A DNA stretch of 63,622 nt, counting the filler, from Craspedostauros australis (Eukaryota): the NCBI GenBank assembly GCA_030167865.1. It is 10 parts of 10 records of this genome, joined end to end, with 100 filler letters (N's around TTAATTAATTAA, not from the genome) between each part and the next. Parts side by side here need not be neighbours in the genome. Positions count along the whole stretch, not along the records: positions 12,400 to 20,800 come from JALAGF010006254.1; 9 more parts are not named here. The stretch is one strand, 5' to 3'. The translations under genes and the position numbers were made by a program. Numbering within the stretch: the stretch's first letter is position 1; each line of letters begins with the position of its first letter. Of this stretch, positions 1 through 63,622 are shown in pieces. The notes below the pieces were generated by a model, which was given only the letters and a program-made list of their open reading frames with translations, ran no database searches and was not told where the DNA came from.

Positions 1-1986
1 CTTCTATCAATGGTTGATTGCAACAGAGATGGGCTGGCAAACTTGGGTGGGCTGCTTGCTGATGCTTGATCCGAACAGAGCTGGACTGGCACTGAATGAA
101 GGATCTCTCCTGGCTGAGGCAAAGTGCCTTGCCATTGATGATTGATCCATGTGGCGAATAGTTGGCTTGATCCATGTTGAGCAGTTGCATTCGATGCTCC
201 TGTTGCTCGACCTGGAGGAAAGTGCTGTGCATCGTTGGCTCATGGAATCGGTGTGGTCAGATGGAGAAGTCTGCTGGGGTGGATTTGATGAGCTGTTGTA
301 GGAAGACCACACATCCCTGTTGACACTACCTCATAGATTGGTGGGGCTGTTGGGTGGACCACTCTCCAAGAAATCACAGTAGGTGGGCATTGGTGGCAGA
401 TGTGCTGTTCGAGATTTGCTGTCATTGTTCATTGGAGACATGAGAGACTCGTGGACGAATACAACGTATGGGCAACCGATGTCATACGCAAGTATGCTCT
501 CTGCTTGGAATTGTGGAGGATTGGAAGCAGGATGCAATTTGGGTGTTGCTGTTGCTTCCTTGTGGGGGCTGGAAGATCGAGGGTGCAGTGGTGGCTTGGG
601 TGTGTGTTTTGGAGATGGAACCATGGTAGTATGGGTGCGTTGATCGTGCGAGTACGATGATTTATGTGAGTGCGATGAAATTGTGAGCTCCATGATTGTT
701 TGAGTTTGCGGAAGGTGCGATGTTGCAAAGCCAAGACAAAATGAAGATGAACATCACAAGTGATGATGTTGCCACACCCATGCATGCTTGAAGGAAGGAG
801 GTGATGAAGACGTAAAGGACACGAGAGGAGATGAAAACCTTGGAAGAGGAAAGCAAGGAATCGCTGAAAGCGAAGTACAACAGCAGTTTCAGCAAGTGTG
901 ATGTGGAAAACGGATTTGACGTTGCCAGCCTCGCAGTTTGAGCCTTGCCAAACAGTTTCACTTCAGTCCCATGGTGCAGAATTAATTCAGGAGTACCTCA
1001 GGCTTGATTAGCAATAAGATGGCAGTAAGAAACATTAAACTTAAACATATTCATTGGAAAGCTGTGCTCAACAGCTTTCTAAAGATGTAAAGAAAGTGGT
1101 ATTGTTCACAGATGTTGTTGTCAAAAATGAAAAGAACTGAAACTGAAAACAAGAAACGATGTATTATATTGTCTAGGTCATGAACGGATAGTACGGCCTT
1201 GTCCTCACTTCAGGTCTATTCCCTGCCCACGTGTTTGGACCTCCTCTCTGCTAGTTGTTTTCCAACAGCCAGCATTGGCTTCTGTCTGTTGTTCATCTGT
1301 TCTCCTCTTGGCTTTTTGTTTCGGTGTCAATAAACCGGCACGCACTCGAATCACAACACAAGAAGCAACACGGAAAACAACACTTCTGCCACCAGTCTCT
1401 TTCTGCGCCATGCCAACAGCTCAGTAGATGGCCATGTTGTCTCATGTCCATGGGAAGCAAAGCAGGTTTTGCAGGACTTTGTTTTTACAAACAATGCTAT
1501 AACAAGTGTTAAATCAAATTCTATTTTTCAGACCAAAGGAGAAGTCACTGTGCTCCACTACACCATATTGTATTATAATATAGAATATTATGTTGTGTAG
1601 TATTCGCAAGTGTTGCTATTGTCGTGGACGTGGAAGTGGACGTGTAGGGATGCCACCACCATCGCCGTGCTCCATGACACAACACGAACAAAGGAGGCAA
1701 CCCCTCACCAAGCCAAATCCAAAACGACGCGAGGAATCAACGCGGCGCCGAATCTGCNNNNNNNNNNNNNNNNNNNNNNTTCGATACCATTGCAGTCTGA
1801 CATCGACCGTCAATGACGTCATCATTTTCGTCCACGACGAGGACAAGTCAGCCAGGTATTTGTGTCGTAAAAGCTAGCTAAATATATCTAAGCCTATGCG
1901 ACAAGACGCTACACCGTGTGCTAATAAAGTATTGTTATCCGATAAAAAATCGGCAGGATCGTACGATCGTACCCTGAATGGGGTCA
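1..1986. mobile_element. Right part of an unclassified TIR DNA transposon (family X, copy 1); left end lies outside the window
   Basis: About 1190-1986 is colinear and similar to 27640-27783 plus 33540-34272. It ends ACCCTGAATGGGGTCA followed by TA (1987-1988), the inverse of the TIR at 27121. Bases 1-1190 look like CpG-depleted, decayed internal sequence. Confidence 0.7.
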
Positions 1987-2091
1987 TACGTCGAAGGTCG
2001 TACCAGACCGATTGGACAGGCATTGTCATCGCCATAAAGTGGACCAACAGACCACACAGTTAGGATCGATTGAAAGCAAAAGTTGCCAACC

Positions 2092-3708
2092 ATGGGACGT
2101 CATTCACGAGGACCAACAGCTTTATTCAGACGAGGTGCAACAGCGTCCACCATCCTGCCTCTGCTATTGCTGCTCTCGGCTTTATTGAGTCTGAGTCGGA
2201 CTGCATGTGCTCGTACTGCAGAGTCACTTGCAGAGTCAGGAGGTGTGGCAGATGCAGAGGCGGTCTCTTCCATCGATGCACAGCCGCAAATGGGACAGCA
2301 GATAGATGGCAACACCAGCAGTGGCAATGACAACAGCAATGGCAACAGCAACAGTAGTGAAGAGTCGCAGACAAACAGAGCGCAGGCCGAAGTGGACGGC
2401 AAGCTGGCATCCAGCATCGAATCGGCCCTGGAGGACGATCACCTCCTTGGGAAGGTAACTGAATGGGCCATCGCCAACGAAGCCTACATCAACGACAAGG
2501 TGGAACTGCGACGCGCCGATCCCAACGACCCCACCTCCGTGCGCGGCATCTTCGTCAACGACGATGTGGAGGAGGGAGAGATTCTCTTCACGATTCCGTG
2601 GAGCATCATCGTGCATCCGGATCCTGAACACCATGAGCAGAACGATGCTTGTGAGACGATCCGTCTCATTTACGAGAACATGAAACCTGAGACGCCTCCG
2701 ACTCCGTACGGCACATACCTCAAACAGCAACCGCGCAACTACTTGCCTACGTTGTGGAGCGATGCGGGCCAGGATTTTTTGCGCGCCATGTTGGGACCGC
2801 AGCTGCCGCCCGTATTCGGGAAGCACATCAATGATTTATGGACCAACTGCGAAGAAATGGTGGAGGCTGTGGAAGAGGCGGACGACTTGTCCGGCGACAA
2901 CCGCGAACTGCTCATCCATGCCTGGCAGCTCGTCACATCGCGGGCCGATGATGAGCTCATGACGCCGTACTACGACATGATCAATCACAGCAACGATCCC
3001 AACCTCCTCAATACAGACCATGATGTGGACTACGGCGAATCATTCTCACTGGTCGCCAGCCAGCGCATTCCCAAACAACACGAAGCCTACAGCAGCTACA
3101 ATCAAGGCAGCAACTGCGGCAATCGCAAGGATTCCTACGGCACGCCCGAAATGTTCCAATCCTACGGATTCGTCGAGTACTATCCACAGCGGTACGTCCT
3201 GGAGAATGACGCATCGGAATACCGTGTCAAGTTCGATGTCGTGCAAGAGGGAGAGCATCTGCACGCTGTGTTCTTGGTGCCATTGTGTTCGGAAGCTATT
3301 CAGTTCCTGCAGCAGGAGTTGGAACGGTTGGCGCAGTTTGAGGCGGAACAGCAACGGCAGCGGGACGACACCATCCCTGTCATGGAACGGGAGACCACGT
3401 GGCAATTGCACAATGCCTACAAGACGGCATTCACGTTGGCATTAGAGGCGGCCAAGGAAGAGACCGTCACAGATGAAGTATGGAGCATGGGAGAGGACTG
3501 GTACATGGAGGATTGGGAATTATACTTGTATTCGGATGAAGATGACGGCGAAGATGATGAAGATGAAGATGAGGATGAGGACGAAGACGGTGGACAAGAC
3601 GAAGACGATGAAGAAGACGAAGACGATGAAGAAGACGAAGATGCAGACGAAGAAGACGAGGAGGATGACGAATACTACGAGTACGATGAGATTCGGGACG
3701 AACTGTAA
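2092..3708 (+). CDS. Secretory-pathway SET-domain protein lysine methyltransferase with acidic tail and C-terminal RDEL ER-retention signal
   Basis: Hydrophobic signal peptide (ILPLLLLLSALLSLS); SET motifs RGIF, YDMINHSN, YGTPEMFQSYGFVEYYP; long D/E tail; ends IRDEL. First ATG is at 2092. Confidence 0.85.
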   Translation: MGRHSRGPTALFRRGATASTILPLLLLLSALLSLSRTACARTAESLAESGGVADAEAVSSIDAQPQMGQQIDGNTSSGNDNSNGNSNSSEESQTNRAQAEVDGKLASSIESALEDDHLLGKVTEWAIANEAYINDKVELRRADPNDPTSVRGIFVNDDVEEGEILFTIPWSIIVHPDPEHHEQNDACETIRLIYENMKPETPPTPYGTYLKQQPRNYLPTLWSDAGQDFLRAMLGPQLPPVFGKHINDLWTNCEEMVEAVEEADDLSGDNRELLIHAWQLVTSRADDELMTPYYDMINHSNDPNLLNTDHDVDYGESFSLVASQRIPKQHEAYSSYNQGSNCGNRKDSYGTPEMFQSYGFVEYYPQRYVLENDASEYRVKFDVVQEGEHLHAVFLVPLCSEAIQFLQQELERLAQFEAEQQRQRDDTIPVMERETTWQLHNAYKTAFTLALEAAKEETVTDEVWSMGEDWYMEDWELYLYSDEDDGEDDEDEDEDEDEDGGQDEDDEEDEDDEEDEDADEEDEEDDEYYEYDEIRDEL

Positions 3709-3836
3709 CACATTCAAGAACATTCATTCGCAAGTACACTCAAAACGACAAACGAATCGAACACGAAGGGGCTATCGCATACGACTACAACTTTCGCTAA
3801 GTCTGTTGTTTCTTGTACGCCACAAGTACTTGGGTT

Positions 3837-5597
3837 TTAGCCTTCTTCCGTATCCCACCAGTCTTCATGATCCCACACGTATTCCGACAAGGTCGTTGTC
3901 TCCGCTTTCTCCAATGCAAGCTTAAATGCGTTGAGGTATGCCTCATGCAAGCTCCAAGCACCGTCCCATTCCCATTGCGGCATGTCATCCGGTTTGACCA
4001 ACGTGCCCTTGTGCTTTTCATTCTGTGATTTCAAGAACGCGTACTGGTACTCGAGGAATTCCAGACAGCTTGCACACAGCGGGGCATAGAATTTGGCCTC
4101 CAATTCGTTGGTGATTGGATTATGGTCGACGCCGAACTTGATTCGGTACTCATGGGTGAACTCATGGGCGAATGGACTCTCTTCCTGTTCGTCTTCATCT
4201 TCGCCACTGTCGTCGTCGTCATCATCAGCACCATCGTCCGAAATGACGCCTTCTATTTCGTCCTCCTCTTCCTCATCGTCGTCGTCATCATCATCGTCGT
4301 CGTCATCATCGTCATCTTGATCACTGCTTCCTTCCTGCTCATCGTCCGCACCATTATCAACCTCAGCGTCCGTGACATCTTTCTTCTCGTCCTTATCCAC
4401 CTCTGCAGATTCTTTATCTCCTTCATCATCGTCGTCGTCGTCGTCGTCATCATCATTCTCTTCTTGAGCAGCGGCAACAGCGGCTACTTGCTCCTCCACC
4501 CTCTTCAGCCTTTCTTTCCAATCGGAGAGCACGTAGAGCTGCGGATAATCCTCCACAAATCCGAACCAAAGGAACATGTTAGGGGTGCCAAAATCCTTGT
4601 CCCATCCATCGCACGTGTTGCATTTGTTGTACGATGAGAAGTACTGCCCGTTGGCCGGGACGTCTTGCGTGGACACCAACGAGAACGTGACGCCGTAGTC
4701 GATTTCGTGGCGCACGTTGTACCGGTCGCCGTTGGCATGGTTGATCATGCAGTAGAAGGGTGTCAGGATTTCGCCGTCGGCCCGTGACGTGGTGAGCATG
4801 AAAGCATGATCCCAGAGTTCCATGTCAAAGCGATCGCCTTCTTCGGCTTGCAACTTGTCGGCGATGTGCTCGCATTCGAGCTCGAAGCTGTTGTAATGCA
4901 GGGATTCGATCTCCCAGTACGGTGGCAGGTTGTGCCCGACGAGTGTCTTCAGCAGGGTCTTGCCGCCATCGGTCCACATGGGCGGGATGTAGTTGCGCGT
5001 CTGCTTCATCAGGTACTTGGCGTATGGTGACGGCGTTTCCGAATGCATGTCGCGATACAGCTGTTCGTACATTGTGCAGATGTCCTGCTCGAAGAAGTCT
5101 CTTTGTCGAATATGTGCAGACTTGGGCGAGTCCTCTGTGATTTCCTTGATGGCAGGAGGATGGTACATGAGATCCCAAGGAATCGTGAACAAGGTCTCGC
5201 CCTCCGCAACATCCTCGTTGGCAAAGATGCCACGCACGGAGCTCGGGTCGTTGACGTCCGCGCGGCGCAGCTGGACCTTTTCGTTGACGTATCCGCCATT
5301 GTTCTTGACCCAATTTGTGAGATCCTCCAGCAGATGATCATCTGTGAGATCCGATGCGATGGAGGAAGTCAGCAACACCGATTGCGGGGATTGTCCCTCG
5401 TCGCGGACACCCGCGGCAGCACATGCCTCATCAGCCGTGTTCGGGCATGAGCCGCTGATGGCTGCATCTGCATCTGTCTCTGCACTCAAGCCAACCACCG
5501 AGCCGCTCGACATCAGCGCGACAACAATGGCAGCTGCGACGGCTGCGCACTTGGCCGGACGGCATCGAAACGACGACGATGCTTGTCTCGTCTTCAT
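3837..5597 (-). CDS. Paralogous secretory SET-domain methyltransferase with an internal acidic insertion
   Basis: Shares LRRAD.NDP.SVRGIF, FYCMINHAN and YNKCNTC...FGTPNMFLWFGFVEDYPQ with the 2092 protein. Signal-like segment follows MKTRQ (ATG 5597); the ORF is open further upstream to 5774. Confidence 0.85.
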   Translation of the reverse strand: MKTRQASSSFRCRPAKCAAVAAAIVVALMSSGSVVGLSAETDADAAISGSCPNTADEACAAAGVRDEGQSPQSVLLTSSIASDLTDDHLLEDLTNWVKNNGGYVNEKVQLRRADVNDPSSVRGIFANEDVAEGETLFTIPWDLMYHPPAIKEITEDSPKSAHIRQRDFFEQDICTMYEQLYRDMHSETPSPYAKYLMKQTRNYIPPMWTDGGKTLLKTLVGHNLPPYWEIESLHYNSFELECEHIADKLQAEEGDRFDMELWDHAFMLTTSRADGEILTPFYCMINHANGDRYNVRHEIDYGVTFSLVSTQDVPANGQYFSSYNKCNTCDGWDKDFGTPNMFLWFGFVEDYPQLYVLSDWKERLKRVEEQVAAVAAAQEENDDDDDDDDDDEGDKESAEVDKDEKKDVTDAEVDNGADDEQEGSSDQDDDDDDDDDDDDDDEEEEDEIEGVISDDGADDDDDDSGEDEDEQEESPFAHEFTHEYRIKFGVDHNPITNELEAKFYAPLCASCLEFLEYQYAFLKSQNEKHKGTLVKPDDMPQWEWDGAWSLHEAYLNAFKLALEKAETTTLSEYVWDHEDWWDTEEG

Positions 5598-6383
5598 TGT
5601 TCTTCTTCGCTGTCTTCGTGCTTCTCTTCGTTTGGTGCTGTTGCTATGGATCTTGTGCTTCACGAGGTTGCTCTGCGTGTGATCACTTGCGAGCAGTGGT
5701 GCCAATGCCATGGTTGTCGCAGGTGTGAGAGTAGTTGCAGTTGGACATGTACTTTGATGGATGTCGGAATTCAATCACTCCTCACTCTCCTTCGCTGCTC
5801 CATTTCCTCCATCTCCTCACAGGCGAAGTTCGCCAATGCATCAAAGCGCAGAGTTCCCAACGGTCCTCTCGGTGGCATTTGTACACGCTCCAAGTGGACA
5901 AATTTGGGCGACACGCACACGATTTGTGGTTGTGACTGGCGTCGCGGGACACGGCCAAAAAAGCACTTTTGTGGCGAGTTGGCCGAGTCACGATTGCAAA
6001 CATTGCGACTCGTTTTTGTTTCGACTTCACGCGCTTTGGTCGAATTGGTCAATCGTCACAACACGCCTCCACTTTCATCTCGTGATTGGATGCTTCTCGT
6101 TCGTGGACAGCTTCGCTCCTCGAAGTTGCCACCAATCGTGGAGCAAATCAGACACAAATTGTGCGGACATTGGAGAAAATACAGAACGACGCAAAACGCA
6201 GACGCACTCTCCAGAGAGAGAGAGAGAGAGGAGCATGATGATGCCCTGCTGGACCAGAAGAAGACATGACCACAAGCGTTCCTGTAGCATCATTGAAGGA
6301 TACTCTGAACAACTCTCCGGCACAACGGATCAAGACCAACCTCACCCAAGCAAAGCAGCGGCCATCGACACCACGCAACGGCG

Positions 6384-8678
6384 ATGATGATGGCTTCATT
6401 TCCAACCCTCACGGTGCTTCGCTCATGCGATGCGAACGTTGCTGGATCGGGTCGAGATGGGACGGAAGCGGATCAGACGCATGATGAACAAGTTGGGGGA
6501 GATGTGGCAGATGCAGTGAATGAGGACACTGGCAAACCTTCCTCGTCGTGTCCCAAAACGAGCAGATCAAGCCAGAAGCAAGTGCTCATCGTCATCGCGC
6601 CTGGCAGTTGCGAGTTGGAGGTCATGACCTACTGGAAGCTGCTGCGCCACTTTGAAGATCTCGTGGTCGTTGTCGCCTCAGATGCCAATCAATGCGACGC
6701 GCAGGATGGTTCGTCGCAACCGATGGAGTACGATGACATTGCTGGTCTTGCATCGCATCACCAAGGTGACCATGGATCTACAAATGGTCATGAGAATGCA
6801 CCAGGACTCCAAGGACCGAACGCCACGGTCAGGATGGAATCTGGATCCAATCTGCGCATTGACATGACGCTGCAGCACGCGATCAACTATGATTGGGATT
6901 TGATCATCCTGCCGGGCGGATGTACGTATTCTATCGACTCTGCCGCGCTGCTCTTTGCTTCCACTATTTGCAATTTGGCGGAGCTCCCTGTTTACTCGGT
7001 GGAACATGTCACTTGAGGTTGGAACTGGTGCCTCCACACAACGATGTCCTTCCTATTCTTTGCGAAAATAACGGCCAGTGATGCAATATCAGCGTACTAC
7101 GTTCTCTACAGAGAGCACTTCAGAGCACTCTGCGGTACAACAATCATCAACTCGACCCCTCACCCTTACCCAAACCAGTCTTTCCCCATGGAACATTGCG
7201 CCACTCTTTGTAATGCAATGCCATGATGTGCAATGAAATGTGATGTTTCCTCGATCACATTGACCCTCAACAATACTGACAACGACGACCACGATAACGA
7301 TAACGATAACAAAGACGGTGGCTGCCAGCTGATGCATAGATCAGAAACGCTGAGTGATTTGCTGCGGCGTCAGGCTGCGCTCGGAAAGATGTACGCCGCG
7401 AGCGGCTTTGCTCCAATCTGCGTGCTGCAACCGCTTGGACTGCTCCCGCGGGTCTTCACGTGCTTTCCTAGCCGTGCGGTGCTCAAGAAGTTGCTACACC
7501 AATCTGCCAATGACAAGACGAAATCCACATTCCGAGATGACGATGTCGTGCTATACGATAACGTTGCCACGTGCCAAGGTTTGGGAACAGTCATGCGCTT
7601 TGCAATTGAGCTTGGACAGTGGGTGAAAAAGGCTCCGCTGCAGGCGGCCGACCTATCCCAACAGTTCCTCATCGACCGCACGGGCATGCGTGGCTATCCA
7701 CGTTCGTATTGCGTCAGCAAGTGCCGGGCGACCTGCGATGGCGTCCAACCGATCCTGGACAAGGCCAGGTGGACCGGTCGGGTCAGAATCAAGCGAGAGG
7801 AGGACAATGACACCACGATGACGGTGCCATCACGACCACGTTCGGCGATGACAACCCAAAAAGAATCTCTTAGAGATGCCGACGGCAATGCTGCCAGTGG
7901 TCTTGGTGGTACTGCTCGTGCTTGTACCGGCGCTGGTGGTAGGGGCCGCCGCTCGTCGAAAGCCAAAGCTGGTACAATTCGTGGCATACATAGGACCATC
8001 GAGACGACACATTCGAATTCAAAGAGTCGCGAAACAGTAGAAGAGCATGGATGCGCGGACGGCAACGAGAGTGCGAACGCACAGTCAGTGTCCGTGCCGC
8101 GACCCCACATCACAGAAGTGCAAATTGCAACCCTGAGAACGACCGCAGACATCACAGAGCGCTTCATCTACGACCGATCTCAAGCCGGCGATATCTCCAG
8201 CCATGCCGCCGATCCTTCCGTTCACAGCGTGGCAGTGGACGATCACAAGTGCCAAGAGGCGGCGTGGAGTCTAATGAACAGCCCGAAGATACGAGCTTCA
8301 CAGTTCCGGGTGCTCGAGGCACTCTTGTTGATGGGATGGACGAAGCACCAGCACAAGGTGACAGGACAATTCATGTTCTGCACACCGGACCGAGCTTTCT
8401 TTTTCCAAGACGTGCATTCATTGATGACATTCCTCTTTCAAAATGAAAAATGGAGGACGCATTTCCGCATTGCGGTAGAATTGGAAAACTACCGCGCGCT
8501 TCAATCGAAGGTAACTGCACGCCAGCAGGCGCAAAAGGAACGTCTCCAGAAAGCCAACGAACGGCTTCAGCAGAAACAAAAACAAGCCCAGGAGCAGCAA
8601 GATTTACAGGCACGAGAAACAAAGAGCTCGCCCAACCGAAAGAGCCCCAGAGCCCGCAAGAAGCAGAAGCTGCCATGA
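6384..8678 (+). CDS. DJ-1/PfpI-like protein with long C-terminal extension; two exons, intron 6922-7314
   Basis: VLIVIAPGSCELE and WDLIILPGG, then a GTACGT donor at 6922, TACTGAC branch-like site and AAAG acceptor at 7314 in the correct phase. Continues LLRRQAALGKMYAASGFAP and ATCQGLGTVMRFAIEL. Start codon uncertain. Confidence 0.7.
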
Positions 8679-8931
8679 GGCTGGCATTGTGTTCATCGCA
8701 GCTGGAGGATGGGCAGCTGCGATGGAAGACTCGCTCCAGTTCATCCTGCTGCCGACGATCTCCAACGTCAACTCAATGAAATACAGATTGACAGTAAATC
8801 AGTGTATTGCACTCGCGTTATGCTACTGTGCGGATGCGCACCCTGTACCAACACAATAATCGTGGCCAAGTTTCCCCTCCGTCGATTCCGCAGCGTTCCC
8901 CAACACCATTCCGTCGTCCAAGCCGCGTATT

Positions 8932-9052
8932 GCCTCTTTTCTTCGAGAAATTCGGTTCTCCATCTTTGAAGTCTCCGGACTTAGCGGTCTTTGGCTAAAT
9001 CTGTACAATAGATATCATTCCAGGATCCTCTCTCTGAGGCGGTCACGGCAAT
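8932..9052 (+). repeat. Dispersed ~120-bp repeat matching the left subterminal region of the piggyBac-like element
   Basis: Close match to 21217-21343 (TTCGAGAAATTCG..TCTCCATCTTTGAAGTCTC.GGACTTAGCGGTCTTTGGCT...GAGGCGGTCAC). Confidence 0.8.
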
Positions 9053-9252
9053 ACATTCATCAGTGTTGTGGAGATGCCCTACACAGTTGCTTCTGCCTGG
9101 AATATTCTATTGTAGTTATGATTGTATTATTTGTGTTGTGATTTCTACCTCTCAAGTTGAGATGCAGCAGTGGGCCGACCGATGACAAGTTGATTCCATC
9201 CAACGAATGGGCCAACCAACACTGTCCATAGCATTGATATGCCATGCATTGC

Positions 9253-10662
9253 CTACATCGAGATGTATGCGCTGTGGAAGTTGGTGGACAAGCCACGGAA
9301 CGGTGATGTTCCTGCTGGGCCCACGAAGTTGAACATGGGACTCCCATCGCTGGCACCGTTGCCGCTGGATGGGGACAATTCCTTCGACACACCGAATGTG
9401 AGGTTGCCGCCCGAGTCCGAGACCTGGGCTGGGGCGATGTTCTCGTCTCCCACAACCTCCTCCCCTTGGAAGAACTTCTCCAGCAAGGCAACCACTTTCA
9501 GGCGGACGTTGTCACTGCTGTGCACCCGCAGACCCTCCAGGAGGCCGATTCCATCATGTTCATCGATGATGGTTTCCCAGCAATGGTCGCCTCTGGTGCT
9601 CACCTCCATGAACTTCTCGAATGTATCCAGAAGGACCATCAGCACCTTCTCATCGTGGCTGGCGGCAGGCAGAGCCTCGCACAGCGGTTGGAAGGCATTG
9701 AGCTCGACGAGGCCAACGGCGTGGTAGTCGTTGCTACTGATGGCTGCGTTGCAGATCACGTACAATGCCTCCTTGCGGATCTTCCATGACGCATCGGATG
9801 CCAGCCCGATCACGGTACTCATCACTTCCCGCTCCCCGCGCAGCTTGTCGATCTGATCGTGCGTTCCAGCGGCGATGTTGGACAGCAACCAGCAGGTCTG
9901 CTGTTTGATGAATTCCTGTGTGATGTCGAATGGTGTGCGGCATGGTGCGTGTGTGATGATGTGACGAGCGGTGTGATTGTGAGTGTGACCATTTGTGTGA
10001 GTGTGAGCACGAGTAAATTGTGGTTGGTTTGAAGATCATTGACACAGCGACAGCCAAAACGACAACAAGGACGACACCAAAAGGCAAAGACGACAGGCAA
10101 TTCATTGCACTAATCCGCCCGCCGTCATATTGTCACCGTCAGGCAATCGTTGCCATTTCAGTTCAGCGAGAGCATTGTTGGACACTTACCTGTGGGCGTT
10201 CCAGCAGCATCTTGGCATGCTTCAGAACTCCCGCATTCAGCACCGTTTGCGTCTGCATGTCGTTGCCTGTGACGAAGTTACCCAAGCATTGGACAGTTGN
10301 NNNNNNNNNNNNNNNNNNNNNNNNNNNNNNNNNNNNNNNNNNNNNNNNNGAATGTATCCAGAAGGACCATCAGCACCTTCTCATCGTGGCTGGCGGCAGG
10401 CAGAGCCTCGCACAGCGGTTGGAAGGCATTGAGTTCGACGAGGCCAACGGCGTGGTAGTCGTTGCCAGTGGTGGCTGCGTTGCAGATCACGTACAATGCC
10501 TCCTTGCGGATCTCCCACGGCGCATCGGATGCCAGCTGGATCACGGTACTCATCACTCCCCGCTTCCCGAACAGATCGTCGATCTGATCGTGCGTTCCAG
10601 CGGCGATGTTGGACAGCAACCAGCAGGTCTCCTTTTTGATGGATCTCTGCGTGATGTCGAAT

Positions 10663-10697
<35 letters not shown>

Positions 10698-12299
10698 TGA
10701 TGTGACGAAGCGATGTGATTACGAGCGTGAGCATTTGTGTGAGTACGAGTAAATCGTGGTTAGTTTGAAGATCATTGACACAGCCACAGCCACAGCCCAA
10801 ACCACAGCGACGACGACAACAAGAGGCAAAGAGGACAGGCAATTCATTGCACTCATCCGCCCTCCGTCACATTGCCACCTTCAGGTAATCGTTGCCATTT
10901 CAGTTCACGGAGAGGACTGTGGGGCACTTACCCGTGGGTGTTCCAGCAGCATCTTGGCATGCTTCAGAATTCCCGCTTTCAGCACCTCTTGTGTCTGCAT
11001 GTCGTTGCCTGTGACGAAGTTACCCAAGCATCGGACAGTTGGTGTGAGGATTGCCGACGATGGATTCTCCAACAGTCCCACGAGTGTTTGCGTGATGTCG
11101 CTGTCGCTGTCCATCACCTTCTGGATGCTTTCGTCTTCGCCGCCGCTGATGTACGACAGGCCCCAGACGGCGTCCACCTTCACTTCCTCGGTGCATTCCG
11201 GGCGACTAAGAAGGAACGACAATGGCTTGATGACTTCTTGAATGATCTCCAGGCTTGGTGCGGGCTTTCCACGGCAGAGATTGGAGATGGCCCAAGTCAC
11301 GTTGGCCAAGAGCGACAAATTCTGTGGCTGCTGGATGTTGAGGATCATCGGCGCGAGGACTTGCTGCTGCAAGAGGAAGTCTCTGTAGGCTGGGTTGTCG
11401 CCAGCAATGTTGCCAAGCGCCCATCCGCACTGTTCGCGGATGTTGGGGTTGTCATTGCGCATGTGCTTGATGAGGGATGCGACAACGCCGCTCTCCACGA
11501 CGACGTTGGTAAGGTCAGTGGAACTGCAAGGTGGAGATCATCGTGATCGACATCGATATCGTCGTCGCCGTTCCATTTTATATGTGGCGGAGATTGTTGC
11601 AGCGGTTGCGAGTATCATCGTAGGCATGGTGGGAGAAGAGAAGATGACGTGAGATCGATTGCAAAGTGTCATAAGAGTCAGGACAAACGGAGAGAGTCAT
11701 CACTATCCACTCTCCATCGTGAACGCGTGGTCGTTTCGTCGTTCATTGAACATCCATCGCGTGCATCCGAGCATGCGAAATGAGAATGGAGGTGTACGTC
11801 CATTCTGCTTCGAGCCATCATGCTCGCACATTGCGCCGTCGTCAATAATATCCCTACTTACGCGATGTTTGTCAACGCCCACGCGGTTTCGAACACGAGA
11901 TCAGCCGGTGCTTCGTCGTCGCTCATGTACTGCACGAGGAGCTGCATGGCTCCAGACTCCACCACCTGATGCACTGGCGGGTTGTGCTCCACCGATAGCA
12001 TTCGACGGATATTTTTGACGCACTGGATTCTGTTTTGTTCCGTGCAGCCTGGGTTGCGGAGAGATGTCATGATCTGCGGCAAGTCAGCGACAGTTGGTGT
12101 CGTCGCAACTGCGCCGGTCGACTCCATGGTTGCGGGTTGCGATGCGGACGCGGCTGGGGTGCGTGTGCGGCGCTTGCTCATCTCGTCTTCCTTCTTCTGC
12201 TTGCGCAGCATGGTTCTTGTTTCCTCTCGACGGCGGCGACTTTCCGCCAGGTTAGCTCCTGCCGGCTTGAAAGCCTTGCGTCGGTCTGCTCCATCGTCG
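9253..12299 (-). CDS. IMPA: Importin subunit alpha (karyopherin alpha), 5'-truncated at the contig edge, with a divergent duplicate of the 3' exons
   Basis: IBB domain (RRRREE..LRKQKKEDEMSKRR) and ARM repeats (ETAWALTNIA, EQCGWALGNIAGD, NVTWAISNLCRGKP, ETCWLLSNIAAG). GTAAGT..CAG introns at 11861-11524 and 10931-10647. A second exon2-end/intron/exon3 copy spans 10299-9253. Confidence 0.92.
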
Positions 12300-12343
12300 N
12301 NNNNNNNNNNNNNNNNNNNNNNNNNNNNNNNNNNNNNNNNNNN

Positions 12344-12355
12344 TTAATTAATTAA
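12344..12355. other. Artificial contig-joining linker TTAATTAATTAA in N runs; also at 20845, 36863, 42181, 46251, 50797, 52690, 56759, 61818
   Basis: Identical six-frame-stop 12-mer flanked by similar-length N runs, nine times. Confidence 0.97.
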
Positions 12356-12399
12356 NNNNNNNNNNNNNNNNNNNNNNNNNNNNNNNNNNNNNNNNNNNN

Positions 12400-14350
12400 A
12401 GGTGGATCACTCCATCGGCGTCGGAGTACTCAATCACTGACAGTATAGCCTGATGCTTGGCTACCAGACCTTCTCTGAATTCGGCCTTCTTTCGTGACAT
12501 CTGTTCGTACTTTTTGTCTGGTAGGAACCTGANGTTGGTTGCTCCTGGTCGCTCTTCCCTNGTGTTGAACAGATTGGCCACCTCGGTGACTGCGCTGTAT
12601 GCNTGNGATCGTTCGACTTCGAGTTTGACTGCCCTCCANGGTTGCACTGTCCAGTGCCTCTTGCCNTCTCTGTACTTCTCTCTGGTTTCCGTGCTGACCT
12701 GAACAATGTTTTTGATCTTGCCTCCCACTCGGATTTGGCTGTTGTTGCGTCGGAGGCTTCTGTTGATGATGTCAACTGTGCCATCGACGTCGGTGAACCC
12801 TCCGGAGTACAGCAGGAATCCGATTTCTTTGACTTCTTCTGCATCCTGGAGCTGCGCCTCGTACAACCCTTCGTGTTCATTGTAGTAGTAGGCGTTGAGT
12901 TCTGAGTTCCTGTCGGCCGTGATGTCGAATGGGTTTTCCCTGGTGGTAATGCGTACTTTGGCGTAGGTGATTCCAGTCTCGCCGGACGGTGCTCGGAGTC
13001 CGGGGAAGAATGTTCGAAGTTCGTCCATTCTTTCTGGAATCTGCCCGGAGTGTGCAATGTGCGGTCCCGTGTTGCTGGACTCTCTCCATGGCAGTATCAC
13101 CGCGGACGGATCGATTCTGCGGACTTGTCTGAACCAGCGTCGGATGCGATCTCGGACTGCTGCCGTTGTGTCTTCCTCGGTTCTGTCGACGTTGAGCTTG
13201 ATGGTGAATCGGGTCGTGAATTCGTGTCTTGGCGGCGCNNNNNNNNNNNNNNNNNNNNNNNNNNNNNNNNNNNNNNNNNNNNNNNNNNNNNNNNNNNNNN
13301 NNNNNNNNNNNNNNNNNNNNNNNNNNNNNNNNNNNNNNNNNNNNNNNNNNNNNNNNNNNNNNNNNNNNNNNNNNNNNNNNNNNNNNNNNNNNNNNNNNNA
13401 GTCTGTGGTGCTCTTCGGCGATTTGAATCTGGTTCTCTTCGTTGGCTGTCTGCTGGTATATGAGTCGCTGTCGGTGCTGAGCGATTCTGTGTTCAGATGC
13501 GTTGGCATTGAGGCTGCGGCTGGTCCATGTGATTCTTTTGGGTCAGTTGGGGAATCATCATTGGATTGTAGCGTGAGCCCTCCCATGCGTGTTTCGTTAC
13601 CATCGGCGTCTTCGGCAGGTGCTGTCCCTAGGTCGTAGTTGGATCCGAGGACTCGGTTCGCTGCTTTCCAGACTTTGACTGCGCGTGCGCTTTTCACTGT
13701 GCCGTTGCTGTTGAGATGTGCGCGGAATACTTCGTGTGGGTTGGTAGATGCCACATTGAGCACGAANNNNNNNNNNNNNNNNNNNNNNNNNNNNNNNNNN
13801 NNNNNNNNNNNNNNNNNNAAGGCGGTCACTCTGCCATCTGCAAGGTCCCTGAAAAAGTGCTCCCACTGCTTGATTGTTGGATTCTCTCGGTCCGCTGTTG
13901 CCTCGTCTGCGTTATACCATATCGCTCGCGCCCTCCATGCTGCCTTCGCGGCTCTGTCGATGGATCCGTCGCCGGTGGCTTTCTTGAATGGTACTACTTC
14001 GACGCCTGTCTTGTTGGCTGCTGTCTTGAACGTGTTGGATCGAGGTCTGTATGTGATGGACACATCGTCGGGGTCGTTCTCCTCCATTCCGCCGTCGTAT
14101 GGGATCGCTCTTTTTGCTTGCCGTCGAGCTCGGTGCTGGTTGCTTGCATCTATACTTCCTTTGGCTGGGGGTTTGTCGGGCTCCTTGGTCGGAGGCTCCA
14201 AAGTTGGTACTTCCTCGGGTTCGGTCTCTTCGCGGTGGCTCGTGTTGGGTTGGTTGTTCGAAGTCATTTTGCTTTGCTGTTGTTTGTGTTGTGTTAGGGG
14301 ATTAATTAGTTTTTATTTTTCTTTGGTTTGGTTTGTCGGAATTCCGATTC
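12400..14350 (-). mobile_element. Probable 5' end and ORF1 of a non-LTR retrotransposon (LINE, possibly Ambal-like); ORF starts at 14267
   Basis: Short A-rich leader, then a gapped ORF over 600 aa with disordered N-terminus and RFTIKLNV...WFRQVRRIDPSAVILPW...GFLLYS motifs resembling diatom LINE ORF1. It abuts and appears to truncate the neighbouring gene. RT is not seen because the contig ends. Confidence 0.55.
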
Positions 14351-15781
14351 TATGACAATGACAACGACAACAACAACAACAACAACGACGATCCGCAACA
14401 AGCAGATGCAAGCACAGCTGCAGACATTGCCGGAAGCGTAACACCAAGCGACAACGATGGCAGATGGATCATCCTGGGTGGCATGAAGATGACATGGCTG
14501 CTCGTCGAGCTGTACATGACCTTCTGCTGCTTCCTGATCTCTGATATCTTGGTCCGCGATGACCTCCGAGACTGGAGATACTCTAAACTGCAATATTGGG
14601 TTGTATCCATCGGTCTGTCATCAGTGCTGCTAGTGATATCCAGCATCCTACTCAAGTGGGTGATGATCGGCAAGAAGAGACCGGGCAAAGCAAGGACCGG
14701 TATCTGGAGTGAATTCGCAGACTGGGCATGCGACTATCACTTCGACCGAGCATGCTTGATACTCTATGGTCTGACCACCAATTCGATCATTTGGAACCTG
14801 GTCCACATGGCTCATGGACTGGACATCGATCTGCGATCAAAGATCTTCGGTGACAGCTTCCATCCATCCGAAGTCGACCTCATCACCATCCGACGATCGT
14901 TCGTATCCATCGTCACCTTCCACACCAAGGAAAACGGTAAATATGGGAGAACCACGATCGAGGACAGCAGCATCGGGATGCTGACTACTTGCGCGCCGCG
15001 TGTGACAGTCCGCAATGCTTTGGTCTCACCACAGACACACATCACAGAGAGCATCATCCATCCAAAGCCCGATCCGCGCAACGAAAGAATATCAGATTTG
15101 AAATTGACCCGGATTATTGTGGCGAGCACATTGCTGTACGTTGTCATGTTGCTCGTTGCGGCAATCAGCTTCGTCCCAGCCTTTGAGCTATGGATGAATG
15201 TTGTCAAGCCACAATCATCAGTCGAGGCGGCCCCATTGGTAGTGCTATCGGTCATCATCCAGACCATTGTGTGGACCATGCTCTTGCGTGTGCACTCGCT
15301 GATCACATTCGCGGGAAGCAATGAGCGAACGACGCCATGGTGTTTGCCGCTGTACATGGTGTACCAATCATTCACTTACTCCGTCCACAATTGGTCGCTG
15401 TATCCCATCCTCTCGGGAACACCGATGATCAACAGCGTTCTCCGCTTTCGTGGGGTCAACGTTGAAGGTCGCTTGCTGTACTTCGGCTTCCGCCTCTACG
15501 AGCCGACATACGTCACCTTCGCAGATGGATGCGTCGTCGACGAGTGTTTAATCAGCGGCCACTGTGGTATATTCTCCCAACTGACTTTGGGGAAGTCGTA
15601 CGTCAGCGGAGTGTTGCATCGAAATTGTGCTGTCATGATGGTGGCGAAGACAGCAGCAACAGCGGACAAAGCAAGGTTGGCTGAACACGGACCTCAGCAT
15701 CTCCTCATGAACTCGGAGCAATCGCTGGGTGGAAGGCAATCGCAAGCCTCCCAGGAGATGGTCCATTCAGATACAGCTTGA
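14351..15781 (+). CDS. C-terminal part of a Pls/PosA-like (TIGR02353-type NRPS terminal domain) multi-pass membrane protein with left-handed beta-helix repeats; 5' part missing
   Basis: TM pairs followed by LLKWVMIGKKRPG, PSEVDLITI and TTIEDSSIG; a second TM pair, then ILSGTPMINSVLRFRGVNV and EPTYVTFADGCVVDECLISGH. These match the KW..IG...PG and GTP.....R..G motifs of this domain. Confidence 0.7.
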   Translation, partial: YDNDNDNNNNNNDDPQQADASTAADIAGSVTPSDNDGRWIILGGMKMTWLLVELYMTFCCFLISDILVRDDLRDWRYSKLQYWVVSIGLSSVLLVISSILLKWVMIGKKRPGKARTGIWSEFADWACDYHFDRACLILYGLTTNSIIWNLVHMAHGLDIDLRSKIFGDSFHPSEVDLITIRRSFVSIVTFHTKENGKYGRTTIEDSSIGMLTTCAPRVTVRNALVSPQTHITESIIHPKPDPRNERISDLKLTRIIVASTLLYVVMLLVAAISFVPAFELWMNVVKPQSSVEAAPLVVLSVIIQTIVWTMLLRVHSLITFAGSNERTTPWCLPLYMVYQSFTYSVHNWSLYPILSGTPMINSVLRFRGVNVEGRLLYFGFRLYEPTYVTFADGCVVDECLISGHCGIFSQLTLGKSYVSGVLHRNCAVMMVAKTAATADKARLAEHGPQHLLMNSEQSLGGRQSQASQEMVHSDTA

Positions 15782-16474
15782 GGCCGCACGACGCAATAGC
15801 GACATCATTCACCATGGAGTTAAGAAGTAGAGAGCTTCACGATCGGGAGATTGAGCTGCGATGATTGCAGTCGGATCAGTGGGCGCAGCAATGGAGAGTG
15901 AGAAATTCACTGTAAAATCACTAACTCTCTCCACAGAGCACTCTTCTCTCGCCCACTATTGCCGTAGCTACTTCCAACAGACATGGTTTTGCGAATCCAT
16001 CCTCAGTGGCGCATCAATGCTGAACGCTCGGTGGCGGTTCCTCGTTCTCTCCGCAGCCGATGATGCCGTACTGATAGTACCATCGTTGTGTTGACATTGC
16101 ATTGGAACCTGTGGTCGCGTTTGTTTGCAAGACGAAAAGATGATGCCGATTGCTGCATGCTGACTAGGATCAAGCTTACGTATCACAGTGTGGGTTTTTG
16201 AGGTTGGCGAGACAGCCGGTATCGCCTTGTCGATCACAAATGCAGCTGTTGCTGTTCGTCGTCGTCGCCACTACCGGAAGGGGGTGAATTCGTCTGGTGC
16301 CACTCGCACGGTGCAAGACACGGATTATCGCCCTTGCTGCAGCTCATCTTGGGACAGCGACACTGGACGCTCCAATGCGAGGAACTGTTGCAAATCGAGT
16401 TGCTGGAGGGAGGCGGATTGCGTTCGAAGTTGCGGCATCATGAGCGAGAAGAGCAGATGGAGAACGGGAGACGA

Positions 16475-16562
16475 CCAACCACCAACCACCAACCACCAAC
16501 CACCAACCACCAACCACCAACAACCAACAACCAACAACCAACAACCAAGAGCCAAGAGCCAA
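16475..16562. repeat. 7-bp minisatellite (CAACCAC/CAACAAC/CAAGAGC)n
   Basis: Directly visible tandem array with gradual unit change. Confidence 0.9.
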
Positions 16563-17039
16563 CATGGCACAACAGCTTGTTCGGACACCAAAAAAAGAAA
16601 CAAGAGATCTCTCCTTTCACTCGCTACCGGCATTGAACCAGCAGTATCGTACGAGCAGGGCCGAGACTCCGATACCCCCTTTAAACTCACAATACATCAA
16701 TGGACATAGAATGAACCCCGTAGATTCGCACACATCACCAATTGCCCGTCCCCCAATGCAAACGCTCTCTGCACGCACATAGATACATACAGTACTCATG
16801 CGGGTGTGCTCGTGTTCCACTGAGCACGAGTATAGTGCACACGCATGATAGTCTTTGTCACAAAAGCAACCAGAACAGCATTCCCGCAGTAGCTTTGTTT
16901 GGTGCTGCCGCGTTGCCTGCAGCATATGAATATACATAGAGTACTCGTAGTGCTCTGTGTAGTGCTGTAGCCTTGTGGCATTGTTGTGCATGATACAGAT
17001 AGATCCTGCCCAAGTCCGAACACCTGCCACGATCCCATG

Positions 17040-19040
17040 CCTCATGCGCTATACCTCATGCATACTCGTACACATGTGAGCCATGGGATACCATTTCCTT
17101 GGATCTCCACGTTTTGCTTTTGCAGTCTATCTCCGAGTACAGACGCTTCACATGATTGGCCCAATGCCGCAGACCTGAGGCATGCGTCTTCGTCTTCGTC
17201 CCATGCTCCAGCTGGTCCACCGCGTCCGGTTGCAGTATCTCGGCCTGCTCCTGCTCCACCGCCAGCTTGATGATGTCCTGCTTCATCTACGCCATCAGTT
17301 CGCAATTGTTGCCATCGTAGGGAGCAACCACGGCCAATAGGCCCTCGTTCTGGGACCGCAGTTGCTCAAATTCGGTAGCCAGTGTGTAGGTACCACACAG
17401 ACTGCTGTCCTTCTTGCTGATCTCCTCTTCGAATTCTCTCAATTGCTTCTCCATGCTTGCCATCTGCGATTGGAGCAGGTTCATCTGCTCGCCTCTGTCA
17501 GAGGTGGCGCCGCGTGCGGAGGGTAACTTGCGACGCACGCCGGACTCTCTCGTGCTGGATTTGAACTCAGCGATCGCCTGCTGATGCTTCAGATCGTGAA
17601 TCTCGTTCTCCCACAAATGCGCATGGAGTCAAAGTCCATCTTGAAGGTCGAACAGCGAGGATTCAATTTCGGACAGCTTGTGCTTCATCGCCTCCAGGTC
17701 ATTCCATGATGATGCGCTGATGATTCGCAGAGGAACTCAAGCTCGCGGATCCTTCCTCGTTCCATCATGGCAGGAGCGGCCATTTCATGTCATTGAGGGA
17801 TGGTGCACCACATCGATCGTCTCCGCACCACCTTGCGATCCTTGCATGGCGTTTCTGAGATATGTCTGCAGATTCAGGATGACTGCGCCCTTCTGCTCCA
17901 CCGTAGCCTGCTGATCCGACAAGCTGCATTTCAGACATCCAACGCGATTCTGCAAGTCGCTGGTCAGGCCCATCTGCGTGTTCTGGTTCCGGTTCTGATT
18001 CTGGAGTTGGACCAGGGCCTGGTCGAGCTGTCGCGACAACGAGGCATATCGATCGTCAAGAGCCTGGCTTTCTCCAGCCAACCTCCACATCTGCATCTGC
18101 ATCTCGGCGAGACCATCTGAGTCTCACTTGCAACCTTGCTCTCCTCGAGGTTAGTGAGGTCACGTTGGAGACCTGTGATGATGTCACCCAGCATTGCTTG
18201 CAACTGTCCAACATGATTCATTTGTTCACGCAGCTCGTTGCGCTCTTGGGTACCTGTTTCGAGCTCTGTCACAGACTGCAGATCCGAGTTGGTCTGACAA
18301 AGAGCCTCCACTTCTTCGTCAGAAATCGTACCGCTGGACTGCGACGCAGCCTGAGCATGTCCCAACTCGATGATCGTAGCGTCCCTCTCTTTGGTTGCAT
18401 GCTGCAGCTTGATAATGAAATGTTCACTGGAATTCATCTGCTCTCCTTGAGGTTGGCAAGGCCACATTGAAGAATTTCAACGGTACCATCCAGCATTGTG
18501 ACTGCCCCACATGATTCATTTGCTCACGCAGCTCGTTGCGCTCTTGGGTGCCTGTTCAAGTTCTGCATGCAGACTGCAAACCTAAGTTGATCTGACGAAG
18601 AGCCTTCACTTCTTCGTCAGGCAACCCACGCCAGACTGCGATGCAGCCTGCGAATGTCCCAACTCGATGATTGCAGTGCCTCTCTCTCTCTCTCTTTGGT
18701 TGCATGCTGCAGCTTGATGACATGCTGTTCACCAGCATATCTTAGCTCTCAGCTTGCAGGGCCTCATTGTCTCCATCGGTCTCTCCTTCGGCGTTGAAGA
18801 CTCCTTGAGTTTTGATCTGAAATGCATCAAGGTGTGATCTGGCCTCCTGTATGGCAGAGGCAAGGTCACTTCCATGGCCTGGATTGGATTGCTGGTGCGT
18901 GCGCAACACTGGTTGATGCCTTCAACCTTCTCCGCTTGCTCCTTCGCCGCAATGGTCACTTGTTCCATAGTACAAATCGTGGAAATCTCCTTCTTGGCAT
19001 TGTTGGTCATCACCTCCTTTGCCTTGAGCAGCTCCACAAT
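17040..19040 (-). pseudogene. Decayed coiled-coil protein gene with internal duplication (about 18181-18440 vs 18500-18730)
   Basis: Overlapping short ORFs rich in E/Q/L heptads (NLLQSQMASMEKQLREFEEE, SLSRQLDQALVQLQ, EEVEALCQTNSDLQ) broken by frameshifts and stops. Confidence 0.5.
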
Positions 19041-19119
19041 GCGTGCTTTGTCCTTGGGGGACTGTGCATGGAGCTAAGCGACCGTCAGAGCATGTTGGCT
19101 TGCGACAGTTGCCACATGA

Positions 19120-19760
19120 GAAGCCTCTCAATGTCGACTCGCACATCCCCATCGGTGTCTCCAACCTTCCCACAAGCTGCTGCTCCCCTCCTGTGTTCAT
19201 GGCTGTGAGGCTTTTCACACAGGGACAGTCATGTACCAAGCCTGATCGATCAACCTGGACAGACTGGAGCAATGGTGCTTGTGGTTGGATTGAATTGGCC
19301 TCCAAAGATGATGCTTGGGCATTGTGAGTGGCTGGTCCAAGTTCGGCATCGTTGAGTTCGCTGGTGTTGGACAGTGTTGGACAGTGTTGGACCTGTGCCA
19401 TGGGTTGTTGCCACCATGGCATCATTCTTGCTGAAGTTGAAGCTGATGATGAAGTGGAAGATGAAGCCATCAAGATCTGCTGCTGCAGAAGCCTCTTGAT
19501 GTCAACTTGCACATCCTCATTTGGTGTCTCCAACCCTTCCACAAGCTGCTCCCCTCCTGTGTTCATGGTGGTGAGGCCTTTCACACAGGGACAATCATGT
19601 ACCAATGCTGATTGAGCAACCCAGACAGACTGGAGCAATGGCACTTGTGGTTGGATTGGCCTTCGAAGATGATGCTTGATCGTTGTGAGTGGCTGGTCCA
19701 AGTTTGGCATTGTTGAGTTTGCCAGTGTTGGACAGTGTTGGACAGTGATGGACCTGTGCC
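19120..19760. repeat. Two divergent direct copies of a ~280-bp unit (about 19120-19400 and 19488-19760) in CpG-depleted decayed DNA
   Basis: Shared GGTGTCTCCAACC..CCACAAGCTGC..GACAGACTGGAGCAATGG..GGCTGGTCCAAGTT..GTGTTGGACAGTGTTGGACAGTG blocks. Confidence 0.8.
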
Positions 19761-21095
19761 ATCGTTTGTTGTGACCCCACTCTTATCCCATTGTCAGTGT
19801 TGCTGTTGTTTTGTGCGCCATCCCCTGTGTGGCCCAGTGTGCATCCCATTGGCAGGATTGCTGATGTTTCATGTGGCATCCCCTTGTGTGTCCCCTTAGG
19901 ACATTGTTCCCGTGTCTGTACCGGTTTCACCATTTCTGATATTTCATATTGTGACTCTTGCTTCTTCCCTTCTTGATGATTGCCTCTGCACCTGTACCCA
20001 TTGCCAGCATTGCTGATATTCATGTGCCGTCCCATTGTGCAACCCTGTAAATTGCATGATATCCGAGCTTGCCACCAAGTAGGTGGACACCCTGGTGGAG
20101 CTTGCAGCAATAGTGTCAAGCATGCATCGACGAACAGATCAAAGCTACTTGGGATCGTGCCATCATCGTCGTTGTCGCTCATGTTATCGTCATGTTGACT
20201 GAAGGCATGAGGTGCGGTAGCAAGAGTAAATTTGGGGGCATCTGCTCGCTTTGCTATCTTGCTGCCCTGCTGTCTCCTTTCAGAATGTGGTCGATGACGA
20301 TAATGCTCTTCCACCATCGAGAGTTTCATGGTGCCCATTCTGCTCCAGTTCTTGCCATCAAGACCCAAGGTTGGGCCAAAATCAGTTGCTTGGGTGGCAA
20401 TGAGGTGGCTGAAATGGTCCATACCATTGTTGGATGCGCCCAGCTCTTTCTCTGATGACGAACTGTTGATGGGGCCTGTTGGAAATCCGGGGTACCCCAG
20501 TCTCTAGTTGTAGTCTCTGGTTACCTATTCCTGTTATTGCATTGTTGGAACTGTGAGTACAATATCATCACTTTCAATTCCATTTGCCAAAGCATACATA
20601 ATCCACAGTAGCACACAGTCTTGCCCTTGCTCATGCAGTGCTGTCCTCCTGCTTCATCATGTCATGCAGCATGTACTCCATGTACATCTCATCTTGCAGT
20701 ATTGGTTCATCTCATTATGCATCTCATCATGCATCTCAGATATCCCATCTCCTGCCCTCTACCAATAGTTTCATTAGCGTAGACATCGCCGAGTCGTAGG
20801 NNNNNNNNNNNNNNNNNNNNNNNNNNNNNNNNNNNNNNNNNNNNTTAATTAATTAANNNNNNNNNNNNNNNNNNNNNNNNNNNNNNNNNNNNNNNNNNNN
20901 TCAGCAGAGACAACAGAGACGAGTCATAATAACTTCACATCACACACACACACACACTACTCGTATCGTCTCCCGATCATCACATGTAGACACTCAATCG
21001 AACATCTCTTTGCATCTACCTAAACTTAAGACTCAGGGCTATCCAGGAAAGCAATAACATTATCTTGTTGTTACTACCATCTTGTCGATCTTTAT

Positions 21096-24000
21096 CTGTN
21101 NNNNNNNNNNNNNNNNNNNNNNNNNNNNNNNNNNNNNNNNNNNNNNNNNNNNNNNNNNNNNNNNNTTGGTTACAGTTGGTTACACGTAGAATTCTACAGG
21201 AGTCCGGTAGGATCATGCCTCTTTTGTTCGAGAAATTCGACTCTCCATCTTTGAAGTCTCTGGACTTAGCGGTCTTTGGCTCAATCTGTTCAATATATAT
21301 ATATCATTTCAGAATTCTCTCTCCGAGGCGGTCACAACAATATGGTCTATATTGTGTTTGAGTGCGATGGTATGGAGGTATGCTTGCGTTTAGTGGTCCC
21401 ATGCCAGTCGGAATGATATTTGACCACTCGGATCCGCACTCGGAAGCACGACTGAAAATGATTTTCGTTTTCGCGCCATCATGACGTCACGAGGAGGATG
21501 TACTGCCACGGCTCCGATGATGGCAACAACATCAGGTGTAGTGTCAACCCTTCCCTTGCTTGATCGGCATCGTCGTGCTCCCTATCTGCTCTACATTAAC
21601 ATCGCACCATGAAGATCCGCCCTGGAAGCCATGTATCTAGTCCCTGCGGACCTCTTGTGACCTCTGCAAACAGCAAGGGCAAGGTCCGAAGCGTCCTGTG
21701 AGGTCGTCGTCCAGTCCTTCCCCAAGAATCACTGGGTTGTGCACTGGCGTTCCATCAATGCAGTGTGTCAACATGCAGGGACCAAGCTCACCCTCCTGGA
21801 CAAGACGCGAGTCGAATTGGACAGCAGCTGTGTCGAGGAGCTCATCCGCACGCAGAGTGTTGGGAAAGGATCTGCTGATCTAGACAAACTGTACAAGACT
21901 TCGCGATACCACAACCTCTGCCACACCACATCAACGCTCAGTGACGCGTCTTATTCGCAACGTGCCAATGTCTCATCCCCCCAACAACGCATCAGCCAGC
22001 CATGGCGCAGACATGGACGTCTCCAACCGAAACATGGATGGATTTGCACCAGGAATCTCTATTTGCGGTGATGATGATGCAACAGGTGACCTGCATTCAA
22101 CCTTTGACCCGAGCACAGGCGATTTGCTTGCGGGTGATGAATTGGACTACGTCATGCTACGTGAACAAGAGCCAGCAGGATACTCACACATGGAGGAGAA
22201 GAATGAATTGATGAATACTACAGTCACAGTTGGCAAGCAGAAGCATGCTGTGTCATGGACAGTAGTTGATGACGATTCTATTCAACACTGCGACGACGAG
22301 CCTCAAACCAAGCTTGGTGTGGCAGGTTTTGACTTCGGCAAAAAATGTTCGCGAGATGACACCAACCGTGACCACATCAACCTGCTGGGACTGGTGCAAC
22401 ATCTGTGGCCAGGTGATTGGAAGCGACAAATTGACGCTCTCAACAGGCGAATCAATGCAGGCGTAATTGATGTTGGCGGCCGTCGCAACGAACAGCCTGT
22501 ATCAGAGCGCGAATTGTGGGTGTTTTTTGGGATCATGCTTGTTGGCAAGCTGGATTCCACCACGAAGCTCTGGGGTGACCGGATGAGTGAAGGGTTCTGT
22601 GAGGTAAGGGATCTCACGAAGCACATGCCTTTCCACTGATTCAAACACATCCGCAAACACTTCATTCCTTACCTGTTCTCTGACCCGGCCAGGCAACACA
22701 GCAATAAGTGGTGGCAAATTCAACCTGGGGTGGAGTTATTCAACAAACATCGTTGTGACACGATCATTCCGGGTCAGGTAAAAGTCATGGACGAAAGCAT
22801 GACTGCGTATAAGCCTTGTCTGACGCCCACTGGAAACCTTCCACATCTGACGCACATTCCGCGCAAGCCGGAACCACTTGGGGTGGAGTTCAAAACCGTT
22901 GCTGATGGCAAAACCGGTATCATGCTTCATTTGGAGATTCAACACGGAAAGCATGAGATGGACCAGGCCGATCACGTGAGAGATTGTGGGAAAGCAACTG
23001 TTGCCTGTTCTCTGCGCATGGCTCTGGCAATGCATGACATCGGTCGAAACAACATCCACATCGACACGTCAGAGTTTTCCTTCCCAATAAGCATTTTCAT
23101 TGGAGATTCGTGGTTCGCCTCTGTGCAGACGTGCTCGGAGATCGCTGTGAAGGCAAATTCTGGATTCATTGGAATCATCAAAACCTCGTCCGCCGGCTTC
23201 CCACTCAAGTTCCTCCAAGAAAAGATGAGCGATTGGCCCTCCAGAACACAGCTGCTTCTGAAACGCAACTGCGACGATGGGGATGTTGATCGCAATGGTA
23301 CTCCAACAGAAATATACACCCTGGGATACATTTACTCGCGCAATTCATTGATTCCATTTGTGTTCTCCTCTGGATCAGGACATTTGGGGGCATCCACACC
23401 CTACATTGCAAGATGGATCGACAACGAACGCAGGCATCGAACGAAGGAGGTTCCACGACCTGAGGTGGCCAGTAAGTATTTTGGTGCATGCAATGCCGTG
23501 GACACCCACAATCATGTTCGCCAAGATGTGTTGGGACTCGAGAGGATCTGGGTGACAAAGGACAGGTATTTCTGCCTGGTGACGACTTTGTTCGCCCTCA
23601 CTGTTGTTGATACAATGAAGGCGTACACGTATCATCTCGGTTCTTGCCACAGGCACAAACAGGTTACCCTGCGAACCTTCATCAACATGCTCGTGCAGGA
23701 CATGGTCTGCAACGACGAACATGACACGCCACGGTGTCTGGAAACCACATCTATTCTGCCACAAGGGCACGCTTGCAATAACGTGGACAACGGGACGAAT
23801 AAATCCAACGAGCCAAACGACAGCGCGATCAACAACAACAGCCAACCACAACAGCAACAGAAACAATCACCACACCGAATCGGCCATCACCACCTGGTGA
23901 AAGCACAGAAAAAACTGCCAAATGTGTACAAGGATCGGAAAGGGCGCTTGAGACGAGGACAGAGATCTGCTTGAGGACGATGTATCGTCTGCAACAAGCT

Positions 24001-24624
24001 GGTTGTCTTCGTCTGCGAACATTGTCCATCAGCTGCGCCTGGGACGCTCATGTGGTGCTGCCCCGAAGTTTCCAAAAAAGGGGACACGAGCACATACTTC
24101 CACACACATGCCACGAGCGACGAGGGAAATGCACACTAATCCATAAATACACTTACATACAATATGATCTGTGTGCGCATGGAGAGGGCATCAATTGATT
24201 GATTTGACTGTGCTGTTGTCTCTCGCCAAGGGTGTTGGCGATTCTTCGTGAACGAAATTGTGAGGAGGGGAAGCGAAGATGATGTGTGTGACGAGTCCAA
24301 ACGTGTCTGTGGTGCCCAAACACGTCTCGAATGCCTGAACGCATTCGTGAATGATGGAGGTGCTTGACAGATCACATCAGTGCTCACCGAGTAAGAAAGC
24401 AACAGACACCAAACTTTAGGATTGTATATATAAACTATATACTATGCTACAATATAAATACGAGTGCAGGAACACGCACACGAGCTAAGTCCGGAGAGTT
24501 TAACTTTGGATGATGCTGTTTTTGGCCTTTTTGTTCGGGACTTGCGTAGAATGTGTACCACGATCTACACGACATTTTTCTTGCAACCAACTGTAACCAA
24601 CTGTAACCAAAAAATTGGTTACAG
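21096..24624 (+). mobile_element. piggyBac-like DNA transposon with TIRs built from TTGGTTACAG repeats
   Basis: Left TTGGTTACAGTTGGTTACA (21166, after an N gap) is the inverse of right CAACTGTAACCAACTGTAACCAA. Subterminal inverted motif TCTC.GGACTTAGC / GCTAAGTCCGGAGA. Encloses a transposase. Left boundary is inferred across the gap. Confidence 0.8.
21609..24146 (+). pseudogene. piggyBac (DDE_Tnp_1_7-type) transposase pseudogene with C-terminal Cys-rich domain
   Basis: VMDESM, HIPRKPEPLGVEFKTVADG, IGDSWFASV, YFGACNAVDTHNHVRQ. In-frame TGA at 22637 and 23972. Readthrough of the second gives RCIVCNKLVVFVCEHC..WCC. Frameshift near the 5' end. Confidence 0.88.
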
Positions 24625-27600
24625 CCGGCTCTTTGAGGCACAAGTGTCACAACATGGTCGTTGGTCTCACGAAGTTCCACGTGGAATACGACGACAGTGG
24701 AATCGACGGAAGCGTTCGTGGAGCACTCTACCTATTCTCAGTGTCGGTGCTAGCCACAGAAACCGATCGCTATTCGTGCTCGCGTGATCGTTACCCGCAT
24801 GTCTCTCCGAAGAAGAGCGCATACGATTGTCAAAGCAAAGGAGACCTCGATGAAAGTTAATAGTCTAGTTGGATTTTCATGTAACGTTGTGACACGATCC
24901 GGAAGGGAAGGCCTAGCCGACTGCCAGTTTCAATGAAGCTGGGGTTGCAGTTGGCGAAGGATGACCGTCTGGAAAGATTATAGTAGTTGACAATGAGTAG
25001 ATTAGAGTTGTTGCGCTGATCTTGAGTTGTGCTATTTGTTATATTGAATAGTCTGGATGATGAGTTGATCAGCTTGAGGTGTAGGATGAAGAAACGATAT
25101 TCAGTTGGAGAGTGCGGCTCTGCACTGACCGTTAGAGGTTCAGTGTTGAGGACGGATGATCTCTTCCTTTCTCTCTCTTTCTCCACTATCTGTGGTAGTT
25201 GTTCTATGTTCGAGTACAAAGGCTTGACATCTTGATTGAAGTCATGGTTGAGAACACAGGTTTTCAGGCGATGGGAATTTTTGTTGGATTCCCTGCTCAT
25301 GTTGAAGCAGGGAGGATCTCCTTGCTGTTGTCATGTAGAGTTGTTAGCTGGCATGGCTGACAATGGAATCAGGGCTAGCTGCGATACGTGAGTTCAGAGG
25401 AGCATATAGTTCCCGGAGTGCATAGATCTCGATGACTCAAGTGAGTTTGAGTCAGCAGTGATTCATGAGTGAGAGTGGGAGAACGAGGGAGAATAGGGGC
25501 TTTCCGTATTTGTGGGCGGATGGTTTCGCGCCAACATTGACGCGCCAAAACAATTTCATGGTGTGACATGGAACACACTAAGTGGAAAGTAGTCTGTTCT
25601 TTAGATGAACTTCAACTAAGTCTCTGCTATGAAACCGTGCGAAGAACAGCAGCATGTCAGTGGCACACGCAAAGAAGAAAAGCAGCATGCCAGTCGCACA
25701 CCAGGTGAGGAGAACTGTACAAGTGGAACAAAGAATGTAAAGTATGAATACAAAAATGGAGACGGGAAATTGTGTGACAAGATGCAAATCTTGGTCTCAT
25801 AATTTGCCATCGAGAACAACAACAGCAACAACAATTTGTGTGAAAAAAGGACTCTGAATTTTCGCCAAGTATATTTCGTAACAACCATGAGTACCCCATC
25901 ACCTCCCTCCAATATCAACCCCGCCATTGCTGCCGATGATATCGAAGCTGACATCACCAACACCAACACCACTGAGCATGAGATCATCCACAAGTCCATC
26001 CAAAACAAGTCCTTCATTGACCACCTCAAGTTCGTCGTTGAACTCAGGGCCCACACCGTCTTCTCCACCTGGTACAACGACAAGGGAAAGGCAATCAACA
26101 ACTACACCTTCCAGCAGCTCTGGGATGAAGCCGGCCAATGCGCTCACCTCCTCCGCAACAAATGGGGCATCAACAAAGGCGACCGTGTCGTCCTCTGCTA
26201 CGACTTCGGTCTGCACTTCTTCGCCATCTTCCTGGGATGCCTCCGTGCAGGAGTGACTGCCGTGCTGGTCTATCCTCCCGGACCTCCGCTTGTCAAGTCG
26301 CTCACCAAGATGAACAAGGTGATCGAGGATTGCGCTCCGTCACTCATCCTCACCCAAACATCCATCAATCTCCTTCGAGCCGCCGATCGCGCCAACCCAA
26401 CATCCAAGAGCCGCGCCATGTGGCCAAGCGGGGTGAAGTACCAAGTCACCGATCGCATCATTCGCCATGATGGCNNNNNNNNNNNNNNNNNNNNNNNNNN
26501 NNNNNNNNNNNNNNNNNNNNNNNNNNNNNNNNNNNNNNNNNNNNNNNNNNNNNNNNNNNNNNNNNNNNNNNNNNNNNNNNNNNNNNNNNNNNNNNNNNNN
26601 NNNNNNNNNNGTTCCTTCAGTACACGTCTGGCAGTACCGGCAACCCCAAGGGCGTCATGGTGACCCACGACGCCCTGAGAGCCAACATTGAACTATTTCA
26701 CAGCAGTTTCCTCACATGCTTTGAAAAAGGTGCAAACGAGATGCAAATCCTGGGGCGATTTACCATCTTTTCATGGTTGCCTCAGTACCATGACATGGGC
26801 CTCATTCAAATGGTGATTGTGCCACTGGCATCGAATTCCCGAGTCCACATGATATCCCCTGTCACATTCATCCGCAACCCGTTGCTCTGGGTGGACCTCA
26901 TGTCCCAGCACAAGTGCCATTTCAGCGCCGCCCCTGACTTTGCGTATCGTCTGGTCGTCCGCAAATTCAACGAAGCCAACAAACAAGCCAACAAACAAGC
27001 CAACAGAAAGGCTAATTCCATCCCCAATCTGGACCTCTCAAGTGTCCTTCATCTCCAGAATGCCACAGAGCCAATCCGACTTGACACGAAAAAGGAGTTC
27101 GCCGACGCATTCTGCCCATACGACCCCGTTCAGGGTTCTCATGTAGTCATTTGCGGATTTTTGAGATAAGCACTTAGATCATCCTATTATGTTGTAGAGA
27201 GTATATGTGTGAAGTAACAAGCTCCTGGGCCCCGTAGTTAAAAAGTTTATATTTTTCGCACCAGTCTACGTCTAGAAACGCCATGCATGCGGACGTAGGG
27301 GGGCAAATGCGGTTCGGAATCTCCAGTCGTGTTTCGGCATGCTGTCCAGTCGTGTCTATTATCGACGCTCCCACATTTCGCGTGGGTGAGGTGGTCGGTT
27401 TCGATGAAATATTGAGGATTGCGTGGTAGCGGTAGGCATGATGAGGCTGCTACTTCGTCTGGACCGTGGATCAGTGGTCGAAATCTAGAGTTTTGGGTTG
27501 GTGGGTAATCCAGATCTTGACCCCCAGCTTGACTTTCACATTGTCTTGTTCTCGGTTCTGCCGCTGTTCATGCACTGGGACGTTGAGCATCGTCCTCATC

Positions 27601-27783
27601 CCAATCAGCACACACTGCCTTCCCTCCATATGTCTACTCTATGGTACAGCTTCGTCCTCAATTCAGGTCTATTCCCTGTCTGTGTGTTTGGACCTTCTCT
27701 CTGCTAGTCGTCGCCAATAGCCATTGTTGGCTTCTGGCCGTTGTTCATCTGCTCTCCTCTCAGCTTTGTATTTTGGTATCAAT

Positions 27784-27946
27784 TGTCAAACTGCACAAGT
27801 AACTACTGAAGACGTATTGGCCCATTGTTGCGTGCCCTGGTCGGAGCTCTTGTTGTTGTATTGTGAGTCGTTCGAGGGCGATCTCTGACCAGTATTTTCG
27901 ATTAATACAAATAGTAACAAGGTAAGATGTACAGTGATAGCTGTCA
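27784..27946 (-). repeat. 3' LTR of nested Copia
   Basis: 163 bp, TGTCA...TGTCA, direct repeat of 33373-33534. Confidence 0.92.
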
Positions 27947-30900
27947 TGCCCCTTGATCTTGAGGATGACCCTTGTAGAACAGAGCTGTGATGAAAGTGGT
28001 TAGTGTTGGCCGTGCCAATGCCTTTGTGAGCATATCTGCAAAGTTCTGTGCTGATGAAACGTATACTGGAACCAGTATATCGGCTCCCACAGACTCGCGC
28101 ACTTTGTGGAATAATATTGCCACATGCTTCTTTTGTAGCAGGCTGTCTGCAATCGTCTTGTTTGAGATCACAGCATTGTTGTCACATAATGTGATAGCCA
28201 AAGACTTGACTTGGACTCCCAGCAATCGGAGTGCGTATCTGAGTGAAATAGTCTCCTCGTTCACCGATCTCATCGCCTTGAATTCCGCGCTGTATGTGGA
28301 TGTTGTGACGGATGTTTGTTGTTTGCTGGAGAAGTATACTGACGTCCTACCCAGGAATCGTATGATGCCTGTGTTAGATCTCCTGGTCACCAGATCGTGA
28401 GTGTGGTCTGCGTCCACGAATGCATGCATTGGTAGCTCTGGGTAGATTGGCTTTGGTGATCTGTCATCAATGTCTTCCATGGCCTTGGGATATTCCTCCT
28501 TCATCTGTGTTACCAGTTCTGGGTGTGATGGCGTTGCATTGAAGTTGTCAAATATCATTGGCCTGGAATCGATCTGTGTTCGCAGAGTGGGCTTGTGCTT
28601 GAGGTAGCCCCATACTTTGAGTGCGCGTTCAAGATGTCCTTTCCATAGTGATGCAGTGAAGTGTGCAAGTGAGGAAGTTGCAAATGTGACGTTGAAATGT
28701 CCAAGCTGGACAGCCCAGTTTAGCATGCCAATGAGCTGCTGGATTTTTTGTTGCTTGCCAGGTGTTAGTAGTTTGGAGTCGTCTATTTCCGGATGGTCCT
28801 TGTTCCTCATGGGAACATGTTGGCTGTGAAGTGATCCATGCTGGCGCTCGCCTTTGTCCAGTGCGTTTGAGATGTATTTGCTGCACCGGACGCTCCATTT
28901 GCCTTTTGATTTGTGTCCTTCGGTACGATCTTACAATCATCGACATGTGTGCAGATGTAGTCGTCTCCGGATTCGTCTCAGAGTCTGATCCATACATCTT
29001 GGTTGTGGCGCGATGGCTTGCATCCCATGGAAGATAGTGTGTTGGCAAAGTGAGCGTGGAATCATTGGGCACTGGATCAGAGTCCATACAATGATTTCTT
29101 GAGTACAATTGTCTGGCCCTCTCTGTGATTGAATTCCTTTCCTGCTCTCGCGTATATCTTCTTGTTGGTGTAGGTGTTGACGAATGTGTTGCCAATTTCG
29201 CTGCAGAGTTGCTGGAATTTGTTCGCATCTGCGATTACATGGAGGATGCGCATGCTGGTGGAGTTGACTGTTGATGAGGACATGCGTATGTTGTCTGCGA
29301 GCTTGATGAGGCATCCTCCAGCTATGAGCCTTGCGTTCCACCGCAGGTCTCGTTTGACCACGAAGATGAGCCTGAGCTTCATGCTCTGGTATTCAGTTGA
29401 TGGTCGATGTGTGGATGGACAAAAATCAAAGCAGGCAAGGTTGATGAGTGCATCAATCTCCTTCTTGGCTTCTGCCTTCCACATGTCGTTGTTGTTGGCT
29501 TGGTCAAGTTGTAGTGCATGCTTCATGTATTGTAGCACTTCGCCCCCTGTACTGGAATACTGTGGCGAAGAAGTCCTGTTTTGGCTTCTTTTTCCCTGGT
29601 TGAATTTACTGTAGTACAATGACATTGTCATTGCCGTCGATCGTGAATTGGTGTGTGCGTTTGCTACGCTGGATGCGCCGCTTGATTGCCCGGATTGCAT
29701 GATTGGTCCATTGTAGCATCAGTTGCGATTGCCAATTGTGTCGTTCGTTCCGAGTTGGTGTGTTTGCAATGATGTACCGCGCCACCAGCTCCGGATGGTC
29801 CGCTCGAATGATGTCATATCAGAACCATGTTCTTGTCTCCATACCCTATTTGGCATCGAGGTGTAGGTGTCCATTGCGGAAGCTGTGTCCTGCGATGCTG
29901 GTGATTTCAGGTTCGTTCTTGTCGACCTTATCAATTTGATTTTGGGACATCTCGTTGTGCTCTTGTTCTGCAAGAGTGCTTTGATGCCCCTGAGTCCGGT
30001 GCTCCAAAGGATCTAGCATGGGTACCGCCACCAAATCATTGAGCTACCCAGAGACACTGTCAGGTATTTGGCTGTCACCATTGTCATCACTGTCCAAGGT
30101 CACATCTGCAGCGTCCTTTACACTCGTGTCTTCGTCATCAGGCACAACAATTGACTGTCCAAACTATTGGTCCTCCAGTGAAGCTGTGTTTGCGTTGACC
30201 TTGATTTTCCTGACCCTCGTCAGACCAGGTTCCGGGATGCGAGTCGCCACTCTTGACCACACGGCAATCGCATCGATGGCCTCTCGGACCTGTCGAGCGA
30301 GCTCAGCCGGCATAGTCTTTGTTCGTGCCCTGCCACCTGAAGCACTGTTTGTGGTTGTGTCAATGAGGTTGAGCCTTGCGATTCGTTGTATGTCTCCATT
30401 GCTGATGTGCGGAGTGTCTGTGTATTCCAGAATACGCGGCTTGGCAATGTTGCGCATGAGGACTGTGCGCCACTTGATATCCTTGTCTTGTGGCAACCAG
30501 ATATGGTAAGTGAATGGATCCCTGAGTCCACGCGATGCCCAAGATATAGCCTGGTTTGAATGGATGCTCAGGGAACTTTGTCATTGGCCCGAAGAACAAC
30601 ACAGGCTGGAAGAAAGTGGATTGGAACATGGAAATGTTGGGCATGTTGCCATGGACGAGTTCAATTGGTGTCCTCCACTGGATGCTGCCCTTGTCCGTAT
30701 AGTTCCACATGTCGATGGCATGCTGCAATCCAAAACACCAGAATTCAAGTGGCGCGGACGCCGCCCATATCAACTGATAAGCATGCCACTTGATGCCGTC
30801 GATCGCACGTTCCGCTCTGTTCTGATTCTGGTTCATAGGCTTAGTGAAGGAGTGCTTGATCATGTGCTTGGATGTGATTGCCTTCCAGGCCTTTCCTTAT

Positions 30901-33372
30901 TGGACCTGCGAGTTGTTGGACACAAGGGTATCCGGTGCACCAACATTGGAGATGAAGTCCATGAGCGTCCCTGGCGCCATTGCCTCTCTTTGGAGCGGCT
31001 TCGCCCAGATGAATTTTGGTTTGCTGTGGACAAAGAGTTGGAAGCACTTGTAATGCCAAATTGATTGCACTGTGGAAAAGAAGGGGTCTGTATTGACTCA
31101 GCCTTAGATTTGTTGCGGCTGGAGCACTCCAGCTCGTTGTGTTCGGTACTGCCATGGGATGACTCATGACTCTGCCTCAATTGGTCTGTCCGCCAGCTGG
31201 GTGGATGCCATCATTGCCTTCTCGACAACCTGGTGTGGGAAGTGTTTGATCACATCGTTGAAATGGATTCCCTGTTTATTCCGCCGAAGGCGCTGGTGTC
31301 TGTCGCATGTCATGATATGTTTATTAAGTGTTAGCTCATGAGCTGTGGATTTCCGAATGGGGATGCGCAGGGTGTTGCCACCATGGTTGACCAGTGGGAT
31401 GCTGGTGTTGCCTGATGCAATGCGCTGTTGCCCCTGGTGTTGGATGAGGCGATCGTATACATTCAGTCCAGGCACGTGCATGTGATGTGTATTAAACAAT
31501 GATTCCATCTGATGTGGGTGCTTATCCAGAGCCACATATTTTGCCTTGATGAGGATCACATGACCTGTTGGAGATTCATATACTGCCATCGCGTTGACCA
31601 TCTGGAATGCCTTGATTGGTGAGTCCATTGTTGCCCCGCAAGCATGGAATGTCTGTTGGTGTTGTCAGGTCACCACCCATCTGGATTCATGTACGATGTC
31701 GCCGTCTGCCCCTGAGTCAAATGATGTAGCCTTGTCTACTGCTTGTTACTCTTGCCCTGCAAAGAAATTGTTCGATGGTCAGGTGGGTTCCGCTTGGCGC
31801 CGACTCTTGTAGTACCTCCAGGCGTGCACACCTGGGTCTTCTCTCTGCAGCTGTGCGCGTCTCCCCTACAGTCGCGGGGCTTGATACGTATGATGATCTC
31901 CGACTGGCAGCGAGTTGTGTCTGTCATTGATTGTCACGAGCTGTCGTCGCATGGTCTGTATTCCTTTCCACTGCACACCAGGGATGCTTTGGCCCAGACT
32001 CTCTTGTGAGATCTTCATGTGGTGGGAAGTTGGAAGTTCTTTGCGTACTCCACTAGTTTGAGTTTCTTGGGCATGTCCTCGTTGATTGGCTTGCCGTGTT
32101 TTATGGAAGTAAAGCGCAGACTTCATGACGAGCACCTGCATGTGGGTCAGAAGCCGGCAGAAGACGCTGTCCATCAGCAGAGACATTGCCAAGGGCCTTT
32201 GGTCCGTCGTTGGCGCCTCGTAGCGACGCTTACGGTTGATTTACCAGTCCTTCTTCTGCTGTTAGCGCCAGTTGCGCTGTGAGGATTGTTCGATCTTGGA
32301 GTTGGCAATGGAGCTGTCGTGTCTCATCAACTCGTTGCGGATCCAGTCAAATGACTGATTGACGTTGTGAAGCCAAGAAATCTCACTCAAGAATTGTTTG
32401 TCATTGATGTTGTAAAAGAGATTTACGGTGGTCTCCTTCTTGTTCATGACCTTTCCATTGTCTTCCATCATGCGGATGGACTTCAAGAAGGCGTTGACAA
32501 ACGTGCTGAACAGCTTTGATCTATCCTAAATAGGCTTTGCCAGGAGCTCTTCCTGCTCAGCCATGATCTCTGCCTTGCTCTCCTTGAATTTGTACATCCG
32601 GACCAGTGCCTGGAAGGTGTCATGACCACTGCCAATGTGCGATGGCACAATGAAATCCGTGTCACCTCATAGGTCTTGCTGTTGGAGATGGTGTAGAATT
32701 GGTTGTTGATCTGTGAATTGTAGTTGGTTGGTTGCTTGGGTTCTATATACTTCGCGTATCTCATTGTTGCCATTGATCTGGCAAGTGTGATCTTCCAATC
32801 GTGTCAGGCTTTGTTCAGTCCAGAGAAGATCAGAGTTTTGGGCATGGATACCTTGTCCTCATGCCAACCTATTGGTGTTGCAGTTGGTCATGCAAGGGTG
32901 GCTCAACATCATGGAGACATCATTGCTATCTTGTTGTTTGCCACTGGGGGCTCCACCACCGCTGCATCTTTGATGGCCATCTTGGTTCTTGTACAAGCCG
33001 TTGCATTTGCAACAGGGGTCTTGATCTTTGGAGGCACATAGTTGTCTGTTCAATGTATTCATCGACGGTGGTCCAGTTGGTGGTGGAGTCAATTGTATTG
33101 GATCTGGCATATGCAAAGATGTGTTGGATGTTTCCAATGTTGATTGCGGTGAGGGTTGGTGCAAAGGTCAAGGAAGCCACAATTGCGCCATCTGGATGCT
33201 GGATGGCTTGGTTGATGCGCCCAAGGGTGGATGTGATGAAGGTCATCTCCTAGTAGTCAAGCTGGACTAGCTCCTTGATGATGGGTGCAACAGTTCTGTT
33301 GTTGATTGCTCTTGCCATGGTGAAGGTTTGTTTGTAAGTGGTAAGCTTGGCGGCAAATCACAACTCTTAACC

Positions 33373-33534
33373 TGTCAAACTGCACAAGTAACCACTGAAG
33401 ACGTATTGGCCCATTGGTGCATGCCCTGGTCGGAGCTCTTGTGTTTCATTGTGAGTCGTCCGAGGACGATCTCCAACCAGTATTTTGGATTTATGTGATT
33501 AGTAAAAAGGTAAGAAGTACAGTGAAAGCTGTCA
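33373..33534 (-). repeat. 5' LTR of nested Copia
   Basis: 162 bp; about 19 differences from the 3' LTR by hand alignment. Confidence 0.92.
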
Positions 33535-33584
33535 TCAATGAACCTGCACGTACTCCAATCACAACACGAGAAACAACAAGGTAA

Positions 33585-33684
33585 TAATAATAATAACTCA
33601 CAATGACAAAACCCATAGTAGGGAATGCCCTGAGGGCATTAGACTCGCCTGCACAGGCCTTACGGCGCAGGCTAGGTCGAGTAT
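33585..33684 (-). mobile_element. 100-bp 5'-truncated non-LTR retroposon (LINE/SINE 3' end) with (TTA)n tail and 10-bp TSD
   Basis: AACAAGGTAA at 33575-33584 and 33685-33694; segment absent from the homologous region near 1365-1385; (TTA) tail on the minus strand. Confidence 0.8.
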
Positions 33685-34865
33685 AACAAGGTAAACAATA
33701 CCGCCGCCATCAGTCTCTTTCCGCACCATGCCAACAGCTCAGCAGATGACCTCGGTATCCCATGTCCAAGCGGAGCAAAGCAGGTTACACTGGACTTTGT
33801 ACTAACAAACTAAGCTTGGTGTAAAATAATATTGTACTATATTTTGCATACCATAGGATAAGTCACTGTGCTCCATTACATGATGTTATGTTGTTTAGCA
33901 TTCGCAAGTGTCGCTGTTGCAGCCGACGCGCAGGGATGCCACCACCAACGCTGTGCTGCTCAACACAACACACACAAGCGAGGAAACGTCCAACCGAGCC
34001 AAATCACCAACAACGTGAGGAATCAACACGACGCCGAACCTGGCGCAACTTCACCATCAATACAGTTGGACACCATTGCAGTCTGACATCGACCGTCAAT
34101 GACGTCATCATTTTCGTCTACGGTGAAGACAAGCCAGCCATGTTGTTGTGTCGTAGAAGCTAGCTAAATTAATCTAACCCTACTAAACAACACGCAAAAT
34201 TATGATCTAAAAATATCACGTTTTACGATGTCAAATCCGCAGGATACTACACGACTTCGCTGAATGGGGTCATACGGCCTGCGCAAGGATTGGTTCCTCG
34301 TGGCGTACGGACTAGCTGAGAACGTCGTTGGCACCTGCTACAATCACGACTTTTATCTCTCAACCATCCGCGAAGGTGAAGATCTCCACCCGTTTGTGGC
34401 TATCGCCGAANGCAGCAATCTGCACAGCTCCATCGATATCATCATCGTGGACCCGGACACCTGCGTCCAACGTCCAGACAACGTCACAGGAGAGATCTGG
34501 GTCGCCGGGGCCTCTGTGACAGCCGGATATTACAACCAACCCAAGCTCACCGCCGAAACCTTCCAAGCTACACTCCAAGGCAATGCATCATCCGATGCTA
34601 GCAGCAAGATGTACTTGCGCACAGGTGACTACGGTTTCTACCAAGACGACTACCTCTACATCTGCGGCCGCAAGAAGGACATCATCATCGTCAACGGTGT
34701 CAACTACTACCCGCAAGATATCGAGCACACAGTCGAGGAGGCATCATCCGCTGTCCGTCCAGGCTGCGTCGCTGCCTTCTCGTCCGACGATTCAGGCAAC
34801 GATGGACAGCTCGAGATCGTATTTGAGATCCGAGCCAATCACGCAGACGATGCCGCAACAGTCTG

Positions 34866-36023
34866 GGACACGCGGCAAAATGTCTGGCACGATCAAAAAA
34901 TCTCTTTCCTTAAACCAAATAAATAGCTTCGGCGTCTTTTGATATTGTGTAGGTCATCACAACGAAATTGATAAACTTATGCTGTCATGTGTCATTGTCG
35001 GGAATGTCGGGAATGTCGGGCGCTTTGTCGGGAATGTCGGGAGTTTTGTCGGGAATGTCGGGTGTGTTGTCGGGAATGTCGGGTGCTTTGTCGGGAATGT
35101 CGGGCGTGTTGTGGCGATTGTCGAGAATGTCGGGAGTCTCGGCACCACACATCTGCGCCTGGATGGGCAGAGTCCACGGGGAACAGACAGACGAAACAAC
35201 CGAAGAACGAAAATGCATGGTGGTAACAAAGGAAACAGACACACACAGGACGAAACCGACACACTCGCGATCATGTTGTGGATGTGTACTTGACTGGCAC
35301 AAGTTGAAGCACGACTGGAGATTTTGAACTGCAGATGCCCCTTTGCGTCCGCATGCCAAACGTTTCTAGTCATAGGCGACAACGAAACAATAACTTTGTA
35401 TTTACAAGTCCCAGGAGCTGAAACATTTACGAATCTACTCTACACACCATAATAGGATGACATAAGTGCTTATATTTATAATATTACAATCACTACATGA
35501 GTACCCTGCATTGCATACATGGACTGTGATGTGATGCGAGGCGACATGGTGTGTTGTTGTTGTGGTGTCAAGCGAAAAAGCTGGCCGTTGTTTGTCCAAA
35601 CCGCGAATCCGCACGGCAACAACAAACAACGCGCTCATCCGATTTGGGTGGCATTTTGTGTGTGTTCGGGTTGAAACTTCATGGATCGCAACAGCACTCA
35701 CGCTCCGCCAACATCATCCAAACAGATTGTCAACTTTGGTCGAGTATGTCGACTGTTGTGTGAGGAATGTCGGGAATGTCGGGAATGTCGGGCGCTTTGT
35801 CGGGAATGTCGGGTGTCTTGTCGGGAATGTCGGGTGCTTTGTCGGGAATGTCGGGAGCTTTGTCGGGAATGTCGGGAGTTTATCTGTTACGACTCAAGGT
35901 TCTCTCAAGGGAGTAATTGACGCAATACGCGGCAATGATGTATGACCAATTCATAATATCATGATATTATGTTACTTAACACGTTCCCGGTTGTAGCAAA
36001 TCCCGACTTTCTGCCGAGTGTCC
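34866..36023. mobile_element. Non-autonomous PIF/Harbinger-like element (MITE), 3-bp TSD CTG
   Basis: CTG|GGACACGCGGCAAAATGTC ... GACTTTCTGCCGAGTGTCC|CTG; excision restores the FAAL frame; no transposase ORF. Superfamily inferred from the CWG TSD. Confidence 0.8.
34995..35135. repeat. Subterminal tandem array of TGTCGGGAA-based 9/21-bp units; second array at about 35765-35880
   Basis: Directly visible; both arrays are in the same orientation. Confidence 0.9.
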
Positions 36024-36918
36024 CTGTCAGGAGATCAGAAAGGCTGTGATGGAGCACATCGGATTGGCACCGGCAACAGTCGCAGCCGTCAATGAACGCA
36101 CCATCTCCAAAACAACAAGCGGCAAGATCCAAAGACGCCGCAACCGACAACGTCTGCACGATGGAGACCAGAAAGCAATATTCAGCTTCCGCACAAACCC
36201 AAATTCAACCTCCCAAGTTGCACTGGATGGCGATGCCAAGTCATCACCAACCGAAACCATGTCGGCGAGGAACGTAGACCAAGACAAGGACCTCCAAAGT
36301 AAGACGTTCAATGAGATCATCACGAACGCAACGGGATCGCAAGTCAAGGGAGATGACACGTGGGAAGACGTTGGGCTGTCATCCATGGCGGAACTAGAGC
36401 TCCGGCAATCACTGTCAAAACGGTACAGCACCACCCTCCCTCTGAATTGCTTCCAGATGTTCTCAACCCTCATGGATCTCGAAACATTCCTCGAGACATC
36501 GCACGGAGAACCACTCCCAACGCGTCTCCCAATGCTCAAGAGACTTACTACCATGCGCAACGAGAAACAATTCCCCCAAACAACATCCTGTGGGAATATT
36601 CCAATGACACGCATACTTTGTGACCTTGAGAGTGATCAAATTGTGTCGTGAATGAATTTTGTTCCTCGATCAAATCAATCACGACTCCAGGAACCATGCG
36701 CGCCATTTTTTCAACAATGTTCCTTGTGTGTTACGTTCAATCAAAACACGGCGAAGATTCTGGATCGATCGTGGATCTGGATAACTATCGACCAACCGAG
36801 CACGACCTCGGAGTGCCANNNNNNNNNNNNNNNNNNNNNNNNNNNNNNNNNNNNNNNNNNNNTTAATTAATTAANNNNNNNNNNNNNNNNNNNNNNNNNN
36901 NNNNNNNNNNNNNNNNNN

Positions 36919-38959
36919 TGAGCAGCTGCTGCAGGGTCTTGGGGAGGTACTTCATCTTGGAGGTGATGAGATCCTCGACGTTTCCGCCAACGGACATGGT
37001 CAGGAGCGATCGTTCGTCGTCATCGATCTCGACGCTGCTGTTAGCATCGGCATCAGCTCCTGGACTTGGCCTGGTGTCGTGCCCATCTGCTCCCCATCTC
37101 CACGTGCAAAGAATGTCATCGTAGATGATGCGGTTTTCTCGCTGCAGCGCCTCCAAAGCTTGAACGATGTAGAATGGGTTGCCCAGCGTCTTGTGGTGTA
37201 GCTTGAATGACAAGGTCCTGATGACCTTGGTCGGCGAGTCAAGCAGAGACGACATCCATTGGGTGACCTCTGCCAACGTCATGTTCCGAAGCTTCACATG
37301 GGATATGGTGGGATCGTAGCGCGGCAGTTTCTCGAGCGTGCCAACCATCTGCATGAACGGATTTGAGGGTGGGAGGTTGATGGCGTGCTGGTCTGGGTCG
37401 TCTTGTTCATGGAAGCATGCGGGATCATCGATGTCGATGTGATCCTCGTCGTCATGATGATGATTGTCGATCTCATCCTCTCTCACGGTCCCAATGAGCA
37501 TGAAGTTGGTGATGGATGGGTCCATGAGAAGGCGAGAGAGCAAGGTGAGGGTGGCGGACGAGGCCCACTGCAGGTCNNNNNNNNNNNNNNNNNNNNNNNN
37601 NNNNNNNNNNNNNNNNNNNNNNNNNNNNNNNNNNNNNNNNNNNNNNNNNNNNNNNNNNNNNNNNNNNNNNNNNNNNNNNNNNNNNNNNNNNNNNNNNNCG
37701 TCTGCTTCTGACGAGATGATTTTGATGAGCTGGACGAAGAGGTATTGGACGCTCTTCCATGTGTCGCCAGCATTGGTGGCGATATCTTCGTGATGATCTT
37801 GCGTGGCATCGGTGGGGCGAGCGGCGACATGGGAAGGCAGGAGTACCGCCAGTGGCGGGATGACCTTGGTGAGCACCTTGCAATCATCGATGGACAGCCC
37901 AGCTGCGAGCTTGTGCTGAAAGTACTCCATTATGTGTGTNNNNNNNNNNNNNNNNNNNNNNNNNNNNNNNNNNNNNNNNNNNNNNNNNNAGGTGAGGGTG
38001 GCGGACGAGGCCCACTGCAGGTCATCAAGGAACAGGATGATCGATGGTGCAGCTGTCGTTGTTGCCGCTGTTGCCGCTGTTGTCGTAACTGCAGCGTCTG
38101 CTTCAGCGTCTGCTTCTGACGAGATGATTTTGATGAGCTGGACGAAGAGGTATTGGACGCTCTTCCATGTGTCGCCAGCATTGGTGGCGATATCTTCGTG
38201 ATGATCTTGCGTGGCATCGGTGGGGCGAGCGGCGACATGGGAAGGCAGGAGTACCGCCAGTGGCGGGATGACCTTGGTGAGCACCTTGCAATCATCGATG
38301 GACAGCCCAGCTGCGAGCTTGTGCTGAAAGTACTCCATTATGTGTGTCGGGCCTTGTTCCAGCTGCTGGACGAAGCTGGTGATTGCTTGGACAAGGGCGA
38401 CGTATGGGTTGTTCATGCCGCTGTACTCGTCGAGCTTGCCCCTCAGGATGTACACTTGATCGTCGTGGTGTTCGTGGTGTTCGTGATGCTCGTGATGCTG
38501 CTCGTTGGCTTTGGCAGCCGCTGTGTCCTCACGACGCTGGCTCTGTTTCGGATGCACCCGCAGCTTGATCTTGAGATCGTCAAAGAACTCTTCGAGGAGA
38601 TTCGACTTGCCTGTTCCACTCACGCCGGATACGAAAACGGCAGGAATTGGGTGGCTGGTCTTGGAACGACGTCGAGGATGGTTCGAGCTGTTGTCAATAC
38701 CGGCGCTGGCATCGGCTTGTGTTGTTCCTGCTGGCTGGGTGGAATGCCTGGCAGAGTCTGCAGATTGCGCAGACTTTCCAAGGTTGGATGGGCGTCGTCT
38801 TTCCTTGTGCTGCTGCTGCCGAGGCTGCCGTTGTTGTTTGGTGACAATGGTGTCAAATGCATCGAAGAGCAGCTTGATCTCGGCATGTCTACCGAACATG
38901 TCGCCCACCAATCTCTGCTGCATCCCGTCGGTTTGGTGGTGGCTTGTTTCTGTCATCAT
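36919..38959 (-). CDS. STAND/AAA-type P-loop ATPase (COG3899-like sensor kinase/regulator family), 3'-truncated at the contig edge
   Basis: MFGRHAEI, Walker A VSGVSGTGKS, PYVALVQA, Walker B ILFLDDLQWAS, KTLGNPFYI. The internal exact duplication around N gaps is probably an assembly artefact. Confidence 0.85.
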
Positions 38960-41419
38960 GTTCTTGTTGGCGTTGGCGGTGGCGGTGGCGGTGGCGTTGG
39001 CGGTGGCGTTGGTGTTTGATGTGGTGATCGTGCTGATGATGTTGCATCACTTGCCGATGGAAGTCGAGTTTGTGAGCTCGATTTGGACTTGGTCTTCTTC
39101 GGATGACGAGTCTGCATCCCCTCGTCATGTCCCACTCGTCTCGCCCGAGGAAAAGGTACCACTTCACATTCCTACGAGTACGCTACCAGCTCTCAATTGG
39201 CACACGTACCACACCCACCATGCGAATAGTGTCATCGACAGCAGTGTTGGTGTGTCTTGGTATGCTGGATACAAATGCCTGTGCCCTATCTCCATCTTGA
39301 GAAAACAAAATAGACGTGGCCCTTTGGGATCAGTTTGCTTTCATGCGATTTGCCGTAGCGGAGGCCAAATGATCCCTCTGCCCATGCGCGCCTTTCGTCT
39401 CCGGCTGGTTCTCTGTGCGTCAAGGGCCTCCCACCATGATGTCTATTCGGGTCCTCCGTGGTTGGAGGGGTCGGAGTGGCCCCAGAACTTGGGTACTGAG
39501 ACACACCAGGATGACTCAATGCCAGGGGGAGCCCCGCAATAGAGACTGGTCTGGTCACAATGGAGACAGTCACTTTCGTAAGGATTAGGGTCTTTCCAAT
39601 GCCCATGTGACGTCACGATTCGCTTTCTTCCTTTCCTGTCTCCCACGCTGTTTCGTCAAACTGTTTGTTTCCTCATGGTACCAACATTGGTTTTCGCGTT
39701 TTTACCCAATCTGAGCAACAATTATTGATTGACTGTCCGGATCTCTCTCTTTTTGTAACTTGTGTGTGCCAATCAATGCATGATTCTTGTCTCTTCGTGT
39801 TGATTTCTGTCCAAACAGCAGCCACCGTTCAAAAATACGGACGATAATGCCAAAATTGAGTACTTTGATACGTGGTGTACTCGCGTTGTTGGCAACGAGG
39901 AGGAGCGTTGGTTTTGTCAGTATCTGTGTGTGTGATAGTGTGATGCTATGATGTTATACTGTGTGTAGGATGAGGATTGGAGAGGATTATGAGGACAGGA
40001 GACGGATGGCTCTGTGTCTCCTCCTGTGTGAGGGCCTTGCGGACCGTCTGTCCTTCTTCAGGCCCATGGGTATGCCAACAGGTTTCTTGTGTGTGACAAT
40101 CCACTCTCTACTCTGAACACAACCATTCAGAAACTCGTTGACAAGACCACCAATCGACACTGCCTCCTCCCTCCCGCCCTTCCAACTCAACTTCATCCGT
40201 GGAGCAATTGTGTAGCTCATGTAGCAGTGGGATCGAGAGTGAAAGAAGAAGCATGCCATGCCAAGAACCCCAGCCATGCCAACAAACAATCCCCAACAAC
40301 AAATATACTTCAACACAACAGTCCCCTACCCTCTCATACTCAGCTGTGCCATACTTGGCATTCAACAAACACCCATCCATCCATCCCTGTCACACCAATG
40401 TGCCTGTAGAGATATCATTGACACCTGTGTCGAGATGTACATTCGTGTATGTGCATCGTTCACCCATTATTCTCTTCTACTCATGTACGGACGGTACAAC
40501 TACATTCGTGTCAATAGTGAACAGTGATTTGCCAAAATCACATCACGAAATGGAACACACAAAAACGAACAGAATTTCTGGAGGAAATCTGTAAACATTG
40601 ATTTCTGAGAGTATCAGGAACATTGTCCGTCCAACCATCAACAAAACATGTGATATCGAGTCTGGCTTGATATGAGCCCATTCAGTCACAAACCAACGAG
40701 TCGCGGGGGGAGACATTTTTTGGCCAGTTGGTCCGTCCTTCCGAGGCTCTCGCAGTGCGCCGTGTTGTAGCAATGCTCCGTCGGTCCGACTTTTTGATGA
40801 GAACCGTCAATCTTCCGTCAATGCCGGTTCAACAAAAACGGGTTGCAGCAAGACGTCGTGTTGATGGTCCACACAGCATTTCCACCCAATTTGGGCCGTG
40901 TTTTGTTGTTCTTGTTCGGCGTGTCGCGGAGTTGTGTTTGTGCAAACAGGCATGCTCGTCTTGGTGAGAACCATCACCATCGCCCGTAGATTTCGTACCG
41001 GGTGTTTTTATCGCACATCCGAGCCGTCGCTGCCTGAGCCTTCGCGTATGTTGGCGATCGTGTCGACAGACAGACATATGTGTTGCGCTTTTGACTACTG
41101 TCGGTGCGGAAGAGTCGTTTTGCTTCGGTGTTTTTTTTTCAGTCTGTTCAGGTGATCGTCGTGTTCGACATCACAGCACTGTTGTGTCACAGAATGCGAT
41201 TACTGGCGACTCGACTTNNNNNNNNNNNNNNNNNNNNNNNNNNNNNNNNNNNNNNNNNNNNNNNNNNAGTCTGTTCAGGTGATCGTCGTGTTCGACATCA
41301 CAGCACTGTTGTGTCACAGAATGCGATTACTGGCGACTCGACTTGCACTCTTGACAGGAACGGAACAGGAACAACAAAATTCCGTCTGCTTTGTCTGGTC
41401 AGCCAGGGCCACAGGTGAT

Positions 41420-41502
41420 CACCATCACCATCATCATCATCACCATCACCATCATCAATAATAATAATAATAATAATACTAAACATAATAATAATAATAA
41501 TA
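41420..41502. repeat. Compound microsatellite (CAT/CAC)n(AAT)n
   Basis: Directly visible. Confidence 0.9.
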
Positions 41503-42538
41503 GCAATGGCAATGTGGCCTCCACTGGCCATGTCAATTGTGAGGATGAATGCGGCTTAGAGATTTGCTGTCACTGAGGATTTGCATGCGTCTCTGGTTTC
41601 TCTACTCTGCACCACATCCGAGGCGCAGCGGATGAATTGGCTCATAAACAAAGCGAGAGATTTTTCTCCTCGAGCGCTTGTGTTCTGAAATAGCGCGAAG
41701 CGCGATGGCTATTGCGCAGTCGTTTTGTGTTGCTCACTGCTGCAAGATGATCGTTTCTTTTTCGACCGCGTCACTCTACTACTGGCTGTCAGACGCATAC
41801 GAACACTTTTGTATTCGTCAATCCGTGTTTTGATGGTTTGGGACCCCGTAGGATCCCTGCGGACGTGTCTGTGGAGGTGGTGCTTCGCGTCGTTGTTGTG
41901 GTGGTGGTTCCAAACTCTTGTGTCCAGCAACCAGCACTTCACGCATCACTGTTCCCATACGCACCAACGCGATACCCCTTGCAATTCTGTTGCGCAACTG
42001 CTGGTTCTCAATGACTGTTTCCCCGAAACCATGGGGCTTCGCTTTGCTTCACGCGCAACACCAGGGGCATCCGTTCACCTCCGACCTGCCTTGATTTTGC
42101 CCCTCCTGTTGCCACAGTGACACCCACCTCCTCCATNNNNNNNNNNNNNNNNNNNNNNNNNNNNNNNNNNNNNNNNNNNNTTAATTAATTAANNNNNNNN
42201 NNNNNNNNNNNNNNNNNNNNNNNNNNNNNNNNNNNNGTCACCAATCCTGTATTGGCATGCATTGCATTGACCGCCAGGGTGTACCAGCCAAAGTGACTCT
42301 TGAGGCCGACTCTTTTGTGTTGCTGTTGCCAAAACAACTGATCTGGAAATGCGAGTCTTTCTTGTTGAGCAAAGCAATGGCGAGGAAAGTGCTGCACGAT
42401 CTGGTCTCATAAAACGGATTCGACGCCATTCGAAGCAACACCAACAGTAACACCAACGCTCAAAACAACAACAGCGACGGAGACAAATCCACAAGACTCC
42501 ACCAGAGCACATACAATTGGATCATCATCATCATCATC

Positions 42539-44540
42539 ATGGTTTCATTTGGAAAAGCAGCGCTTGCGTTGTCCTTCATGAGCGCATTCATGGGCTTCAC
42601 TTTGGGCGAAGGTACGCACAGCGCTTCAGGATGTCCTGTTCGATGCTTGGCGGAAGGAGCACGAGCACGCTATTGGGAGCAGCTGCCAATCCAGAGAGAG
42701 AGAGAGGAGTATGCCACTGTTATCCTCGTCATTCTCTCTGGCCACACGCCTTTCCGTCTCATGAATCCTGCACTCTATGAACATCTACTGCATCGCTTGA
42801 AATACGATGAGGCGAACATTCCTTGTCTGCATTCCACACCTTGCCTTCTGACGATGGTCACACTCACTCCTGGCATTCGGCTCTGCTGCTACGATGCACC
42901 AACCCGTTCACTTTCGCATGTACGTGCGCGTTCGCGGACACGGACGCTTCTACTTCCATTTGCCATTCAATCATTCTATCTCCACGCACGAACCATATCA
43001 GATACGGAAGTCGCGCTGGGAAAGACTCGTCGTCTCAAGGGATCCGGCGCTGGACCTACATCCAAGGGCTCCAAGGCAGGCGAGATGGAGATCGACACTG
43101 AATCCTGGAGGTTGAGCTCCACCGCGTTCTATTACGAGCAACTCGCTCAAATTCCAAACGATCAAGTCAAGCAGCAGCTCGCTCAATTCAATGTCATCCC
43201 GGTTGGTGGCNNNNNNNNNNNNNNNNNNNNNNNNNNNNNNNNNNNNNNNNNNNNNNNNNNNNNNNNNNNNNNNNNNNNNNNNNNNNNNNNNNNNNNNNNN
43301 NNNNNNNNNNNNNNNNNNNNNNNNNNNNNNNNNNNNNNNNNNNNNNNNNNNNNGGATCCTGCTATCGATCAGGCTCAGTTGAGGAAGATCGAAATCAGAG
43401 GAGTGTCGGGAAAAATCTACGAGAACACACCACTGCTGAATCAGGTGTTTGGTGTTTCGCCTTCCATTACCCCAGAAGTGATCACTGGGCTCCAAAATGC
43501 CGTNNNNNNNNNNNNNNNNNNNNNNNNNNNNNNNNNNNNNNNNNNNNNNNNNNTTCTATTACGAGCAACTCGCTCAAATTCCAAACGATCAAGTCAAGCA
43601 GCAGCTCGCTCAATTCAATGTCATCCCGGTTGGTGGCAGTAATGGGGCATCGTTTGTGCTCGCAGCCCTCGGTGGATCAAATGCTTGCATCCCAGGTAAT
43701 CCAGGCGTTGGGCGCAACGGAGAGCTCACCGAGGCGGTGTGCGACAGGCTTGAGAAGGTTCTGGCATTCTGGTCGTCGGATCCTGCTATCGATCAGGCTC
43801 AGTTGAGGAAGATCGAAATCAGAGGAGTGTCGGGAAAAATCTACGAGAACACACCACTGCTGAATCAGGTGTTTGGTGTTTCGCCTTCCATTACCCCAGA
43901 AGTGATCACTGGGCTCCAAAATGCCGTTAGAACCTTCCTTCCAGGCAACTTCTCCAACCCTCTGCTGTCGATGTCCGTTTTGGAATCCGGAGAGCTGACA
44001 ACAACAGGAACCATCGGCTTCCCGTACCAATCCTTCGATGGGGCCCGCTTTTTCCAGCTTCTTCCCGCTCCTTCCATCCTGCTTGGAGAAGGGGCCCTCG
44101 AGATCCTGGAGAGATTTGGCGAGGCAGGCAGGCTTCGCATAGACAGGCATGTTGTGATCTTCTTCAGTCAGTATCTGTTCTCATTGGTTGAGCCCGGCGA
44201 TGTTGCAACCATGCCCGAGCTCACCGGAGCATCTGCAATCACACTGGAACTCAATAGAAAGAGACTTGCCGTCAACATGGATGTGTTGACAGGGTATTTC
44301 CATGCTCACGATATGGGCGACATGATTTACAACAGCTTCTGTGAGTTGTTGGAAGCCACACGCAGGTTCAGGTCGGCCGACGACGTCTGTGGAATAATTG
44401 TGGGGGCCCGGTTGGCTGCAATCGACGGCGACACCGTCAACGCAACGAAGGTCGTCGAATACGCCAGTGCCAACTACCTCAAGATCTTGGCTGCCGATCC
44501 GGCCATCTGCCCAACCCCGCCAGGCTGCTTTGATGGTTGA
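42539..44540 (+). CDS. Secreted protein with RXL site and KXXK motif, resembling neutral zinc metallopeptidases but lacking HExxH; probable intron 42612-43001
   Basis: Signal peptide MVSFGKAALALSFMSAFMGFTLG; GTACGC donor and TCAG acceptor in phase; TRRLKGSG..SKGSK; NPLLSM, ILLGEGALE, DVLTGYFHAHDMG. Gap-flanking exact duplications inflate the length. Confidence 0.65.
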
Positions 44541-46306
44541 TCGCTGCCGGCTCTCTACGAGCTACAAGAACGTAAGGCTGCCAACACTGATGCCCCCGAC
44601 TGATATGGTGCAGGAGAATAACAACATACATCAAAACTTAATCATCCGTGTACTACGTACTTGTACGACCTATTATACAATGCCATACCCAGGGTAGTGC
44701 CACACAGTAGACCGTCCGTCCCACACTTCCAGTAGGCAAGTGTTGCAAAGTGCAATCTTCTGCCCTCTCTCTCTCTCATGCATCCTCTATACTCGTGACC
44801 ATAGTGTCTCCTGGCTTGGGCAGAGGCCAAATTTTTTGGGAACCATTTGTAACAATTGGTATCTAGTCGCATGAGTCATGTTCTCTGTAGACACTGGTAC
44901 ATTTTGTACGTCAGTCCCACGCGAAGTGGCCCAAAAAACACCTTTTCTGCCACAAACCTCCTCGGAAAGTCCATGCCGCTCCATTCGTTTGAGCTCTCCT
45001 TTCGTGAGCACTCTCACGTATGGCTTTTCATCGTCCTCTCCAACTTTGATGGCGATTGGTTGTTTAGTTGTCGAGATCTGCTCGTTTCTCTGGTGCCGGC
45101 ACTCGTTCTTGCCATTCACGAATGCCATTCACGAATGCCAATCACCGCGATGTGTCGTGGCGAACTATTGTGTGCCCCAACGCGTGTTAACATGCGGTTG
45201 AAATGATCACAAAACAATGTGGTACCAACCGATGCGTTCCTCATGTGCAATGATCAGTCCCTTATATCCTGATATCATCCATTGTGGCTTAGTTCATCGT
45301 ATAGCATTGTAGTTGACAGAATGGTTGATAAGTTCTGCAATAGCGTTTCAGTTCTACTCCAGAAGATCGTCCACCAGCAACCGTCGTGTCAACAGCAACT
45401 TGGATGCATGTACATCGTTGCATCCATCCTGCTTGGGGGAGCAATGATCCCTTGGTCAGCATCGGCACACAAGATTAGTCCAGAATAGAGTAGAGTAGAT
45501 TGTTTCACGCCAAGGAGTTCAATCTCGCCATGCTCTGACCGCTCTTCATTGGATCCTCCATGTCGCTGAGGATGTGCAACTGCGCCGCGCATTATTTCCA
45601 TGCAGTGTGTGCGCATTTTAGCATGTATCGCGTGGGCAATGTAGAAGCCAGTGTTCGATTGGCCATAGCGGCGCTGAAGATCAGTAAAGAACATGAGGCT
45701 TAATCCACAGAATGGTTCGAACGCGGTTTGATGGAGCACGAACAGCGAATGCGTCAACGAATTCATCCATGGCATGAGCGTGAGATATTTAGCTACTCTT
45801 TGAGAGGGTGTAACAACCAGCGTCAATGAAGACAGTTGTGATGCGTGATCAGGAACTGATGTTTCCTCGCGAGGTTAGTATGCGGAAAAGCGACGAAAAG
45901 AGCTTGCAGTTGGTACATCTTTGGAAGAAGTGAGGTTCGAAGACCAGGACTACATGGGCAGGTGCAGGAGAGGATATTGCATCTATTGCAAGAAACGGCA
46001 CGATGATCCGACGTCAGGGCGATGCACAACCTTGCGTAAAATGGAGAGACTCAGGTGAACAGCACAGTCCGAATCAAAAACACGTAATAACACACGATAA
46101 TTTTTGGCGCGAACTTTTGTGTGTTCACGAATTGATGATCATGGCTGTCACGAGCATTAGTGACTGACTTCAAACACCCAAGGCAACACACAAAAGCATC
46201 CTGGACNNNNNNNNNNNNNNNNNNNNNNNNNNNNNNNNNNNNNNNNNNNNTTAATTAATTAANNNNNNNNNNNNNNNNNNNNNNNNNNNNNNNNNNNNNN
46301 NNNNNN

Positions 46307-47022
46307 GGCGAATCAAATGGAAGAGAGGCCGTGAAACCATCAGAGTCGACTTCTCCGTTGTTGCCAGAGGCGATCTGAGTCCAATTCCCGTTGTCCACCT
46401 GCCAGATGTGGGGATGGAAGAAGATCTTGTATGGCATGTTAGAACAGCCAGGAGCCAGAAACACATTGATGGAGTTAATTTGAACGTCTTCAACAATGAA
46501 TACATCGAATCTGAGAGGTTGAGAGGTTTGATTCAAGAGGTCTCCGTCAGTGGCTGCGAATCTCCATTCCTCGCAAAGCGGTGCCGGTGTGGGATGCTGC
46601 AGCGTGATGTCATAGTTGTTGTGAGGGGTACAGTCGTTGCAGTTCAAGTCGATTGAGCGAATTCGTTCCGTCCGATTTGTTGTGATGATCGCAAGTACAG
46701 GCAGCGTGAACACAGCGAGAGAGAGAGAGAGAGAGGATTTGGCGGAAGAGTCCGGGGTGAGTGCGAGCATACATACATGCTACACACATACATACATCCA
46801 TGCATGTATACGAACGAATGGACGTATGGAACGGATTCAGTGGGCGAAGAACCCAACATGGAAGACGTCAGTGAAGGCCACCAGAGGACAGTGAGTGCGA
46901 TGATCCAGGTGACTCACCGTTGTATTCCCCATGGCACTTGCTGTTGGGACTGCACTCCCAGCGATCATCGCCGCAAATAGTGCAGCAGCGTCGAATGGCC
47001 ACAGTGCCTTCATGATCAACAT
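46307..47022 (-). CDS. Possible secreted protein, partial and intron-containing
   Basis: Signal-like MLIMKALWPFDAAALFAAMIAGSAVPTASA followed by a GTGAGT donor; downstream beta-rich ORF (LRFDVFIVEDVQINSINVF). Acceptor not identified. Confidence 0.35.
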
Positions 47023-47435
47023 GCCAGCGTTGTGATTGATGGAAGAGAAGAACGGCCAATGCTGTATCGATTGCACTGGAGTACGGATGCCCATGATTTG
47101 TGTTGAACAAAGTTGCCTTCGCCTCCTTGAGATTGTCTGATCAAGTCTGTGCTTCTCACCACCTGCGCCGTCACGCCACGATCCAGGAGGCAAGTCTTCG
47201 TCTGCTTGCTGCGGAATGTTGCTTCATGAGATGCCACAAAACAGATATCGCCAAATCAAAGATCAGAACAAGAACTTGCCAAAGCCAATTGTTGTGGCTG
47301 CGAAATGGTCGGACATTGTGCGATGTCTTGTTCGCGGATCAATCATCACCACTTGTCTTGGGAGATGATGGGTGTCTGCTCTGTTGGAGATGAATTGCTC
47401 GCGCAGCTTCATCTCCTGTCTTTGTTGGGATGGTG

Positions 47436-47515
47436 TTGCGTTGCGTTGCATTGCGTTGCATTGCGTTGCATTGCGTTGCATTGCGTTGCGTTGCGTTGCG
47501 TTGCATTGCATTGCA
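47436..47515. repeat. (TTGCG/TTGCA)n pentanucleotide microsatellite
   Basis: Directly visible. Confidence 0.92.
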
Positions 47516-49087
47516 GTGGTAGTGGGAGGCATCTCGGATCTGCACGGAAAGATGGGGTGCCCGAAGGTGCAGCGTGGGGGTGTTCGATGATGAATCCATC
47601 ATCGTCATGGTCACCAATCTATCGCCGAGGGTCGGTGGTTGGTTGAACACGGGACTGATCGCCGATCCACTCACGAATAAGGTACCTGTTCGGATAGAGA
47701 TAGAAGAGAAGGTGGCGTGTCACATGGTGCCCTGGTGTGTTCTGCACAGTCGAATCCATGTGGAATCGTCGAAGAGGGTTGTTGCTGTTGCTCTTGTTGC
47801 TGCTGTTGCGATTGGTGCCGCATGCCGTGCCTTGCCGCATGTGCGGGGATGCGCAGTTAGAGCAGCCGCAGACGTTGTGGATGCGTCATGTTCAGTTGCG
47901 GTTCCCGATCCTGCTGCTTGACATCACCAGCACCAGCACCAGCACCAGCACCAGCACCATCATCAGCACGAACAGTAGAATCGACAATGACAGAACTGGG
48001 GAGCACAACTGCCACGGGGATGCGAGTGATGGAAAGAATCCTCATGATTTGCGTGAATGGATCATGATGTGATGACGAACATGGCGGTGTTGTGGCTTGA
48101 TGATTGCACTACAATCATGATGATCAACTGGATGATGGTAGCGGGATGGTGTGCGCACTGCTCCAATCACCTCCTTGTCTTGGCCTTTGTCCATGCGAGT
48201 GGCGACCAACGATGAGACGTTCTGTGCGTGCATGGGTACGATCATTGTACAAACATGGTGAGGCGCCAAGACGAAAGCGAGGAGAAGCTTCATGTCTGCT
48301 TCTTGTGGTGTTGTTGTGCTGTTTGACGATCGCATCGTTCCAATCGCATCATGTCAATCGCATCATGCCAATCGCATCGTGGTGGCAGGAAGGAGTCTTG
48401 GATACGTTTGTTGTGAATTGAAACACGAGTGGTGTCATCGCCGTCATCGTCATCATCCTCTCCACGAAAGACGAGAAACGCCTCTGATGTCCACCGAAGA
48501 AGTCATCGTGGTGGATTCTCCACATCGTGGATCACTCCATCGGAGTCGTTCGATAACATCCAACTCCCGAAGAACTGTATCGATCGGAGTATAATATAAT
48601 AGTATCGTGGTTGACTCTCCCAAGACCATCACAGAGGGATGTGCCCACTCAGATAACACGACCGATGGTATCACATGAAGAGGCACAACTGTACAGCGTG
48701 GCCAAGTTGGGCATCATCGAAGGTCGTATCGTGTGAGCGAGCGAGCGAACGAGCTAGCCAGCTTCGAATCATGATGTACCTGTCCACGGTCGTATCATAC
48801 CACACCACACCATACACCGTGGTGGAGCTGCGCAAGTCCATGCAAGCGTGTTGACTGACAACACGTTGCTTCGTGATCAATGCGCAGGATCATGGAATGG
48901 AGGACAGCAAACTTGAGCAGATGAGCTCACAATCGCCATCCAAGCGCAACTGATTTGGGACCACAGACTCTACCTACTCTACCTGCTCTACTCGTACGAT
49001 TGAACCACCAACAGGAACAATCAGCAACAACAATCACCAGCAGGAACAATAAGCAGCAGCCGTATCAACAGTGACGACAAGAAAAGG

Positions 49088-50545
49088 ATGAACCACGACA
49101 TGGATACTGTCGTCAACACCAATATCAACAGCGATCATGATCCAGACTTCAAGACTTTCTGGAAACAACTCCATCGAAATGAGCTGTCACCGAAGACCGT
49201 GTTCACTGTGCAGAGTCTTCCAAGACAGCAGATTGAATGCTACAGTATCACACCCAAGCGAATGGAACACTGGGACATGGCCATCGAAGCAGGATTCACC
49301 TTCGCTGACTTGGAATCGATGGTGGAGCGGCACACCCACGTTGCTTTATCACCTTGTATTTTACTGAGCGATAGTTGTCACAGGGGCTACGGGCGGATGG
49401 ACATTCGATCCCTGTATCTGGAATTCGGCTGCGATGACCAATTCGGAGAAGAAGACAAGCAAGTGATTCGCTTCGTACTTCGATTGGCTGCTGAACACCC
49501 ACTCGAATCTTCATTCGACGAAGGCATCTACTTGACTCGGGACTTCGTGAAGATGAAGCAGCTACATGATATCCCTCTTGTGGCACATCGTGTGCATTTG
49601 TATTCATGTGATCTTGTTGATTGCGACAAGCTCATGTTCAACATCTCACAAAACTCGAAGCGGGTTAAGTTTAGTTTCTGTAAGCTCGCCCATGGGGGCG
49701 CTGATTTGTGCAGATGGCTGTCTCCAAACAATTGCAGCGTCACCAAAGTCTCCTTGTTCTGCACCCGTGTCACTCGCGATAGCTTGGCAAAGCTATTTCA
49801 GTCAAACAAGCGCATCAACAAGTTCAGCATCAATTGCTGTGAGGTCCACAATGCCCGACGAATCTGCTCACAACAAGAAATCGACCAGACCATCAAACTC
49901 CTTTCAGATGCATCACACCTGAAGAAGCTCAGTGTTTCCGGTATTTGGATTGGGTTGTCGGAGCCAGAGCAGATGATCATGTTCGACGCATTGATATCGC
50001 TCCTGGGAAACAAGAGCTTGTCATCTCTGACGTGTGATGCTTTTAGGGATCCCGGTATGTTTGAAGCTCCACCCGAGACCCTCTCGGCACAAATGGAAGC
50101 ACTTGAGCAAGCCTTGGAGCAGACTACCCAACTCACCTATCTTGACATTTATCCACGCCCGCCTGACGAACATGCCCATTCGTACGATGCGCTTGTTGGA
50201 CGTATCTTGCGGCGAAATCATCGCAACAAGGTGAGAGCAGTTCTGTGTTCCCTTCCGACATGGTCACGGCCACAGGCCCTGTTTGGGGAGATGCTGATGA
50301 GAACAAGCAAACGTGGGGGTACAATGCATGCAGTGGGTCTAATGGGTACAATGGATCCCATGAGCGAGACTTTCAATGTTCTGTTGCAGGGCAGTGAGAC
50401 GTTGAAACAGACTTGGGATGACAAGAGAGCGGATCGGCTCGTCCGAGTTGATGATGTTTCTGCTTGCAATGTGGAAAAGAAAGACACATCGATGATTGAT
50501 GAGATCCTGGATGGCCTTGGAGTACTCTGTTCGTCGAGTAATTAG
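49088..50545 (+). CDS. Hypothetical protein with RNI-like/degenerate leucine-rich repeats
   Basis: 485-aa intact ORF; VTKVSL, INKFSI, LKKLSVSGI, NKSLSSLTC, TTQLTYLDI repeats, then ILRRNH. Confidence 0.7.
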   Translation: MNHDMDTVVNTNINSDHDPDFKTFWKQLHRNELSPKTVFTVQSLPRQQIECYSITPKRMEHWDMAIEAGFTFADLESMVERHTHVALSPCILLSDSCHRGYGRMDIRSLYLEFGCDDQFGEEDKQVIRFVLRLAAEHPLESSFDEGIYLTRDFVKMKQLHDIPLVAHRVHLYSCDLVDCDKLMFNISQNSKRVKFSFCKLAHGGADLCRWLSPNNCSVTKVSLFCTRVTRDSLAKLFQSNKRINKFSINCCEVHNARRICSQQEIDQTIKLLSDASHLKKLSVSGIWIGLSEPEQMIMFDALISLLGNKSLSSLTCDAFRDPGMFEAPPETLSAQMEALEQALEQTTQLTYLDIYPRPPDEHAHSYDALVGRILRRNHRNKVRAVLCSLPTWSRPQALFGEMLMRTSKRGGTMHAVGLMGTMDPMSETFNVLLQGSETLKQTWDDKRADRLVRVDDVSACNVEKKDTSMIDEILDGLGVLCSSSN

Positions 50546-50852
50546 AACAGCGAATGAAGACAGGATTGATACTCTGGTGCATGTGAGTGTGTTGTTGTAT
50601 GAGTAGGATGGAACAAGGGAGATGGCTGGGTGATTGTGATTGCGTGTTGTGGCTGGTGAGAAGTATGGAATGCCTATTAACAGCAAACGAAAGCGTCCAC
50701 GGAACCTATCTGCGCCACATCACGATGAAGAAGGACACGTCTCGGAACTTGGNNNNNNNNNNNNNNNNNNNNNNNNNNNNNNNNNNNNNNNNNNNNTTAA
50801 TTAATTAANNNNNNNNNNNNNNNNNNNNNNNNNNNNNNNNNNNNNNNNNNNN

Positions 50853-52645
50853 GAGGAGGTGGCATATTGGATGCTCCTGCTCCTCGTGCTGGTGGAGGTG
50901 GCATGTTGGATGCTCTTGCTCCTCCTGCAGTAGGTGTGCCAGCAGTTGGGATGATCTGAGATGGGAGGAGCTCGTTTCCCAGCTCCCCATCAAGTGTCAG
51001 ATCCTCATAGTCGATTGNNNNNNNNNNNNNNNNNNNNNNNNNNNNNNNNNNNNNNNNNNNNNNNNNNNNNNNNNNNNNNNNNNNNNNNNNNNNNNNNNNN
51101 NNNNNNNNNNNNNNNNNNNNNNNNNNNNNNNNNNNNNNNNNNNNNNNNNNNNNNNNNNNNNNNNNNNNNNNNNNNNNNNNNNNNNNNNNNNNNNNNNNNN
51201 NNNNNNNNNNCGGATTTCTTGCACTTCCAGCTCTGACTGCAGAATAGAAGTTGCCTCTGACATGACAGAGTGGACGTCTGTCATGTCAATCGTAGGTGCT
51301 CGCACTGGTGCTGGTACTGGTACTGGTGCCGGGGCTGGGGCTGGGGCTGGTGCTGGTGCCGGGGCTGGGGCTGGGGCTGGTGCTGGTGCCGGTGCTGGTG
51401 TGGGTGCTGGTGCTGGTGCTGGAGGTGCCAATGTGGCTGGTCGAAGGGTCCATTGCGGATGAGTATTGTTGGAGTGGGATGCTGCTGTTGGGATCGTGTC
51501 CGTGTGTTGAGTGTTGGTGTTGGTGTTGGAAATGGTGATGGTGCTGAGATTTGTGTGAGGAAATGTGATGCTGCTGTGGGGGTTTTGGTTGGCACCAACA
51601 GATTCAGGTTTCCGCGCATGAGCATGGACGTCGTCGTCCTCCAAAAAACGGCATGTTACGCCCACACGCGTTGTTTGCTCCTTCAAACGAACAGTGAGAA
51701 TGAGATGTTCATGCTCGCGGTCACTGTTATCTTTCACAGTGTGGCGCAGGATTGCAGCCCCTTTGACAGTGCGACATGGAGTGCCACAGAACCAAGTATC
51801 AATTGGGAATGGCATTGGCACAAACATTTTGCACCGTCGGTCTGCTGTGAAGGGTTCGATTTTACACTGTCCCTCGTGCGCGAGCTTCTTCTGCTCCATG
51901 TCACCGTGCCAGCCACCAAGATGTGATGCAAGGACTTGCGCAACTCCACCGGGTCCACCAAGCGCTTTGGGTGGGGTGTACAACAACACCACAAATGGCC
52001 GTTGTGCTCCATCAACATCATGGTACTGGATTGTCNNNNNNNNNNNNNNNNNNNNNNNNNNNNNNNNNNNNNNNNNNNNNNNNNNGTTGCTGCTGCAGGT
52101 AGGTAGAAGTCAATGCCCAGCATGCGATACGCTTGTCCCACCGGCGTCCAAATTTGTGATGTATGGAACACTTCAATAGTCTTGGGAAAAGCGCAAAACT
52201 CTTTCACCTTGTCCTTCTTGGACATCGCGAAGAACTGCGAGAAGCGTTCTTTGAGCGGGTCTCGGATCATCAGTGATGTGGGTGAGCTGCAGCGATTCTC
52301 TGTGNAATTGGCAGTGACATCCTCAATTTCACCATGGTAGACATCATCATCACTCTCAGACTGCGAACTCTCCAAACTCTCCGGACTCAACGATTCCGAA
52401 CTATCATCCATTTGTAGTTCAGTAGTACACGAAGCGCGATTGGGGCTGTTCTTTCGTGATGTGGGTCTGGCTGCTACCTTGGAGGTGGCAGTGGCCGTGT
52501 TTGGGTGTGTGGGAGGAGATTGTTCGTTGTTGGGAGTCTTCGACGGCTTGGTATTATCGAGCCCATCTGGCGCATCTAATGGGCGCAGGTTGAAGCCAAG
52601 GTTGCCGCTGGCATCAGGATTGAGTGTGCCGTTGTCTGCGCACAA
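50853..52645 (-). CDS. Fragment of a hypothetical protein with a (Pro-Ala)n linker; structure unresolved
   Basis: Long minus-strand ORFs across gaps; PAPAPA tract at about 51305-51425; acidic/Ser-rich segment. Confidence 0.4.
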
Positions 52646-53673
52646 NNNNNNNNNNNNNNNNNNNNNNNNNNNNNNNNNNNNNNNNNNNNTTAATTAATTA
52701 ANNNNNNNNNNNNNNNNNNNNNNNNNNNNNNNNNNNNNNNNNNNNCACCGCAAAATGGACTGCAACCTGGCACGGCAAATGACACAGAAACGAGACAGCA
52801 AGCGCACGCTTGTGAGTTCACAGAAGGATGACCAGGAACCACGAGCAGGTGATTCCTCTATTTGTGTTGGCGATTTGCGTGCATGGAACAGAGACACCGA
52901 ATGCATGACTGTGGGTGTCGCGCCCGTCGGATGACAACGAAAGCGGGTCCAACGCCGAGAAACACTCGGTGCTGTGTGAAGGACATGAACGACGCAGAAA
53001 CCAACGCAGAACCAAACGACCACAGTAGGCGCCACCAAAACCACAAACGCCAACAACAACTCCCATTGGAGTACTATCGATACCACTTGCGTGTTTTTTG
53101 CATCGTCCTGACAGCATTGGTCGTATCAGTCTGATGCGGGGAAATGCTCGTGAACAAGTGCATAAAAACAGCCTTTTTTTTGAGCGACGACTATTTCCCC
53201 TGCTCCCTGCGCATGCGTTTTCCCCTGCGCATGCATTTTCCCTGCACAACTACAATTACCAAGACACAACTACGACATGATTCGGTCCTTACTGAGACAT
53301 GAAATCATATTCTATTTCTAGTCAATATTTCATAGACTAACATCATTGATCACACGAAAGAATCATACAAAAGAAGAAAAGGATGCTTGAATTCAGTTGA
53401 GACCTTAGCTATTTCCCCAATACACTAGTACGAACCTTAATTCTCTGTTGTTTGTTGCTAATTAGTACTAAAATTAAAGTGGAAATGATGCTGTGATGGC
53501 CAAGAGGCAGGATCGTATTCATGTCCTATCGGATATAAAACAGACATAACTAAGACATAAATACGTATGAGAACATGAGATGACCCGGATGTGCAGAGAA
53601 TGTGCAGTTTGCAGGGAAGATGTCGACGCATGCGTGCATGCGCGAGGAATGTGCAGTTTGCAGGGGCGCACGG

Positions 53674-54733
53674 TAAATTGTCCCCAGTAGGCCCAAACGA
53701 GAAGGTACTTAGATAGACCTATAATGTTTTAGGCCTACGGCGCGCGCCAGCCAGTCGAGGAACGCGCCGGCATGGCCATGTGCTCACTATCCGTGTCTCA
53801 CCGAACTGGTAGAGTTACGCGTATTTGTGGTATCATCGATATTCAAATTTGGGTCTATGAAAGTACCATATTACCCACATATAACGTTACGCGCCAGCCG
53901 GCTTTTCTTCGCGCCAGCATGGCTGCGTGTTTTGCATCCGAATACACGTGACTGAATGTCCCCCTCGACGTCCACCTGAATGTCCCCCTTCGCTTTTTGC
54001 CCCCCTCAATGTCCCCCTCAACGTCCCCCTTCGCTTTTTTGTCCCCCTCAATGTCCCCCTCAACGTCCCCCTTTGCTTTTTTGTCCCCCTCCATGTCCTC
54101 CGTGGATCTTTTGCTTGCGGCAGCTTGCATTTGTCATGTGTAACTTGCACATCCGCACGTTAACAATGCGCCGGATTAATGAGATTCCCGACAACTCTCC
54201 TCGCCACACTTACACGATTTTGATGCTGATGTTCGTGCCACCTGTTTCTCTCTCTTCCTCTTGAGCCAACAAGAAAGCAATTGAAGATGAACAACAGCAG
54301 CGATCATCACTCCTGATGACAAAACAACATACTGTCAGGGGACATTCGATGGACACGGAGGAGGACAAAAAAGCGAAGGGGGACGTTGAGGGGGACATTG
54401 AGGGGGACAAAAAGCGAAGGGGGACATTCAGGTGGACGTCGAGGGGGACATTCAGTCACGTGTATTCGGATGCAAAACACGCAGCCATGCTGGCGCGAAG
54501 AAAAGCCGGCTGGCGCGTAACGTTATATGTGGGTAATATGGTACTTTCATAGACCCAAATTTGAATATCGATGATACCACAAATACGCGTAACTCTACCA
54601 GTTCGGTGAGACACGGATAGTGAGCACATGGCCATGCCGGCGCGTTCCTCGACTGGCTGGCGCGCGCCGTAGGCCTAACACATTATAGGTCTATCTAAGT
54701 GCCTTCTCGTTTGGGCCTACTGGGGACAATTTA
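53674..54733. mobile_element. Foldback-type non-autonomous element with ~370-430-bp near-perfect inverted arms
   Basis: 53674 onward is the reverse complement of 54733 backward (TAAATTGTCCCCAGTAGGCCC...) with very few mismatches; inner GGGGGAC tandem subrepeats; ~250-bp spacer; TA at both ends. Confidence 0.9.
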
Positions 54734-55391
54734 CGACCCAGGTCAGTGAGTCGACCAACCGTTTGTAAAGTAGAGTGGCACTTTTTCTTCGATTACCACC
54801 AAACTAAGCATACCAACCTACTCATTATAGTGTCCATAGCAACAGGAAAATTACCCAGAATCTCAAAGTCTATAGTTTAGGTTTTATGGACAATCCAATA
54901 TTTGAGGTCGTATGGGTCAATCACGTGCGTTCCACAATGTAGTTTTTCTGAAAGTTCTTTGCTGTTCTGAGTGAATATCGCAAGGTGCCCATTCACGTTA
55001 GTGTCTCCAGCTTTTTCCTTCCTCCTCGATCGTTTCGAACACGTTAAACAACGTTAGCGGCTCCAGAGTCCATTGACATTTCCCGTTCGTGGACATCACA
55101 CACATCACACACATCACGCACATCATCGCCGCATGCGTATGACCACATCGTCGCCACGCAGACACAAAACTCCCGTCACATTTTGGAGTCATTCCAAAGC
55201 TTCCTCCGCCGATGCAATGCTCATTCTATCTGTTGTGCTGCGGTTGTAGTGTGAGTAGTGAGAGTACTGGTTGCATTGGCAGTTGTGGTCGCTGCTGCTG
55301 CATCCAACACCTCCTCCACTCGCTTTCATTCCGTGTTCTCCAGTGCAATTCGTCGATCAATCAATCAAGCTACTCTGTTACCATCAACACC

Positions 55392-56714
55392 ATGTCCTCC
55401 ACCGCCGCCAAAGCCTCCATCAAGAGTGACAACCCATCTCCTCGTAAGAAGCCTCGTTCCTGTGCTGCCCCTCTCGATTCTCCGTTTGATTCCGATGGCA
55501 ACTTGGCACCTACTCGTGAGCAGCTGTTGCCTGACAAGCTGTCTGCTGGATTGCGGAAGCTAACCAACATCACTCATGCGATCGAGGTGAAGCCGATGCT
55601 TCCAGTGGACAGCAACCTTGTTCCAACTTTGGCGCATGTCGATGCTGCCAACTTGCGCGTCGACGTGCGCCTGTCCAGTGTGGCTGGTGTCATTTTTGAC
55701 ACACCGACGGTCACACTGCGTACGGTGGGACAAGGTGTCGGTGCTATCACAGTGGTGGACGTCAGCGTGAACGTGCCACCTCCCGTCGAGTCTCCTGCCA
55801 AACCGACTACCCGCGCAAGCACTTCACGACACGCAAACGCTGTCGCTGGAGGCTCTTGCGCTCATGTTGATGTTGACAGCGACGACGACTACGTGGATGG
55901 CCGTGATCGCAGGAGGAAGCGAACAGGTCGCAACAGAATCATCAAGAAAACGGTGAGAGGATGGCGTCGCGATGCGTTGGCCGGCGTCGCAGGGTTGGTT
56001 AAGTCTGGTCTATCTCCAAAAGTGTTCGACTCTATGCCGAAGACGGGCTTCGTACTCGGTGGAAAACACGATAGGCAAGTCTGGAGCAACATCAAACGGC
56101 TGTGGGCACCAATTGCTTGTGCGCTCTGGGATGTGTTGCTCCCAAAAGCAGCCACACCGACTCGCCAGATGCATGAGGTGGTGCAATTCGTCCGAGCTGG
56201 GCAACCACTGCCACCAATGAGGCTTGCACCTAATCTGTACCGCATATGTGTTGGAGGGAGCAAGGTCATGCACCTCTGCGCGAGAGCCGTTCTCGCGCAG
56301 TCTGCGTCTCCAACAACATGCACAGACATTCTCACTGGATACGCCAATGGATTGCCGGAGGAAGAACGCGTGCGTGTACATGGTAATCGATTAACTGTCA
56401 CTAAAAGCCAACATAACACATTGCATCGTTACCACGACATGTTGAGCGACGGGGAAACCATTCCTCCCAAAGTTCTTCAATATCGTGTGACTGCGTGTGC
56501 TTTGTCTGGTGTGGTGTCCTTTCTCTGCACTACGACCACGTACAAGGCTGGCTTGTGCCACGAAGTGGAGTGGGAAGGAGTCGTATTCGGGAATGTTCCT
56601 GTCTTCGATCGTAGAGGAAAAAGCATCATGGCGCTATTCGACATGTACAAGACAACCACCACCAACCCAGTGGGCAAGCCAGCATTTAAGGAGATGACGA
56701 AGCTACTAACACGA
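55392..56714 (+). CDS. Long ORF, 3'-truncated; possibly the transposase-like protein of a family X-related element starting at 54735
   Basis: Over 440 aa open from ATG 55392, with NLS-like PRKKPR and RRRKR. Preceded by TA|CGACCCAGGTCAG, resembling the X TIR. Catalytic domain not visible. Confidence 0.5.
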
Positions 56715-56814
56715 NNNNNNNNNNNNNNNNNNNNNNNNNNNNNNNNNNNNNNNNNNNNTTAATTAATTAANNNNNNNNNNNNNNNNNNNNNNNNNNNNNN
56801 NNNNNNNNNNNNNN

Positions 56815-59800
56815 ATCGGATCCACCGAAGGGCATCAACGCGTCCACACTCCATCGCATGTTGGGACACGCCCCACTTGAGGCAATGCAACGAACTGCGT
56901 CACATCACGGATGGAACATCATCGGCACCATGCCACCATGCAAGCACTGCGCCATCGCCAACGCACGAGTGAAGAACGTCCCGAAGGCGACCATCGCGAG
57001 AGCATCGCGACGATGTGAGCGATTCTTCATCGACATCAGCTACACNNNNNNNNNNNNNNNNNNNNNNNNNNNNNNNNNNNNNNNNNNNNNNNNNNNNNNN
57101 NNNNNNNNNNNNNNNNNNNNNNNNNNNNNNNNNNNNNNNNNNNNNNNNNNNNNNNNNNNNNNNNNNNNNNNNNNNNNNNNNNNNNNNNNNNNNNNNNNNN
57201 NNNNNNNNNNNNNNGGAGACAACAGCGGAGAGAACAAGGCATCGGAGGCCCATCTGCTCGAAGCCGGATTCGACGTCTCATTCGAATACACGGCATCCAA
57301 CACGCCACAGCAGAACAGCAGAGTGGAGCGCAAGTTTGCATACTTGTACACGAAGATGCGATCCATGCTGAATGGCGCCCAGCTCAACGAGGAGCACAGA
57401 CATGGTCTATGGGCTGCAGCANNNNNNNNNNNNNNNNNNNNNNNNNNNNNNNNNNNNNNNNNNNNNNNNNNCAGACATGGTCTATGGGCTGCAGCAGCCA
57501 ACGTCGCGACCGCGGTCGCCAACATCACCGTGGCAAAGGGACAGACCAAGTCGCCGCACAGCCTATTCTTCGGAGAGGATCCGAAGTACGCGAGCGGACT
57601 CCGTACCTTCGGCGAAGTCGGAGTCGTCAAGACAGCCTATGGAGGCATGACGGCGAAACTTCAGAACAGAGGCGAGGCGATGTTGTTCGTCGGATATGCT
57701 CCACAGCATGGATCCGGCGTCTACAACATGTACCGCCCATCCACCAAGTCCATCGTCTGCACCAGAGACGTGAAGTGGCTCAACAGATCGTACGGGCACT
57801 TCAAGGGTTGGACCTACAGCACGGACGATGGGAAGCCGGAAGGGAGTCAGATCGTCGCAACCAATGCCGAGCACCCAACGGAGACTGATGATGATGGATT
57901 CATCCTGGTCGGAAGGGAAGGGACAGCGCCGTCCCGCACAGATCGAGCCAAGCCGAAGCGACGCTCCGTGTCATTCGCCGACGCGAACTCCTACCACGTC
58001 CTCTCAGATGACGACGATGAAGACGATGACGACACCAACAACAACACGAGTGCGAAGGAGGACTCACCAGGTCTCGCGAGCGAGACGACGATCACACCAG
58101 TGGACGAAGGGACTGTGTCCGAAGAAGAGGTTGACGCGATTCCAGTCGACGACGACACAGTGACCGACATTGAAGATGTCGCCCCACCGAGTGTCCCGCC
58201 AAGCATCCTCCGCACTCCGCCAACATCACGCAAGCGTTCGCACGAAGCGAACGACGATTCGAAAGCTAGTCGCACCACGACTGTTGATCCCCCACGACAG
58301 CCAAGCAAGCGCGATACCACTCGCAGCGAGCGACAACAGCGATACATCGAGCGAAGCAAGCATCAAGCAAAAACAGATGCGAAGTCGCGTGCGTCGCTGC
58401 CATCCAACGTGAAAGGAAACAGCGAATTGCGCAACCTTGCAAACTACAACAAGCCAGGAAAGAAAGAGAAGCATGAAGGCAAGCGGTTCACTACCAACCT
58501 ATCCGTCTTCAATAGGGGAAGCGACACCGACGACGACAAGAGCAACACAGACCACGATCAAGACAACAGCGAGGAGACCAACGACGATCACGAAACCAAT
58601 GATGACACCACCAACGAGAATGAGGAGAACGACGAAACTACAGACGACGAAGACAGCGACTCTCCTCCATCAGACATCACCAACGCAGTCACAGACGCTC
58701 TATTCGGTAACAACGCAATCAGCACCGACGATTTCAAGATAGAGATCTGCGCAACCACCGAAGATGAGACAGGAGAGACATCGACGCACATCGAGCCATC
58801 AACCTTCGACCAAGCATTCAACCATCNGAATGCAACACACNNGAAGGGCTACAGAGCTGCCATCGCAAAGGAGTTCNGTTCGATGGATGCTCGATCCGTC
58901 TACAGCAAGATCAAGCGCTCATCGATTCCAAGAGACCGCAGATGCTGCAAGTGCAAATGGGTGTTTAAATTAAAGCGCAATGGAACCTATTGAGCGCGTC
59001 TGGTGGCGTGTGGCTACTCGCAGATCGCAGGAGTGGACTACCAAGAGCACCACTCGCCTGTCATCCACGACGTCACGTACCGTGTGATGATGGTGATCAT
59101 GATGCTGCAGAAGATGGACTGCGCACTCGTGGACGTCGTCACGGCATTCTTGTACGGCGACCTCGAAGAAGAGGTGTACATGAATTGTCCAAGCGGAATG
59201 GACAGCACACCGGATGAAGCGCTGCTGCTGAACAAGCCAATCTACGGGCTGGTCCAGAGCGCACGCCAATGGTACAAGATGCTGGTGTCAACGCTGAAGG
59301 GAATGCGATTCGACCAGAGCGCGGCTGATCCGTGCCTTTTTCATCGCAAGACGAAGAACGAAACAGTCATCGTGGCGATCTACGTTGACGACTGCTTCTG
59401 CTGCGGTCATCAGAAGGCACTCGAGCAATTCATGATCGACATCCAGAAGAGCAAGTTCAAGGTCACCATCGAGAAGGGTTTGGGTGACTACCTCAGCTGC
59501 AACATCCAGCTCAACGCAGACAAGACNNNAGCCGTCCTACGCCAGCCACATCTGATCCGAAACCTGATCACCGAGTTTGGTGCAGAGGTGGAGAAGATGC
59601 AGCGCTACGCGACGCCAGGGACGCCAAGCCAGAGCATCGTCCGCCCATCCGAGGAGAACGGATTGCAGAAGGTAGATGCAGCAGAGCATGCTGACTACCG
59701 CAAGGGAGTGGGAATGCTTCTTTTCCTGATCAAGCATTCGCGTCCCGACATCGCCAACCCTGTCAGAGAGCTGACGAAGGTACTCGATGGACCGACCAAG

Positions 59801-60916
59801 GCTGCAACCAAGGAGATGCGGCGTATCATCAAATACGTCATCGACACGAAGCACTACGGNNNNNNNNNNNNNNNNNNNNNNNNNNNNNNNNNNNNNNNNN
59901 NNNNNNNNNNNNNNNNNNNNNNNNNNNNNNNNNNNNNNNNNNNNNNNNNNNNNNNNNNNGGCGGATTCATTCTCTACCTCTGTCAAGTCCCTATCCTCTG
60001 GCGATCCAAGGCGCAGAAGGCAGTGACCCTCAGTTCATCAGAGGCAGAGTACATCGCGCTATCCGAAGCGGCAAAGGAGATCTTCTTTGTGATGCAACTC
60101 CTGGAGAGTGTGGGAGTGCCAGTGAAGACTCCAATCACCGTAAGAGTCGACAATGTTGGAGCCATCTTCATCGCAAAGAATCCCTCAACATCGCAACGCT
60201 CCCGCCATATCGACGTACGCCATCATTACGTCCGCAACATGGTGAACGACAAGCTCATCGAAATCGTCTTCGTCAAGTCAGAGAACAACCGAAGCGACGG
60301 CTTCACGAAGAACATCAAGTCAGAGCTACAGCGCGAACACGAGAAGACTTACCTACACACTGGCGACAGCAGCGAATGACTGACGCCTACAGGAAGGGTG
60401 TCGGAATGTGTGTACTCGGATGTGTATGCATCAGTCACACTTGCTTGCCGCCATCTAGACTATTCGGTGGCGGAATCACGACACAAAACTATGACGTCAC
60501 AGGGACACCATCGCTGTACCACGAAGACACCGCGATACTACGACGCCAGGACACCGCGATACCAGCGGATACCACAGTATCCATCACACGTGACGTCACA
60601 TCAAGATCTTAACTACCAGGTCTACAGGAATGAAATATGTTGTGAATATTTCATCAGATTCGATCAATCTATTGGAGCGAAACCAGACGAAGGTGTGACG
60701 TCACGACGGGATGACAACAGCATTAGAGTCAAACGAGTCAAACGAGTCAAACGAAAAGATAGGCTCAACAAGGAACCAAGCAACAAAACAACCGGTTGTG
60801 TGCTGACAGCAACAACAGCAGCAGCAACAGCAGCAAGAACAGCAACAGCAGCAAGAACAGCAACAACAGAAACAGCAACAACAGAAGACATAAGTCGACT
60901 TCAAATAAGACCAACA
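56815..60916 (+). mobile_element. Ty1/Copia LTR retrotransposon, 3' portion: pre-integrase, integrase, RT, RNase H, PPT, 3' LTR
   Basis: HRMLGH..CKHC, DNSGEN, TPQQNSRVER, CKWVFKLK..Y*ARLVACGYSQ (single TGA at 58991), YVDD, SSSEAEYIAL, HIDVRHHYVR. pol stop at 60379; PPT AGGAAGGG at 60391. Confidence 0.95.
60399..60916 (+). repeat. Putative 3' LTR (518 bp)
   Basis: Starts TGTCGG right after the PPT and ends CCAACA. The end is inferred because the partner LTR is not in the window. Confidence 0.65.
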
Positions 60917-61183
60917 TCGTAGTTACAACAAACCAACATCATCTACTGTGGATTCTGAGTTAGTTCTAATAGTTTATCAGCCTTTCTGCTCTGTCTGACG
61001 GGGGGGGATTGGGTTGTACGTGATATCCAAGCGAAGCATCGAAGGAGGCCGAGAGTAGCGACAGACAGCGAAGAAACGGCGAAGCAACGGTGCAGCGAAG
61101 GATACGACCGACAACCGACCCAACACGCGAACAGAGAGACAACGGTGACGAGCAAGAGAACGGTACAGACAACAGGCAAGACG

Positions 61184-61773
61184 ATGGACGCGCAAACGAT
61201 CATGAGGAGCTTCCTGAAGGCGCAGGACAACCCTCCTGACGTCTCCCTCGAGACAGTGAAGTACCTCCTTGAGGAACTCCAGTTCTCAAACGCATTCTGC
61301 TGCCTGTTCCCACTCCTCGATCGCTTCATGCTGATCGATGGTATGACGAAGGTGCAGCTCCTTGCCGACATCCACTTCTTTGGTGGAGAAGACATCCACA
61401 CCTCCCTTGGTAGACTCATCACACCAGTGGATCCTGACATGCTCATGCCTGACTTCGTTCGCATGAGACATATCCGCAGCTACATCGATGAGAAGGCCCT
61501 GATGGAGAACAACGCGATTGACGCAACCAGCGAAGATTTGCCTGACCTCCGCAAAATCAACATGTATACACGCAGGTTGACCTCGAACCCTCTCAACGAC
61601 GCTGCCACCCAGAAGGCCATCTCCACATGGAAGCAGAACCTGGAGAAATACCGTCGAGCGATGCAAAACGACAAAAACTACGAACTGCCCCAACCAGCAG
61701 CAGCTGTCCAACGCATCCTCGCTCCACCTGCATCCCCAAGAACCCCAACAACCACGAACGTCACGTCGCGTAC
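61184..61773 (+). CDS. Partial ORF, possibly the gag N-terminus of another LTR element
   Basis: Open ~195 aa to the contig end with a Pro-rich tail; located just after an LTR; no diagnostic motif. Confidence 0.35.
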
Positions 61774-61873
61774 NNNNNNNNNNNNNNNNNNNNNNNNNNN
61801 NNNNNNNNNNNNNNNNNTTAATTAATTAANNNNNNNNNNNNNNNNNNNNNNNNNNNNNNNNNNNNNNNNNNNN

Positions 61874-63622
61874 GAATGACGGGTGAGTAGTGCTCTTGGA
61901 AGTCCACTCCTGCGATTTGTGAATAGCCACATGCAACGAGCCGCGCTCGATGTGTGCTGTCGCGCTTCAGCTTGAAGACCCATTTGCACTTGCAGCATCT
62001 GCGGCCGTGTGGGATGGCATCTCGTTTGATCTTGCTATACACCTTGCGTGTGTCCATGGAGTCGAACTCTTTTTTGATGGCTGCTCGATATCCCTTTCGA
62101 TGGATGGGATCTGGGTGATTGAAGGCTCCATCGAATGTTGTAGGTTCGATGTGCTTCTCTGGTTCNNNNNNNNNNNNNNNNNNNNNNNNNNNNNNNNNNN
62201 NNNNNNNNGATTCGGTAATGATTGCATTCATTCCGTACAGTCCTGTTGTGCTATAGTGAGTGATCTCAATCTCTCCTTCATCTGCGATTTCTTCGTCATC
62301 TGTAGTTTCGTTGTTGAAGTCGTCGATCATTTCATCGCTGAGTTCGTCACTCGCCTCATCAGATGATGGATCGCTCTCATAGCCTTCTTCCTTTCGACCT
62401 GGTTCGTTGAAGTCCGAGAGCTCACGTAGAGCTCTGGGAATACTCTTCTCTGTTGTTGATTTGGGATTAGTTTCTCCCTTCCTGCCTCGTGCTTCGTGAC
62501 GTCGGATCCTCTCCTTTCTAGTTGTGTCACGTTNNNNNNNNNNNNNNNNNNNNNNNNNNNNNNNNNNNNNNNNNNNNNNNNNNCAGTCCGATGTCGATCG
62601 CTGGTGATTCGGTAATGATTGCATTCATTCCGTACAGTCCTGTTGTGCTATAGTGAGTGATCTCAATGTCTCCTTCATCTGCGATTTCTTCGTCATCTGT
62701 AGTTTCGTTGTTGAAGTCGTCGATCATTTCGTCGCTGAGTTCGTCACTCGCCTCATCAGATGATGGATCGCTCTCATAGCCTTCTTCCTTTCGACCTCGT
62801 TCGTTGAAGTCCGAGAGCTCACGTAGAGCTCTGGGAATACTCTTCCCTGTTGTTGATTTGGGATTAGTTTCTCCCTTCCTGCCTCGTGCTTCGTGACGTC
62901 GGATCCTCTCCTTTCTAGTTGTGTCACGTTTGCTTGGCTTGCTCGGTGGAGGTCTGGATGGTGTGCCATGTGTAGACTTCGCTGGTGTGTTCGGAGGAGT
63001 GACACTTGTGTCATCGTCGGCTTCGTCGCCGGATGGTAGGATCTCGTCATCCTCATGATTGGATTCGCTCCGATCTTCCTCGTCGTCTTGGACTAGTTGA
63101 GTTACTACGCCGTCGTCCTCATCATCCTCATCGTCGCTGTCCGATAGGATGTGGTACATGTTACTGTTAGCGAAAGATACTCTCTTTGCTTTCGATGTTT
63201 GACGCGTTGCCGTCTTTGGCATTGCTCCCTTCCGTCCAATGGTTGTGAAGCCGTCTGCGTCCGTTGTTTCTGCTCCGTTGGATATGTTCGGTGCTGATGC
63301 CCAGCCACGGAACTGTCCGTATGATTGGTTGAGCCACTTGATGTCGCGTGAGCAAATGAGTGACTTGGTTGATGGTCTGTACATGTTGTAGACCCCTGAT
63401 GCATGTTGGTGTGCATATCCGATGAATACCATCTCTTCTCCTCTATTCTTGAGTTTGGCGGTGATCCCGCCGTAGGTAGTCTTCACAACACCCACCTCTC
63501 CGAAAGTGCGGAGTGCATCCGCATATGGTGGATCGCTTCCGAAGAATTGTCGATGTGGTGACTCCTTTTGATTCTTCGCTACGGTGATGTTGGCGATGGC
63601 GGTGGCAGTGCTAGCAGCTGCT
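61874..63622 (-). mobile_element. Internal pol fragment (integrase, linker, RT start) of a related Copia family
   Basis: LRTFGEVGVVK, KLKNRGEEMVFIGYA, CKCKWVFKLKRD..RARLVACGYSQIAGVDF; clear paralog of the 56815 element. Confidence 0.93.

What the first reader, a model, noticed from the sequence alone, without database searches (positions are those of the whole stretch)
14351..15781. Pls/PosA-like membrane NRPS terminal domain: probable C-terminus of a FAAL-ACP-terminal-domain synthetase in a diatom
The ORF has the TM plus beta-helix repeats seen at the C-terminus of bacterial epsilon-poly-L-lysine synthetase-type enzymes, where an adenylation domain and carrier protein precede it (established). 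Its N-terminus is missing. The next contig holds a FAAL-ACP gene whose recognisable sequence stops just after the ACP. Together they suggest a family of single-module membrane enzymes that activate a fatty acid rather than an amino acid and transfer it to an unknown acceptor (inference). I know of no characterised product for such an enzyme in diatoms. Physical linkage of the two contigs is not shown.
Basis: partly seen in the sequence, partly recalled or inferred. Interest (0 to 1): 0.72.

Follow-up and report, generated by a model that had tools for sequence, protein, structure and literature searches.

The report
Diatom fatty-acyl membrane synthetase family
The flagged stretch is a transposon-broken tail of one copy of a much-duplicated diatom gene whose intact copies join a fatty-acid-activating enzyme to the membrane engine of bacterial poly-lysine synthetases, which points to an unstudied route to a lipid product that nobody has identified.

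Summary
The ORF is real but is a remnant: a non-LTR retrotransposon cuts it at 14353, leaving two of three membrane-hairpin/beta-helix units. Intact, intronless paralogs in the same genome (10 of 20 fetched loci, 1527-1597 aa frames) prove the proposed fusion FAAL-ACP-Pls/PosA-type terminal domain. The third repeat occurs on 43 contigs (18-30 distinct sequences). Paralogs are under purifying selection and are mosaics: FAAL pocket and terminal domain have different histories. The terminal domain is a remote TIGR02353 relative (61 bits, cut-off 423; no hit for the window ORF alone). It models confidently (pLDDT 90) as three beta-helices like trimeric acyltransferases. One histidine, in repeat 3, is kept from diatoms to bacterial Pls and aligns with LacA His115. 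FAAL-type members form one clade across diatoms and other protists, with 15 named in Seminavis robusta. Best reading: a self-loading, acyl-ACP-dependent membrane acyltransferase; acceptor and product unknown. The FAAL-ACP gene on the next contig is a pseudogene and more likely a tandem neighbour than the missing half. I found no description of this architecture in nine literature searches.

The parts
14353..15781 (+). 3' remnant of a FAAL-ACP-terminal-domain gene: linker, membrane hairpins 2 and 3, beta-helix repeats C2 and C3, stop codon
   Evidence: 91-95% nt identity to full-length-type paralogs from 14353 on; 88% aa to L028, dN 0.061, dS 0.208
14453..14668 (+). membrane hairpin 2 (two helices)
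   Evidence: hydropathy; model of L028 mapped to the window
14816..15064 (+). beta-helix repeat C2 (no conserved His at the loop position)
15095..15307 (+). membrane hairpin 3
15446..15709 (+). beta-helix repeat C3 with the conserved His (codon 15560-15562)
   Evidence: His in 43 of 43 genomic copies; invariant in a 92-sequence alignment with bacterial Pls-type proteins; aligns with E. coli LacA His115
12400..14354 (-). 5' part (ORF1) of a non-LTR retrotransposon that truncates the gene; it runs off the contig end
   Evidence: multi-copy, shared end point; a longer copy has ORF1 plus an endonuclease-reverse transcriptase ORF2
25890..27121 (+). next contig: FAAL, first part (with an N gap at 26475-26610)
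27122..34271 (.). insertion in the FAAL: element with terminal inverted repeats and a 4-bp target duplication, holding a nested decayed LTR retroelement (direct repeats 27784-27947 and 33373-33535, 88% alike)
   Evidence: sequence of the junctions and self-comparison; copia-type identity read from the translations, no Pfam hit
34272..34865 (+). FAAL, second part
   Evidence: FadD32-like, E 1e-36
34866..36023 (.). second insertion with short terminal inverted repeats and a 3-bp target duplication
36024..36588 (+). end of the FAAL, ACP with the GLSSM serine motif (about 36334-36492), start of the terminal-domain linker; cut by a third repeat at 36589
   Evidence: PF00550 E 0.00095, just under its cut-off

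Best explanation
The window ORF is the dead 3' remnant of one copy of an expanded gene family. Intact copies encode a self-contained membrane acyltransferase. Step 1 (architecture shown, chemistry inferred from FAAL homology): the FAAL adenylates a fatty acid and loads it, bypassing CoA, on the phosphopantetheine of the fused ACP. Step 2 (fold predicted): three membrane hairpins hold three left-handed beta-helices on the same, ACP-facing side of the membrane; they replace the three subunits of a trimeric LpxA/LacA-type acyltransferase. Step 3 (inferred): only repeat C3 keeps the catalytic His, so there is one active site, where the His activates an amine or hydroxyl of a small or membrane-bound acceptor that attacks the acyl-thioester. 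The product is a fatty amide or ester made at the cytosolic face of a membrane, one acyl transfer per acceptor. Tandem duplication and exchange of segments between paralogs pair different acyl pockets with different terminal domains, which would give a set of related lipids.
For: Full-length intronless frames. All top PDB and NCBIfam matches of the loading domain are FAALs. FAAL pocket motif, A5, A7 and ACP serine are in 20 of 20 paralog frames; FSH in 18 of 20 by a strict pattern. The amino-acid-binding FD.S motif is in 0 of 20 paralogs against 37 of 41 Pls-type proteins. Model pLDDT 90.5, pTM 0.90; best fold matches are trimeric beta-helix acyltransferases (3ect Z 10.7, rmsd 3.5, 144 aligned; 3srt Z 10.3). 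His658 is the only invariant polar residue among 92 aligned sequences, present in 59 of 61 FAAL-type and 20 of 20 Pls-type rows, and aligns with LacA His115 in three of three C3 profiles. The acidic FEDR that follows the His in Pls is not conserved in the FAAL type, which fits a different acceptor. Median dN/dS 0.14-0.35 by segment. Pocket and terminal trees reject each other (AU p 0.0002 and 4e-6, 19 paralogs). Two phosphopantetheinyl transferases are in the genome. LpxA shows that this fold takes acyl-ACP donors (PMC6408518, abstract start).
Against: No activity, product or expression was measured. The FAAL-specific insertion is about 14 residues shorter than in the closest solved FAAL, so CoA rejection and a fatty substrate are inferred. 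The His is one column off in the Maa alignment and the diatom-only C3 profile scores LacA only 0.5 bits there. I had no model coordinates, so packing of the three helices and the position of the His were not checked. The closest relatives with known chemistry (Pls, PosA) are iterative polymerases, not single-step transferases. Copy numbers are inflated to an unknown degree by haplotypes and fragmentation; the silicon transporter family gives 92 matches in the same assembly. Some mosaics, such as L021/L027 with a 100% identical terminal part, may be assembly artefacts.
Confidence: 0.6

Rival explanations
1. The intact enzymes are iterative polymerases like Pls. The FAAL loads a hydroxy (or omega-amino) fatty acid, and the terminal domain joins it repeatedly to a growing, non-covalently held chain, giving estolides or a lipid polyester or polyamide.
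For: Pls uses a freely diffusible acceptor and iterates (PMC9205021, passages). The whole three-hairpin, three-helix engine is kept. Several relatives carry an FAD oxidoreductase domain between FAAL and terminal domain, which could modify the tethered acyl chain (P0019, P0024, P0025, P0114, P0121, P0228).
Against: None of the 20 paralog frames of this genome holds a tailoring domain. The Pls FEDR motif is lost and repeat C3 is shortened in the diatom group. Diversified pockets shuffled among terminal domains fit a set of small products at least as well.
Confidence: 0.2
2. The loading domain is FAAL-derived but activates another carboxylic acid (short-chain, aryl or amino-substituted), so the product is not a long-chain lipid.
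For: Shortened FAAL-specific insertion. A sister group couples the same terminal domain to a FadD7/acyl-CoA-ligase-like domain, so the terminal domain accepts different loading domains. FAAL phylogeny does not predict chain length (PMC12820801, section 3.1).
Against: FAAL pocket motifs are intact in the paralogs and every top structural homologue is a FAAL.
Confidence: 0.12
3. On the window only: the ORF and the FAAL-ACP pieces of the next contig are two halves of one gene that transposons split.
For: Both pieces are closest to the same paralog clade (ACP piece 92-95% and terminal piece 91-95% nt identical to L002, L035, L038). They lie on the same strand on consecutively numbered contigs, and neither overlaps the other.
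Against: 735 nt (first hairpin and C1) are missing between them and none of the 45 matches is a piece with just those ends. The two breaks are made by different repeats. The order in the window is terminal part first, FAAL second, as in the tandem pairs on C5783 and C6186. The clade has 13 contigs, so shared clade says little.
Confidence: 0.25
4. The expansion is a by-product of segmental duplication or of an assembly that splits haplotypes, and most copies do nothing.
For: 92 silicon transporter matches in the same assembly; several contigs carry identical copies; the window's own copies are broken by transposons.
Against: Seven clusters remain at 80% nt identity. dN/dS is far below 1 in all segments. 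10 of 20 fetched loci are full-length open frames. Seminavis robusta has 15 named members with this terminal domain.
Confidence: 0.08

Closest known systems
[quoted passage not shown]
   Same: Single module: adenylation domain, carrier, terminal domain of about 700 aa with three membrane hairpins and three beta-helix repeats; no condensation or thioesterase domain; shared C3 His. A pseudo-three-fold beta-helix model like sugar-nucleotide acyltransferases is already published for PosA (PMC10522769, passages).
   Different: FAAL in place of the amino-acid adenylation domain; alpha-amino-binding Asp motif and FEDR motif absent; about 18% identity in the terminal domain; TIGR02353 score 61 against a cut-off of 423; FAAL-type terminal domains form their own clade.
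Fatty acyl-AMP ligase-ACP starter modules (FadD32, Legionella and E. coli FAALs, PKS loading FAALs such as 7r7e)
   Same: FAAL motifs and fused ACP.
   Different: No ketosynthase or condensation domain follows in this genome's paralogs; the ACP is followed directly by a membrane beta-helix domain. PMC12820801 counts 16 FAALs in Seminavis robusta and the highest eukaryotic mean in diatoms, but the main text I searched names no such architecture.
Trimeric left-handed beta-helix acyltransferases (LacA, Maa, QdtC, WlbB, NeuO; LpxA/LpxD for acyl-ACP donors)
   Same: Repeat fold (Z 8.5-10.7) and a His at the loop position of LacA His115. A catalytic His in a protruding loop is general in this family (PMC3046976, passages); that His115 is the catalytic one in LacA is recalled.
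   Different: Three repeats in one chain, anchored by six membrane helices, one His instead of three, donor tethered in cis.
Plant FAAL-like proteins between HemY/amine-oxidase and catalase domains (uncharacterised)
   Same: Eukaryotic FAAL outside PKS/NRPS pathways, with FAD-domain fusions as in some diatom members (PMC8460268, section 10).
   Different: I recall beta-helix annotations on these plant proteins, but no named plant protein appeared in my searches (names looked up for 30 hits), so a shared terminal domain is untested.
Acyl-CoA-ligase-like (FadD7-type)-ACP-TIGR02353 proteins of diatoms, mucoralean fungi and a rotifer (uncharacterised database entries)
   Same: Same terminal domain type with the C3 His.
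   Different: Loading domain is not a FAAL; proteins are about 1650-1700 aa; they fall outside the FAAL clade.

Membership tests
Pls/PosA family (TIGR02353) | Single module: adenylation domain, carrier protein, membrane terminal domain; no C or TE domain | tested here: met
   Full-length paralogs; not the window copy, which is truncated
Pls/PosA family (TIGR02353) | TIGR02353 score above the curated cut-off (423.1 bits) | tested here: not met
   61 bits, E 7.3e-17, for a whole paralog terminal domain; no hit for the window ORF
Pls/PosA family (TIGR02353) | Amino-acid adenylation domain with the alpha-amino-binding Asp | tested here: not met
   FD.S pattern in 0 of 20 paralog frames, 37 of 41 Pls-type proteins; FAAL models score highest
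Pls/PosA family (TIGR02353) | Three membrane hairpins alternating with three similar soluble repeats | tested here: met
   Model; the diatom profile hits all three repeats of bacterial proteins
Pls/PosA family (TIGR02353) | QTHLFEDR motif in repeat C3 (motif read from my alignment) | tested here: not met
   His kept, FEDR not
Pls/PosA family (TIGR02353) | Makes a homopoly(amino acid) | not testable with these tools
   needs an assay
Fatty acyl-AMP ligases | Best sequence matches are FAALs | tested here: met
Fatty acyl-AMP ligases | Blocked CoA pocket (Trp, FAAL-specific helix) and proline-lined alternative pocket (PMC8460268) | tested here: met
   WLPQYHD.GL in 20 of 20, FSH pattern in 18 of 20 (the two misses differ by one residue before the helix), YPP in 16 of 20 (the four misses are cut by contig ends); by sequence only
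Fatty acyl-AMP ligases | FAAL-specific insertion | tested here: inconclusive
   about 14 residues shorter than in 7r7e
Fatty acyl-AMP ligases | Transfers acyl to holo-ACP, not to CoA | not testable with these tools
   needs an assay
Trimeric beta-helix acyltransferases | Left-handed beta-helix fold | tested here: met
   the listed matches cover mainly repeat C1, so C2 and C3 rest on sequence profiles and predicted secondary structure
Trimeric beta-helix acyltransferases | Catalytic His in a loop protruding from the helix | tested here: met
   aligns with LacA His115, one column off in Maa; role not assayed
Trimeric beta-helix acyltransferases | Three helices packed with the active site at an interface | tested here: inconclusive
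   pTM 0.90 but no coordinates were available; published only as a prediction for PosA

The most novel reading that the evidence does not exclude
Protists possess a lipid counterpart of epsilon-poly-lysine synthetase: a one-gene membrane polymerase that activates hydroxy or amino fatty acids without CoA and strings them into estolides or a lipid polyester or polyamide. In this diatom dozens of copies swap acyl pockets and polymerising domains by recombination, giving a combinatorial set of surface or defence lipids.
Probability: 0.2. Interest if true: 0.9.

Novelty: new variant of a known kind. Interest (0 to 1): 0.69.

Why it matters
Diatoms have the highest FAAL count per genome among eukaryotes, and no role is given for it (PMC12820801). 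This architecture accounts for most of that count: 15 named Seminavis robusta proteins carry it, against 16 FAALs reported for that species. It implies a CoA-independent route to an unidentified acylated product in several protist lineages and gives a one-gene system that can be expressed and assayed. The single His shared with bacterial Pls also names a candidate catalytic residue for the poly-lysine synthetase engine, for which I found no solved structure. The window locus itself is probably a dead copy and matters only as the pointer.

Tried and rejected
Direct TIGR02353 and hexapeptide scans of the window ORF found nothing significant. No solved structure of a Pls terminal domain by sequence or by fold. 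Expression: no RNA holder listed; one run of uncertain type held 6% of the words, and its contigs covered short patches only, so nothing is concluded. The profile comparison is circular (shared sequences) and is not used. The search for a contig holding only the missing 735 nt found none. A phosphopantetheinyl transferase lies 9 kb from one paralog on C1378, but housekeeping-type genes lie between, so I do not treat it as a cluster. Searches for plant or bacterial FAAL-type members: no named plant hit; of 85 further proteins were FAAL-type and both are close to the query. These word-based searches cannot show absence. The Atlas search on the FAD domain gave only generic flavoprotein clusters. 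Earlier scan notes: nothing on this genome, this sequence or this architecture. Literature: nine searches; 'TIGR02353' is in 0 papers. Term look-ups in PMC7335047, PMC4726125, PMC13194791, PMC13235166 and PMC8070225 (passages only) showed no mention of this architecture. The primary Pls papers (Yamanaka 2008, Kito 2013) were not read, so whether the C3 His was already mutated there is open. The domain tables in the supplements of PMC12820801 may list the architecture; my search of its five held files (one cut) found no Seminavis or TIGR02353 row.

Full report
Observation. The window is a chain of contigs joined by spacers. The finding lies on 12400-20800 (G000:C6254). A 491-codon frame runs 14306-15781 on the + strand. 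It has four hydrophobic segments. It gives no NCBIfam hit at E<=1 and only two weak Pfam hits. Against a profile of 20 bacterial Pls-type terminal domains it scores 21.8 bits, while the best of 200 shuffles scores 2.1. The host is a diatom-type genome: it holds silicon transporters, and the named close homologues are from Seminavis robusta.

Why the start is missing. Homology to paralogs begins at 14353. The DNA to the left is a repeat with 30 other matches, most of which end at about this base. A longer copy has ORF1 and an endonuclease-reverse transcriptase ORF2, so a non-LTR retrotransposon sits head-on against the remnant. The remnant still shows purifying selection against its nearest full paralog (dN 0.061, dS 0.208), which suggests a recent break.

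The next contig. C6255 holds a FAAL-ACP gene in three pieces. Two insertions have inverted ends and target duplications of 4 and 3 bp, and the first holds a decayed LTR element. A third repeat cuts the gene at 36589. It is a pseudogene. Relative to paralog L028, 735 nt are missing between this gene's end and the start of the finding, and none of 45 matches is a piece with just those ends. Both pieces are closest to the same clade, but tail-to-head tandem pairs 4.7-4.9 kb apart exist on C5783 and C6186, in the same order as in the window. I give one split gene 0.25.

The family in this genome. The ORF has 53 matches in the own genome (56 candidates scored), and a FAAL segment has 54 (58 scored; two are divergent). 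Of 20 loci fetched, 10 are full-length intronless frames of 1527-1597 codons, five without any N; the others are cut by contig ends, gaps or an interruption. Their layout is FAAL, ACP, then three units of membrane hairpin plus beta-helix. None of ten N-termini inspected by eye looks like a signal peptide. The third repeat is on 43 contigs: 30 groups at 99.5% nt identity, 18 at 95%, 7 at 80%. Haplotypes and fragmentation inflate these counts to an unknown degree; silicon transporters give 92 matches in the same assembly. Median dN/dS by segment is 0.14-0.35, from pairs with dS 0.05-1.5 that are not independent.

Mosaics. Nearest neighbours change along the gene. L021 and L027 are 100% identical in the terminal domain but 72% in the FAAL pocket. 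L021 and L026 are 95% in the pocket and 54-61% in the terminal domain. L036 has the ACP of one clade and the terminal domain of another. Trees of pocket and terminal segments from 19 paralogs reject each other (AU p 0.0002 and 4e-6), and the switches are sharp. Where the swapped segments are 88-97% rather than 100% alike, exchange followed by divergence fits better than misassembly; the 100% cases may be collapsed repeats.

The loading domain. All top NCBIfam and PDB matches are FAALs. The pocket motif, A5, A7 and ACP serine are in 20 of 20 frames; other motifs are missing mainly where contigs are cut. The Asp motif that binds an alpha-amino group is in 0 of 20 paralogs and 37 of 41 Pls-type proteins. 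The FAAL-specific insertion is about 14 residues short; PMC8460268 (passages and section 10) reports that the blocked CoA pocket matters more than this insertion.

The terminal domain. A whole paralog domain hits TIGR02353 at E 7.3e-17, 61 bits against a cut-off of 423. A diatom profile hits all three repeats of bacterial Pls-type proteins. The model from 86 sequences is confident (pLDDT 90.5, pTM 0.90). Its best fold matches are trimeric beta-helix acyltransferases (3ect Z 10.7, rmsd 3.5, 144 residues), mainly over repeat C1. PMC10522769 (passages) already predicted a pseudo-three-fold beta-helix domain for PosA; 'fatty' and 'diatom' do not occur in its main text. Among 92 aligned sequences the invariant columns are one Trp, three Gly and His658. 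This His is in 43 of 43 genomic copies including the window's, in 59 of 61 FAAL-type and 20 of 20 Pls-type rows, and in the acyl-CoA-ligase-type sister group. It aligns with E. coli LacA His115 and is one column off in Maa. C1 and C2 have no conserved His at this position. The FEDR that follows it in Pls is not kept.

Range. A profile search of 1.84 billion representatives gave 238 proteins at E<=1e-30. Of 57 listed hits of 1100 aa or more, 37 were FAAL-type by motif, 6 NRPS-type and 14 unclassified, many of them truncated. Names were looked up for 30 hits and read: 15 Seminavis robusta proteins, the pelagophyte Chrysophaeum taylorii, the choanoflagellate Salpingoeca kvevrii and the chlorarachniophyte Amorphochlora amoebiformis; the last two carry transcript-type headers. 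In an unrooted tree of the first repeat from 207 proteins, all 61 FAAL-type sequences fall on one side of one split (support 0.99), with 8 unclassified ones. Some members add an FAD oxidoreductase, an alpha/beta hydrolase or a ketosynthase. I saw no named bacterial or plant FAAL-type member, which does not show absence.

Mechanism. Shown: architecture, homology, selection, conserved residues. Predicted: fold. Inferred: the FAAL loads a fatty acyl chain on the ACP; three beta-helices on the ACP side of the membrane form one pseudo-trimeric acyltransferase; the C3 His activates an amine or hydroxyl acceptor. LpxA is the precedent for an acyl-ACP donor in this fold (PMC6408518, abstract start). 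I put single acyl transfer to a small or membrane acceptor at 0.6, iterative polymerisation as in Pls (PMC9205021, PMC4668381, PMC7179176; passages) at 0.2, a non-fatty acid substrate at 0.12 and a functionless expansion at 0.08.

Comparison and novelty. It works like a Pls/PosA synthetase but is not a member by the tests that could be run: score below cut-off, no amino-acid adenylation domain, no FEDR. PMC12820801 (section 3.1, passages, a search of five supplement files) notes the diatom FAAL excess and 16 FAALs in Seminavis robusta without naming this architecture in the text I saw. Nine literature searches found no description of it; the library lacks most subscription papers. One earlier scan note on a chytrid FAAL-catalase-flavoprotein gene is loosely similar and was not checked. 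Verdict: a new variant of a known kind, with an unknown product. Interest 0.69; the window copy itself is probably dead.

Noticed in passing
G000, genome-wide; L174, L175: The silicon transporter family gives 92 matches, about a dozen near full length, several with internal stops: an unusually large expansion or heavy haplotype splitting.
   Followed up: no
G000:C3424 (terminal domain 15-440, silicon transporter from 1562, same strand): One paralog clade ends about 1.1 kb before a silicon transporter gene; two contigs with the identical third repeat (C5794, C3638) end at about the same distance.
   Followed up: no
G000:C1378:15169-15429 and 24252-25592: One of the two phosphopantetheinyl transferases lies 9 kb from a family member, with housekeeping-type genes between.
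   Followed up: partly
L145:4131-6050 (-) = G000:C3954: A separate FAAL-ACP gene, 35% identical to the family, with no terminal domain seen in the 8.5 kb fetched.
   Followed up: partly
P0063-P0107 group: A sister family joins an acyl-CoA-ligase-like domain to ACP and the same terminal domain in diatoms (Mayamaea, Stephanodiscus, Seminavis), mucoralean fungi (Umbelopsis, Absidia) and the rotifer Adineta; no function found.
   Followed up: partly
P0214 (2920 aa): FAAL-ACP-ketosynthase-ACP-terminal domain in one chain: the membrane domain may act as the release step of a minimal PKS.
   Followed up: no
P0030, P0267, P0268, P0293: Bacterial Pls-type proteins with a fused phosphopantetheinyl transferase domain (PF01648, precomputed).
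   Followed up: no
window 22640-23974 (-): DDE transposase (PF13843) upstream of the broken FAAL gene.
   Followed up: no
window 9250-12300 (-): Armadillo-repeat, importin-alpha-like gene whose last exon region appears twice (about 9250-10035 and 10280-10720), either a local duplication or an assembly overlap.
   Followed up: no
window 36863-39046 (-): AAA_16 ATPase frame with an internal duplicated segment flanked by N gaps, probably an assembly artefact.
   Followed up: no
G000:C6421 (L036): A near full-length paralog is interrupted by about 735 nt in its last third; intron or insertion not determined.
   Followed up: no
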